NCBI GenBank assembly: GCA_001244265.2
Contig: CDLV01000006.1
Span: forward strand, 1,984,001 to 2,048,000
From: Microbotryum violaceum
Lineage: Eukaryota
DNA: 64,000 nt
Direction: 5' to 3'
Both the position numbers and the translations under genes were made by a program. The notes beneath the pieces were generated by a model. The model was not told the origin of the DNA and did not search any database. It saw only the letters and a program-made list of their open reading frames with translations. Below are positions 1-64,000 of this stretch, in pieces. Each line of letters opens with the position of its first letter. Positions within the stretch are counted from its first letter, which is position 1.

Positions 1-862
1 TCGCCATGCCGATCAGAATGTACAGGGCTTCGTTGCGCTCCGAAAGATTTGCCATCATCATGAACGTAGACTATGCAACCCGTCTAAACCGCTGACTCGC
101 AATGTTATCCCACGATTATTCCATCTCACCCATTGAGCTTCAAGTCCGGGTCGTGGGTGAGGAGGTGGTTCATGACATCTAGCACTCTAGCGTTTAATTT
201 TTTCTCTCATTTCCTTCATATGATTCACACTGTAGCATCCGCTTGATGTCTTTAGCCATGTAGATGTTGACACCAACTTCAAGTACAGCGTGAAAGAAAT
301 GTTGAGTGACTGCGAAATTACCTGCGTCGTGAATTCCGTCGGGATCCGTCAGTCTTTGCCGCACGTGGGCCAGGCCGATCCGACCTGCGTCGGCAAACAG
401 CGAATGAGAATGAAATCTGAATTTCAGCGAGTCTAAAAAGAGAGACGCTCGTATCGGGCGCTGGACCACATTGACTAGGAAAGGATTCTTCAATGTATGC
501 GCCGTCGCAGTCCGCCGTCTCTCCTCTCTTCGGCTTCCCATCCCCCCAAACACACTTTCTGGTTTATACAGTGTGAGTCCTTTAATCACTACGCTGGGCA
601 TCAATCGGCTGTACCCACTAGGTGCCAGCTGAGCACGGTTTCCAATGTGTCCCCCCATTGGTCCGTGCGCACTTGGCTCGTTTCTGGACCTTGCCGAGCA
701 ATCACGTGCACCCGCCTGAGGGTGAAGAAATCGGTGGATGCTCGGGTCCCGACTTTTTCGAACTTTTTTGAAGTGGGTTGTAATCACACACTTTCCGACT
801 ACATCAATCACGTTTGACTGTAACGGATTCCTCACTCTTGAGAATGGAAAAGTTGTATTCAC
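1..862 (-). CDS. possible hypothetical protein (partial, spliced; no recognisable domain)
   Basis: 222-aa ORF 194..862, followed by GT..AG-like signals and short possible exons near 1-190. No motif recognised. Confidence 0.2.
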
Positions 863-1042
863 AATGCAGGGTGGCTAAAGTGATTACAAGACAGAGAAGT
901 GTCCACTGGTGAACGATAGATCAACCATCGGCGCAAGCGCAAAACCGGCCAGCGAAAAAAACGAGGGGGTTTACCTATCTTACAACGACACACAAACGAG
1001 AGCGAATTGTACACGGAATGGCGACGAAAGAGAAAAGACAAT

Positions 1043-4000
1043 TTAAGTTGGTACACGACGAACGCTCGAAACGCCATTCCAGACCATGCTGTTCGCGAGA
1101 ACGGATTTTGCGATCATGGTCAGTAAGTTCGGCAGTCCCATCAGCCCACTCATGTCGATAAATAACTGACCGTTCAAGCCAGAACGCTAGCCCCTCACTA
1201 GCATGGCCTCCTGAACTACTCCCGAGTACCATTCCCTCACCCCACAGCGTGTTGTGCGTGACGTCGCTGGCGCCAAACTGGACTTGGAAAGGCGTGAAGT
1301 AGTGGTGGTGGCTGATCGGAGTGAGCAGCGTACCGCTCTACAATTGCACACGAGCAGGCATGAGGCTCAGTGGAACATAAATCCTCGCACTTTACCCGTT
1401 TCTAACTCACAATGAAACCCGTGAGGAAGACGGCAACCGAGTAGAGGCAGAACGTCAGGGACGACTCGAGAATTTGGGCCACGTAAGGCTTGGCGAAGCC
1501 CGGGAACACCTGCGAGTTGTGGAAAAGAATGACAACACAGGTAAGTTGCGAAGCAAGGTCAAATGGGTTCTGAAGCACGTACATTGATGAAGAGCTGAGG
1601 TGCTTGAATGGCAGCTTTGGTACCCATGCGAGACAAGTACCTCCCTGCTCGCCTTGGGCCAAAGTGTTCGCGCGCGAGCAGGGTCACGGCTTGTCGAGGC
1701 GAGGAGGTTGTGACCGTGCCCTTCTTGGTCGATTCGAGCGCACGATCGAAGTCGAGCAGATCGATTCCAAGCTCCTCCGCAAATTTGGCACGCAGTTCTC
1801 CATCCGTGAGTGGTGGAGTGGCGGCACGTGGTGGCGGGGTGACCGAAACCTCCTGGTCGATTAGGGGTGCGGCGACGAGTCGAACTTGAGCGCCCGACAG
1901 GTCGGTCTGAACGTCCATGGCTCGAACTTCTGTAAGATCCGTCTGTGTTTCGATTTCGGCGAGAACGATCGATTGCTGGAGGCGTTGCACAAATGGTCCG
2001 GGGCCCGTCAAGGTGCCACTGCGTTTCTTCGTCTTCTTCTTGTGCTGTAGGAACACCCAGCTTTGTACGTCAGTGCCAGAGACCTTGGAGATTTTCAGAT
2101 CAGGAAGCTGACCCACAATCGTTCGATGAGTCGTCACGACCGTCTCGTTGACTTCATCGCTATCCTCAGCCTCGTCACTCTCCCCACTGTCCTTCTCTGC
2201 TTCCATCCTTGCAGCCATCGCTTCCTGCGCGAGATTGCGCGCGAGCTCCTTGCCTAGACTTCGACTCATCGAGTTCATGCTCCCGCGATCGGGCGAGCCT
2301 GACATGCCTCCTTCGAGGAATCCACTCTTGCGATTCGAAGATTGCATCTCTTCGAGATCGAAGCGTAAGCGATCGATCGTCTCTTTCAAGACAAGCTGAG
2401 GAGGAAAGCAGGAGCTTCAGGGTCTGGCCTAAAACACACGGTAGCTTCTTGGAAATGATTGACTCACGTTCTCTTGTTTCTGCGCATCGAGTGTGTCCTG
2501 AGCTTGACTGGCGAGCCTAAGGTCCGCTTCGAGCCTCGAAATGGCCCCTTGCAAGATCTCGCGATCTCGCTCGAGTTGCTGGGCCTGCAAAGATTGCGCA
2601 TGAGCCGTTTCCTCGGCCGCTCGGTTCTCCTGTGTGCGCCCAGCTGGTTGTCAACTGTGTGTCAGACGGGACAGCACCTAGAGTTTCCTTGAACGCACCC
2701 TTCGCGTCTCAGCCACGAGCGACCTGAGCTTCTCCGCCTCTTCGCACTGATCGAGGTAGTTGCGTTTCATCGAGTCGTACGACTCGCGCGCCTTCTCCAA
2801 TGCCTTGGTCATCTTGGCCACTTCCCCTTCGAGCGCCGAGATCTGCTGCAGGTGCTGGCGTTCGTTTGAGCGCAGGTCCTTCTCTTCACGTCGTTTGGCG
2901 ACGAGTTCGGTGCGCATCTCTTCAAGGCGACCTTCGAGCTCGTTGATTTGTTCTTCGTACGAGGAGGCGCTCGTCGAGAGTCGATCTTCCAACTCTTTGT
3001 GCTTCTTGCTCAGTCTGTCACAGCAGAAGATTGGGAATATCAGCCTCATCCAACTCTAGACCTGAGTTTGGGGACTCACTCCGTCGCATATTGCCACATG
3101 CCCTGCGTCGTCTGGGGATCGTTGCGACCGGTGAAAGGTGATGCGTCGTGCAAATCCGCGAGTTGGAAATCACCTCCCAAACCCATGCCTTCCACTTGGA
3201 AGATGCTTCCCGGACGACTGGGGCCCGAACTCGACGAGGCCGATGATGCATCGCGTTGCACGCGATACGAAAGCGGCGTCTCGGGACTGCCCGGAGCTTC
3301 ACCGAAGAAGCGCATGGAAATGACCGAGGGCTCGTGCTCGTCTTCGTGCCTGATTGGTGAGATCGGAGCCGAGTAGTAGCTCGTCGTGTCGATCGTCGAG
3401 ACGGGAGGGGAAGTCATCGAAGGGGATAGAGGACGTTCGCTCGGTGTGGTTGAGGAGCGTCGACTCAAAGATCGTTCGGACCCATCCGTTGGCGTCGAGC
3501 TGCGATTCCTCGAACGGACAAAGGAGGTTCCTTCCAACATTGTCGTCGGAGTCGGACTGCGAGCCAAGGAGGCGGGGCTCAAGGATCCGGATCGAAGACC
3601 TGATTCATTAGGGCTCCTAGCCTCCAGAGAACCTGAAGACGATGTGCTCTTGTTAAGATCCTCACTGGGCCGACGACGACGCGAGGGAGCGATGGGTCGA
3701 GCATGCCGGACCGAGTTAGTCGAGCTGTCGAGGCTTCCTCGAGCAGACGAACCGGGTCGATGTCCCAAAGGCTCGAGTGGGGTCGTGCGTTGAATGTACG
3801 AAAGGGAAGAGGTCGAGTGGCCTTCTGCCACCAGACTCAGGATAGGCTCGGACGCCGAAGGTGGTATTTTGAAACCGCGCGGGGCGGTGGGTGAGGACGA
3901 GCGCGACAAGGCTCCATCAGGACTTGCGATTCGCTCTGCTTCGGGCGAGTTGGCACGGGGGGAAGGCGGATTCGACAACTCACCAGTGCCTTCCAGTTCG

Positions 4001-6122
4001 GTCGGTGAAGATGAGCTGATACCAGATGACTCGGCCCCTCCCAAAGCCTTGCTGACTTCCTCCGGTAGCGAATTCGAGTTGTGCTTCGAAGCCAGGGCCG
4101 CAAGTCGTCGCTCGTCCTCGGCCGTCGACTCCGGTTCAGCAAGCGAGGCAGAACTGATGACGCCTCGGACGGCATCTCGGAACGCCGAAGCCGGCGTCGT
4201 CTCGGCGAGCACACGTTCTAGCAAGGGCTTCTTGTACTTCTTGGTGTACGCCTTTTGCACGAGCGCAAATCTCGGTCGGTTCCAATGCAGTCGAACGAGG
4301 CGCCAGGCGAACATGTCGTTCCTCGCGCCGGGCCCCTTGATCGCCGCTTCGAGCGACTTTGCATCGCGCCACACCCCTGGGCCTTCATCATCGTTCTTGC
4401 CATTTTCAACGGCGTGAAGCAGGAGCTTTGCGAGGGCCGGTGCAGCCGTTGAGTAAACCTGCTTGATCGACTGCGACAACGACTGGGGATGACTTCGGTA
4501 CTCAAGTGCCAGAGCATGGACATGCGCCGGTGAGCGCGCAAGAATAATCTTGGTTACGAAATCGCTATTGCCCCCCTTACGCAAGCCGACTTTGAGCATA
4601 TCGAGGTCGTTGTTGAGCAGTTCCTTGCGTTGCTCGGGGCTAAGGACGCTGTTGCCCTCTTCGTCGGTATCCTCCCATTTGGCCTGGAGGACAATCTCCC
4701 ACGCCTTCTTGAGCTTGGTGTTGGACGTCGCCGAGGCCAAGACCGCAGCATCGAGCGTCTTGTGTCGAGATCCGATCGAAGCCGTTGTCGCCGGCGTCGC
4801 GTTGGCGGCCGAAGAGCGAAAACGGTACGCGGCTCGGAGCAAAGCGACATCCGAAGGTGGCCGAGCCACTAGTAGATCGATGAGCAGGGACTGAGATACA
4901 GAACGGATGCCATAAGCAAAGCGTGCGAGGGTAGCATGAGGCTGTTCTGCAAACTGACAGTGTTGGTGGTACTACCTTCCAGGGCTCGACTGAGCAGATG
5001 AACGTCAAAATTGAGTGGTCCCATGATCAAACCTCGTAAGGCGTATTCGACTGCAAGTTCGGTCGACACCAACTAGGGTCAGCTCCGAATCGAGTCCTTC
5101 GGAACGAGGCCCGAACTTACGTTCCCCCTTGAGCCCCTTTGAGGTCGATACGTAGTCCAGCAGGGTGGCGCCGAACTTTTTCTCATAAGCTCGGTCGATT
5201 GCTCTAATTTGCGGCCAGGTCAAGCTGGACAGTGTTGTTGCCAACTCCTTGTCTCGGCCCTGCATGTTGCGACACATGAATGAGCCACTGATCTCGAGCT
5301 GATGAGTTCCAACTAGGACGGAGCATGACTGACGATGGCCTGTGAGCGAATCGCCGTCCGGATCGATTCGACTTTGCCATTGACGTCAAGCGACCCAACC
5401 GCTCCATCGAGAGGTACACCGAGGTATGTCCCACCTCTCGCCGCAACCAAGTCGGCTAATTCATGCTGCTGCGCCGTCAACGTTGCCGCCGAAGCTTTTG
5501 AGACGTCAAGTCCACTCGGAGTCGATGAGCGAGCGGGAGAGGCGCCGAACGACAGTTTGCCAGCAAGGAAGGAGCGCTTCTTCTTGATCGCAGATCGATT
5601 GAGGGGCGAGCTGGGCAGTGATGAGGTATCGGATTGGGTGCGGGTCGAATCGGCCCTGCGCCGAGGTGCAGGACTGCCATCGGCGATCGAGTCGAACGGA
5701 TCCGGCTGGAGCAAACCGAGGGCGACGGCTGACGAAGTGGGTGAGCTCGATCGAAGTGCAGTGTCACCGCTGTCCGAATCGAGCTGAACTTCGGTCGTAG
5801 AAGTAACGTTGCCGCTGTGGCGTCCGTCGTTCGTCCCATCGTCTGCCGGTGTGGTCGAAGCGCTGGCGGCGGAAGCGGCGATGAACGAGATGAGCATGTC
5901 GACGCCGACGCGTTGCTCCGGCATCTGCGCCGCGAATGCCCTCAGCTTGTCCTTCTCATCCTCCTGCAATAAGACCGTACCTCGTTGCTCCTCGAAGGTA
6001 TCGATCAGTTGGGGTAGGACCGCGAGGGGTATCGTCCTTTGCATCGGGTCAACCTCGGCGCCGTCATGGGGCTCATCGGACGCGGACGAATACGTCGCAA
6101 AGAGGTTGGCGATTTGGTCCAT
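1043..6122 (-). CDS. multi-exon protein: EF-hand-like N-terminus + annexin core + Ser-rich linker + coiled coil + C-terminal TM + tail ending RRVPT* (Kms1/KASH-like)
   Basis: ORFs 5313..6356, 5005..5277, 4869..5072, 3076..4869, 2678..3049, 1559..2389, 1402..1662 and 975..1232 join in frame through GT-AG introns (e.g. 5333-5260, 1170-1089). Annexin-type segments: QIRAIDRAYEKKFGATL, GLIMGPLNFDVHLLSRALEG, WRDAKSLEAAIKGPG, RLVRLHWNRPRF..YTKKYKKPLLERV. Coiled coil QKQENLVLKETIDRLRFDLEEM. TM LTFCLYSVAVFLTGFI. Stop TAA 1043-1045. The true start may lie in an upstream exon. Confidence 0.75.
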
Positions 6123-7163
6123 CAGCTCGGCTGCGCTGCGACGGTTCTGTAGGCGCACAAGGGCGTGAGGCGAGATATTGAGATTAGACACAAGATCTGA
6201 TTCGATCTTGAGACGGCATGGAGGTGTGTTTCGCCTCTGGGTGAGGCTCGCGTGGTGGTGGTGGTGGTGGTGGTGTCGGTAAACGAGATCGATGAACTGG
6301 AGCGGCGCGGCGCGCGAGCGCGTGACCTCTCGCGCGTGTTTTGTCAACCCATCCACAAGCCCACGACGCGGCGCTGCTGGTGGCAGTGGGGGTGGGGGGC
6401 GACTCGAAGAAGAGAAGCAACACTGTCACTTGGGAGGGGACTCACAGGTGTAGCAGCTGCAGCACGATTGTCGCGAAGAGGCGTTTGCTGTCAAAAAGAA
6501 ATGCAAGTAGACACAGCGAGTCAAGTCATTGATGTCCCGAGTCGATGAGACCCAGTTGGACGAGGAGGAAAGGAGGTAGAAAACTCGAAATAGCAGCCGA
6601 AGTGGCGCGGCGCTTTTCGGGCCAAGACGAAGCCGGCCGGCGTCTCCACCACACCGTGAACGCGTGACTTACGACCATGTTTTCGAAACAAAACAAAAAT
6701 CTCGGACTAGACTGAGAAACATGAGGTCAGAGCTCGATACTATGGAGCAATCCTGTTCGAGGCTGCCAAGACTCACGTTTCCGTCCCCGACGAATTCGGG
6801 TCGGCCGCGCTTGGACCGCCTCAGCCTCGCGTGCGGATGGGATGGACGAACGAGTCAAGTCGATCCGGGGGAAAAGCCGATTACGATCGTACGGTAGTTC
6901 GAGTGGAAGGGATGGTGGTGGGTGATGGGCAGGACAGAGGACAAAGGGAGCAAGGCTCGCTGGCACTAAACACTGACCACAGTCGTCGTCGGTCGTTCAC
7001 CCAGCGGCCCGAGCGGAATTCAGCACAGGCCCCTGAGTCTCGTTCAGCAGCAAATAACGGGCCTCCTGGCTCTCTCCGGCGGACCAGCTCAGAAGTTTTC
7101 AATAACTCGAGTCCAAGAGTCCCAAGAGTATACAAGTTGCAACACATTCGGTTAACTGACTAC

Positions 7164-8138
7164 CTACCAACCCGCGGCGCGTAATCTCTCCATCTCTTGC
7201 TCGACCAGACTGGCCTTGTCGCTCTTTCTCTCCTCGCGACTCTTCATGACGTTCTTCCTGATCTTCAAGCCTGTCGGTAACCTGTCCGCCGATCGACCAT
7301 CGCCCGGCGTCTCCAAATCCTCCGCATTGGCCCCACCTTCGTCGACGAGCTTCTTGAGCTTCTCGAGTTCCGCCTTGGAGCGCGACGCACCGCGGTACCT
7401 CGGCGACGAGACGCCGTACCTTTGCCCGTCACCGATCTGGAGCATCTTGCGATCCCTCATCGCTTCCATTCGGTCGCGCTCAAAGTGCTCGTTCAACCAC
7501 GTGCGGCTGCGTTCCTCGGGGTACCAAAAGGGCTCAGTCATGGTGACGATCACCTTCTTGTAATTCTTGGCCCCGCCGCCCCTCGAGTAGCCGCCGCCGA
7601 TCGGGTTGCGCTTCATCTTGGACAGATAATTGATCGTGCGCAACGAGGTGATAGTCAGGCCGTAGACGTTGCGCAGGTAGTTTGAGATGTCCGGTTTGGA
7701 CAGCCGCAGATCGGTGCGGAAGGTCGCGGTGTAAGGGTCGTTGGCGTGCACGCCTGTGTTGCGCACCAGGCGGACGAAGACGCTCGGGAGGTAGATCTTG
7801 ACCTCGCCCTGTTCGGCGAACTCGACACCATCCCGGATTGGGTTCAACGACTTGCGCACCTTGAACGGGGTGCGACCCTTCACGCGGGACGAGTGCTTCG
7901 AGTAGCGCGGTGCGGGCGGTTGTCGGACCTTGGGCGGGACAACGTAAGGATTCTTGTTCTTCTTCTTGGACACGGTCGCAGTATTGAGTACTGTCGTAGG
8001 GGCGTCGTAGGACGAGCTGACGACGGTGGCCAACGATCTGCAGCGCGGCATGATCATGGTCGTGGACGAGGTCGAGGCAGTCGCACTGGACGAGCTGATC
8101 TGCAGCCTCTTGAAGGCGGTACGAAGTGTAGCTTGCAT
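7164..8138 (-). CDS. MRP20: mitochondrial large-subunit ribosomal protein uL23m
   Basis: Intronless 324-aa ORF with an Arg/Ser-rich presequence and an L23 core (IYLPSVFVRLVRN, LSKPDISNYLRNVYGL, NYKKVIVTMTEPFWYP). Confidence 0.9.
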   Translation of the reverse strand: MQATLRTAFKRLQISSSSATASTSSTTMIMPRCRSLATVVSSSYDAPTTVLNTATVSKKKNKNPYVVPPKVRQPPAPRYSKHSSRVKGRTPFKVRKSLNPIRDGVEFAEQGEVKIYLPSVFVRLVRNTGVHANDPYTATFRTDLRLSKPDISNYLRNVYGLTITSLRTINYLSKMKRNPIGGGYSRGGGAKNYKKVIVTMTEPFWYPEERSRTWLNEHFERDRMEAMRDRKMLQIGDGQRYGVSSPRYRGASRSKAELEKLKKLVDEGGANAEDLETPGDGRSADRLPTGLKIRKNVMKSREERKSDKASLVEQEMERLRAAGW

Positions 8139-8605
8139 GCTGTGGCTAGACGGTCGCTCGGTTGAAGGGAACGGAGGTGCGACGAGAGAGCGCGCGGAGG
8201 AAAAGTGACTTGACTCTCACGATCAAACTTCGAGGAGGGGCGTGTGACGAGCCTTTATCGTCTATGCGCCAAGGTGCGGAGTTTGGTTCGAATCGAGAGC
8301 GTGTCTGCTGCCCCGTGGTTAAGTCGAGTCAGGCCGAGGATGAGAGGTCAGAGTCAAAACGGATTCCTGTCGGCTCGCAGTGCACTCTGACGACTTCGCG
8401 CGCTCCCGTCAGCAGCCGTCAGCTCCCGCGTGCCAGCCCGTGCCAAAAATGGCTGAGCATGGCTGAGCATGGCTGAGCCTGGCTGGGCGCTTGGTCGCTC
8501 GTCGAGCGTCTCGTGTCGGCCAAGTAATTCGCCGAACAGTCTCCGACTGAACGACGTTTGTGCCGATCTGTATTGATGAACATAAATAATATATAATAAA
8601 TGGCT

Positions 8606-8757
8606 TTGGTTTGGGCTTGGGGGCGAATTCCCTCACGACACGGCCCCGCGAAGAAACCGGCGACCCAACCGGCGCAGATTGCGCCGCCGCGAGCGAGGCC
8701 GAGAAGGGGGGGAATACAGGGGGTTGAAGGGAGAGCTCGCCCCCCAGCCCAAACCAA
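8606..8757. repeat. 21-bp inverted repeat at the 3' end of the YR retroelement
   Basis: TTGGTTTGGGCTTGGGGGCGA (8606-8626) pairs with TCGCCCCCCAGCCCAAACCAA (8737-8757), one mismatch. Confidence 0.8.
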
Positions 8758-8911
8758 GCGAGTTCATAAGTGATTTCGATATCCCATATTTCACAAAGAA
8801 GACCACTGCCATCATGCAACGGCGGAGCGTATTAGGGGACGGGCGGAGACACGGTCAACGCGAAGAGACCTGAGCTGAGCGTAGAGGAGCGCAGGATGAG
8901 CAGGAGGCAAG

Positions 8912-9607
8912 TCACAGATCGCCCTCCGCACTTGCGAGCTCGTCAAACGCAATCTCAAACTCCTCTGATTGATCGTAGGCTTGAACCAAAAGTGCACCTC
9001 CTGGCGAGCTAAGCTGAGAAACATCGCCTGACATTGCGCGGGCCGCGATGAGATTGACTTGGCGCCAGTACCGTTCGAATGAGTTGCTCTTCCAGCGACC
9101 AATAACTTTCACTGTTTCCGGTGGAATCCCCTCGAGAAGGTAAAGGGTGGCGCCACCGATACGGAAGGAGTGACCGGATATGGGCGGACGATCCGCTGCC
9201 TTCAAGGTTTGATTCACACGCGAGAGGAACCGGGATCGAGTTAACGGAACCCATCGTCCCTTAGATTGGTAGGAGAAAAGCGGTTGATCTTGCGGAGGGT
9301 TCGTTTGCAGGTGAAACGAAAGCAGGTTATAGGGGCAGGGACCTTTTCCCGATTGCGGTACGATGGTGATGAAGACACCTTGATGACGTTGTACCTTGTC
9401 GAACGGTAGGTGAAGCTCGAATCGAGATCCCACACGGAGAGCAGAGATCGAGGGATACATCCTGACGATGAAACCAGGGTACTCAACGGAAAAGCAGGGA
9501 GTCACCAGAGTAAGCTGAGAACACACACAGCACGAAGCAACAAGGAGGAAAGAAAAACGGAGAAACCCAGAAGAAAGAGCAACAACCCGTGAGAGCTCCG
9601 AGTCCAT
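8912..9607 (-). pseudogene. tyrosine recombinase ORF of the YR retroelement (5'-truncated or frameshifted)
   Basis: Catalytic motifs GFLR, HLPFDK, GHSFRIGGAT, GRWKS and FERYWR. Confidence 0.85.
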
Positions 9608-10243
9608 ACGAGGACGGCCAGCGGAGTCTGAGGAGGCTAAAACGTGAAGTGCGGTATGGGCCGATAGCCTGCAATCGCACGCTGCATCGGATGCTCCAGA
9701 TCAAAGTTGAAAGGAAGAGGATGAGAGGGAAGTAAAATGTTTCGAGAGACAATGTCCGCAGGGTTAGATGCGGTATGGAGATAGTCGACGACGAAAGACA
9801 CATCATGAGTTGCCTCGAGTTGGCGTAAGTACTCGAACGATTTATTGATCCAACGATTCGTCGACCTCCCTTTCCTCCAACTATAGAGGACGCCTGTGCT
9901 GTCGCAACGAATCAAAAGCCTATCATGACGAAAATTGAGTGCGGTGAGCGCTCTCGACGGCCCAGGTTTCCGCGACGGTGATGTGCGCATCCCGAAGTTC
10001 TTCCCAGTTCGACGGCAACGGGAAAACGCTCGTACGCGAATCGATGACGATACCAAGGGCTATTTCACTGGCATCGGAGGAAGCGTCAACATGATGGGAG
10101 GGCGGTTTCAGTGCGAAGCAATACACAAGGTTGTTTGCGTCCCCAAGAAACTCCTTCCCTTCGGAAAGCTCCTGCCGGACATTGTGGAGCGCCCGAACTC
10201 TGGTGCATGCGTTTGGGAAACAAGTGAAACGATGGGTCCAGTC

Positions 10244-10432
10244 TGTTAGAAGTGGGGTCTGAGAGCCTAACTCATTGCTATTAGTCTTGGTTAATACTTT
10301 ATTCTGCGCGCGCGCCTATCTTTGTCTTTGCGTCTTTTTTCCTTCTGGGTTCCTTCTCCACGCTATTCTCATCATCTCACTCGTGTATCTCGGAGCTGAG
10401 TCGTGGAGTACCTCTTAGTCCTTGTTGCAACA
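10244..10432 (+). repeat. 5' LTR
   Basis: TGTTAGAAGTGGGG...TTGCAACA; direct repeat of 13995-14183. Confidence 0.97.
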
Positions 10433-10444
10433 GGTTATGAGCTC
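10433..10444 (+). promoter_or_regulatory. Copia primer-binding site (half-tRNA-iMet type), overlapping the gag ATG at 10437
   Basis: GGTTATGAGCTC immediately after the 5' LTR, resembling the GGTTATG(A/G)GCCC PBS of copia-type elements. Confidence 0.7.
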
Positions 10445-13400
10445 AACGGGCGAATCCGACTTCCCCAACGGGTCGGGCAATCGCTTGTATCTCAAGGACA
10501 CACAAGGGTACAAAAGCTGGTCACAACGTGCGTTTATCAATCTTCGAGCCGACAAAGTATGGGATGTCGTCAATCAACCCATCGACTCCCTTGTCGCGGA
10601 CTATCGGTCCACGCTCGTTATCACACATGCAACTGCGTCCGTCGCGCCAGTTGAACCAGCCTCCTCCGGCTTTAGCGGGCTTGGGGGGGGGCTCTGGTTC
10701 TGCGCACTCGGACGCCTCGCCCAGGCTCACCAGCGTTCAAGTTGCGGACAAGGTCGCGGAATATCGCGAACGGGCCATCCGCCGCAACGATTTGGCATGC
10801 AAGTACATCGCCAATTCGATCTCTGAGGAACAGATGTCTCACTTGATTCATCTTCTCTCGGCGTACGAGATGTGGGACGCCCTCCGTGGTCTCCACTCTC
10901 ACGGTCGCCCGAGTCGCACTATGGACCTCCTCAACACTCTAGCGCAACCTTACTCTGGGGATATTCCTTTTAAGGAATTCGTCAACAAGGTCAAGATCGC
11001 CATGTCCGATTTTCAGAACCTCGGAGCTCCGCTTCCGCATTGGCTGTTTGCAGGCATGCTCGTTCGGTCGCTCCCAGCCCAGTATGACTCGATCGTTGGG
11101 AACCTTGCCTCCGACATCGACATCCACATGGATTGGAACACGTTCTATCCGAAACTCCTGATGAATGTCGAAATGGCTGATTCCCAAAACAAACAAAAGG
11201 AATCGTTATCCGCTCGGATCATTGACGATACTAGCTTCGTCGCCCGTATTTCCAACACGGCGCAAAAGGACTACTCCAAGTCGTATTGTTCGCGCTGCAA
11301 AGCACTGGGACACGAGCGTGGTTGGCGTCTCTGTCCAAGCAGGAACAAGGATGCGAGCGCTCCCGCTTCCTCGGACTCAAATTCGAACGTAGCTGCCATT
11401 GGTGTAGATGAATCTGCATTGATGACCTACACTTTCCCCTATTTGCGAACGATGCCACATTTTCCATGGATCATTGACTCGGGTGCTAAGGTCCATTGCG
11501 TTGGAGACAAGTCGGTCCTATCGGACGTTGTCTCTGAGCCTCTCAAAATTTCTGTCGCCGATCAATCTCAAATCGAATCTCCCGGTCATGGCTCAGTAAC
11601 GTTTCTTACCTCATATGGCGCTCGTATCACCATTAAGAGGGTCTACTACATGCCCGGTGCTCAATGCGGTTTTATCTCCATCGACCGTCTGTTGGAATCG
11701 ATGACGTACGCTGTTGGTCCCCAAAGCAATCTCATTTTCAGCATCCGCGGCAAGTTGATTCTGCGCTCGCTTCCTGGTCGGGGGTTTGTCATGGATGCAG
11801 CTCCCGTTCAGCCTATCATGTCATCCTCACCGCCTTCAATGGTCGGAGCCAATCGTCTCACTGGAACCTGTACGTTGATGGAAGCACATCGGAAGTTGGG
11901 CCATCAATCCCCTGCGGCGATCGTTTTGGCCGTCAAATCCGGGGCTATCACTGGCATCACTCTGAAGGACGAAAGGGTTACTCCTTGCTTCTCGTGCATC
12001 CAGGCCAAGTCAAAGCAATCACCCTTCTCCAACAAGAGTACCGAAGCGCCTCATGCACTCTACCGCGTCTTCATCGATCTCGGGTTTGTCGAACATCCCA
12101 ATCACCATGGCAATACTATCTATCTCGCTATTGTGGATCAGTATTCGACGGCTAAATGGACGATTGTGCTAAAGGACAAGAGAGCTGAGACGATTATCGA
12201 AGCATGGTCGAAATTTCAAGCCGAGTCCGAGCGTCAAACGGGTCAGAAAATCAAGAGGGTCAGATTGGACAATGGTCGTGAATTCGACAACTCATTGTTC
12301 CGGGCTCTTCTTGAAAAACAGGGCATCATCGTGGAATTGACGGCCCCCTATACTCCGGAGCAAAATGGTAAAGTAGAGCGACTCAATGGATCTCTCATGG
12401 GTCTCGTTTGATCAATGCTCCTCGACTCCGGTCTTCCCATGCGATTCTGGTCAGATGCTCTGGCCGTCGCAACATTTGTTCTCAATTGTCGACCACATCC
12501 TCGTATTCAAGGAAAAACGGCAATCGAAGTTCTTCTCGGCAAGAAGCCTAGTCTTGCTCATCTTCAGCCATTCGGATCTACGGCGTTTGTCCACGTTCCC
12601 AGGGAGCGTCGCTCCAAGCTTGCACCTCGCTCCATTCAGGGAGTTTTCATCGGGTACTCCGGTGAATACAACTACCGTGTCTGGGTCCAATTGTCAAAAC
12701 AGGTCTACGTTTCGCGTCACGTCACATTCCTTGAGACTCCTTCCGTCGTCACTTCGTCTCAAGATCGTGCGGACGTTTCTGATCCCGTTCATCATTCTCA
12801 ACCTCCTCATCCTCCACCAGATGTGTTGCCGTCTACACCAACTTCACCTGTTGTGGATCCAACTTTGCCGGATCCACAGCCTCCTCCGGTGGTTCCAATT
12901 GGAGTTGGTCAACAGGGGGGGTATCTTGCAGTTGTTCCTCAAGAACCACTCGACGGTGAGGCGGAAGTCGCTCTCGCTCCTCGTGAAGGTTACGCCATCG
13001 TTCGCACTGGTCCAAATCCTGGCCAATTCGAGAATGTTGATCCTTCCAACATCCTTCCTGCTGGTTCTCGTCGTCGACCTCAACCTCCGGAAAATATACT
13101 TCCCATCATTTTGGCTATCATGGTCAATGTCTTGGATACTCCACCCATGTTCCACGACAAGCTTTCCTACAATGCCTACTGTGCTGCCGTGTTTGCCGAA
13201 GAAGACATTGAGAAGTTCGATTTTGCTTCTCCATCCAAGCGCCGTGCAATCACGCCCATGGACGATCGCCCCTCGCTTTGAATCAATGCTACTCCGTTTG
13301 CCAATGTGTCATTGTACCAATCGGCTGTGGGTTCCCTGCAGTACGCGTCCACTCGATGTCGACCCAATATCACAATTGCTGTTCGTGCCGTTGCTCAAAA

Positions 13401-14013
13401 GAACTCCTGTCCAACTGTCAACGATTGGGCTGCGGTCAAGCGTATATTTCGCTACCTCAACAGCACCATCGATTCGGGAATTCTTTATCGAAACAGTTCC
13501 ACAACTCGATTGATGGTTTACTCCGATGCCTCGTTTGCGGATGACCCGGAATCTCGCAGATCGGTGGGAGCCTATGCATCAATGCTCGCTGGCGGCGTTA
13601 TCTCCTGGCAGTCGAAGCAACAATCTATGATCACTACATCCACTACCAAAGCCAAAATCCTCTCTGCATCCTCAGCCACTCGTGAAGCAATCTGGCTCCG
13701 TCGTTTGGCTGGTGATGTCGGCATTCCACAAGCACAGCCTACTATCATTCAAGAGGACAACGCCGCATGCATCCAGATCGCCAAGGATCCGGTCGATCAC
13801 ATGCAAACCAAGCACTTTGACATTGCTCATTTGTTCGTTCGAGAACGGGTTGCTTCTGGCGAGGTCGAACTTGAATACTGCCCTACCCATGTCAATGCCG
13901 CGGATATTATGACGAAGCCTTTGGGATTTCAACGCTTTGATCAACTTTGTGCGCTACTTGGAATGGTCTCGTTAGTCTCTTTGACCGGTGGGAGTGTTAG
14001 AAGTGGGGTCTGA
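10437..14013 (+). pseudogene. Copia gag-pol, disrupted
   Basis: Zinc knuckle CSRCKALGH..C, protease WIIDSGA, integrase HHCC + VFIDL/LDNGREF/GKVERLN, RT tail YQSAVGSLQY, RNase H YSDASFA/EDNAACI/AADIMTK. Frameshift at the G9 run 10683-10691; in-frame TGA at 12409 and 13279. Confidence 0.93.
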
Positions 14014-14183
14014 GAGCCTAACTCATTGCTATTAGTCTTGGTTAATACTTTATTCTGCGCGCGCGCCTGTCTTTGTCTTTGCGTCTTTTTTCCTTCTGGG
14101 TTCCTTCTCCACGCTATTCTCATCATCTCACTCGTGTATCTCGGAGCTGAGTCGTGAAGTACCTCTTAGTCCTTGTTGCAACA
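13995..14183 (+). repeat. 3' LTR
   Basis: Direct repeat of 10244-10432, followed by the CAGTC duplication. Confidence 0.97.
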
Positions 14184-15259
14184 CAGTCGAAACCTATGTC
14201 GGGCGCGAGCTTTTAACCCAAATCCGAAATCGCTTCTTCAATCCCCTGTCGAGGGACAGCGGCATCTGGGCAAAATACGACGACGTCGTCCACCTGTTTG
14301 AAGATCGTGATCGAGGGGAAACGTAACTCGAGGAAGTCTTGGGTTACGTCTGCTAGGTTGCCGAACACCCCCAGAGTGGTTCGACCGCCAAAACAAGGGA
14401 CTTGACGAATGTAGATTCAACCCTCCCAGCAGATTGTCATGTGCAGCCGTTGCGACGGCAGGAGAGAAGCTTGGTAGAAAGCATCCGCAAAGTTGAAACC
14501 AAAACAGATCTCGGTGAGCATCGTACGCCCGCGGGTACGACATGTTTTTGATCACGCGGTGTTTCGGGGGTTGACCGGGTTCGCGTCGTTTTCCGGTCAC
14601 CGACAGCGGATTAAAGCGGAAAGAGCCGACTTGAGGGCGGAGCCAGTCATAGTCAAAGGGTCCCGCGATGTGACCGTCACGTAGGAGACAGAGAAGTTCC
14701 TTGGCCGCTGCCTCACGAGATGCGTCATCATCGTTCGAAATGTGGTTGTTCGGAGTAAACGGCTCCCTCGGAAGGTGACGGAGGCCAAAGTCGAAACCCT
14801 CGCGGATTTGGGTCAGGATCGAATCGACTTGCTCAAAGGGAGTGTTGCCGCGGTGTACGCGAAGGGAAGGCAGTCCACGGCCGATTGCCAACGATCAGGG
14901 TTGAGGGGGTAACGACCTCGGTCAACGCCGCAAGTAAATCCGTGATGGAAGGAAGAGCGGAAAGCTTATCCACAGCCGACCTAGGGGCTCGCGCCGATGA
15001 AGAAGCATCTGAACGCATATGTACAGGAAGAGCAGTGTCCCGTTGAAAAGGGTCCGTAGGAGATATGTACGATGAGGGAGTGTCTGTAGAGGTGGCGTCC
15101 GTTGAAATCGCGAGCAAAGGCGGAGAGAATGAGGGGATCGTTTGTTGGGGTCGAAGAGGGGGGTTCGAGAAGGCGACCACTTCATAGGAGAAAGCGACCA
15201 CGTTATAAGAGAAAAATACCGCATTCGAGCACGGATGCGGCCGTATGAAAGTCGTAAAG

Positions 15260-15590
15260 GTTGAATATGGTCGTATGATGTGGCCGTAATAGGATATAAG
15301 AAAACGGAATATGACCGTACGGAGTATGACTGTATTATAATTAATAGAGGTAATGTCAATTATGGTCGTATGATGGAAGTACAGCCGAATATGGCCGATG
15401 ATATATGAGAAAACGGAATACGACCGTATTAAAACAAAGGTAATATCGATTATGGTAATGTCAATTATGTTCGTATGATGGAAGTACAGCCGAATATGGT
15501 CGTATTATGATATAATAAAACGGAATATGACCGCCTTATGATATAAGTAATGTCGAATATGGTCGTATGAGAGAACCGAAGTCGAATATG
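15260..15590. repeat. AT-rich degenerate minisatellite (~105-bp period) inside the YR element
   Basis: GGTAATGTCAATTATG(G/T)TCGTATGATGGAAGTACAGCCGAATATGG at 15349 and 15454; AAAACGGAATA(T/C)GACCG occurs three times; recurrent AATATGGTCGTAT core. Confidence 0.8.
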
Positions 15591-16647
15591 TGGGGCGATG
15601 GCAAAGGTGCTCGGCCGTGAACGGGTTGAAATCGGAAACGTCGATGATTGTAATGCTGTTCGGTGCCCGTATCGCTACAAGACCTCGCCAAGTGGGTCCA
15701 TGAAGTTCGCCCTCACGACAATGTCGTACTCAAGTTACAGGGGCCAGCTCTTCGAGGTAGCGCGCATCGCGACTGCGGAGATGTGTAGTAGGAACGCCAG
15801 CTTCACCTTGATGCTGGCTCCAAGCGTGAACAGACTCATCGGGATCGCTTCTGGTCTGGTCGCGTTGGACGCGATGTCAAACAACTCCGACGAGACGGTG
15901 ATTGGCGAGTCCGTGTAGGTCGAAACCAACTGGCAGGAGAGTGGAACGTAGTGACGTTGTAGGAACTGAAAGACTTCTTGTGGGAGTCCGAAGCCCCCAC
16001 CTGGAAACTCCTGTAGAGTTCGCGACCGAATGAGGCTACTAAGTCCTGCGAGGCCGCCCCACCACCAACGCGTTCGCACCAGCATCAGCGGCACCAAGAC
16101 CGCTACTACTGGTACCAGCACCACCAGTACCACCATCAACTGGATTCAGCACCCACCGCTCCGCAAGCACCACCAGCACCACCAACACCACCAGCACCAC
16201 CAGCATCACCGGGGGGTGGGGCGAGGATCTCGCCGCCTCCGGGATTGATGTCCGACATGGGTATGGAGATCGCCGCAAGCGGGACACTTGTTCGTGTTGA
16301 AACGAAAGTGTGGGGAGAAGAGGTTTGTTGGCATGGAAAAGCGTGGAAAGCAAAATTTTATGGAGTTTCGAGCGAGCAACAGGCGATGTTGCGAGCGAGA
16401 ATAGTTGGTTCTAGCAAGAGGGAGTGATTCACACCGCACTCGCCTTTCGACTCGCTCGGCGCGCCCGTTGGTCACCTTTGGCAACCGGCCAAGCACGGAG
16501 GGCTTGCACAAGGTCGGCCGAGCGTGAGTGGGGTGTGAGTCTTTCTTCCTTCTCCTTCTCCCCTCCCTTCGCCACGGAGTTTCGGAACCCGCTTCTTAGC
16601 ATCCTCACCTCATTTCACGCCCAATCTACCCAAGGAACCCATCTAGC

Positions 16648-19109
16648 ATGGCTGAATTGCTGCAAAAGGGCAAGGACCAGATCGTCGAAGCGCTCTCGCA
16701 GGCCACCGCCGCCGTCTCACTTGACTCGACGTGTGAGTTCCCTCCCACCCCACCAGCCGTCTGACCTGCTCGTAGGGCGCAGTACTTTGCTCGAGGCAGT
16801 GGCTGAACTTGAGGTGGTGTTCGCATTGATCACCTCACAGCCGCGGTCCACATCGACGAGGCCGCCGGCGACGACTCGACCGGTGACGGATCGACCGGCG
16901 CCCCTTTCAAGACCTTGCTCGGAACCTATATCGCCAGGGGGGACAACGTCATCGCGCTGACCCGCCAGACCAAGGAAAGTGCGACCGAATCGACCTACGA
17001 ACCCGTCACCGCCTCGGCGATCAAGAAGGCCAAGAAGCTCTACCTCCAACACCAGACCAAGCTCGCTCGCCAGGAGGAGCTCAGGAAGAAGGACGAGCTC
17101 GAGGGAGCGGCCAAGCGCGCGGCCGAGCAAAAAAAGCTCGACGATGCTCGTGCTATCGTCATTGAGCAACCAACCAGCACCGCAACCAAGATCAAGATCA
17201 GGTCTGCCGTCGCCAAGCGCGGAGAGCGCGTCCGAATATTCGGTTGGGTCCACCGACTGCGCCAGCAGGGTGCCATGATCTTTCTCGTGCTCAGGGACGG
17301 TACAGGCTACCTCCAATGCGTATTGACCGGAAAGTTGGTAAGTGGCCGCAGAGAGGTACAGGGGACTAGAATTATTTGGATTCAACGGTCTTGACTTTGC
17401 TGTCGACTCAATTCTCCCTTCGACTCTTTCGGCATCCACAGCCCTTGACCTACGATGCGTTGACGCTCACCTTGGAATCGACAATCGAGATCACGGGCAC
17501 CATCAACGAGCTTCCGGCGGGCAAGACCGCTTCTGACAACCACGAGTTGACGGCCGACTGGTTCTCCGTCGTCGGCAAAGCCCCTGGAGGCGACGAGGCC
17601 TTCCTCAACAAGGTTTCCGAGGTGAGTCTGGATTTGCGGCATGCCCAGCAACGTGGCTACAGCAAGCTCATCATTCCACTATCAAACTCCTATTTCCAGG
17701 ACCGAGACCCGAGTCTGCTCGCCGATGCTCGGCACCTCGTACTTCGAGGTGAAACGGCGTCGACTGTGCTCAAGGTCCGAGCCGCTCTCTTGCAATCGTT
17801 CCGCGACTCGTACGCCAACTTGGGTCTGCTTGAGGTCACACCCCCGTGCATGGTCCAAACCCAAGTCGAAGGTGGCTCGACCTTATTCAGCTTCGACTAC
17901 TACGGAGCACCGGCTTACCTGACCCAGAGTTCGCAACTCTACCTCGAGACGTGCTTGCCCAGTCTGGGTGACGTCTTCTGCGTCGCCGAGTCCTTTCGTG
18001 CCGAGAAGAGCCACACTCGACGACACTTGAGTGAATACACCCACGTCGAGGCCGAGCTGGCGTTCCTCACTTTCAACGAACTCCTGGATCATCTCGAGGA
18101 GGTGGTCAGTTTCCACCCCTCTTGCGTGAATGCAATCCGTCGAGCAGCAATAGTGCTGACCGACAAGTTTCTCTCATCCGCCTTCGGAACACACCACAGA
18201 TCTGCCAAACCGTTGACCGAGTCTTGGCCGAGCCCAAGTTGAAGGCCATGATTGATTCGCTCTGGCCTGCCGGCGAGTCGTTCCAGGCGCCGCAGCGTCC
18301 CTTCATGCGCATGGACTACCGCGACGCGATCAAGTACCTCAACGATCACAACATCCTTCGACCCGGCCCTGACGGTGTCGATGGCCCGCATCAAGTCGGC
18401 GACGACATCGCCGAAGCTGCCGAGCGCAAGATGACAGATCAGATCGGCAAGCCCATCTTCCTCGTCGGGTTTCCGAAGGAGATCAAGTCGTTCTATATGC
18501 AGCGCATCAAGGGCGACGAGGGGTACACCGAATCCGTCGACTTGCTCATGCCCAACGTCGGAGAGATCGTCGGTGGCTCGATGAGGATGGACAATCTTGA
18601 AGAGCTGATGAGCGCCCTCAAGCACGAGGGGATTGATCCCGCCCCTTAGTCAGTCCCGGCTCTTCCCAGTGGCTTTTTCTGATTCTGATCAGCCCCCACT
18701 AACCGTGTCCGCGCCTGAAAATCGCCATCTCTCCTGTGCACGGCGACACCAACGATCGTTCTCCGAGACAATAGCTACTGGTACACCGACCAGCGCAAGT
18801 ACGGCACGTCCCCCCATGGAGGTTATGGCCTCGGTCTTGAAGTAAGCCTCCTGTCCACATTGGTCCGAGCGGAAATGGTTTCTCTTGGCCCGTCGGCTGA
18901 TTACCCATTGCCGCCGGTTCATCCGTCTCGTAGCGACTGCTCGCCTGGATGTGCAACCGATACACCGTCCGTGATTGCTCCTTGTACCCGCGGTAAGTCC
19001 GTGTCGTAGACTCGGCGTCTTTTAGCGCGCTAGTGACCGAACTGACAGGGGTCTTTCCGACTCGGGATCGTCGTCCTTCGGCAGCTGGACCGGGCGCGCG
19101 ACACCTTAA
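16648..19109 (+). CDS. DED81: asparagine--tRNA ligase, cytoplasmic (multi-exon)
   Basis: [83 protein letters not shown]; ends WTGRATP* at 19109. Confidence 0.95.
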
Positions 19110-21047
19110 TGATGGGGCAAATACCGCTTGCAATGGCCGTAGTTTCCCCCTATATCTCGGCCCAATTGACTAAATCGCATACCCACATCCCTAAGCCCTC
19201 ATTCCCGTCGCATTCGGTGAGATTTCGATTGCGAATTCACCGATTTCACCCTCCCTGGACCCGTCGGGACCGGAAATGTTCAGCTCGAGCAGCGCACCTC
19301 ACCCGGGGTTGCTTGATTCGCAATGGGAAACGCGTCGCGACCCAACACATTGTGAGCATCGACTGTCTCCTGACTGTGTTGTGGCCGTGTAGTCGTGAGC
19401 ATCGCTTGCGCGCCCGACTCGGTGAGGTCAAAGCGCGATCCAAGCCGGCTGACCCCATTTAGGCGTGGAAGTTCGACGTTGGGGGCGCGGACAGAACCGG
19501 AAGTCTCAGCGCCATTCGTGACTAGCTCGCTTTGCAGCTGTAATGCTGTGTCTGTGTGCGTGTCCGTGGGCGGGGGGAGATAGGTAGAACCGGTCCCGGA
19601 GGCGGTAATAAGAGAGAGGTGCCCTTTTTTCCGTTAGATGCTCTGCCATGTTCGTTAACCCCCCTCCCCCCCTCCCCTCCCTCTCGCACGCCTTCTGTTC
19701 GCTTTCGACGATTCACCTGCGTGCGCGGTTTCAGCCTTTCATTAGTTGCTTATCCGTTCACGGGAGTTGTTCTTTCTCTGTGTCGCCTTGTCACTTTCGT
19801 AAGGTCGCGCCCCTTTCGCCTTTGCTTCCCTTTCAAACTCGCAAGTCGACTTCGCGTTCGGTTTCGTCTCGAGCAGCTCCTTGTCAAGGTGAGTGCTGCG
19901 ACAGCGCCGGCTACATCCACCGTTTCGCTGTCGGAGCAGGCTCGGATTCGGACGTTGGCGCCTCAGCTTGAAGCGATTTGGAGCGAGCGAATTTCGTGAC
20001 GTCAACTTGATCTCATCAAGCACCTCAGATATCGTGGCCGGGTTGCTGACCTAACCTATGTTATGACATTGCTCTGCGTCTGTATTGCCTTTCCTGCTCC
20101 GGCGGTCGAATTCTTCCGACGGCCACGTCTTTCATGGCCCTGATTGACAATCCGGTGCGCGTCGCGACCTGTTTACGCCTCTCGGGATGATTCACCGCCC
20201 GTCGCCTCCCGTCGCCGGCACTGCATTTGGTTCGATTCGACCTCATTTTCTTTTCGATTTGATCGCTTCCCCCATCGTATCCCTGTCCTGTCCTGGCACC
20301 TCCTCAACTGCTCAGGCCCTCCTAGGCCCCCCACCCTCTCCTCTTCTCAGCGTGCGGCTCGCAGCGCCTTTCTTCGCGCCCGCTTTTTTCGTCCTCCCGC
20401 ATCCGACCTTCCGCCTCCCCTCGGCCCCACCGCGCCTCCTTTCCTCTCGTCAACACCCTCAGAAGGCCGAATCCGTTTCTCGCGCGACGTTTCTGGTAAG
20501 TGTGCTGTTTCGAAGCACATCGTTCGTGTATCCAGCATCGTACACCAGCTACTGTACCCGCTGCTTCTGGTGCTAAGGGTAAGATGCTACTTACTAGTGG
20601 GGACGAGTGATCGTCGCGAATCTAATCATGGTTCACTCTCCGCCTTCTCACATTCACAGCCCGCCTAGTACGCAGGTCGCGCCGCGTGCTCCGTGCTTCC
20701 TCAGTCAACACCGACCCAGGGTCGATCGCCTTTACGCCGGCTGTTTCGTACCGTACGATCGACTCTATCAACGCGTTCACGTCTCAAACAAAACATATCC
20801 TAGTCCACTCCGTTCTGTCGTCTTCGGTATCAGCACCTCACTCGCATCCTTCGATCCCCACGCCCAACGCCGCTTCCCTTCCGTGCCTCCTGCGTTGTGG
20901 ACGCGGCGAAACCTCCAAACTCAATTGGGAAGAAGCAGTTTACTCCGCCTTCGGACCCACTCCTTTCCTGTGCACTACTTTGTTGTTCCGAACCTCAAGC
21001 CCCATCGGTGTCCTCGTTTGTTTTGACCGTGTTGCATTGCTTGTTGC

Positions 21048-23484
21048 ATGTCCATCACCGAGGTGATTCAGCCGGCCATCTACCCTTCATTCGCCGCTGC
21101 TGCCGCTGCTGCCTCGACTTCGGGCTCCAGCTCCAGCTTCAGAACCATCTCGAAACCCATCGCAGCCAATCTTTCCTCACTCTCGTTACCCCTATCCACT
21201 TCGACAACAATAAAGATGCCCATCGATCCACAAGCTCTTAAGCAGGACTTTGACGCCGGCGTCGACAAGATGCGCTTCGCGACCAATGCGCCGACGCCCG
21301 GTGGTGACATCGTGCTCGGATCCGGATCCGCGTCGCTGCAGAGTTCTTCGTCGCAGGCGATGCTCATGAACGGCGGAGGTCGCGCTAGCAGCATACCTGG
21401 CTCAACCCTAATGAACGATGCGATGACCGGTGGACCCATCAACGCGAATGATCCTCCCAACTACGGTCCTGGGGGCTTTGGCGGTGCCGCGGCGTCGTTC
21501 ATTTCGGCCCACGCGCCCGAGATGCAGCAGCAGCCGTTGGGCGCTTTCGGTCCAGCTTCGCCCTTCTTCGGTGCCGCGACTCTTCCACCGCCACCACAAG
21601 TCGGCAGCTTTGGTGGGTCCCCTGCGCTCTCGTCGAACGGCTTCTCGAGCCCCTTCCTCGGCCAACCCGGTCAGGCAACGTTCGAGGGCCACTCTGCACC
21701 GCAGCAGCAGCAGAATCAAAACCGCCGAGGTGTGGCGCAGTCGACTAGCCCCTATGCCACGTTCGGATCGCCGGCCCATGCGAACGGGCCAACACCGAAC
21801 AATGGCCAGCCTGGCTTCAACGCGACGGGCATGAATGGCTATGGCTCGCCCTCGATGATGGGGATGATGTCGCCGATGATGAACATGTCCTTGCCTCAGC
21901 TGGGCGCTCCCTTTGCGAACCAGGGCGGCTTCAACTCGGGCCAGCCTAACATCTTCCCGATGAGGCCTACGGCCAACAACCTTGCCAGTCTGGGCCACAA
22001 CAACCTCAACCCTACGCCAACAGTAAGTGTCCTGGCCGAAATCTTCGTCGAATCTCCGACCCTATGATCCGCAAAGCTGACGTGCCTCGTTTCACCTGAG
22101 CCCATAGGGACGTACGGTCTATGTCGGAAACTTGCCCTCGGATGCTTCGGTCGACGAACTGCTCAGCCTCATTCGGTTCGGCCCCATCGAGGCCGTCAAG
22201 ATCATCCCCGAGAAAAGCTGCGCGTTTATCTCCTTCCTCGACCAACTCACCGCCGCCGCATTTCACTCGGACGCCGTCTTGCGTAAGCTGCGACTTCACG
22301 AGAACGACCTCAGAATCGGATGGGGCAAGCCTACTGTCGTTCCGGCCATCGTTGCTCAGGCGGTGCAGCAATCTGGTGCGACCAGGAACGTCTACCTCGG
22401 CAACCTCGACGAGTCGACAACGGAGGAGAGCCTGCGCGACGACCTGTCGCGGTTCGGCCCCATCGACCAGGTCAAGATCGTCCGTGACAAGAATATCGCC
22501 TTTGTCCATTTCCTGTCGATCGGTACCGCCATCAAGGTCATCCAGGCTTTGATCGCCGAGCCCGAGTACGCGGGTAAGCGAGTCTCTTTCGGCAAGGATC
22601 GCACGGCGTACGTTCCGAGGAGTCAACAACAGCAGGCGCAGCATAACCTCGCAGCCGCAGCTATGGGCCAGATGGCGGCCAACTATGGTATGTACAGTGC
22701 CTTTGGCTCGCCTCACTTCCCCGATGGTGTTGGCTCTCAAACGCTAGGCAGTGACCCCAACGGCGTCCCTGGCAACCGCACCATCTACCTCGGCAACATC
22801 CACCCTGATTCGACGACGGAGGAAATCTGCAACACGATCCGAGGAGGCATCTTGCAACAAGTGCGCTACATCCCCGAGAAGCACATTTGCTTCATCACCT
22901 TTGTCGAGCCGCAGTGCGCACTCGCTTTCTACCAGCATGCGTCGTACCAGGGCCTCGCTTTGCACAACCGTCGCCTTAAGATCGGTTGGGGCAAGAACTC
23001 GGGGACGACGCCGCCTGGGATCGCCATGGTCGTGCAGTCGGGTGGATCGCGCAACGTCTACGTCGGCAATATCGAGGACTTTGAGCGCTTCTCTGAAGAG
23101 CGACTGCGGAAGGACTTTGGCGAGTACGGCGATATCGAGCTCGTCAACTTTTTGCGCGAGAAGCAATGCTGCTTTGTCAACTTCACTAACATCGCCAACG
23201 CCATCAAAGCGATCGAGGGCATCAAAGCGAACCCCGAGTACGCCGGGATCAAGATCAGCTTCGGCAAGGATCGGTGCGGTGGACTGCCTCGTTCGTACCC
23301 GTCGACGCAAAGTCGCGTTCGGCACCATCACCACCACCACTACCACCCTCAGCAAGCCCCACTCCCCGGCATAAGCTCGCCTTCGGTCGGCGCGGGCCAC
23401 GACGGTTTCGACACGTCGGCGATGCCTCACTCGTCGGGTCTCATGCTCGAAGATGGCGCGAATCAGTCCGTCGCCGTCGCATAA
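21048..23484 (+). CDS. MRN1: four-RRM RNA-binding protein, Mrn1/S. pombe Nrd1 type
   Basis: Low-complexity N-terminus (start 21048 or 21216), intron ~22024-22108, then repeats RTVYVGN, ATRNVYLG, NRTIYLGN and GSRNVYVGN with IGWGK/FGKDR ends. Confidence 0.88.
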
Positions 23485-24090
23485 GCCTGTCCTTTCGATT
23501 CCCTTCCTTGTCGGTTCGCACACACGCATCTGTTCGCTCGGTCGTTCTTCAGCTCGCAAGTTTCTTTTTCCTCTCCCATAAGCCCGTGGCGAGTTCCCTT
23601 TCTGCTTCTCACTCTCCCCGCGTTTGTTTCGCTTTCTCGTCCACTTTCTCGGGTCTTTTCGCTTTCCCCCTTCGGTAGATATCTATACCCCCTTTTTTCT
23701 TGGGTTCGTCTGGGGCTTCACTTCATGGTTCGCGCCTACCTCTGTCCAGTTTGTCCGGTTTGTCCTCTTGGCCAGTGGACCCTCTCTGCCGACAATTCTT
23801 TTCAGCCTCTTTTGAAAACAGAATTCTGGGGAGTAGTTTTCTTTAACTACTGGTTTCTCGTCTTTTGCTCCTTTCTTGCTCTTGTACTGTCCTGCATGCT
23901 CACCCCAAGACACTCGTTCATCCATCTCCTTCTCCGGATCACGTGTTCGCTGCTCAGATCCTGCCCCTAAACATCGGAATTTACACTCTGTGGTGTGCGG
24001 GAGAATTCCCATCGGAATGACCGATCGAGCTGTTCGAAAAAGAAAGCAAAAAAAAAGAAGAAAAAAAGCTCTGGAGGCGAGCTCAGCCTG

Positions 24091-26426
24091 GGTTACGTTC
24101 ATTTCTCAAATCGCGCGAAATTGGCTTTTCGGGTTTAGTGGGGTTTTAGGCCATTTGGAAATGAACGCCCCGTCGCCGCGCGCGCGGTTTTAGTGGGTTT
24201 TAGTCAGGCTGGAGTCGGTGGGCCCACAACAGCTCTGAGAGGCCGTAGGCAGCGATTCGATTGACGAGTCGATGCGACTCCGTCGCCGTTCTTAGTATAC
24301 TCATCTGTCCACAATGGCTCGTAGAAGCGCCATCCAACAAGTCCAGCTCGAGATCGAAAACACGGAATATGCGCTTGACAAACTGGTCTCCTTCAACCAT
24401 TCACTCATGCAGGAGATGGAGATGGATTCTCAATCCGAATATTCAACCGACGCGACTGGTACGGACACCGACGCGTCGTCTCCTACAGCCTCTTCCACAC
24501 TGTCGGAACATCTGCGATCCGTCTTTCCCGCTTCTCCTCTAACTCAAAATATAACAAACGGACCGTCCAGCATCTCATCGATTTGTCATGTGCCTCCTCT
24601 CCCCCCTCTCCGGTATCATCGGCTCCCGAATTTTACGCTGCGTCGTCCGAGTCCGATGGAGGCGCCGAATATCTTGACGCGTTGAAGGAGCTCCGCAATG
24701 ATCAGTTTCACTCCAACTACAACTCGGCATTGGCAGCCGACATCTTGAGGCTTACACTGTGAAGCAGCAGGTCTCGCTCGCCAACGCTACCTCAATCGGG
24801 CACATAAATACATCCCTATACCACCCGGCCACGGGTTGAGCAGGTGCCTCGATGAGGATCGCCAACTGAACGACGAGGAACCTGCGACGGAGCTTCGCAT
24901 GAGCAGACAAGCATTTAACGAGCTGTACGAAGCCTTGAGTCTTAATTTAATTCTGTAGTATCCTCAAATATTCTTCGAAGTTTTGTGGCCTGATCGGCTG
25001 CTCACTCATTGTCTTGTCAGATAAAGGATCACGCCGTGTTCAAGTCCCGAGGAAGAAAACCTCAGACGTCGCCGAGAATCCAACTCGCCGTCGCGTTGTG
25101 GCGCTTTGGTGGCTACGGGAACCGGACCTCGGCAAAGGGGGCCGTCCAGTGGTCCGGTTACAGCATCGGATCAGCGCTAAAATTTACCGATCGGGTCATG
25201 GTAGCGCTCAACGAGCCGAGTTTCCGTCAACAAATTACCCGCTGGCCGAATCAGGTGGAGCGCGATGGAGATCCAGACGTGCCCCGGATGGAGAAACGAG
25301 TGGTGCATGGTTGATGGCACCCTCATCTACCTAACGCGTACGCCAAATTGGTTCGGGGCAAGCTTCACTTGCCAAAAATCCGAGGCCGCCCTCAATATCC
25401 AAGTGAGTCGCGCCGCGGCGGAGCAAACGTGTCTGAGCGGTGCTTAAGTGGAGGGCGAGGGGGCCATCTGCTCGGCTTCTAATAATCAAGATCAATGGAC
25501 TGGCGAACTCAATCACATCTAAATCTACATATTTTATCATACTTCTCTGCTCGGGTGATCAGATCGTCAACACACCAGATGGACGCATCATTGATTATAC
25601 GACTGGGTCGCCAGGATCGGTTGCCGACGTCACCATTTGGAGACAGTCTCGAATCCACGAGAACCGAGAAACGCTGCTGGATCCAGTCGATTTTGTTCGC
25701 GCGGACTTGGGATATCCGCTGGAAAGCTGAGTTATGAGTAAGCCATACGATTCTACCTTCCTGACTGCCCACGACTGATGCACCTTTGTGCCGTGTTTGC
25801 GGTAGCGCCTTATTCACGCAGCGAGAGGGACTCGCGGGAGAACAAGCGCTTCAATTATTATGTCTCATGCGCGCGCTTTCGAGCAGAGCACACCAAGAGT
25901 GAATAACGCTGGATGACCGAGTACGCATGCTCAAGGAAGGGAGAAGTGGATAATCAAGATATGCTAGGAGCTGGTACAGGGATCGGGCAGAACGGGAAGG
26001 CGCGTCGGTGCGAGGTCAGGCCCATTTGCAGGGGCTGCGCGATGGACCGCGATGAAGCGCGCGCGTCGCGACAGCTTTCGAGTTTTTTCAGGTGGTTTTA
26101 AGCATGTATCAGGCTCTACACTAGTCTATACCATAGCATGGTTCCTTGGTAACATTCTCATAAGATATAATTCACAATACAGATGAATGAAATGGGAAAG
26201 TATATTATCACTACATTGTGTCATCGATGCATAGCCTGACTCGACTCAAGTGGATGGCACTACACCTCTACTAAAACCGAGGTTAAACCTCCTCATGAGG
26301 AGGTTTAACGCAACGGTTTTAGTGGAGGTTTAGTGGAGGTTTAGTGGATCGCGACCCTCCACTAAAACTCCCTAAAACCGCCTAAAACTCCCTTAAACCC
26401 GCGCGCGCCTAGAAATGAACGCAACC
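24091..26426 (+). mobile_element. PIF/Harbinger DNA transposon, degenerate
   Basis: TIRs GGTTACGTTCATTTCT (24091-24106) and AGAAATGAACGCAACC (26411-26426), 15/16 match; CTG duplication at 24088-24090 and 26427-26429; transposase remnants KPQ..QLAVALWRFGGYGN, VDGTLI, GSPGSVAD, ADLGYPL with stops. Confidence 0.9.
26270..26400. repeat. subterminal repeats and 28-bp perfect palindrome of the Harbinger
   Basis: GTTAAACCTCCTCATGAGGAGGTTTAAC (26282-26309); tandem GGTTTAGTGGA and CCTAAAAC units; matching GGTTTTAG units at the left end (24131-24204). Confidence 0.85.
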
Positions 26427-26637
26427 CTGGCAGGTGTCGGCCCCAGCGGCGGCGCTGGTGTGCTGCCATGCTGCCGGGGCGGCGCTGTGTGCTGCTATGC
26501 TGCCGGCTACCTTCGCTTACCCCACATCCACTCCAGTTCGACCGCGGTCGACTGAGGCTGCCTACGCGCCATCCAGATCGGCAGACGACGCGGTCGACTG
26601 AGTCACATCTATCGATCGCCCTGTGCGCACCTCCGAC

Positions 26638-29600
26638 AGTGAGTGACTGTGACCACTCGTGTACCGGTCAAGTGTGCGCTGCTGACGTGTCCAACCCACC
26701 CTGTGCCCCGGCTGGCCCTCCGTATGACGTTCGCTGTCCCGCCCACCGCGCAGTGGATACATACCCGAGCGAGTTCATCAGCCATCTTCATCCGCTGCTG
26801 TTCGCTGCTGGACTGGGACCGGCCGTACCAGCGACAGCGACTTCTCCGACCGATCCACCGGGACCGTCAGCCGCAGCTGCGCCTCCCACGAATGGCGTCG
26901 CAGGATCCACTGCACCCTCGGTGGCCTCACCATCACTTGCGAATGGAGACGAAGCATCTACGACATCGTCAGATCCGTTTGTGAGGCTCGTGGCGTCGTT
27001 GAGGAAGGCGTTCCAGGTAAGGAAGGGCTGGAGCATCTGGGACAACACTCGGGGAGCTCATCACGACTTTCACGCCGTATTGGTCGACAAGGTCAGTTGC
27101 AATAAACGTCAAAGTGTCTTCTGATTTCCCTGGATAATAAGACTTGGATCTGTTCGCTTGTGTTCGTACAGAACGTTCGTTTCCCTCCCATCAAGGCTCG
27201 ACCGGTCTCGGTACCTCCGGGCACACCGATCCCTCCGCTCCATTCGCCCATCTCACCGCTGTCCCCTTCGTCTCCCTTGTTTCCCGACGGCATCATGGCT
27301 CCGATATGGCTCCGAAAGCACCGCGAGATGATCCCCGCCGTCTTTATCCTCGTACTGCGCATTCACGAATACGATCACACCCAAGACGCTGACCCCCTCG
27401 ATGCTGCCAAGGCCAAGGACGACGAGGAGCGTCACCACGATACGGACCTCGTCAAGGAGATCCTGGACCGCAAACGACTTACAAGCGAACGAGGCATCAA
27501 GCTTGCCGTCGTGCTGCTGTGCTCTCGACGATTGCTCGACGATCCTGCGCTCGATCAACGGCTCTCGCTCATTCGGAGGCAGTCGGGCCTCGACTCGAGG
27601 GCGTCCTTATTCGTCATCTCGCCCGTTCCTCAAGCCGAGGTGACCAACTTTGTTCAAAGCCTGCGCGAAGAACTGTTCCCCGCCGCATTGGATTACTATC
27701 GCGAGCATGGGAGGAGGGTCCGGAGAAAGCGAGCGAGGCAGATGCCCAAGGGCGGTCTGAGCGACAAGGGTTGGAACGTGCGGTACGACTACAAGATGGC
27801 CTTCTTCTCCGAGATGCGAGGCGAGACCGAGGTTGCTCTCAAGTGAGTCTCCTAAACAGGCTAGGGACCTCACAGATTTTAGGACTCGAGCTGAGATAGG
27901 ATCCACACAGGCACTACGAAGACTGCTACAACACTCTGATCGGTATGTTCGCAAACAGCACATTACTCCCTCCACGAACAAAACGATGGGCCGAAGCAAA
28001 GGTTTTGGCAGATTGCACAAGTGTAAAGGTGAGCTAGAGTCGAGCTACTCTCTCGACTTGCAGAGCTGACCGTTACTCGTCCGTGAGCAGGTGGCCAAGA
28101 TGCACATGTATCTCAGTGAACCTTCTCTGGCCGTTGCTCAGCTGAACAGGCATGTCGCAACCTTTCGCGAACTGAGCAATACTTGGGGCATTGGGGACAA
28201 GACCTTCGAATTTTGGAGCTGGCAGTCGAAGCAGTAAGCTCGTTCACACCTAGGCCCACCCTTGGAAATGTCTGGCTCATAACTCTGCTCTTCGACGTCT
28301 AGATATCGCCTGTTCGGCGACCTCGTTGCCATCGGCATCAGGAACGGGTTCAGTCTACCCATCTTGCGACCGGTACCATCCTCACGCGTGCTGCCTCCAG
28401 GTGCTCCCCCACCACCTACTTCGGTGATGATGCCATCTAACGCACTCCAACACCCAGGGTACTACTTCTTCTTGGCCGCAGGGTGCGCCATCGAACGTTG
28501 GGAACGGTTTAAGGCGGTGAAAGCGGCTTATGAAGCCGCTCGGGATGCTGGTGCCGTCGCCCCGATACCGGAAGGGGGGAAAAGACCGCCACCGCTGGCG
28601 ATGGGGCCAGCCTTGACGCATGAATCGAAGGTGGATCATGCTGATATCATTATTGAGGTGCGCACGATTCTTGCCTCATTCTTTGAAATATGTTCTCTGA
28701 CGAATGTCACGAGCCGCTCATGCGTACAGCTGTACACGAAGGCATACGAGTTTTTTAAAGCCCACAGGACGAAGAATATGACGTTCTACGTCGCCTCGCA
28801 GATCGCCTTGACGCACTATGAAGCTGGGAACCACGAGATGGTGCTCAAGTAAGCCTTTACACCGGGACGCGGGTCACTCTTCAAAGTCGATGTGCTGACC
28901 CTTTCCTTTTGCAACTAGATTCAACGACCGGATCGCCAAGAACTACAGGAAAGACCGATGGTCCGGTGTGCTTGATTCGATCTTACAGCTTTCGCTTGAA
29001 TCGGCGCAGCGAATAGGAGATTGGGAGTCCGCGATCCGGTGTTGCTTGGAGTTGATGGCCCCGAGTCAGTTCCTGGGCGGGCAGCCGCGCATTGATATAA
29101 TCTGCGTACTGAGCTTCTGCATCTTTCCCACAGCGTCGCATATCACGGTCGATGAACGCGATCGGTACTCAGCCTTGGCTTTGGAGATGATGCAGGTGAG
29201 ATACGGCCGAATGGTGTCTCTGGGCGCAAAGCTTTAGTCGGCTGATTATGTGGGTCCCACGTAGACACGTGCCCCTGCATCGCCGGGGAAGTCGGCGCTC
29301 AGCTTCAGACCCACCGACTCAGCTCCTCTGTGTAAGTCCAATTCGCACAGGTGTTGCCTTGATTTGGCTGATCATCCCCCTACTTTCTCAGTTTATTGTC
29401 GCCTCGCTTTTTGGAGAGCTTCCGTCGACATTCGTGATGCTGCACCGTTCCAGCTCGTGCTCGAAGCGCCAACAAGCTCAAGATCCTCGGCCTTTATCTT
29501 CTCCGAGTTGGTCATCAACTTCACCGGCGGCGTGGGACCCATCATTGTCTCTCATTCAGGCGTGGAGACTCCCTCGAAATCATCGACTGAAGTCATTCGG

Positions 29601-31509
29601 TTGCTCGACAAGGGCGATGCTCGCCTGGAAGCTGATCTGTGTTGGCGAGATGGAAGCACGAAGACATTTGAAGGCGTGGTCACGGCGAATGAATCATGTG
29701 AACTCACAGTGAGTTGTGTTCGTGGCTTTGGAGTATGCTGTTCTCTGACGAGAGATGTTGTGGTCGTCCTAGGTGTCTGACGTTATCTTAAAGACCAAAA
29801 TTGGCGAATGGGATCTCTCGTTTGCCCTCCAGCCAGAAGTGCCCCCGACGACCTCAGCAGAGTGGTTTCTCAACTCCACGCAAAGGGTGTCGCTCTCGCA
29901 TCTCCAGTCTGGAGTATGCTCGTGAGTCGACTCTTGCCACTTGTGAAGTTCAAGGGCGCTGATACTCGTAACGTTCTCCCAGGGTGTCGGCGCGCAAACT
30001 TCGTCTCGACTTTTCAATCGAACATCTCTCACCAGCCTACGTCGGCGAAGTGTATCCCGTGCACATCGAATTCGTGAACGAAGATGAGTTTGATATCGAT
30101 GTCTACCTCGACATACTATTGCAACCGGGTGAAGATGAATCTCGTAGGTGTCCCCCCTCTCGCCGCAATCCTCTCAGATGTGCACATAATGCTAACGCGA
30201 CATTGTTCCGCAACTCCAGCCAACCGCATCCTCGTCGACGAAGAATGGTCTCTCTCGTTCATCAAAGGTATTTCACTCGGTACCATTACGCCAAAGACTC
30301 GTCTGCGAAAAACCATGCATCTCGAATGTGTCGGCGCGGCAGGTGACCGGCTACTAGATCTGTCTGTCCGGTCCATTGCATCTAGCTTGAAGACGGCACC
30401 GGTGGCTGAGGTCCCGAGCGCACCAGATAATGGCATCATCGAGCCTGCTCCCCCCTCAAACAACTTCACCGAGCTGCTGCGGAGCATCATCATCCCCGCC
30501 GTCTACCCCCTGCGCAGCGCCTTCCAAGTCATGGTCCATCAGAAGCGAAAGGCCTTGAAGCCCTTGTTGGACTTGGCACCGCCGAGCGAGTGGGATGCGG
30601 CTAGCGATGTGACCGTTGTAGGGACCATACACGCCGCTGGACCGTGGGATTTGGAGATGACGAGTTTGAAGCTCGTTTCGGAGGTGAGTCTTGTGGGGCA
30701 AGACTGATGATCATGATCGGAGACTGAACCGCTTATGCTACATTCGTCAGCGGACTGGGGGTGTTCGGGTCGTCCATTCGTCGCTCACACATTTGGACAA
30801 GAATGTATTACTCGATTGGAACGCGAGTGATCTGTTCAACTGCCTTTTTCAACTGGAGGTGGCGTCTTCACATGCACCCCATGCATCGTCAGCGCCTTTC
30901 ATCGAGGCGTACTGGCGGCGGCGGAGAAGTGCAGCCGCTGTCAGCCGAACTCTTCTTCCTCTGCCACCATTGGAACCCGTCATGCTCGAGCCAGCTGTGA
31001 CGCTCTCGCTCCCAGCTACTCTGCGTATCCACGAGCTGACAAAAATGCGGTACAAGTTCTCCAACCCGACCAATCGCGTCACCACGCTTTCGTTCACCGT
31101 CGAGGGAGCCGAACCCGGGACGTTCACCTTTGCTGGACCGCGCAAATACCCATCCTTCGTTCTCGCACCCGACGAAGAGAGAACCCTCGACATGGTCGTC
31201 GTACCCCTTGTGGTCGGACCGTGTGCCCTTCCGAGGATGCGAGTCTTCCACCACGAACGCGTGCCCCTCGCACCCGAAGATCAATCAAACGAGAGGGAAG
31301 CGCATCTCGACCCCTCGGCACCGGAGGAATCGGCACGCAGGGCTCGTGAACTGAAAGTCGTCGCCGAGACGGCTGTGCATGAGATGAAGGATCCCGCCCA
31401 GGTGCTGATGGAAGAGGATTTGAGAGCCGCGAGAGGCGGGGATCGCCTAGATGATGCGATTGGAAATCCACCACACTCGCCGTTCGTAGTCATGGTCTTG
31501 CCAAGATGA
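26638..31509 (+). CDS. TRAPPC11: TRAPP III subunit TRAPPC11 (foie gras/Gryzun family), multi-exon
   Basis: M|DTYPSEFISHLHPLLFAAGL, HSPISPLSPSSPLFPDGIMAPIWLRKH, DYYREHGRRVRRKR, GWNVRYDYKMAFFSE, QHPGYYFFLAA, FTFAGPR. The start codon appears split by intron 26639-26753. Confidence 0.88.
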
Positions 31510-31754
31510 CTCGAATTTTTGTTGTGAAATCTTACGCCTGGTCATACGAGCCTTTCTTGCCGGGAGGTCGGCGACAAAACGAGCTGCTTTCTGCTACTAG
31601 AGTGACAGCCACACCTTCGAGCATTTGGACAGACGTTAGGATTGCACATCAACCATACTTTGAGCGTCCAAACTTGTGCAATGTCATATTACACTGCAAA
31701 CGTCGCATGACAGCTTGTCTCCGGATTCGACCGCCGCTGTCGACAATGAAACTC

Positions 31755-33954
31755 TCAATCCAACCCTTGCGATCTCTTCCAACTATCCCACCTCCTCTGC
31801 CCCTCGACCAGGAGCTTCTCCTTACGTTCAATATCCTCACCCGCCAATCCCCGTTCGAGCATCCCGACGCCCAAGCCTATTCGCCCCGGAGTATGAGCCC
31901 CCTCCCCCTCCCACACCCCATTCTTGTGCCCTACGACCGACGCCCCATCCTGTCTGTTCTGTAAACTTTCCACCACAACCGTCAAAGCCTGATTCAGCGA
32001 CTCGTCCGTCTCCCAATCCTCTTCCCCCGTTTCTCGAAGATCGTCGAACCCGAACGCCGATCGACCTCGAAATCCAAGGCGAGAAGAGGCTGAGGTTCCC
32101 GAAGTTGTTCCGTCCTCGTCGAGTCCTCGTCTACTTCCTTGGCACCTTCGACGTAGGACGGCTGCGAAGCCAACGTCGTCTAGGAGAGCTCGAAGGTCCC
32201 TTGAAAGGCGTCGGGGCCACCAGTCCAATGTCCCCGGATCGATGAGAGCGTTCGCAAGTGTAGAAGGGTCGAATGTTGATAACTTTGAAGCCGTCGAAGC
32301 GCCTGCGGGTAGAGATAAAGGTCCATACCTCCCCGCGACGAGGCATTTTCTCGCATCGGGGGCGATCTCGACCAGTTCCTTGATCAGGACTTGCACCTCT
32401 TCGAATAAGGCTTCGAGGGACGTCGAAGGGGCCGGTGGGGTCGGTGTCATCCCTGTTGTTGGAGTGTCGGTGAAGTCGTTGTCGACCTGTTCGAGATCGT
32501 CAGAATCGACACTTATGGTCTCGTGTGGAGCGATCTCGGTCTCGATACCGACAAGGTTCAGAGTAGGGAACGAAAGCCTCCATCGCCGTGATCCTTCTTC
32601 GACGCAATGTTCCAACGCGTCGATCAGTTCGAGCACGAGTTGAACCTCGAACCCGTTCCCTCGGCGAGGGAAGGCCAAAGCTCTCGCTAATCGTTTCCTC
32701 AGAGGTGCGAGCGGGTTGATGTAAGAGGATTGAGAGGTCGAGGATACTGTGGCCCTATTCGAACTAAGCGCATAGTTGATGATGGACGGAGGTGAGTGAA
32801 TTTTACTCAACGAGGAGGGACCTGGCCAACCCGAACTGTTCACCCCATGACCGCCATAGGTGCTTCCCGTACCTAAAGAGTTGACGGATCCTCGTCTTCC
32901 AACGGCTGGATTGTACAACGAGGAACCATTGGACCATGTATCGGGAGTGTTTGTGTGACGTATTCGATCATTTGGCCCTAGATCGATCGAATTCGTCGAT
33001 GGCCACTGCCCAGAGCTCGATCGCGCATGTTCGGATTCCGAGGACGCTCCCGTTCGTGGCCGAGGCGGGTAGGAGTGAACCGACGATGAATCCGAAGTGG
33101 CTGAGATTGAATCGCGTCGACCTGGGAAGGACGATTGAGATCCCGTCCGGAACGAGTTGGCGGTGCGGTTGGAGTGGTTCGGAGGTGGCGCTCCACCTTG
33201 TGGGAGCAGCGGCATCGACGCCGTGGAGAGATCGCCGATTGTCGTCGAGTTGGAGAAAAGGGATGCTGTCCCTCTTGGACTACCACCGGACGATGAGGCG
33301 AAGGAGGATAAGGAGTTGCGATTCGGGTTGCGTGAATGAGCGCTCGTCGACGAGCCGCCGGGAGCTGCAACCCCGAAGGCGTGGGCCAATCCGCCGTTCG
33401 GCTGCAGCGATGACGATGCATTCGATACTTTCGAGCCTCTTCGAGCGGGGTCATGCTCAACGATCGAGGATGACCCGATGGACACAGCTCGAGAGTCGCC
33501 AAAAGGTGCGAGCGATCCGGACGAGTTGGAATGGGCGATGCTCGTGAGCTGCGTGTATGTGTAGTTGTCGTTGGGTCAGCGAACGGCCGAGAGAGGGCGC
33601 CTGAGCTCACTGCACGTCATCGTCGCCGAGGAGTGTCCACGGTGGACTCACGGGGTTGATCCCGTAATGGGAATCCTCAATTCCGTTGGTTAATGTCAGG
33701 GTCGGATTATTGTTAGACTCGAAGCGATAGGACCCATTCGCTAACGGACCCGCCTGCTCGCTCTCGGCCTGATGAAGCGAGGGCGTCGGAGTTTTGAGAG
33801 CAAGCTTGTTCGATCCACGGCGCAGGAAACCGGCCTTGGGTATTCCTCCACTAATGGGATTCTTCGCTAAGTATGCTGTCTGCAACGAGCCAAACACGTT
33901 CGTTCCCGATGAGGAGGAGGACGACGAGTTGGGAATGTTCGCCCCACTGCTCAT
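31755..33954 (-). CDS. hypothetical Ser-rich protein with a possibly folded C-terminal region
   Basis: ATG 33954; intron 33651-33549 (gtgagt..cag, phase 0) joins the 576-aa ORF 31755..33485. No known domain recognised. Confidence 0.7.
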
Positions 33955-34830
33955 GGTGACTTGGTCGGAGTGGGGAAGTGGCGGCGTGACAAAGCGTGTG
34001 GACTGTGGAGCAAGTTCGAGTCTGAGTTGAGCCGTTGAGAGACTCGCAGCAGCTCGCGGGTGCGGGTGCGACAAAGTGCGGCTATTATATGCTTGCACTA
34101 TTATATAGTACCCAGCTCAGCCACGCGTCGCGACGGGCCAATTAATGACTTCCGTCGGACGCGAGGCGCAGCGGCTTGAAGCTTATACTATTAGGGAGTG
34201 GGATCACTGCACGCGATTGACCAGCGGGGCGTGGTCCCGTTGTGTGTGCGCGTCGACAGCGGTGAAGACTGATTCTGGGGAAGATGGAGGAGAACCAATA
34301 AAAAGCTAGGTCGACGCCCAACTTGGCTGGATCCGATCGTTTCCTTTCCATCCGAGCCTCCGAGGCGTCCGCCCTCGGCCGCGGAAGCTGGGATTTTGAA
34401 CCAGCGTTTCTACGAAAAACTTGATCTATTTTCGACAAAGATCTTCTGCTTCCCGTGTTCAAGAAAAATAGACTGGGACGCTTGTAGAAGTGCGTCTGGG
34501 AGTACATCCCACTGGCAATCAAAGAAGATCACCGCCAAGCCAATCTGTCGATCTCGAGGGCGATCGCGAACATCACGTGATCGAATTGGAGTTTGGGTGC
34601 GTCGAGTGGCGTTCGGCTTACGAACTGCATAGCATATACGTAAATTCTATTCAGCACAAAACATCAAAAGTGTTCCTTGCGCAAAACCTAGAAAAATTCT
34701 CATGAACAAAACAGGAGAGCTGGTGCGAAAAAGGGCCGAGATGGGGACAAATTGACTGCTAGCGGACGAGGGAACCGTCTATCGAGTGGTGCACGGCATG
34801 TGGGGACGAAGAAAAGTCCTTTGAATTGCC

Positions 34831-36539
34831 TCACTCCTCATCATGACCATCCTCGGGTTCAGGATACCGCCAATGGTCGATCGCATCCCTGGTGGCTTCG
34901 TAGACGGCGAAACTGGTCCCTATCGACGGGCCGACCTTGAGTAGGTTACTGCACGGCGAGATAATTGAGGCGGTCAGTAAATGTTATATGTATTCTTCAC
35001 CGGACGCGTCACTCACGGAATAATACCTGTGTTTGGTCAATCAGTGAGGGAACGTAGCTCCATCAGCACACTTCGCGCAAGCCTGAATCTCGTATAATGA
35101 CTCCCGCAAAACCCACCCTTGTACAATCCCTTAAGCCCCTCCTTCCTGATAATCGTAAATACCGCATTCCAAGCCCCCGAATACTCATAACCCAGGCCCT
35201 TTACTCCAACAACCTGCATCCTCCTCCTCAACACATCCAAAGGGTACGTCAACGTCTGCGAGATGCTCCCCGCCAAGGCCCCGCAACACAATTTCTCCAA
35301 CGTCCCCGGTGGATGTCCTTCGGCGTTGGAGAGGTATATCTTGAAGGATTCGTAAGCGGCGAAATTGATCGCAACGTAAGGGGCTACACCGGCGGCTGTG
35401 GGGGTTAACCCTCGATAGAGGCCTTTGAAGCCGTTCTCCTCCCGAAATACTCTGACCGTCATCTTCCATATCCCTGTGCTCTTTTTCGGTGAGTCCGATG
35501 ACAGCCCCAACGAGGCCGATTCGATGGATAGACGAGATCGAACGAGGTCGAGTGGATAGGTCGAGACGACCGAGGCGATCCCGGCGAGTGAGCCGGCGAG
35601 TAGGCGACGAGGAGTATCGATTTCGCTTCCATTTGATGCGAGGAATCCTTTGACGAGTTCATAAGACGAAAACTGGACGGCTGAATAGGGCATGATGCGG
35701 AGACAGTTGATGCCGTTCCCTTTCATGTACCCTGCGAAGGCGGCACAACAGAAGAGTTAGAAATTTCTGACGAGGTTCGTCCCTGGGCGCAGACATCACG
35801 AACCTTTGAAGCCTTCCTCCTTCCACATCTTGGCCAAACTAGGAACGATGCCTTGGTACTCTCCTCTTGTACCTTGGACTTGTAAAATGATCTGTGGGGT
35901 AGGAGGGGGGGGAGGGGTTTCGCGACGATCAGCTCGCCGAATTTGGGCCGCCCCCCATTTCTCTTCGGTCGACAACGTTCGAGCGAGTGCATGCCATACG
36001 TACCTTTAACCGTTCCAAAGGGGATACGACCGTTCTTGATGCAGCACCCGCAGCGGCTCCAGCTGAAAACGACGAACCCAGGGACGAGGCGTCAGTGATC
36101 CGACGTAGCCCGGAAGGAGGAGCTCGCGATTGGGATTGGGATGGGGAACTCGGAGAAACTGACCTATGAAAGCCGATGCGGGTGGTAGAGGGAACAAGGG
36201 TAGTTTGGAGTCTCTGGACCATGAGATAACAAAGTTGGGGGAGGTAGGGTTGGGTGGGATCGGGTGCGAAGTCGGTGGGGTCGCTGCTGCTGCTGCTGCT
36301 GCTGTATTGCTGGTCCCGATTGACCGGTTCGAGTTAAAGGTGAGTGCCGATGGCGCTGCCGATGGCGCTGCCGCCGTTGCCGCTACCGCTGCTGCCGCCG
36401 TGTGAGCACGACTCGTACCCGACGTCGCGCCGGCGAAGCTCCCAGTCGTCCCGGCTCGCTCAGAAACATGTGCCCATAAGCACGAGCTCGAGCCGGTCGG
36501 ATAGCTGGTGGTTGTGGTCGGATCAGGAAAGTGGGCCAT
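34831..36539 (-). CDS. mitochondrial carrier family protein (SLC25; YPR011C/SLC25A42-like)
   Basis: Three PX[DE]XX[KR] signatures (PLERLK, PLDLVR, PLDVLR), GNGINCLRIMPYSAVQF, PNLLKVGPSIGTSF; 10-nt microexon 35017-35026; stop at 34831. Confidence 0.92.
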
Positions 36540-36686
36540 GTTCCCATTGGGGGGACCACGCAAGAGCACGTGGCTCTGCTGAGGACGTGTTCACGTGCCA
36601 ATCACCGTCGTCCACTGCGTCCAGTGCACGCGAGTGTGAGTGGTGGTGAGCCGTACCCCGACCGACCGTCCCGACAGCCGACGTCC

Positions 36687-36741
36687 GACTTGGTCCGGGG
36701 GAGCGAGCCGGAGCAGTCTCGAGGGGGACCGACCCGGAGCA
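36687..36741. repeat. 26-bp tandem duplication upstream of the carrier gene
   Basis: CCGGAGCAGTCTCGAGGGGGACCGAC occurs twice in tandem (approximate coordinates). Confidence 0.7.
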
Positions 36742-37252
36742 GTCTCGAGGGGGACCGACCCTCGCACGTCGGGTGTAATGAGTGGAGTGGCCGATAAGCT
36801 GATGGATCAAAGCGCCAAGTAAAGAGTGACGGTCGAGGTGCCAAGGGCGCTAGACTGCTCGGGACTGCTGGGGAGGATTTGTGTAGATTTGTATGGGGTA
36901 AAAAGCGAAGGCACCACCGGTTGACTAGTCGCCCTCGCGTCGAATCGGGCCCAAGTCAGGCGGGTCCGAGCTCAGCCCTCGACGTCATTCTGAGGAACCG
37001 GGTGCGTTTGATCAAGGATGCTTTGGACGAAATTCTTACTCTTTTGTGGTGAACACTTTTTACAACAAGGTGAAGACATAGTTAATGAATCTTAGGTATT
37101 AACGCTCGAACGATAATAAATCTTCAGGCAGAGATGATCCGGGTAATCACGGGATTCGGTCGGAACTCAACCGCCGAAACTCGCGAACGGCAGAGAAATG
37201 CGAATGCGACTCTGACGAGCATCGGCTCCTCAGTAGTTTTGCCTGGCACGTC

Positions 37253-38495
37253 CTAGCCCATTGCAGCCCATTCCAAGGAGAAATACTCGACCTTGTCCTC
37301 TTTCTCGTCCCAGCTGGCCAAGAGGTGAGCCTTTTTCACCGCCGTCGCCAGTCGACCGTACGAGATGAGATCCAGTGGCATGATTTTTTGATCCAACGAC
37401 GAGAGCACGGTTAAGGTGAAATGCGAATGGTATCGTAATGGATCGCCTAGGGAGATATAATAACCAACGTTTCGGTTAGCCTTCCAAACCGCGTCGTATT
37501 GAAATCTTTTCGGGAAGAACGAACCGGGGTAAACCAAGAAATCGCCGCCAAACCTCAATCCACCTCCCATGAAATGACCTTTCCTCCACAGGTCCTCAAA
37601 GACATTGGACCGACTCTGTTGCAGCTGATTCGTCGGGTAATCCCACACGCCTGCCTCTTTAGCAGCTTCCAGAGTCAAATACGACGCCCAAGCAGGATCG
37701 TGCCAGGGTGCGTCGGTCGAGGAGCCCTGAATCATGATCGTATACGGCACACCGCTGAGGTCCTCGTTGGCTTCTCTTGTAGGTGCCGACGATGTCGACG
37801 CGACGGGTGATTTCGATCTCCCATTCGGTTCCAAGTCGGGGACATTGAGTTGCCAAACCCCTATTTCTGCTTGTATCTCTGCAGATGCGACTTCCTCGTC
37901 ATTCGCCCGTGTTTCGACGGGTTGATTCTTCTCTGATTTGAGCAAGCGTTTCTTCTCAATCTTGTCTTTGAAGAGGTGGGCCATCTTGACTTTCTTCTCT
38001 TGCTCGAATTGACGGATGTGTTTCTGCTGGGCTTGGATCGCGGATTGGCGTTGGAAGTCGTAGTGGGTCGCTTGTTCGGTCGTTGGGGGGTGATGCGCTG
38101 CTCGGTCGTCGATGAGGACAGCAAGGTCTGATGAAAGTGGGGTCGAAGAATGAGTTGGATTCTGTCTCGTGGATCCGGTCGTGGCAACAGGGCGAGAACT
38201 GACTGTTGCGAACGAGCAAGACCGTCTCGTCCGGCAGCAGCAGCAACGGAATCCCTAAAAACACGTTTTGTTGTCCGACCTGGGGCAGAGTGCCGGAAAG
38301 CGCACCACAAATATGATGATTCACTCGAAGGGTTTGCAAGTCTGCTGGGACGGGCGGGTCCAGTCAGCTTGCGATCCCGGTGCCCGCGAAGACTCAAAGA
38401 ATGGGGGTGTTCCATGTCGTACCTCGTACATCCCAGATGTAGCCACGTTGGTTCGAAACGTAGATCTTGATGCGCTCTTGTTCTGGTGGTGACAT
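37253..38495 (-). CDS. SEN34: tRNA-splicing endonuclease subunit Sen34
   Basis: MSPPEQERIKIYVSN, HHICGALSGTLPQVGQQNVFLGIPLLLLPDE, GGLRFGGDFLVYPG|DPLRYHSHF, GRLATAVKK, YFSLEWAAMG*. Confidence 0.93.
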
Positions 38496-38966
38496 TGTCG
38501 TCGGTGTGCGGGTGCTTGTCATGAGGACGGATTCGGAGCGATGAGGTTGAGAGGGGGAGCCTTGCGCTCGGACCGCCTTGGATGCGAGTCGGGCTGATCA
38601 TGATTTTGGCAGCCAGTGCACGTGGTGCGACACCCGCCAGTACTAGTATGCCCTTGGCCCGGAATATTTTGCTCCGATATTGCTGGAAACAGCTATATTA
38701 TCTGGTGGAAATGTTTAAGGTATGCGCCTCTGATGTGCTCTGGTGCATAAAATACAATCTCAGTCGTTCTTGACCGCTCGGCTACTAAAAGCAAGTCGTA
38801 ACTGGAACTCGACAGTTCTAGCTACTCAGAGGCTACTCAGAGGCTACTTATGGGGCTGTTCCCGTAAGGCATCCCCTTACCAAATGCTTCCGATCTACTT
38901 CTACATCAACGAGGAGTGCAGTGGACTGTGGAGCCGGGAGCGGCCCCGGGCAGTGGCGCGCGATTC

Positions 38967-38999
38967 TTCGAGCATGTTCGAGCGCCTTCTGGGACGTTC
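38967..38999 (+). promoter_or_regulatory. putative step-type heat shock element upstream of HSP104
   Basis: TTC at 38967, 38977, 38987 and 38997 (exact 10-bp period), about 300 bp upstream of the HSP104 ATG. Confidence 0.55.
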
Positions 39000-39292
39000 C
39001 TTGCCTTGCCCCGACAGGGCTGACAGACGATCGCCCGCCCGCCGCCCCACGCCCGAGGCCCCACGCCCGAGGCCGAGGCCGAGTTGCTCCTTCTTGCCTT
39101 TCTCCCTCTCCTCACCACATACACATACACATACACACACGTATACGCACACCGCGCGACACATACTTGCACGAGAACTTGGTACATCCAAAGGTACCCA
39201 CATCCGAGCATCCTCATCTAGTACCATACACCTCACTCAGCTTCCTACCACCGCCCCCACTTGACGAAACAGGCCCCTGAACGACAACCATC

Positions 39293-42200
39293 ATGGCCTC
39301 TGCCAATAACTTTACCGAAGCCGCTCAGAGGTCACTCGAGGCTGCTCTCTCCCTCGCCAAGGAGCATTCCAACTCACAGGTAAGCTGCAGGCAGTCACTC
39401 TTCCCCCAGAACGACCATCGCTGCATTCATGACGTCGACCGGACACGAGCTGACCTCGTCTCCTCTTCCACATAGGTCGCACCAGCTCATCTCGCCTCGG
39501 CCCTGCTGACGCCTTCGACAGCAGAGGGAGCTCAACCAGGACAGACCTTGTTCCACTCCATTCTCAACAAGGCAAGCTCCCCGCCTCCACCTTCACCGCC
39601 CCACCTCGTGAGCCACAACTGACCATTTCTTCCATTTGCTTCTTTCTCCCAGGCTGGCGCACAACCCGAAGTCTTTGCACGGTCCCTGGCCAAATTCATC
39701 GTACGCCTTCCCGCACAAGAGCCCGCACCCGATGATGTCTCGCTCTCGCCCGGGATGGGCAAGGTCATCACCACCGCCAACAAGATCGCCAAGGAGAAGA
39801 ACGACACCTTTGTCGCCCAGGACCACCTCATCCTCGCGCTCGTACAGGACTCGGCCATCACGAACATGCTCAAGGAGGCCGGTTCCAACGTTGAGGCCGT
39901 CAAGAAGGCCGCCGATCAAGTCCGAGGCGGCAAGCAGGTCAACTCGCGAGGCGCCGAGGACGGCTTCGAAGCACTGTCCAAGTACGCTCGCGATCTCACC
40001 ACCGAAGCTGAGCAAGGCCGGCTCGACCCTGTCATTGGACGAGACAACGAGATCCGACGCTGCATCCGCATCCTCTCGAGGCGGACCAAGAACAACGCCG
40101 TCCTGATCGGTGAGCCCGGTGTCGGCAAGACCGCCGTCGCGGAAGGGTTGGCCCAACGAATTACGAATCGCGATGTTCCACCGTCCTTGCTCGGTCGCTT
40201 ATGGGCGCTCGACGTCGGTGCTTTGACCGCTGGTGCTTCGTACAAGGGTCAATTCGAAGAGCGACTCACGTCCGTCATCACCGAGGTTGAAAAGTCTGAA
40301 GCGCCCGTCATTCTCTTTATCGATGAGGTGAGTTCACCATGAGCTAGGCTGACCTCCTTCTTCAACCGAAACTGACTATCTCCTCTCCTTTATACGATGA
40401 CAGATGCATCTGCTCATGGCCGGTCAAGGAGCCTCGGGCGGTGGGCTGGACGCCGCCAACATTCTCAAGCCCTCGCTCAGTCGAGGCAAGATCCGCTGCA
40501 TTGGTGCGACCACCCTTTCCGAGTACCGCAAATACATCGAGAAAGATGCCGCTTTCGAACGGCGATTCCAGACCGTGCAAGGTAAGTCTGACTGGCGTAG
40601 TAAAGTGTTTCGACCTTTCACTGACCTTTTGACCTTCTTTGCTTCCTACCGCAGTCAACGAGCCGTCGGTCCCGGAAACGATCTCGATCCTGCGAGGTAT
40701 CAAGGAAAAGTACGAGCTGCACCACGAGGTCAGCATCGCCGATGCGACGCTCATCTCGGCCGCCACGCTCGCCCATCGTTACCTCACCTCGCGAAAGCTG
40801 CCCGATGCCGCCATCGACCTCATCGACGAGGCGGCCTCCGCCGTTCGCGTCGCTCGGGAATCTGTACCAGAGGAGGTTGATAAGGTGAGCCCGGTCCGAA
40901 GCATCGCGCTCAATGTGCACACCAGATGCTAACCTCGAAAATCCTTCCCACAGATTGAGCGCGCCAAGCTGCAACTCGAAATCGAATTGCACGCGATCCG
41001 CAATGAGCTTTCGAAGAACAAGAACGACGAAGTTGCCAAGGCCAAGATCTCCGAACTCCAACAGCAAGTGGCACGCCTCGACGATCAACTCAAACCCATC
41101 ATGGCACGTCTGTCCGCTGAAAGGAGCAAGGGCGAGGAGATCAATACCATCAAGCGCAAAATCGACGAGCTCCAAGCCAAGGCCGCGGACGCCGAACGAC
41201 GCTATGACCTTGCAACAGCCGCCGATCTTCGTCACTACGCGATTCCTGATCTACAAACTCGTTTGGCAAGCCTCGAGACCCAGAAGAAGGAGGAGGATGC
41301 TCAGGCCAGGGCATCGGGGATTGAGATGCTCGCCGGCGACGTCGTGCTGCCGGAACACGTTCAAGCGGTGGTGTCGCAATGGAGCGGAATTCCTCTCCAG
41401 CAGCTGCGTCTCACCGAAAAGGCGAAGCTGATGAAGATGGAGTCGATCCTGCGCAAAGAGGTCGTGGGGCAGAATGACGCCGTCGCCGCCGTCGCCAACG
41501 CCATTCGCCTTTCTCGATCCGGCCTCTCGAATCAAGAACGACCGATTGCCTCGTTCCTGTTCGTCGGTCCTTCGGGAACGGGCAAGACGCTCCTGTCCAA
41601 GGCTCTGGCACGCTTCTTGTTCGATTCGCCTGACGCGATGATCCGAATCGACGGATCCGAATACAGCGAGAAGCATTCCATCTCGCGCTTGATCGGATCT
41701 CCACCTGGCTATGTCGGTCACGAGGAAGGAGGCACTTTGACCGAGTACGTTAGGCGTCGACCGTACTGCGTCATTCTCATCGACGAAATCGAAAAGGCGT
41801 CGCGCGAAGCCATTCTCTTGCTTCTTCAGGTCCTTGACGATGGGGTGAGTCGTTTTCGTGCCATGATTCATTCTTCAGCGCATGTACTGACGTCGCTTCC
41901 CCTTGCACATCCGCTCACAGCGCTTGACGGACTCTCAGGGACGCGTCGTCTCGTTCAGGAATGCCGTCATCATCATGACTTCGAACCTGGGTGCCGCCTA
42001 CCTCTCCGACCTTCCCGAAACGAACACCATCCCCCCTGCGACCCAAGAGCTCGTCCAAGGGGCGATCCGGGCCCACTTCCCACCCGAGTTCATCAACCGC
42101 ATCGACTCGACCATCATCTTCGCCCGCCTCTCGAAGGACCAAGTCCGTTCGATCGTCGACATCCGCATCGCCGAAGTCCAAAAACGACTACGCGCCAACG

Positions 42201-42499
42201 GTCGCGACATCACTCTACAAATCTCACCCGCGGCATTGGACTTCCTCGGTTCGATCGGTTATCACCCTTCGTACGGTGCTCGACCTTTGAATCGGGCTAT
42301 TCAGACCGAACTGTTGAACCCGCTTTCGAAACTCATCATTGATGAATCGATTCGCGATGGAGAGATCGCAAGGGTCGAGTTTGATGCGCAGGCCAGCCGG
42401 ATCGTCGTGTTGGGCAACCACGAACCGCTCAAGATGGATATCGATGGGGATGCCGATTCAGACGAGGAGGATGAGATTCAGGTGGAAGCGTTGGATTGA
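39293..42499 (+). CDS. HSP104: Hsp104/ClpB AAA+ disaggregase (multi-exon)
   Basis: [13 protein letters not shown], Walker A GEPGVGKT and [37 protein letters not shown], acidic tail EIQVEALD*. Confidence 0.97.
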
Positions 42500-42562
42500 G
42501 AACGGGTCAAGCCCTCGGAGAAAGGAGTAAGGGCGGAGGCAGTGATTCCGTTGAAGCACCAC

Positions 42563-42605
42563 GAGGAAGAGGAGGAAGAGGAGGAGGAGGAGGAGGAGGA
42601 GGAGG
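42563..42605. repeat. (GAG/GAA)n microsatellite
   Basis: Run of GAG with GAA interruptions just downstream of the HSP104 stop. Confidence 0.8.
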
Positions 42606-42966
42606 GAACGGAAGGGGCTCCGAAGAGGAAGTGTCGTCGAGGAAAACGTGATGGAGAAAGGGTCTAGGATCTTGGTGGGGCAGCTCCTAGTGTGATATGA
42701 CAGCATGGCAGTAGTTATGTTTCTTTCTGTTTTCTTGACGTACAAACCGCAACAACAATAAGCCTCTCTAGGAACTTCAGGAATAGGAAATGGGTATAGT
42801 TTTGAAAGAGCCAGCGTTTGATCTTGACCCATCTACCAACATCTGGGCAGCAGGAACATTCCGCAAAGGAGATACGAGCGAGTCCAAGAATGGATACAGC
42901 TTCTCGTTACATACGTCCGCCGATGAATTAACAACTAAAGGAACATGTACAATCGTCATACCCCCT

Positions 42967-45783
42967 TCACATCGCCTTGACCCTCCCATTCGCCGTCTTG
43001 CCCTTCATCGACCCGTTCTTCCTCCTATGCCCATTTTCATCAACCAAAGGTTTCCCCAACCCAATCCAAATCAACTCTACCGCAAACGCAAGTGAATTGA
43101 CGATGCCATAAAATATCATAGGAATCTAGATGGAAAGCAGCCATACAGTCAGTCGAGCAAGCTCCCTAGGACTTCAAATCATGAGTGGAGTGGGCTCACC
43201 ACCCCCATGAACAAATTGCCCAACAAGCCTCGACGGGTGATGGTTTCCCAAATCTCGGTCGCCACAACTTCTCGCATTTGTTCAGGAGCTGCAAAAGGTC
43301 CGACGAGTCGATAGAAAGGGCCGAAGGCGGCGCCGAAGCTGCGTCACGTGTGAGATGCGTGGTTTTTGAGCATTCGTGCAGCGCAAGAAATGAGTTGAAT
43401 GAGGGACTTACGCGTAGCAGAGCGTGACGTGCCATCCGTACTTGTTGTAAAGCTCGAGCAACGAAGGGGCGGCCCCCATGTCCTTGGCCAGGGTCGACAT
43501 GTAGGCCGAATGATCGACACTGCGTAAGGTCGGGCCGACGATAGACCAAAGATCAGCACAATACCTCCCGCGCCGAACGTAAGCTTAATGCCCTGACCCA
43601 TATTGAATTCGGGCCGTCTTGCTCGCTAATAACCGGTAGTGAGGTTCTGAGGTAGGAACGGGGACCTTCTGTGCGAGTAAAAGGGACCAAAGCATCGCTT
43701 GCTGCTCGGCAATGCAAGGAATCGCACCCACACCGGGCTGCGGAAGTCGAGGTTCGGGGATCACATCTTCAGCTAACCCAAACTCGTAATCACACAGGAT
43801 CGAATGACTTACTCGAACAAAGCCGATCCACCCAACACTAAGATCATGACTATCCGCGATCTCTCTCACATCGACCTCTCCCGGTCCCTTAGGATACCCC
43901 TCCCCTAACCAGCTCCAATCCTGCCTATACCCCGAACAAAACACGACCAAATCAGGTTGAATGACCTTCTCCTTCATCCTCTTCTCCTCGATCCTTTCAA
44001 TCCCATTCGATTGGGGCAAGTCCCGGGCAGGAGTGAAGTGCACTCTGCCTGTTTCGTCGATGTGGGAAGGCCACATGGCGAGTTCAATTTCTTTGCACGG
44101 CGTATCGGGGAGTTGAGGATCGAGGTAATCGGTGCGTAGGATGTTTGCCAAGATGCGGAAACGCGGTTTGTGAGGTCGGTTGATGTAAGGCATCGCTTTC
44201 GAGCATTTGCTGCAGTGGTATTCAGGATGCGGTGATCAGCTTTGGAAGTGCGCTCAAGCTACGAAGGTTCAATTGGTCTCACTTCAAGAAGACAAAAGCA
44301 CGGCCGTGTCGAGAAGGAGGCAAGGAGCCGACCCATTGCCCACATCCGGCCGAAGTACCTGTGAGGAACGCCATGACTCGCTTCACGAAAAAGTCCGAGA
44401 TGTGCCAGCGCATGCGGGAGGAGGCGATCCAGGGGTGTACATAGGCCGTCTGCGTGCGAGGTCAGGGAGTCAGCGTCGAAACGCGATTCCTGGGGCGAGA
44501 AGCTGAATCACACTGACCTCGAACACTGGTGGTCAATAGCGGGTGCGAAAGAACAGGGAGTCAGGTAGTTCACGAGATGTTCTTATGCGATAGTCGGGGT
44601 TCAGTACCTACGATTCGTAATCTAGCAGGGACGTGGAAAGGAATGAGACTGAGCATCGATGCGTCCACAAATTTCTGCGACTCGTGCAAACTGACCAGAC
44701 CATCGATAGGCAGGTTGCCTTCAAACTTGAATCCAAAGACACTAAAGTCATTGAGAACTTTAGGAAAACTGAGGAACCCTCCCCGATGGGCAACGGTGAC
44801 CTCAGTCGCACCCCCCTGAATAGCGGCGTATGAAAGATCCATTGAGGTCTCTCCAACTCCGAGGATGAGAACTTTGCGGTCCTTGAACTCGGATTGGGAC
44901 TTGTATTGCGAGGAATGGATGACCCGGACGCCCTCACGCTGGGAGGACTTGGGGTAGTCGCTCGTGGGTGGGTGGACTGGGAGGGAGGAAGGGGTCGTGA
45001 TGGGGGGTGATTGAGGAACGAGGTTCCGGGGGAGGCCTGGGATGATCGGAACGGCGGGAAGAACGTGGAGCCCTGTGCACACTGCGACCGCTTGCACGTT
45101 GACGATGGTCTCCTTGCCTGCGTCCAAAGTGACGGAGAGCAAACTTAGCAAGCAAAATTCTCCGGCTCTCGGCTCCAGAACCCGCTCGCTCTCCAGCTCA
45201 CCATCTGCATCCCGAACCGTAACATCATGGCCGCCTTTGCCATCCCTGTCGATCCTGAGGACCCTCGTGTTGAGTTGCAACCTCGACTTGTGTTCAAACA
45301 GGGAGCCTTGCCACGCTTGACCCGAGGTGGAGGCGAGGCCGAAGCGATCGACGTAACGTTTGAGGTAGGCGACGTATTCATCCATGGTGACGTGGTCGTG
45401 TTGTGACGGGGGAAAGCGGTCTGGTGAGAAGAATTGAGCGTGAGCTCGGTGCTCATGATCACGCCGGTGTGGGCGCGGACCGCAGTGGGAGCACATCGCC
45501 CACACTGCCGACAGACCCATGCAACGGAGCGCGTGCACTGACAATCGGTGAAGCTGGTCAACTGCTTGCTCGACACGAGCGTGCCGTTCTCGTAACTCCT
45601 CTGGGCGAACGTGCCGCCAATCTTGTCATCGGCCTCTACGATGACGGGGTCGAACACTCGCTCCGAGTCGCGACCGGCGGCCGAGTTGGAGGGGAAGTGC
45701 AGCAACGTCTTGCATGTCGTCAGCCCGGCTGGCCCAGCGCCGATGACGAGCACTCGCAGAGTACGGCTGGGTAGGATCTGCAT
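42967..45783 (-). CDS. flavin-containing monooxygenase (class B FMO), multi-exon
   Basis: FAD motif VIGAGPAG, LVSSKQLTSFTD, VCTGLH, IHSSQYK, NADP motif LGVGETSMD, FCSGY, IGFVR|PGVGAIP..AEQQA; ends ..GRVKAM* at 42967. Confidence 0.9.
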
Positions 45784-46923
45784 CGTTCTCGAGCGAACGA
45801 ACGCGCTGTATGAGGCGCAGTCGATCGAACGAGTGCTTAGTACGTGGGATGATCCGATCGGCAACAGCCCGAGGCAGCGAAGCCAGCCCGGCGGGACGAG
45901 TGCCCGCCATAGCCACTCCATGCCTCTCCAGCCTCTCCAGCCTCTCCAGGCCCCGCCGTGCTCCGCCATGAGCGCATGAGCGCATGAGTGCTGAGCATAT
46001 TAGTAAGCCGCCCGCGATGTGGGGGAGACCGAGGGGCGCACCCGCAGGCAACGGCACGCTATTAATTATAAGGAGGGCTAATACGGCGCGCTTGCAATTG
46101 GTGATCGAGTCGGGTCTCGCACGACGCGTTCAGCGTCCGAGATTCTTCCGCCAAGGTTCAGCTCCTGACAACCACACATCTCCGCAGCCATGTCGCTTCC
46201 AATCAGAGCCACCCGTCCATTCCGTAACCCAGTTATCTTGGCTACGGCGAGAGATCGTCCCCGGTCATTCAGCTCCACCCGGAGAGCCCGAGATGTCCGA
46301 TCCACCTCGCAGTCTATCCCTCGCGAACCATCGAGAGTCCCCGCCGCAAGATCCACTCCCAGTTCAGTCCAGCGTGTCATTGGTCTGTCGTATCCTCTTC
46401 CGCCTCTAAAACTGGCTTGCCCTGATTCGCAGAGGGTACGCTGCTCAGTTTCGCCGCTGTATTGGCCCGTCAGTACTCACTCTCCGCCCTCTCTGCTACT
46501 AGCATCCACTCTGATCCGGTATTCTCTTTCCTCAAGTCGCTCTCCCGTATTTCATCTTCTCCAAACGAAGCAATGACAAGAAGAAGCGCGAACGCCATCG
46601 TCAGGAACGGCAAGGGGGTGCCATGTCCCAGATGGCCTCGGGTGGGTTTCCTCTCAGTAGGTACGCTCATCCTTTGAGAGTTCACGTCTGATCGATTCGA
46701 CCCTTGTGACGGCAGGCGTCAAGATCGATATGGCTCAAAAGACCCCGTGAAAAGAGTGGATTGTCGCAAGAGATCATGTTGTAATACTTTCGAGGATATA
46801 TGTACGTGCAATTGCAACTTGCAAGTTCCGACTGCCTTTGTATACGGTCACTGGACAGAGAAGCTAGGGACAGACACTTCAAGCACAGATAGAATCCACG
46901 CTATGTACAACCCGCTCAAAAAC

Positions 46924-49900
46924 TCAGACATAAATGTCGAGCGTCATCGGATTCACCGCCGCATCCATCGCCAGCAGCTTTTCCTGATCAAGGAACTCCA
47001 AAGGTAAGGGCACCAGATGTCCCCTAACCTGATCCAACTTGGTCTTGATCTCGTGCGCGGACATGTTGGGATCCGCGACATGGCCTGGTTTAACCGGTGC
47101 TTGAGGAACGAACGCCTTGTACTCGTTCCACGTGTGGACTCGGTCTGAAGGGACGCAGTGGAATACCTCTTCAAAGATCTCGGCGTTACGTTTTGCGGTG
47201 CCCTGCCACAGAGCGATCGTCTCGTCGCTCAAGGGGTCCGCAACGAGCGCATCCTCGGTAGATTCGGTCTCGTCGTCGTGTGGAACATCGGGAGGCAACA
47301 TCGCCGCAGTGACGGTCTCGGGTGTAGCCGCGCTGCCCTTGGGGAACAACGTCGGCTCGGCCAATCCGAGGTGTAGGCGCCACAATCGACGACGCAACGT
47401 CGCGGCAAACCGAGCGGCCATGTAAGGTTGCCCATCCATGCGCGAAGGGATCATATTCGTGTCCTCTATGACGATCGCGATCTCCGAATCTCGATCACCG
47501 CGCATCGAGCGTTCGTTGATGTTGGCCGAACCCATGATGACTCGACGATCGTCGACGATCATGAGTTTGAGATGCGAGTACACCAGTTCCGAGATGTAGG
47601 CCTTGCGTTCGCTCTCCTCCGTACCGAACCAGGGCTCGTCGAGCAACGAACCGGTCCCCTGGAAGACGTGGTGCGAGATCGAAACTGCAAGCTCTTCACG
47701 TACGACGTCCCCTTGCTCGAACTGCTGAATCGTCTCCAACGCCTCTTGGTACGACTGGGGCAACGGCCTCTTGTCGACAGGGGGACCGGTCTCGGGCTTC
47801 TTCTTCTCCCTCGGGTCCAGCGCCTTGACCTCACCACCCTCCTCGGCAGACGCGAACGACAGTTCTTGGTTGTCCCTCAGCTCATCTTTGGGTGGATCAC
47901 GACCCATGAAGACGCGTGCCAAAGCCGCCTGGGCCGTGTTGAAGTCGACGCCGGATCGTTGTTCCATCTGCTGACACGTCCGGCGTCAGGCAAGCGATCG
48001 TACGCACGCAAAGCGTAGAACCCAATGTACTCGTGCGGATCAAAGCCCTCCTTGGCGATGAGCTCCATGACCGAGTTACCACCGCGACAGATCGAGCTGT
48101 ACTGCCAGTGCATGATTGCGAGCAGACCCGAGTTGCCGTTGAGGTTGCCGGCGAAACCGGGGATCGAAGGGAGGATGACCGTGACCTTGAACTTGCGGCC
48201 GGAGCGCGCAGCACTGAGGATTCGCTCGACGAGGGCTTTGCCGATCAGGTTCTTGATCGGGCCTTTATCCGTCGTCGAAGTGATGAAGAACTGGTTCTCA
48301 ATGTGAATCCTGTCAGGTTCGGGAGCAGAGAGTTCTTGTCAGCTTAGCCTGTGCATCAGGCATTCACCATGAGAGCCACTCACGAGTTGTTGGCTTCAGC
48401 AATCATTTGGAGATAAGCATTTTGAATCGACGACTCGGGCAGAATACCATGGGACCAATCCGCCGAGGATCTGAGCACTTGCACACGCATATTCAACGCG
48501 GCAGTGGCCTCCGCATCAGGGGTGATGGGGTTGCGCACGATGTTCTCGCCGAACCGCTTGAAGCGATCAATGTGGGGGTGTCGAACAATCGCGGGTTCGG
48601 GTTCTTGCCCCTCGACGATCACATGTGGGAACGAGAGCATGGGGTATCGCTTGTTCTTGGAGTACTTGAGATCGCGGATAAAGTTCCATCGCTCGACGAA
48701 ATGCTGCGCGACATCAAGTACGGCCGGTCCAACGAGGCATGAGTGACAATCGTGCCAGGGCATACGGGCTGTGTCGAGACGAGAGACCGAGTTCGACAGC
48801 CAATGATCGACCTGGGCAAAATCCTGGATACGAGCGTTGTTGTAGTCTTGGCCAGCGAAAAGGGTGTGTTTGAAGCCTGTGAGGTGCACATCCGCAAGGG
48901 GGTACGCGCTGGTGTCATAGCGTCCGAAACACAGGTCGAGTCCTCCGATCGTCGCCTGAGTTCGGGGTCGTACAAATCGTTGCGGGTCAGTTTAGGGTGG
49001 CAGTCCCTTGGTTTCCGCTGTTGAAAAGGACGCACAATGGCTGCATCGACGACGATGATCTTCTCGTGGTGCGAATAAATGAGGGCTGTACGACAGCGAG
49101 AGGTCGAGTCCCCATCACTTTACACTTCGTTACTGGCGCCGGTGCTTTGAGCTCGCGTAGACTCACACATTTCACCTCCCAAGTGATCCGGATGGCGCAT
49201 CACAGAAATATTATCGTGCAAGTCCATGAGATAATGCATCGTATGCGCACTGCTCAGCGCCATCGACTGGGTGACTTCTTTATAGACGATAATGAAGATT
49301 CGTACCCCGGCCTGGGCTTTCCTCAGCAAGAGGCGGTCGATTCGCCAGTCCTCGTTTGCGGCCGGCGGTCTCCTGAGGTGGAGCTCGGGAGAGAGCCACC
49401 AATCGGCGATGAAGATAGAATCCTGTGCACCCTCAAGGATCTCGGAAACGGTATGAACTATTTCGAGGTGCGATAGAGCGCCACAATCACAAAGCCAACA
49501 AAGCGTCGAGTCAGCGAAAGGCGGTAAGGCGGTTCGGATCGGCATCCCGCCGGCGGAGAACTCGATTGTGAAACTCACAGAAGTCGTGGCCATCGATATA
49601 CCATTTGACGTGGTTATCGTTGCTGACTGCTGCAAACGACCCGAATCGATGTGCTGCACAGATCTCGGCCCTGATACGATCCTCCTCTCGCTGTCCGGAA
49701 TGAGATTCACGGATGCCACACGGCGCGTGTCAATCTCTGCCTTCGCGTCCGTCGGTTCGCCGAGTGAAAGTCCCGAAGCCGACTTTAATGATCGGCGGAT
49801 CACTGACCTCGTGTTCCTCGTCGTGTCGATGGTTGGGGTTGTAGGCGACTATCGAGTGACGAGGAGGGATCAGTACGCGGGTTTCAAGTATAAGCAAGAG

Positions 49901-50244
49901 CTCGTGTGAACCTACACCTGACCGATTCCCCAAGGCGTTCCAATCGGCCAGGCTGAGAGGTGCAACAGCATTGCAACGAGCGTGAGCGTGAGCACGAGCC
50001 GAGCACGTCCACGAGCTGTCGTTGCGGTGTCGCGCACTCACCATTTTCTCCATGGATGACGTCAGCTTCTCGACCGACGAGGCGATGTCTTTGAACTTGC
50101 TTGTGTCGATCGACGACTTGAGGTCCTTGAATTTGCTGCTGAAGCCCGACACTGCCACCGCACGACCGCCGACGCGCAGGATGACGGAGTAGCATAGTCA
50201 GCGACATGGGGCTTGCAGACGAGTCGTCGACATATTGACTCACT
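46924..50244 (-). CDS. phospholipase D (two HKD motifs; no PX/PH region evident)
   Basis: IADWWLSPELHLRRP, HHEKIIVVD, RMPWHD, IENQFFIT, HLKLMIVDD..GSANINERS..GDRDSE. The start appears as A(50244)|TG across intron 50243-50152. Confidence 0.92.
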
Positions 50245-50498
50245 TTTGTCTAATTGGAAGAGAGTGGTGTCAGTGGGGACGAATGGGCGCGCCGAGGCGT
50301 GCCAGAGTGAAGGATGTAGAGCAGAAACGTGTCGAAGGTGGGTGGGTCCGAGCGCGCGCGCGTCGAGTTCGCATTCCAGTACGGTTAATCCTCGGACTCT
50401 GTTCTACCCAAACAATGAGAAAACAAAGAAGAGGACACCCGTCGGAGTCGCTGTGCAACGCGGCCTGATACGTGCACGTGAGAAAAAGACGAATGAAA

Positions 50499-52735
50499 CC
50501 AGTGGGAACCCGTTAAATTAACGGGAGGATGAATTTTAAAAAAATAGCAGGATAATCGAACAGTCTACATGATCTCAGCGCAGAGGTTAAGAAAACACCT
50601 TACGAAGTACAGCAAAGAAACAAATCCATTCATCCTACATTCATCGCCGAAACAGCCTGCATGTGCTTGTTGCCGGACTTGGCTTCAAACACTCGTGCGA
50701 TAAGATGATCCGGGCGGTTGCATGCTTTATCGGCCCCAGTGCAGCCTTAGTTTCCGGTGAGTCGGGGTCGTACGTCATCTTGATTAGCAGCGGAGGCTTT
50801 TCATGTTTGACAACGCACGCCATCGCATCCTGGTATCGCTGCGTGATGTCGCAATTTGGTTCGGGGTCAAGCCGTTGATGCCTTGGGTCGTGGTGAGGCG
50901 TAGGTTCTCTTGATGCAACCGGATGTGATGAGTCAATCAGTCTTGACTTGGGAGTTTCACGAACTCCAGGAAGGGACGTTGGGTGCAATGCGGGATTGAG
51001 AAGTGCTCGTCGCGTTTGGCAAGTAGTGCGCAAAGAATTGTGAACGCGAGACTCGCCACCTCGAACCCTTTACTTGACCTTCGTCCTAGGTGTTCAAAAG
51101 TTCAATGTCAGTCTGTGCTTGCGCCTTCGGCAGAATGGAACATCAGAGAAAGAGCCGAAGACGCGTACGTTCGCCATCACCATCCTCTTCGTCCCCTTCC
51201 TCGCCGTCTTCATCCTCATTGTCGCGGTCTTCGTCCTCCTGTTCGTCTTCGTCATCCAGACCGAGACCGGCAAGTACCTCGCGCAATTGGACACCATTGT
51301 CGATCTGCTCTCAGTTTCTGGCGTTTGGCGGCCTGGCTTGGTGGAACCCCGCAAAGAGGAATGTTGAGGTGGGAGCTATCTTCCTCTGCGGGGAAGAGTA
51401 GTGGGTAACGGAGAGGCATCGCAGACGGATGGAGCGAGCTAACGATTTGGTACTTGGGCCGACCATCGGGACATCGATCACCGTGCACCTGGAGAATAAG
51501 GTCTTGCGGTCCACGATCTCCCGTGTTGGTGTCGGAATCGCAGATAAGCATCGCCATTTCCGTGCTCGACGTAGGAAGGTTGTGGGTGCGTCGGTCTCGG
51601 CCTGGTGGTAGGCAGAGGCGCAGGACCCACTCTTTGGCCGTATCCAAACCCGCGCGGGCTTTGGCCGATGCGAACTCCCTCACAAAGCGATTGCCGGTGC
51701 GCAACATGGACTCGAGCTTGGTCAGCGTTGATCTTTGAATGCGAAGGTCTGCGCCGTCCGGTCCAAGTCGTGTGTCGGTGGCCTCGGCCGGGTCGATCAG
51801 CCATGTCTGGGCAAAGGCTGGGCGTTGATTCACGGCAGGGATCAGGGCACCGAGTCGATCATAGAGGCGGCCGAACACACGAAACACGGGAGGTCCTAGA
51901 GTGCCCACTTGGGTTTGGTCCCAGCAGTAGGCAGCGAGCGAAGTAAAGGACAACGCGTTATTGTAAGACCGGGCATTCTCGCGGAATGCTTTAGCGTCTG
52001 TGTAGGTGCATCACACAGTTCAGCATGTGGGCCATACTGCAGAGAGATGTTGTTGGACGGAGCAACTGACCGCTATCCGAGCCTTGAAGAAGCTGCCGAT
52101 ACTCGAGATTGGGCTGGGGAGGGGGAGGTAGCTGCACCTTGCCCTGCGAAAACGTGGGGCTTGAGGGGTTTGAGCGCGATTCGAGCCCGGCGCACTCGCC
52201 TTTGCGGAGCGAGCCCAGCGTCGAGTTGGCCATCGCGCTGACGACGCTGTCCGTTCTGCACAGCTGCACGGCGGGCTCGTATACGTGTCGCAATGCCAAG
52301 ATCGGTTGCATTGTTGTCATGACGCGCGGGGGCTGATTCTGTTGATCGGAGCGGGACGAAGAGGAGGGTCGAGCCGCGGGGCGCCCAGCAGCGGGCGCTC
52401 GAGCAGGCCCATGGTAGCCCATGGTACGGCGCTACCCTCGCGCCCAAGACTTGGCGAGGCTGCGATGGCCCTCCCTGAGTCCCTGGCGACCTTGGGACCG
52501 GGACATAGCAGCGAGGGTTTGTTCTTGAATGAGTGTCACTAAAATTGGATGAGAGTGAGAGGGAGAAAGGAAAGGTTCGAGGGAGCGGCGCAGGATTATT
52601 TACGTGGTTTGATATGTTGTTCAGCCCCTAATGCCGCTGGTCGACTGCCGGAATGACACTGACACCGCCGACGCACCGCATCACGTGACAAACGCCAGCC
52701 CTCGCCTCGCGCGTCAGGCAGAGCTCTGCTGTAGA
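50499..52735 (-). mobile_element. Helitron deletion derivative (5' end approximate)
   Basis: N-terminal Cys-rich region; Helitron_like_N motifs NNALSFTS, GPPVFRVFG, PAFAQ, HNLPT..E, HPSAMPLRYPLLFP; Rep motif remnant DAMACV..KP. 3' hairpin CCCGTTAAATTAACGGG (50509-50525) then CTGG|T; candidate 5' TC at 52735. Confidence 0.8.
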
Positions 52736-54821
52736 AGCAATATCATGCAAAGCCACGCGCTTGCGGTTCATTAAATGCAATATGAGTGGAAGCATTGGTT
52801 TATGTCAGCGAAGAAAAGAAAGAAAATACTGGGAGCGCTGTAGCTTCGTTGGAACGGCGCGGAAAATACAAAAGTCACCACAGGGCTTGTACATGACTTC
52901 TGATCGGAACTCCGACACCACAGGCAGGTGCGGCAGACACAACAGTATGCTGGTACAACCACCACAGGCGGCCCTCCAGGCCGCAACCTAGTTAAAAACA
53001 GCGATTTTAGGTACATTCCTTAACTCACACTTTTTTTTTACTAGTTAGGGTAAAAAGCAAACACAGCGAACCCCCACACATCCCCACTTCCTCTCCATCA
53101 TCCCCATCCTCGAGTCTGACCTGTCCCGCCGCATTGCCAGTTGAAGCAGCTGTTGGCAGCGGGTGACCACGTTAGCAGCAGCTCGCAACTTTACGTTCGA
53201 GCAGACGGAACTACTAGTAGGCAGTCACACTTGGTGTGCATAAAACTCACTTTTTGTGGACAAAGTTGTTGATTCATCATTGATACCAGTCATGACGTCT
53301 TGAACGGCCGAATGGCCGCAAGGAAACCCCCTGTAACGCCAAATCCCGAGGTGGATGCAAAGGTGAAGGTGAAGGTGAGAGCAAGGTCAGCCCAAGCCCG
53401 GCGTACAAGGTCGGGTCCGGCCGATGATGCCGCAGGCTGAGCTGCGCTGGCGGTGGCAGTGCATGCTCGGAGGTGGCCACAAGCGGAACTGACCCGATAC
53501 AATGATAACCAAAAACCTCTCCCAAACTCTATACCTCGCAAGACGACCAGGACTGCCGTGGGCCCCTCTTCGATCAAGAGCGTGCGATCGGAGGCCGAGT
53601 GAAGACCAGAGGAGGGCAGTGCCCAAGTCAGCGACGGTGGTACTTGCAACAAGTGGGAGGGGTGAACTCACGGTGGCTGATGGTACACTACTGCCGACTT
53701 CCACCACCTACCGCCTCGGTGCTGCGTCGATGCGCTAGTCGGTTTCGGCCCAGTGGTGGAGGAGCCATGTGAGAGGTACTCATCAACGAAGAAGAAGGAA
53801 GGAGAGAGAGAGAGGTGGGAGTCATGTTGAGGGGTCAGAAGATCGAGCTGATGAGCCAGGAGCGCGCCGGTCCCCGTCACGCGCAACCTGTTCACTTCTG
53901 ACGCGACAAACACCTCGGGTACTACCCTCGCACTCCCTCATCTTTCGATCTCTCACCGACCATGACGATCGCACACGCACACAAACTGCTCGACCAGGAA
54001 CTCCTCACCGTTCCGGAAGCCCTATTGGGTCAGCATCAAGACGTGCGACAGGCGTTGGTTTCGCTGGTAGGCACCGTCGATGGCGAGTCCGAACCCACCG
54101 TCGCTGCTGGTTCAACGCTCCACCCACCGATGAACACCCTCCCCCCTCCCCCCTCCCACCACCACACACACATCCTAACCCCTCAAAAAAAACACCCCCC
54201 GGGTCGCGCCCGGCCGTCGTATTTGACATTACCTTGCACAGGCTTGCCCCCGATATTCATCATGTTCGTTTCGGCCTGATGGAGAGGTGCGCTGTGCTTT
54301 CCTACGTCTCCTGTCATTGAAACTCGTTGTAATAGCTGGTGTGCGCCGACTTGTCAGCCAGCCGTGGGGCTCGGGCTCGACGGTCTGACACTTCGAATCG
54401 CAGCCTGCACTTCCTCTCTCATGTCACATTCCCTGCGCCTGGTACCTTGTTGTACTTGGACCTTGACGGGTTTTATCCTTGGTCACCACTTTTTTGTAGG
54501 CAGTATGGCATCCATTGGCTAGATAATCCCCGGATAGACTTTGGTGAGCCGTGAGACGCACGTGACCTTCGTCGGGAATCCTCAACTCCTGAATCCTGAT
54601 CCGTGCAAAATGGCGTACTTGCGCGTCTATTTACTGCTTAGGGTGCCTGTGCGTAAGCCGACCCTAGGTACAGAATTACACGTTGAATCAGACCGTAGTC
54701 GGTACTAGACACCCCTCGGAGAATCGGGCTCTCTTCTTGAATCCCGCGCAAAACCTCGGCTCGTCCGCGGCTCGACGCCTTGACTCCGCCGAACTCGCCT
54801 TGCTGTGCCGAAAGAGCGAGA

Positions 54822-57097
54822 ATGAGCGGAGGACCCGATGCGATGCCTCCTTCCTCATCCTTTCCCTCCAGGGTAGCGCGACACAGAGTCGCATTCCGCT
54901 GCCACTCGAAACAACGCCCATGTCCGAACCGGCAGAGCCAGGGAAGGTGTCTTCCACAACGACCCCACGAACTGAGGCCGAAGGGAGTGCGACGGTCGTG
55001 CAGTGGGACGAGCAACAACATCACTGGGACGAGTGCCGGTCGTCGAACGGCGACCTCGACGACCAGACTTCCAGGCGGGATTTTCGACCAGGCCGAGAAA
55101 GGCCACAATATCGCTCAAGATGATGTAATGTGGATCGGATGGGACGAGACCGACCCTGGGAACCCCTACAATGTCAGTCATCTGCGCGAGCGACGATGAG
55201 CCCATGTTGCGAAGACCAGTCGTCGGGCTGATCGAGATCGCATACCTCATGTAACCATTTCCACAGTGGGGAACAGGCCGAAAATGGCTCACAACATGGA
55301 TTTGCTGCGTCTACACTTTGGTTGGTACGTTCGTGACGTTCATTCAGAGGGTTGATGGGATCCCGCCCAGGGGCGGTATTTCCCCGAGGACCGCGAGCGA
55401 GCCGAAGCTGAGGTGGGCGAAACGCATATCTTCGGTTGAACAGTGGCTTTCTGTGGTGCTGCATTCTCTATGGGCACTGAATCGATGATGCGAGATCTAA
55501 ATTGCTCGCTCGAGCTTGCCGTCTTGGCTTTGTCGACGTGAGTTGGGGTGCTGAACCTGAGATGCCCGATTGATCGCTGCCGATCACGGAGCCGGCACCG
55601 GCAGAACACTGACCTGCCAGCTTGATTGATGTTCACGCCCGGCGAACAGTTTTCCTCTTGGTTTCGGCCTCGCGCCGCTGGTATTGGCTCCTTTCAGCGA
55701 GTAGGTCTTACAGTGCGGGGGCACAAGACGAGGGCTTTACGGATTATATGACATGTCATGTTAACGCGTTCGTGCGGTTCCTCTCCAGAGCCTATGGACG
55801 ATGCAAGTCCTTCCAAGTGGGCTCTTCGATGTTGCGTCCTAGCTTTGGTTGTTTACTGTTTTGCGCTTTTCTAATAATTCAACAGATCCTATGTACGCCA
55901 TCAGCGGGATAATATACACCCTCTTCTTTCTGCCGATCACGCTCGGTAGAAACATTGCGACCGTCATTATCGCCCGTTTTATCGGTGGCCTCGCAGCGTC
56001 GACCGGATCGACCCTTGTCGGAGGCACCGTCGCAGACTTGTTCGAATCCAAAGACCGAGGGTTGCCAATGTCAATTTTCTCTTTGGCGGCATTTGCTGGA
56101 ACCGGTCTGGTGGGTCATCAGAACCTCCCGGCTGAATCTGGCGCGCGCAGCTGATCACCAACGCTTTGCCACAATTTCAGGGTCCGGCGACCATGGGCTA
56201 CGTCGAGGAAAATCTGGGCCTCCAATGGAGGTGAATCTCATGGATCCAACTCATCATCGCAGGTGTAACGAGTCTCTGCATCATTCTCTTGACCCAGGAA
56301 ACACGAGGCAGTGTGATCCTCTCCAAGCGAGCGGCGGCGAAGTGCAAGGAAACAGGCGATCCACGATACCAATGCAGGAGTGATGCCGAACGGGCGTCGC
56401 TTGCGATCCTCATCAAATTCAGTTTGACGCGACCGTTGTTCCTACTCTTCACGGAGCCGATCGTTCCCGCCTTCTCGCTGTGGGTCTCGTTTGCTTGGGG
56501 CATCCTGTACCTCACCTTGCGCGCCGTACCCCTCGTGTTCGCGAACGTCTACGGGTTCACGATCGGCCAAGTCGGATTGGTTTTCTACGGTGTTGTGGTA
56601 GCGGGACTTTTTGGGTTCGTCTCCAACTTCTACCAGGAGCGACTGTACCAGCGCCATGTCGCCACCCGCGGACCCGAAGCGTGGCTGTACGCCGCGCTGA
56701 TCGGCGGCATGATTTTTCCGATCGGAACGTTTATTTTCGCCTTCACCCAAGGTCGAACGCACTGGATGGGACCCGTGATCGGTCTAATGCTGTGCTTCTT
56801 TGGCATCTTCACCATCTATCTGTCCACATCAACTATCTCGCCGACGCCTATACCATTTATGCTAGCTCGGCCTTGTCGGCGCAGTCGCTGTGCCGCAACT
56901 TGCTTGGGTTCGCGTTCCCGCTCTTCACCTCGCAGCTCTACTCGTCTTTGGGATACCAGTGGGCTTCGTTCCTTTCGGGGATGTTGGGTCTTGCCCTTGC
57001 AGGCACGCCTTGGGTCCTGTTTTTCTTTGGTCCTCGTATTAGGGCGAGCTCGAAATTCGCCAAGGAGTTGGCCAAGATGCGAGCTACAGGCAAGTGA
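54822..57097 (+). pseudogene. MFS drug:H+ antiporter (DHA1-like), disrupted
   Basis: WDETDPGNPYN, ARFIGG..STGSTLVGGTVADLF, ETR, RPL.LLFTEP, NYLADAY..YASSALSAQSLCRN. Premature TGA at 56232 (WR*I) and a 1-nt frameshift near 56826. Confidence 0.8.
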
Positions 57098-57339
57098 GTG
57101 GATGAGGACGACTTTGACATCGTCAAGACGTAGTGATATATATCAGTAATATGCCCGCCGAGACCATGTTGTATTTCTCAGTCAGAGTGTTTCGTCATCC
57201 TCGTCGACCTAGTGCGAGCGTCCTTTCAAATTCGCGCTCACGCGCACTGCGCTCAGTATGGTGTTACAACAAATCCACTCTGCTCAATGTACTGGAAGTT
57301 GGACCGGAAAGGCGCGGTCTCCGAGCTTGGTCTTAGCCC

Positions 57340-58370
57340 TCACCTCCCTCTCCCGAACCCTCCCAGGCCTAACCGATCCCAACCCTCTTGCACGCCCGAG
57401 CTCAGCAGGCCGGACCCCACGCTCGACATCCCGTTCCCACTCTGCAACGCTTTCCTCGCCTTCGTCTGAGCCGAGAAGGAGGCCTGGATTGAGTCGATTG
57501 AAGTGTCGAGCACGAGTCCGCCGGTGAGGATGCAACTGAGGAGGGCGTGGACCTTTCGAGAGTTGGGAGGTGGTGAGGTCAGTTTTTGAACTTTGCGAGG
57601 CACGATGCGCATTATTCCGAGAACTGACTTGGTCGAAGTGGAAGATGAGATCGAGTTCGCACACGTTCTCGAAGCACCGATCGAGAGACTCGACGAAGAC
57701 CTAGGACGGATGGGAATTAGATAGACTCGTGGGAGTCAAACTTTCTCTACTCATGGCGAGCAATCCCCCCCACACACATGAAGACGAACCTGGATGAGGT
57801 CGAGGATGCCGAGTTCCGATTCGGATTGATCGACAACGAACACAAAGTAGAGCGTGGCTGCAAGCCTGTCGGTTTCAGTTCGTGTCGTACCTACGAAAGC
57901 TTTTGTTCTCGACGGGGCCCGCACGAACCATAGTGACGGTAGATGACCCGTAGATCCTCGGCAGGTTCCTCCCCCTCTTGGCCGTCGTGACTCTGACCGA
58001 ACGCACTGGCTGGGGGGAGTTCGACAAAGTTGCAGAGTGTATCGCCTCGGACGGATACGAGCGAATAGATGCGCTCGAGAATGGCCGCTCGAGTTGACGG
58101 CGACGACGGCTGAGTGAGAGCGCGACGAGGAGGTCAGGCTGGGGGAGGAGCACGAGCACGAGAGAATGTCCAACCAAAGCACTCAACTCACGGAATAGAA
58201 CTTGCTCAGCCGTGGCTTGCCCGAGTTGTTGAAGATGAGTACTGGGCATGGCGAACGCGTTCCCAAGTCAAGTGCGAGTTGGAGGGACACAGGGGAGGAC
58301 GCATAGCCCGTCAGACTGAGCTCGTGGATTCCCGATGCACGAGCGAGCATCACTCACCACTGTGGATCAT
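57340..58370 (-). CDS. APS3: AP-3 complex subunit sigma
   Basis: MIHSV|LIFNNSGKPRLSKFY, LCNFVE, IYRHY|ATLYFVFVVDQSESELGILDLIQ|VFVESLDRCFENVCELDLIFHF, GGLVLDT. Confidence 0.93.
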
Positions 58371-58614
58371 CTCCCGAAGCAGTGCTGCTGGCACACAAGG
58401 GATGACAGAGGCCGCAAGTCAGAACGGACGATGGATCCACGAGTCAAAGTTGAGCGTTGAACGTTGAGCGCTGAGCGCCGAGCTCACGAATTCACATATT
58501 AGAAGAACATAGATCAGCTTCGATTAGCATATGAATTCACCTTCATCACCGAGCGCCTGTCCTGCCCCCTCCCCTCCAGCCCTTGCCCCCGGTAGCAAAA
58601 CCCCAACGACCACC

Positions 58615-59312
58615 ATGTCCAACTGGTTCGAAAAGCAACTCGATCTGCTCTACAAGCGCATGGAGTGCCCCATCGTAAGCTACTCTCCGAGCGAGCCGAG
58701 CGTTCGTGGTGCTGCGTGTCCGTGCTCGTGCTGACGGTCGCGTCGCTCTGGCCTTGCATCATGCAGGACTTTGTCGGGCAGGAGAGAACGAACATGTTGA
58801 TGCAGCAAATGCTGTGGGCTACCGGCGTAAGCTTCAACTCGGCCCTGACCACCATATCCTGTTCTCTACGCTTTCCGAGCGCTGTCCTGACACGCGCCAA
58901 CACCTCCTGTTCAACGGGACGGCCACATCAACATCTTCGGTGACTCGTCATTTCTTCTCCCAGGCCGTCTCCTTTGTCGTCGGATTCGCATTCCAATCTC
59001 TCAAGTTGACGCTCCTCCTCTTCGCGGCTGGTTACGTTCTCACCCTCTTTGTGAGTCTCCCTCGCCGAACCCCCAAGTAGGGGGGGGGAGCCTCATATTC
59101 GCGGCGGTGCGCCACCCCGTCCTCACCTTGACACTGACACTTGACGCTTCACTCTGCCATCTATGCCTGCGCGACAGACGATCCTGCCCCCCTATCCCGC
59201 TTACAACCAGAATCCCGTCAAGTGGCTGGCACCGGCATTGGATGAGAAGGTGGCCCCCGCGACGGGCAAGAAGGCGTCCAAGGGGTCAAGCGAAAGCAAG
59301 AAGAAGCGATAA
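58615..59312 (+). CDS. SPC1: signal peptidase complex subunit 1 (SPC12)
   Basis: Four exons: ..ECPI|DFVGQ.., two hydrophobic segments, LPPYPAYNQNPVKW; stop at 59310-59312. Confidence 0.88.
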
Positions 59313-59899
59313 TAGCACACCAGCCCGTCGCATGTAGATGTAACAGCAGTGCATTAGATTTGGGTTCTGGCATCGACAAGATATGTGAGATGTTCTGGTT
59401 CGCTCTGAATGTGCACCGTGCGTTGTTGATGGGCTACCACAGCCTGATCAGGAGACGACTGTCAACATGGCCAAGTCGAGCTGTCGGGAATTGAGCATCC
59501 GGCCTCCCAGCAGGTCACTATCATATCTGTGGCATTCTTTCAATGCTGGGGTGGAAGGCAGGCAAGACTCAGCACACCTCTTACCCCGCTGCTTGATGTC
59601 CGTCCCCGTCGTCCGAGGCTTCCCGCGGCGCTCGGAGTCGTCCCCGATTGATCTTCAAAAAAAAAAACAGAACCGGAGGCAGAATTAACAAGTAAAAGAT
59701 TTGAGAACAAGGTTGTTTTGAGGGAACCTCAAAATAGTAAACCGTCTTGCCTGGCTTTACCAGGCTAGTAGATAAAGGTATTTCATACCATGGTTATCTG
59801 CTTTCACTGTCAACTCGGGCTCGCCGGTTCACGGGGCTGGCTTATGTCCGCGGACCTTTACTGCAGCGGTTTGGAAACTGGTAAGCCATCTCTACAAAA

Positions 59900-62350
<2,451 letters not shown>

Positions 62351-62614
62351 GTAGGATTTGGAAGGAAGACTGGGCCCGCTGTGCGGATGAAGCGGTGAAG
62401 GGGAATGAAGAGAGAGCAGCGGTTTGAACGACCGGGACGATTGAGGGGAGTTTGCTTCTTGTTTTCAGGTAGACTACTTTCTTTTTTTTTTGGTCGGGGC
62501 TGTCGGCGCCGACTTGGCACCGCTTCGCGGTCAAGCAAACGTGATGAGACCGAGGTGCCGAAGCCGCGAGTGGTCGGGCTCATATGCAGACGAGAAAAGG
62601 ACAAAAATGCCCTC

Positions 62615-63712
62615 GGATTCCAGACTTCTGAAATACTGGATGTATCAGCTCACAACCAAGAGGGTAGCTCCTTGTAGTCTTTGTGATCAGCGCCGTATAC
62701 TCAGAATCTCCAGAGATGCCGTGAGAAGTCAGTTATCACCGTCGCAAAGTCAGGCGCCTATCGCTACTGAAGCGAGGCCCAGTCGAAAGCGAGTGAGAGT
62801 ATAGACCGCAGTGTATTACCATAAGAAACAGACCAGCACGCCTTCGACTTGTAGTAATATCGAGACTTTTGACTTATGTCAGACTCAAATGGTCGATCTA
62901 TCTATCGCATGTAACTCGGCTGTGTCCGGGCCTTTTGCAGAGGCCACAGCTCGTATCGCGCTTGGCCCGCTCGTCCGCACCCCGGATCCTGCGCTTGAAC
63001 GGACGTCCTGTACGCTTAGGTAAATGTGGCGGAATGATAATGGCACCCTCTTCTTCGCCAGTTGAGTCACTGTCGTCGTGACCTCATAATGCTCACGAGG
63101 AATACGATGCAGAATCCATTGCGACCGACTCAGGTGGAACAGGTTGGAGCGGTGTCGCGTGAATCTGCTCTTGCTGTCGCCGGTGTGTAGCAGCGATTGG
63201 CAACCGTGGGATTCGTCGAAGACAGTGACGGTCCAAACACTGCCTTCTCCTTTGGGAACAGCAGTGGCAGAAAAGGCGCCTGGAGGATCTTGGACACTCT
63301 TGGACACAACGTGCCAATGACGCGTGTCAGACTTGCGAACGTCGAGCTGAAACTGCAGTGGTGATCAAGGCATATCGATCGCCTGCATCCGTGAGCTCCT
63401 TCTTTTCGTAGAATTCGTAGAAATTCCCCCCTTCTTGAAACGATGTTCCGTTGTCGAAAGTCGGTGGTGACTTCGGTGTCGTGGCGAGAATGCGCAAGGA
63501 GGCCAACTTGCACGTCACTGTCGATTCGCGAACTCGCGCGCCTCGACGCGTCGTCGATCGATGAGCTCGAGGCCGTTGACTTTGCGACGCTGATAACTGA
63601 CTTCTCACGGCATCTCTGGAGATTCTGAGTATACGGCGCAGATCACAAGACTACAAAAAGCTATCGTTTTGGTTGTGGTTGATACATCAAGCATTACAGA
63701 AGTCTGGAAACC
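62615..63712 (-). mobile_element. MULE/MuDR deletion derivative with long TIRs
   Basis: About 135-bp inverted repeats at 62615-62752 and 63577-63712. Inside: MuDR N-terminal Zn-finger end (VWTVTVFDESHGC) close to the C-terminal PP..GRP..RIRG.DE..CGLCKRPGHSRVTC* (stop 62898). No target-site duplication found. Confidence 0.75.
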
Positions 63713-64000
63713 TTTGAGTCCAAATTATAATATCATGCGACAGTACAGAGAATTACTACCTTTCCGAGGGCATCATTGTCCTTTGAGAAGCGCATATCTG
63801 TCCTCATGAAAAGAAGCGAGGTCATTTTTGTCCTTTTCTCGTTGCAGATTGACGGTCTCTCGTGCACCCCTGCCGGCCCACAAGCTTTTGTTCAGGGCAC
63901 TGCTATCATAATTTTAGTCTTCTCAAGGGACTCCCCTATGACCGGTGACAGGCCAAAGTTGTCACATGCCGCAGTTTTCCGACAAGACTGAGCGCAAAGA

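Follow-up and report, generated by a model that had tools for sequence, protein, structure and literature searches.

An annexin core inside a tail-anchored coiled-coil protein of Microbotryum with KASH-like features

Gene structure and domain layout of MVLG_03599

The window analysed here is a 64,000-nt stretch of Microbotryum violaceum DNA (contig CDLV01000006.1, positions 1,984,001 to 2,048,000). One gene, MVLG_03599, runs along its minus strand from an ATG at 6122 to a stop codon at 1045-1043, in 11 exons separated by 10 introns whose splice sites were read by hand (Table 1). The introns are 65-82 nt long, 10/10 start with GT, and nine end in CAG and one in TAG; the spliced exons sum to 4362 nt. 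Translated, they give exactly the deposited 1453-aa protein P0001, which is MVLG_03599 of Microbotryum lychnidis-dioicae and carries the UniRef name "Annexin ANXC4". The original prediction that the exons splice in frame into one protein is borne out by this identity and by the removal of every intron in contigs of a close relative. Of the introns it gave, 5333-5260 is exact; there is an intron at the predicted junction 3083-3018, but its true bounds are 3079-3015, and one intron, 2116-2045, was overlooked.

The contigs come from runs X2 and X4, which represent one close-relative organism, ~3-4% diverged from the window, and whose RNA nature is only guessed. Joints at 10/10 introns were seen in these runs. 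One spliced contig of 3815 nt extends from ~2044 to 6199 and spans the N-terminus, annexin, linker and coiled coil. A second spliced contig covers 1088-1985, last exon included, and the joint 1088/1171 means that the predicted final exon, encoding ...VRRVPT, is used in that organism. The DNA-like run X6 carries the same stretch unspliced. The fused annexin form is annotated in 8/8 matches of an initial protein search and in 19/21 Microbotryomycete matches, the remaining two being N-terminally cut models on short contigs. MVLG_03599 encodes one protein, not two genes.

Table 1. Coordinates of the MVLG_03599 gene and its encoded features within the window
Feature	Position	Strand	Basis or remark
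Whole coding region	1043..6122	-	11 exons, 10 introns, 1453 aa + stop; translation identical to P0001
Exons 1-4	6122-5334, 5259-5121, 5050-4959, 4890-3080	-	
Exons 5-8	3014-2699, 2629-2468, 2395-2117, 2044-1583	-	
Exons 9-11	1509-1411, 1337-1171, 1088-1043	-	
Four-helix, EF-hand-pair-like N-terminal domain (aa 27-88)	5859..6044	-	AF2 model, Foldseek, VIA, Pfam on orthologue
Basic segment KKKRSFLAGKLSF (aa 180-192)	5547..5585	-	alignment A2, columns 299-315
Annexin core, four repeats (aa ~240-590)	4141..5405	-	exons 1-4; Pfam, profile, AF2 model
Ser/Pro-rich linker, probably disordered (aa 591-935)	3106..4140	-	22% Ser; low pLDDT at start
Predicted coiled coil (aa 936-1125, ~190 aa), includes family signature QKQENLVLKETIDRLRFDLEEM	2330..3105	-	composition and autocorrelation
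Two [TV]-Q-T-D motifs, AEIETQTD (aa 1225-1232) and RAMDVQTD (aa 1237-1244)	1901..1960	-	candidate LC8 sites
Single transmembrane segment SSLTFCLYSVAVFLTGFISGTLL (aa 1366-1388)	1323..1464	-	intron 9 within span; Kyte-Doolittle
Presumed luminal tail (aa 1389-1453, 65 aa)	1046..1322	-	intron 10 within span; conserved from Glomeromycotina to Basidiomycota
Terminal peptide R-R-V-P-T, then stop	1046..1060	-	A2 alignment; tail counts; joint 1088/1171

The N-terminus had been described as EF-hand-like. An AF2 model of this domain (core pLDDT ~82-87) has a helix-(beta)-helix-helix-(beta)-helix topology. Its best Foldseek rows are apo S100 and calmodulin (E 0.2-2, TM 0.5-0.55), with no match at E <= 0.001, and a VIA-wide search was topped by troponin C at Z 6.3, in a range (Z < 8) that by the tool's own remark may reflect merely a common arrangement. 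Against Pfam EF-hand_7, the orthologue P0153 from Glomeromycotina reaches E 3.8e-4, short of the cut-off; no Pfam EF-hand match appeared in the basidiomycete N-termini (24 N-terminal pieces searched). An EF-hand-pair-like domain is partly supported, and its reading as an EF-hand is weak.

The serine content of the linker and the properties of the segment that follows agree with the Ser-rich linker and long coiled coil of the original prediction. Short conserved linker motifs (RHARPIAPSRRRR, ARSPTP and IDTTSYY..PISP) recur in rusts, Mixia, Ustilaginomycotina and Tremellomycetes. The coiled coil includes 182 aa with 0 Pro and 66% E/K/R/Q/L/A, shows hydrophobic autocorrelation peaks at lags 7 and 14, and is the best-conserved region, at 61% identity across the class. 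The two TQT-type motifs lie 12 residues apart, with Q1230, T1231, Q1242 and T1243 invariant in A1 and A6. Such motifs number 3-4 in Agaricomycetes and 6-7 in a chytrid relative; none was found in the Mixia, Cryptococcus sp., Cryptotrichosporon, Serendipita and Glomeromycotina members examined. Under the LC8 motif rules given in passages of PMC6607443, these are candidate LC8 dynein-light-chain sites; the same passages state that many TQT peptides fail to bind LC8. Tandem [TIV]-Q-T-[DE] motifs in a disordered stretch beside a dimerising coiled coil also characterize the multivalent LC8 clients Nup159 and ASCIZ, but Microbotryum has two candidate motifs only and some family members have none.

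The annexin core and the family that surrounds it

The annexin-type repeats in the original prediction are recovered by profile and by fold. Pfam PF00191 matches P0001 at 46.7 bits (cut-off 25) and the orthologue P0004 at 119 bits, and positions 247-586 of profile A1 align to annexin VI 362-664, the whole four-repeat lobe, at E 1.6e-35. The AF2 model of aa 341-670 (pLDDT 78.5) has 85 PDB matches at E <= 0.001, headed by annexin A2, A13, A11 and A1, with an rmsd of 2.6-2.8 A over ~248 columns to the top annexin structures. Profile and model together confirm a complete four-repeat annexin core, as in the fungal ANXC annexins. The difference from fungal annexins is that this core sits inside a 1453-aa membrane protein and that, in Microbotryum, most of its Ca2+ loops are degenerate: repeat 1 lacks both G-x-G-T and the acidic cap, and repeat 4 alone retains G-x-G plus Glu, leaving at most one canonical Ca2+ loop. 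The annexin is under constraint, because its identity across the class (46%) exceeds that of the N-terminal domain (37%). In term searches, the word "transmembrane" was absent from a fungal annexin mini-review (PMC4656261) and a preprint (10.1101/536193), and "coiled" from the mini-review.

Directly upstream of the core, KKKRSFLAGKLSF carries an R/K-R-x-S pattern and, within A2, is found only in annexin-bearing orthologues. A complex prediction for the EF-like domain against the annexin module scored 0.53, against 0.00 for the best of 3 controls; the runs share at least 80% of contacts and the partner pLDDT is at least 70. The mark used is reached by 51/78 solved complexes and 2/108 mismatched pairs, and scores <= 0.60 include only 5 of the 78 solved complexes and all 4 of the mismatches that pass (of 180). 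The pairing gains weak support. The annexin A2-S100A10 pair offers a parallel, since apo S100 is the nearest Foldseek neighbour of the N-terminal domain. S100-annexin complexes have already been solved, so the prediction may recall known structures.

The rest of the protein belongs to a family whose members combine an EF-hand-like N-terminus with a coiled coil, TQT motifs, a single transmembrane segment and a tail of 55-78 aa. The original prediction suggested a search for annexin-bearing and annexin-less orthologues, and both kinds exist. Annexin-less members were found in Agaricomycetes, Tremellomycetes, rusts, Mixia, Ustilaginomycotina and Glomeromycotina, and a chytrid match to the family is weak. 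PF00191 is absent from 12/12 Agaricomycete matches, Pfam found no annexin in any of 20 diverse members of A3, and among the members seen only those of Microbotryomycetes have the annexin form. The backbone is an old fungal family of Basidiomycota and Glomeromycotina whose members share everything except the annexin. In alignment A2 the annexin is one block between conserved flanks, and the gap from the N-terminal domain to the coiled coil is ~850 aa here and ~250 aa in annexin-less members. As judged from these alignments, the annexin is a lineage-specific insertion into an older fungal family, a point new to this analysis.

The membrane anchor, the terminal peptide and known KASH proteins

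The single C-terminal transmembrane segment that had been predicted corresponds to the sole 19-residue window in P0001 with a Kyte-Doolittle mean >= 1.6, which leaves 65 aa to the C-terminus. In 13/13 family members checked, hydrophobicity is highest in a window situated 55-95 aa before the C-terminus; for the 12 basidiomycete and glomeromycete members, the distance from the single hydrophobic segment to the end is 55-78 aa. The tail is probably luminal, because basic residues precede the transmembrane segment. In alignment A2, every sequence has R at -4 and P at -1. Of 95 complete tails in the family, 92 have a terminal Pro-X, most often Pro-Thr (last residue T in 60, S in 15, V in 11), and 53 stop exactly 5 aa past a tail profile built without those terminal columns. 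The endings are RVPT, RIPT or RLPT, with GWPT in Agaricomycetes and ...GRIPT in a Cryptococcus sp. orthologue.

A KASH-like, Pro-containing terminus was part of the original prediction, and these endings fit those of plant KASH proteins. According to sections of PMC4050730, WIP and SINE1-5 end in LVPT or PLPT, the four residues deleted to test SUN binding, and KASH luminal tails are roughly 30 aa in opisthokonts and 9-16 aa in plants. The plant proteins are likewise tail-anchored with a hydrophobic-Pro-Thr end, but their tails are far shorter than the 55-78 aa seen in this family and their cytoplasmic domains are unrelated. Given the difference in kingdom, the likeness of the ending would be either convergent or very ancient. 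The caveat in the original prediction that the post-transmembrane tail is longer than in classical KASH proteins holds for both groups.

The closest parallel in part order is KASH5 (CCDC155)/LRMP, a vertebrate meiotic KASH protein and dynein adaptor. As passages of PMC10071310 describe it, its N-terminal EF-hand pair, which does not bind Ca2+, is followed by a coiled coil, a C-terminal transmembrane segment and a short conserved luminal peptide. MVLG_03599 differs in its annexin, its very long linker between the EF-like domain and the coiled coil, its R-V-P-T rather than PPPX ending and a tail ~2x as long. Neither the Spindly motif L[FA]xE nor the CC1 box AAxxG is conserved in the family (0 columns common to at least 4/13 rows), and Pfam KASH, KASH_CCD and EF-hand_9 are absent from the matches listed for the window exons, four orthologues, 20 diverse members and 24 N-terminal pieces. 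No sequence similarity to a known KASH protein was detected, and no sequence evidence ties the family to Kms1/Kms2. The match in architecture to a KASH protein (EF-hand-like domain, coiled coil, one transmembrane segment, conserved terminal peptide) is nonetheless supported. The LINC assignment of the original prediction keeps its KASH-like part order and terminal Pro-X, and loses the EF-hand credited to Kms1/Kms2: it is mammalian KASH5 that has an EF-hand pair, and the Kms1 passages of PMC3410425 and PMC2733748 mention none.

Competing explanations and a possible mechanism

An outer-nuclear-membrane, SUN-binding protein is a plausible reading of the sequence. The fuller proposition, that MVLG_03599 is a KASH-like LINC protein linked to SUN and LC8 with the inserted annexin as a second, lipid-binding contact, seems to us evenly balanced. 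The same parts could instead make up a coiled-coil tether that is tail-anchored in the ER, the Golgi or some other organelle, is golgin-like or anchors an MTOC or motor, and does not bind SUN; its Pro-Thr end would be read by another luminal factor or serve sorting or retention, and the annexin would be a second membrane contact. We regard such a tether as possible, if somewhat doubtful. The missing Pfam KASH match and the 65-aa tail are consistent with it, as are Cep57, ApsB/Cnn-type and Rab11-FIP coiled coils among the Atlas neighbours (0.78-0.83), near the KASH5 cluster (rank 4, 0.83), all of them leads only. However, a strictly terminal Pro-X with a fixed stop (92/95) is expected from a receptor that reads a free C-terminus, and SUN-KASH is the best-known luminal case of such recognition. 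Nor did four orthologues and 20 diverse members match any Pfam golgin or CASP family. LC8, in passages of PMC6607443, is a general dimerisation hub and not a marker of dynein cargo, which again suits a tether; the plant-like ending (PMC4050730) and the statement, in portions of PMC6034078, that Basidiomycota possess Sad1 but no identified KASH partner argue against it.

A true orthologue of fission-yeast Kms1/Kms2, diverged beyond BLAST recognition, is unlikely. Kms1 is described in passages of PMC3410425 and PMC2733748 as a membrane-bound spindle-pole-body protein with a short KASH domain that binds Sad1 and dynein, and in the Atlas search a cluster of hypothetical Ascomycota proteins of 891 aa ranked third (0.83; a lead only). 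By these descriptions, Kms1/Kms2 and budding-yeast Mps2 resemble MVLG_03599 as fungal spindle-pole-body/nuclear-envelope membrane proteins bound by SUN in the lumen, and PMC2733748 indicates through Mps2 that a SUN partner needs no recognisable KASH domain; neither EF-hand nor annexin is reported for the three in those passages. Against orthology, Kms1/2 are said in sections of PMC4050730 to be without close homologues in other species, and no ascomycete was among the named family members looked up (the best 150 of 982 matches, not all named, where ascomycetes may hide). A faulty annotation that joined an annexin gene to a separate coiled-coil/TM gene is highly improbable and close to refuted. 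Mis-merged models do occur in the family: P0008, P0017 and P0022 include the ribosomal L23 domain that lies upstream, UPF0014 is present in three Agaricomycete models and C2 in one from Cantharellus. In MVLG_03599, however, exon 1 holds the N-terminal domain and the annexin start in one frame, the 1811-nt exon 4 holds repeats 2-4 and the entire linker in one frame, both annexin flanks align to annexin-less orthologues, and the relative's long contig crosses the whole junction with its introns removed.

If the KASH-like reading is correct, MVLG_03599 would enter the ER and outer nuclear membrane tail-first, leaving its bulk in the cytoplasm, and the SUN domain of the Sad1 orthologue would grip its C-terminal Pro-Thr peptide in the lumen, forming a KASH-like LINC bridge. 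In the cytoplasm, the coiled coil would dimerise the protein, the TQT motifs would recruit LC8 light chain, and the EF-hand-like domain may bind the light-intermediate chain of dynein, as KASH5 does; together they would connect microtubule motors with the nucleus or the spindle pole body. The annexin insert would tie this cytoplasmic arm to acidic membranes, an attachment possibly controlled by the neighbouring S100-like domain. The roles in spindle-pole-body insertion or envelope repair raised for the annexin module are speculation. In Cryptococcus neoformans, no KASH protein could be identified in a 2018 study, according to portions of PMC6034078, and the backbone family would thus supply a concrete candidate.

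Gene structure and genomic surroundings of MVLG_03599

The window is DNA of Microbotryum lychnidis-dioicae p1A1 Lamole. Eleven minus-strand exons, joined at splice sites read by hand, give 4362 nt whose translation matches the deposited 1453-aa MVLG_03599 protein (P0001) without a difference; the exon sequence at 3082-4890 is 100% identical to it. The ten introns are 65-82 nt long and all begin with GT, with nine ending in CAG and one in TAG. The gene model of the original prediction was correct overall; it missed the intron at 2116-2045 and placed one junction a few bases off, the intron there being 3079-3015. The protein carries the UniRef name 'Annexin ANXC4'.

Evidence that the annexin and the coiled-coil and membrane parts belong to one protein came from the exon structure and from the sequencing runs of a relative. 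Exon 1 is common to the N-terminal domain and the annexin, and exon 4 to the annexin and the linker. A sequencing-run search found no run on record as RNA that covers the MVLG_03599 stretch. Two runs (X2 and X4) come from one coded organism that is ~3-4% diverged from the window, their RNA label being a guess, and contigs from these runs have joints at all ten intron positions. One contig of 3815 nt, spliced from ~2044 to 6199, spans the N-terminal domain, annexin, linker and coiled coil. A second, at 1088-1985, takes in the final exon encoding VRRVPT, which is joined there as had been predicted. The locus appears as one unspliced piece in X6, a DNA-like run, and as unspliced pieces only in run X1. 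The exons that span module borders and the spliced contigs leave very little room for the idea that two genes were wrongly merged into one model, and the earlier claim of a single protein stands, with the caveat that the contigs are those of a relative and are no proof of a single full-length molecule.

Two joints were seen in X2 only. One, at 1094/1171, ends 6 nt from the main last-intron joint and has a depth of 23.7 versus 94.2. The other, at 1226/1885, would skip 658 nt and is likely an assembly artefact, given its non-canonical ends. The 5' leader (6184-6280, minus strand) contains (CAC)8 at ~6257-6280, which reads as His8 in an open upstream frame, and a short out-of-frame uORF (MPSQDRIRSCV) from an ATG at 6219; an ATG at the matching place is kept in the relative's transcript contigs. 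Ahead of the start codon, the frame is still similar to the longer N-termini that other orthologues have (NRRSAAEL versus HRKSQIEL) but contains no ATG.

The next gene upstream has a ribosomal protein L23 domain and is probably mitochondrial L23. In the models of three orthologues from relatives (P0008, P0017 and P0022) an L23 domain is fused onto the annexin protein; these models are likely mis-merged, and the fusions therefore indicate that the gene order is conserved across Microbotryomycetes. Beyond a copia-type retrotransposon frame, the neighbours from 17370 to 47985 are ordinary housekeeping genes by Pfam. A Pfam scan of the 38 long ORFs of the window found no SUN-domain gene among them.

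Exons of MVLG_03599, its linker, and neighbouring features in the window
Feature	Position	Strand	Basis
MVLG_03599 exon 1	6122-5334	-	
MVLG_03599 exon 2	5259-5121	-	
MVLG_03599 exon 3	5050-4959	-	
MVLG_03599 exon 4	4890-3080	-	
MVLG_03599 exon 5	3014-2699	-	
MVLG_03599 exon 6	2629-2468	-	
MVLG_03599 exon 7	2395-2117	-	
MVLG_03599 exon 8	2044-1583	-	
MVLG_03599 exon 9	1509-1411	-	
MVLG_03599 exon 10	1337-1171	-	
MVLG_03599 exon 11	1088-1043	-	
Linker of MVLG_03599 (aa 591-935)	3106-4140	-	
Ribosomal protein L23 domain	7164-8216	-	PF00276, E 2.2e-9
Copia-type LTR retrotransposon frame: gag (Retrotran_gag_2), Pol beta-barrel, integrase core (rve)	10441-12411	+	
Class II aminoacyl-tRNA synthetase	17370-18649	+	Pfam
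RRM protein	22108-23484	+	Pfam
Mitochondrial carrier	35037-35756	-	Pfam
tRNA-intron endonuclease	37253-38254	-	Pfam
ClpB/Hsp104-type AAA protein	39623-42342	+	Pfam
PLD-like protein	46924-47985	-	Pfam

The annexin core and the placement of its insertion

Pfam and profile searches place four tandem annexin repeats of ~70 aa each in MVLG_03599. With a PF00191 cut-off of 25 bits, the Microbotryum protein scores 46.7 bits, and P0004, an orthologue from a relative, scores 119 bits over three stretches. Positions 247-586 of the profile of annexin-bearing orthologues (A1) align with residues 362-664 of annexin VI, a whole four-repeat lobe from end to end (E 1.6e-35), and the same profile, built from eight orthologues, hits 76 PDB sequences at E<=0.01, all of the best 60 of the 76 being annexins or annexin fusions. 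The AF2 model of aa 341-670, which takes in the latter half of repeat 2 and the whole of repeats 3 and 4, entirely from exon 4 and with repeat 1 outside the folded piece, has a pLDDT of 78.5 and 85 PDB matches at E<=0.001. The matches listed are all annexins, annexin A2 fusions or giardin, and the model superposes on annexins A2, A13, A11 and A1 with an rmsd of 2.6-2.8 A over ~248 columns. This segment is thus predicted to adopt the annexin fold, an alpha-helical disc.

A type II Ca2+ loop consists of G-x-G-T with an acidic residue ~40 aa downstream. The motif is outlined in the available portions of a fungal annexin mini-review (PMC4656261). Repeat 1 of the Microbotryum protein has SQAIGRD and has lost the acidic cap, and repeat 2 is without G-x-G-T, as is repeat 3, where RKGGNSD is the usual repeat-3 form. 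Repeat 4 (KGPGAR, with its Glu kept) is the only one that combines G-x-G with an acidic cap. Canonical KGxGT is found in repeats 1 and 4 of three deeper-branching orthologues (P0004, P0017 and P0023). Judged from these residues, the Ca2+ loops of the Microbotryum annexin appear mostly degenerate. Across the class the annexin core shows 46% identity, which exceeds that of the N-terminal domain, and it has therefore been maintained by selection.

Orthologues with and without the annexin insert, both of which the original prediction had asked after, were found. The C-terminal 514 aa of MVLG_03599, used as a query, retrieved 33 proteins. Twenty-one are from Microbotryomycetes; 19 of these have an annexin by precomputed Pfam, and the other two are N-terminally cut models. 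The remaining 12, of 857-1230 aa, are from Agaricomycetes, and none has an annexin. The Agaricomycete proteins align with MVLG_03599 along the N-terminal domain, short linker motifs, coiled coil (QKQENLxLKETIDRLRFD.DEMR), transmembrane segment and tail, and the annexin stands out in this alignment as one inserted block.

A profile search of 1.84 billion representatives returned 982 proteins at E<=0.001, 309 of them at E<=1e-30. Members named among the best 150 of the 982 include rusts (Melampsora, Cronartium, Phakopsora), Mixia, Ustilaginomycotina (Violaceomyces), Tremellomycetes (Phaffia, Mrakia, a Cryptococcus sp., Cryptotrichosporon), Cantharellales, Sebacinales, Auriculariales, many Agaricomycetes, and Glomeromycotina (Geosiphon, Acaulospora); ascomycete or Kms-like members would lie at the distant end of the 982. 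A weak chytrid match (E 3e-4) is a less certain member. The profile of 20 diverse members (A3), run against a word-indexed database, returned three proteins, from Phaffia, Mrakia and the weak chytrid match, a result that is uninformative on Ascomycota. A Pfam scan of the 20 diverse members found no annexin, and a metagenome relative (P0065) whose linker motifs are nearest to those of Microbotryomycetes is also without one. The insertion is therefore best placed, by sequence comparison, on the Microbotryomycete stem.

From the EF-hand-like head to the presumed luminal terminus

The N-terminal domain is modelled by AF2 as helix-(strand)-helix-helix-(strand)-helix, the order of an EF-hand pair, with a core pLDDT of ~85. 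Its nearest structures, all weak matches, are apo S100, calmodulin and troponin C. Foldseek gave no match at E<=0.001, the top rows being S100 and calmodulin at E 0.2-2 and TM 0.5-0.55, and the top Z by VIA was 6.3, also weak. Pfam EF-hand_7 was matched in three of the 20 diverse members, and the matches shown, in a Glomeromycotina orthologue (P0153, E ~4e-4) and in the N-terminal extension of P0082, have E-values of 2-4e-4 and fall under the cut-off. P0082, a 1142-aa model from Cantharellus anzutake, begins with a C2 domain (E 7.6e-10) and the sub-threshold EF-hand_7, ahead of the family's N-terminal domain. Either a neighbouring gene was wrongly merged into this model, or the same scaffold has independently captured a Ca2+/lipid-binding module a second time.

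Co-folding of the EF-like head with the annexin module scored 0.53, compared with 0.00 for the best of three controls, in a range (0.60 or under) that holds 5 of 78 solved complexes and all four passing mismatches of 180; the co-folding mark as such is reached in 51 of those 78 and in 2 of 108 mismatched pairs. The models thus weakly support binding of the head to the annexin, and already solved S100-annexin complexes may explain the score.

The linker is 22% Ser. Short motifs within it, such as R-x-R-P-[IVM]-[AP]-P-x-R-R-[RK] and [IVL]-D-x-T-S-[YF]-x(3-5)-[IL]-S-P, recur far outside the class, in rusts, Mixia, Ustilaginomycotina and Tremellomycetes, where the linker is otherwise unalignable; they may be docking or phosphorylation sites. 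The coiled coil that follows runs for 182 aa with heptad periodicity and no Pro, and in the C-terminal half Pfam scans picked up no more than a scatter of coiled-coil families below threshold. The stretch from the coiled coil to the membrane contains two [TV]-Q-T-D motifs 12 residues apart (AEIETQTD and RAMDVQTD), whose Q and T do not vary within the class. LC8 recognition is described, in the available sections of PMC6607443, as a TQT anchor with an acidic residue at +2 and often another at -4. The two motifs fit the rules for LC8 clients (a TQT-type anchor in a disordered region, with D, E or P at +2), and the pair would match known clients by motif. Motifs of this type number 3-4 in Agaricomycete members and 6-7 in the chytrid match, and several lineages have none. 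The Spindly motif (L[FA]xE) would be expected after the coiled coil in an EF-hand dynein adaptor of the kind of KASH5, CRACR2a, FIP3 and ninein, and no column of the 13-row alignment that includes annexin-less members (A2) has it in at least four of the 13 rows; nor do these 13 rows show a conserved CC1 box. The Spindly motif is mentioned in the available part of PMC10071310.

MVLG_03599 has one hydrophobic segment, at aa 1366-1388 and 65 aa from the C-terminus, and a single transmembrane segment near the C-terminus was present in all 13 members checked. Basic residues ahead of the segment suggest an orientation in which the bulk of the protein would be cytoplasmic. The tail of 65 aa (55-78 aa in basidiomycete and glomeromycete members) is longer than luminal KASH tails, given as ~30 aa in opisthokonts and 9-16 aa in plants in the accessible text of PMC4050730; the protein is therefore called KASH-like and is not filed as a KASH family member. 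A feature search of the Atlas restricted to the tail (aa 1290-1453) produced no usable match.

The terminus itself is strikingly uniform. A tail profile built without its last five columns was run over 199 collected proteins, of which 95 reach its end. The penultimate residue is Pro in 92 of the 95, the last is T in 60, S in 15 and V in 11, and 53 stop exactly five residues past the profile. A near-invariant, strictly terminal motif with a fixed stop is what selection by a receptor for free C-termini is expected to produce. The conserved ending (RRVPT) is of the plant hydrophobic-P-T type only, and PPPX is absent. Plant KASH proteins have LVPT or PLPT at their end, and SUN binding was tested by deleting these four residues, according to the same portions of PMC4050730.

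A KASH-type reading and its consequences

MVLG_03599 is a KASH-like tail-anchored linker that captured an annexin, in a family that is itself uncharacterised. To our knowledge, SUN proteins are easily found in every eukaryote and whole phyla have no assigned KASH partner; KASH partners evolve very fast. The accessible part of a 2018 study of Cryptococcus Sad1 (PMC6034078), which describes sad1 defects in nuclear migration and kinetochore clustering, says that its authors were unable to identify a KASH protein, and a literature search, largely outside subscription journals, found no later KASH identification for Basidiomycota. The same search, with the same coverage, found no report of an annexin core within an integral membrane protein, and the literature searched held no description of the MVLG_03599 architecture. 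In term searches of the main text available, 'transmembrane' is absent from the fungal annexin mini-review (PMC4656261) and from a preprint (10.1101/536193), and 'coiled' is absent from the mini-review.

The best-fitting known mechanism is that of a KASH-type LINC component. The anatomy is that of a tail-anchored, presumably dimeric rod whose conserved C-terminal peptide would be luminal, with an EF-hand-like head and LC8-type motifs on the presumed cytoplasmic side. SUN would anchor the tail within the perinuclear space, the cytoplasmic arm would engage LC8 and dynein, and the annexin would give that arm lipid binding. PF10541, the KASH model of Pfam, derives from animal nesprins, and the absence of a PF10541 match from those listed for MVLG_03599 exons, orthologues and diverse members says little. 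The order of parts is the same as in KASH5, according to the available text of PMC10071310, and the look-alikes returned by the Atlas feature search include a KASH5 cluster (score 0.83), which serves as a lead only. The original prediction had named Kms1 as the model. Available passages on Kms1 (PMC3410425, PMC2733748) describe a short KASH domain and binding to Sad1 and dynein and do not mention an EF-hand, and Kms1/2 are said in the accessible part of PMC4050730 to have no close homologues in other species; the Kms1 label is therefore not supported, though it may be right.

We regard the KASH-type reading as evenly balanced between right and wrong, because the searches detected no homology to a KASH protein, because the tail has about double the classical length, and because location and binding are predictions. 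The main rival, an organelle tether that works independently of SUN, would be consistent with the first two of these points and is a tentative alternative that we think probably wrong; the fixed hydrophobic-Pro-Thr ending is a feature that fits the KASH-type reading. A wider version of that reading is unlikely in our view. In it, the family would supply the KASH partner that is still missing for Sad1 in Basidiomycota and Glomeromycotina, as an ancient fungal KASH5-like bridge that recruits LC8/dynein and has a hydrophobic-Pro-Thr ending as in plants, with the Microbotryomycete annexin, captured beside an S100-like domain, forming an S100-annexin-type switch that grips acidic membranes. If this were true, the xVPT ending would be an old eukaryotic means of SUN engagement, and the switch would give the nuclear envelope or spindle pole body a hold on such membranes, for instance when the nucleus is drawn into the bud and the envelope opens and reseals.

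The family offers a concrete, testable KASH candidate with orthologues in the tractable Cryptococcus and Rhodotorula toruloides, and the simple prediction is that Sad1 and the last few residues are needed for its location and function. As the protein has been retained in annexin-less form by sister lineages, these provide a clean natural experiment, one that shows what an annexin contributes to a membrane-to-cytoskeleton linker.
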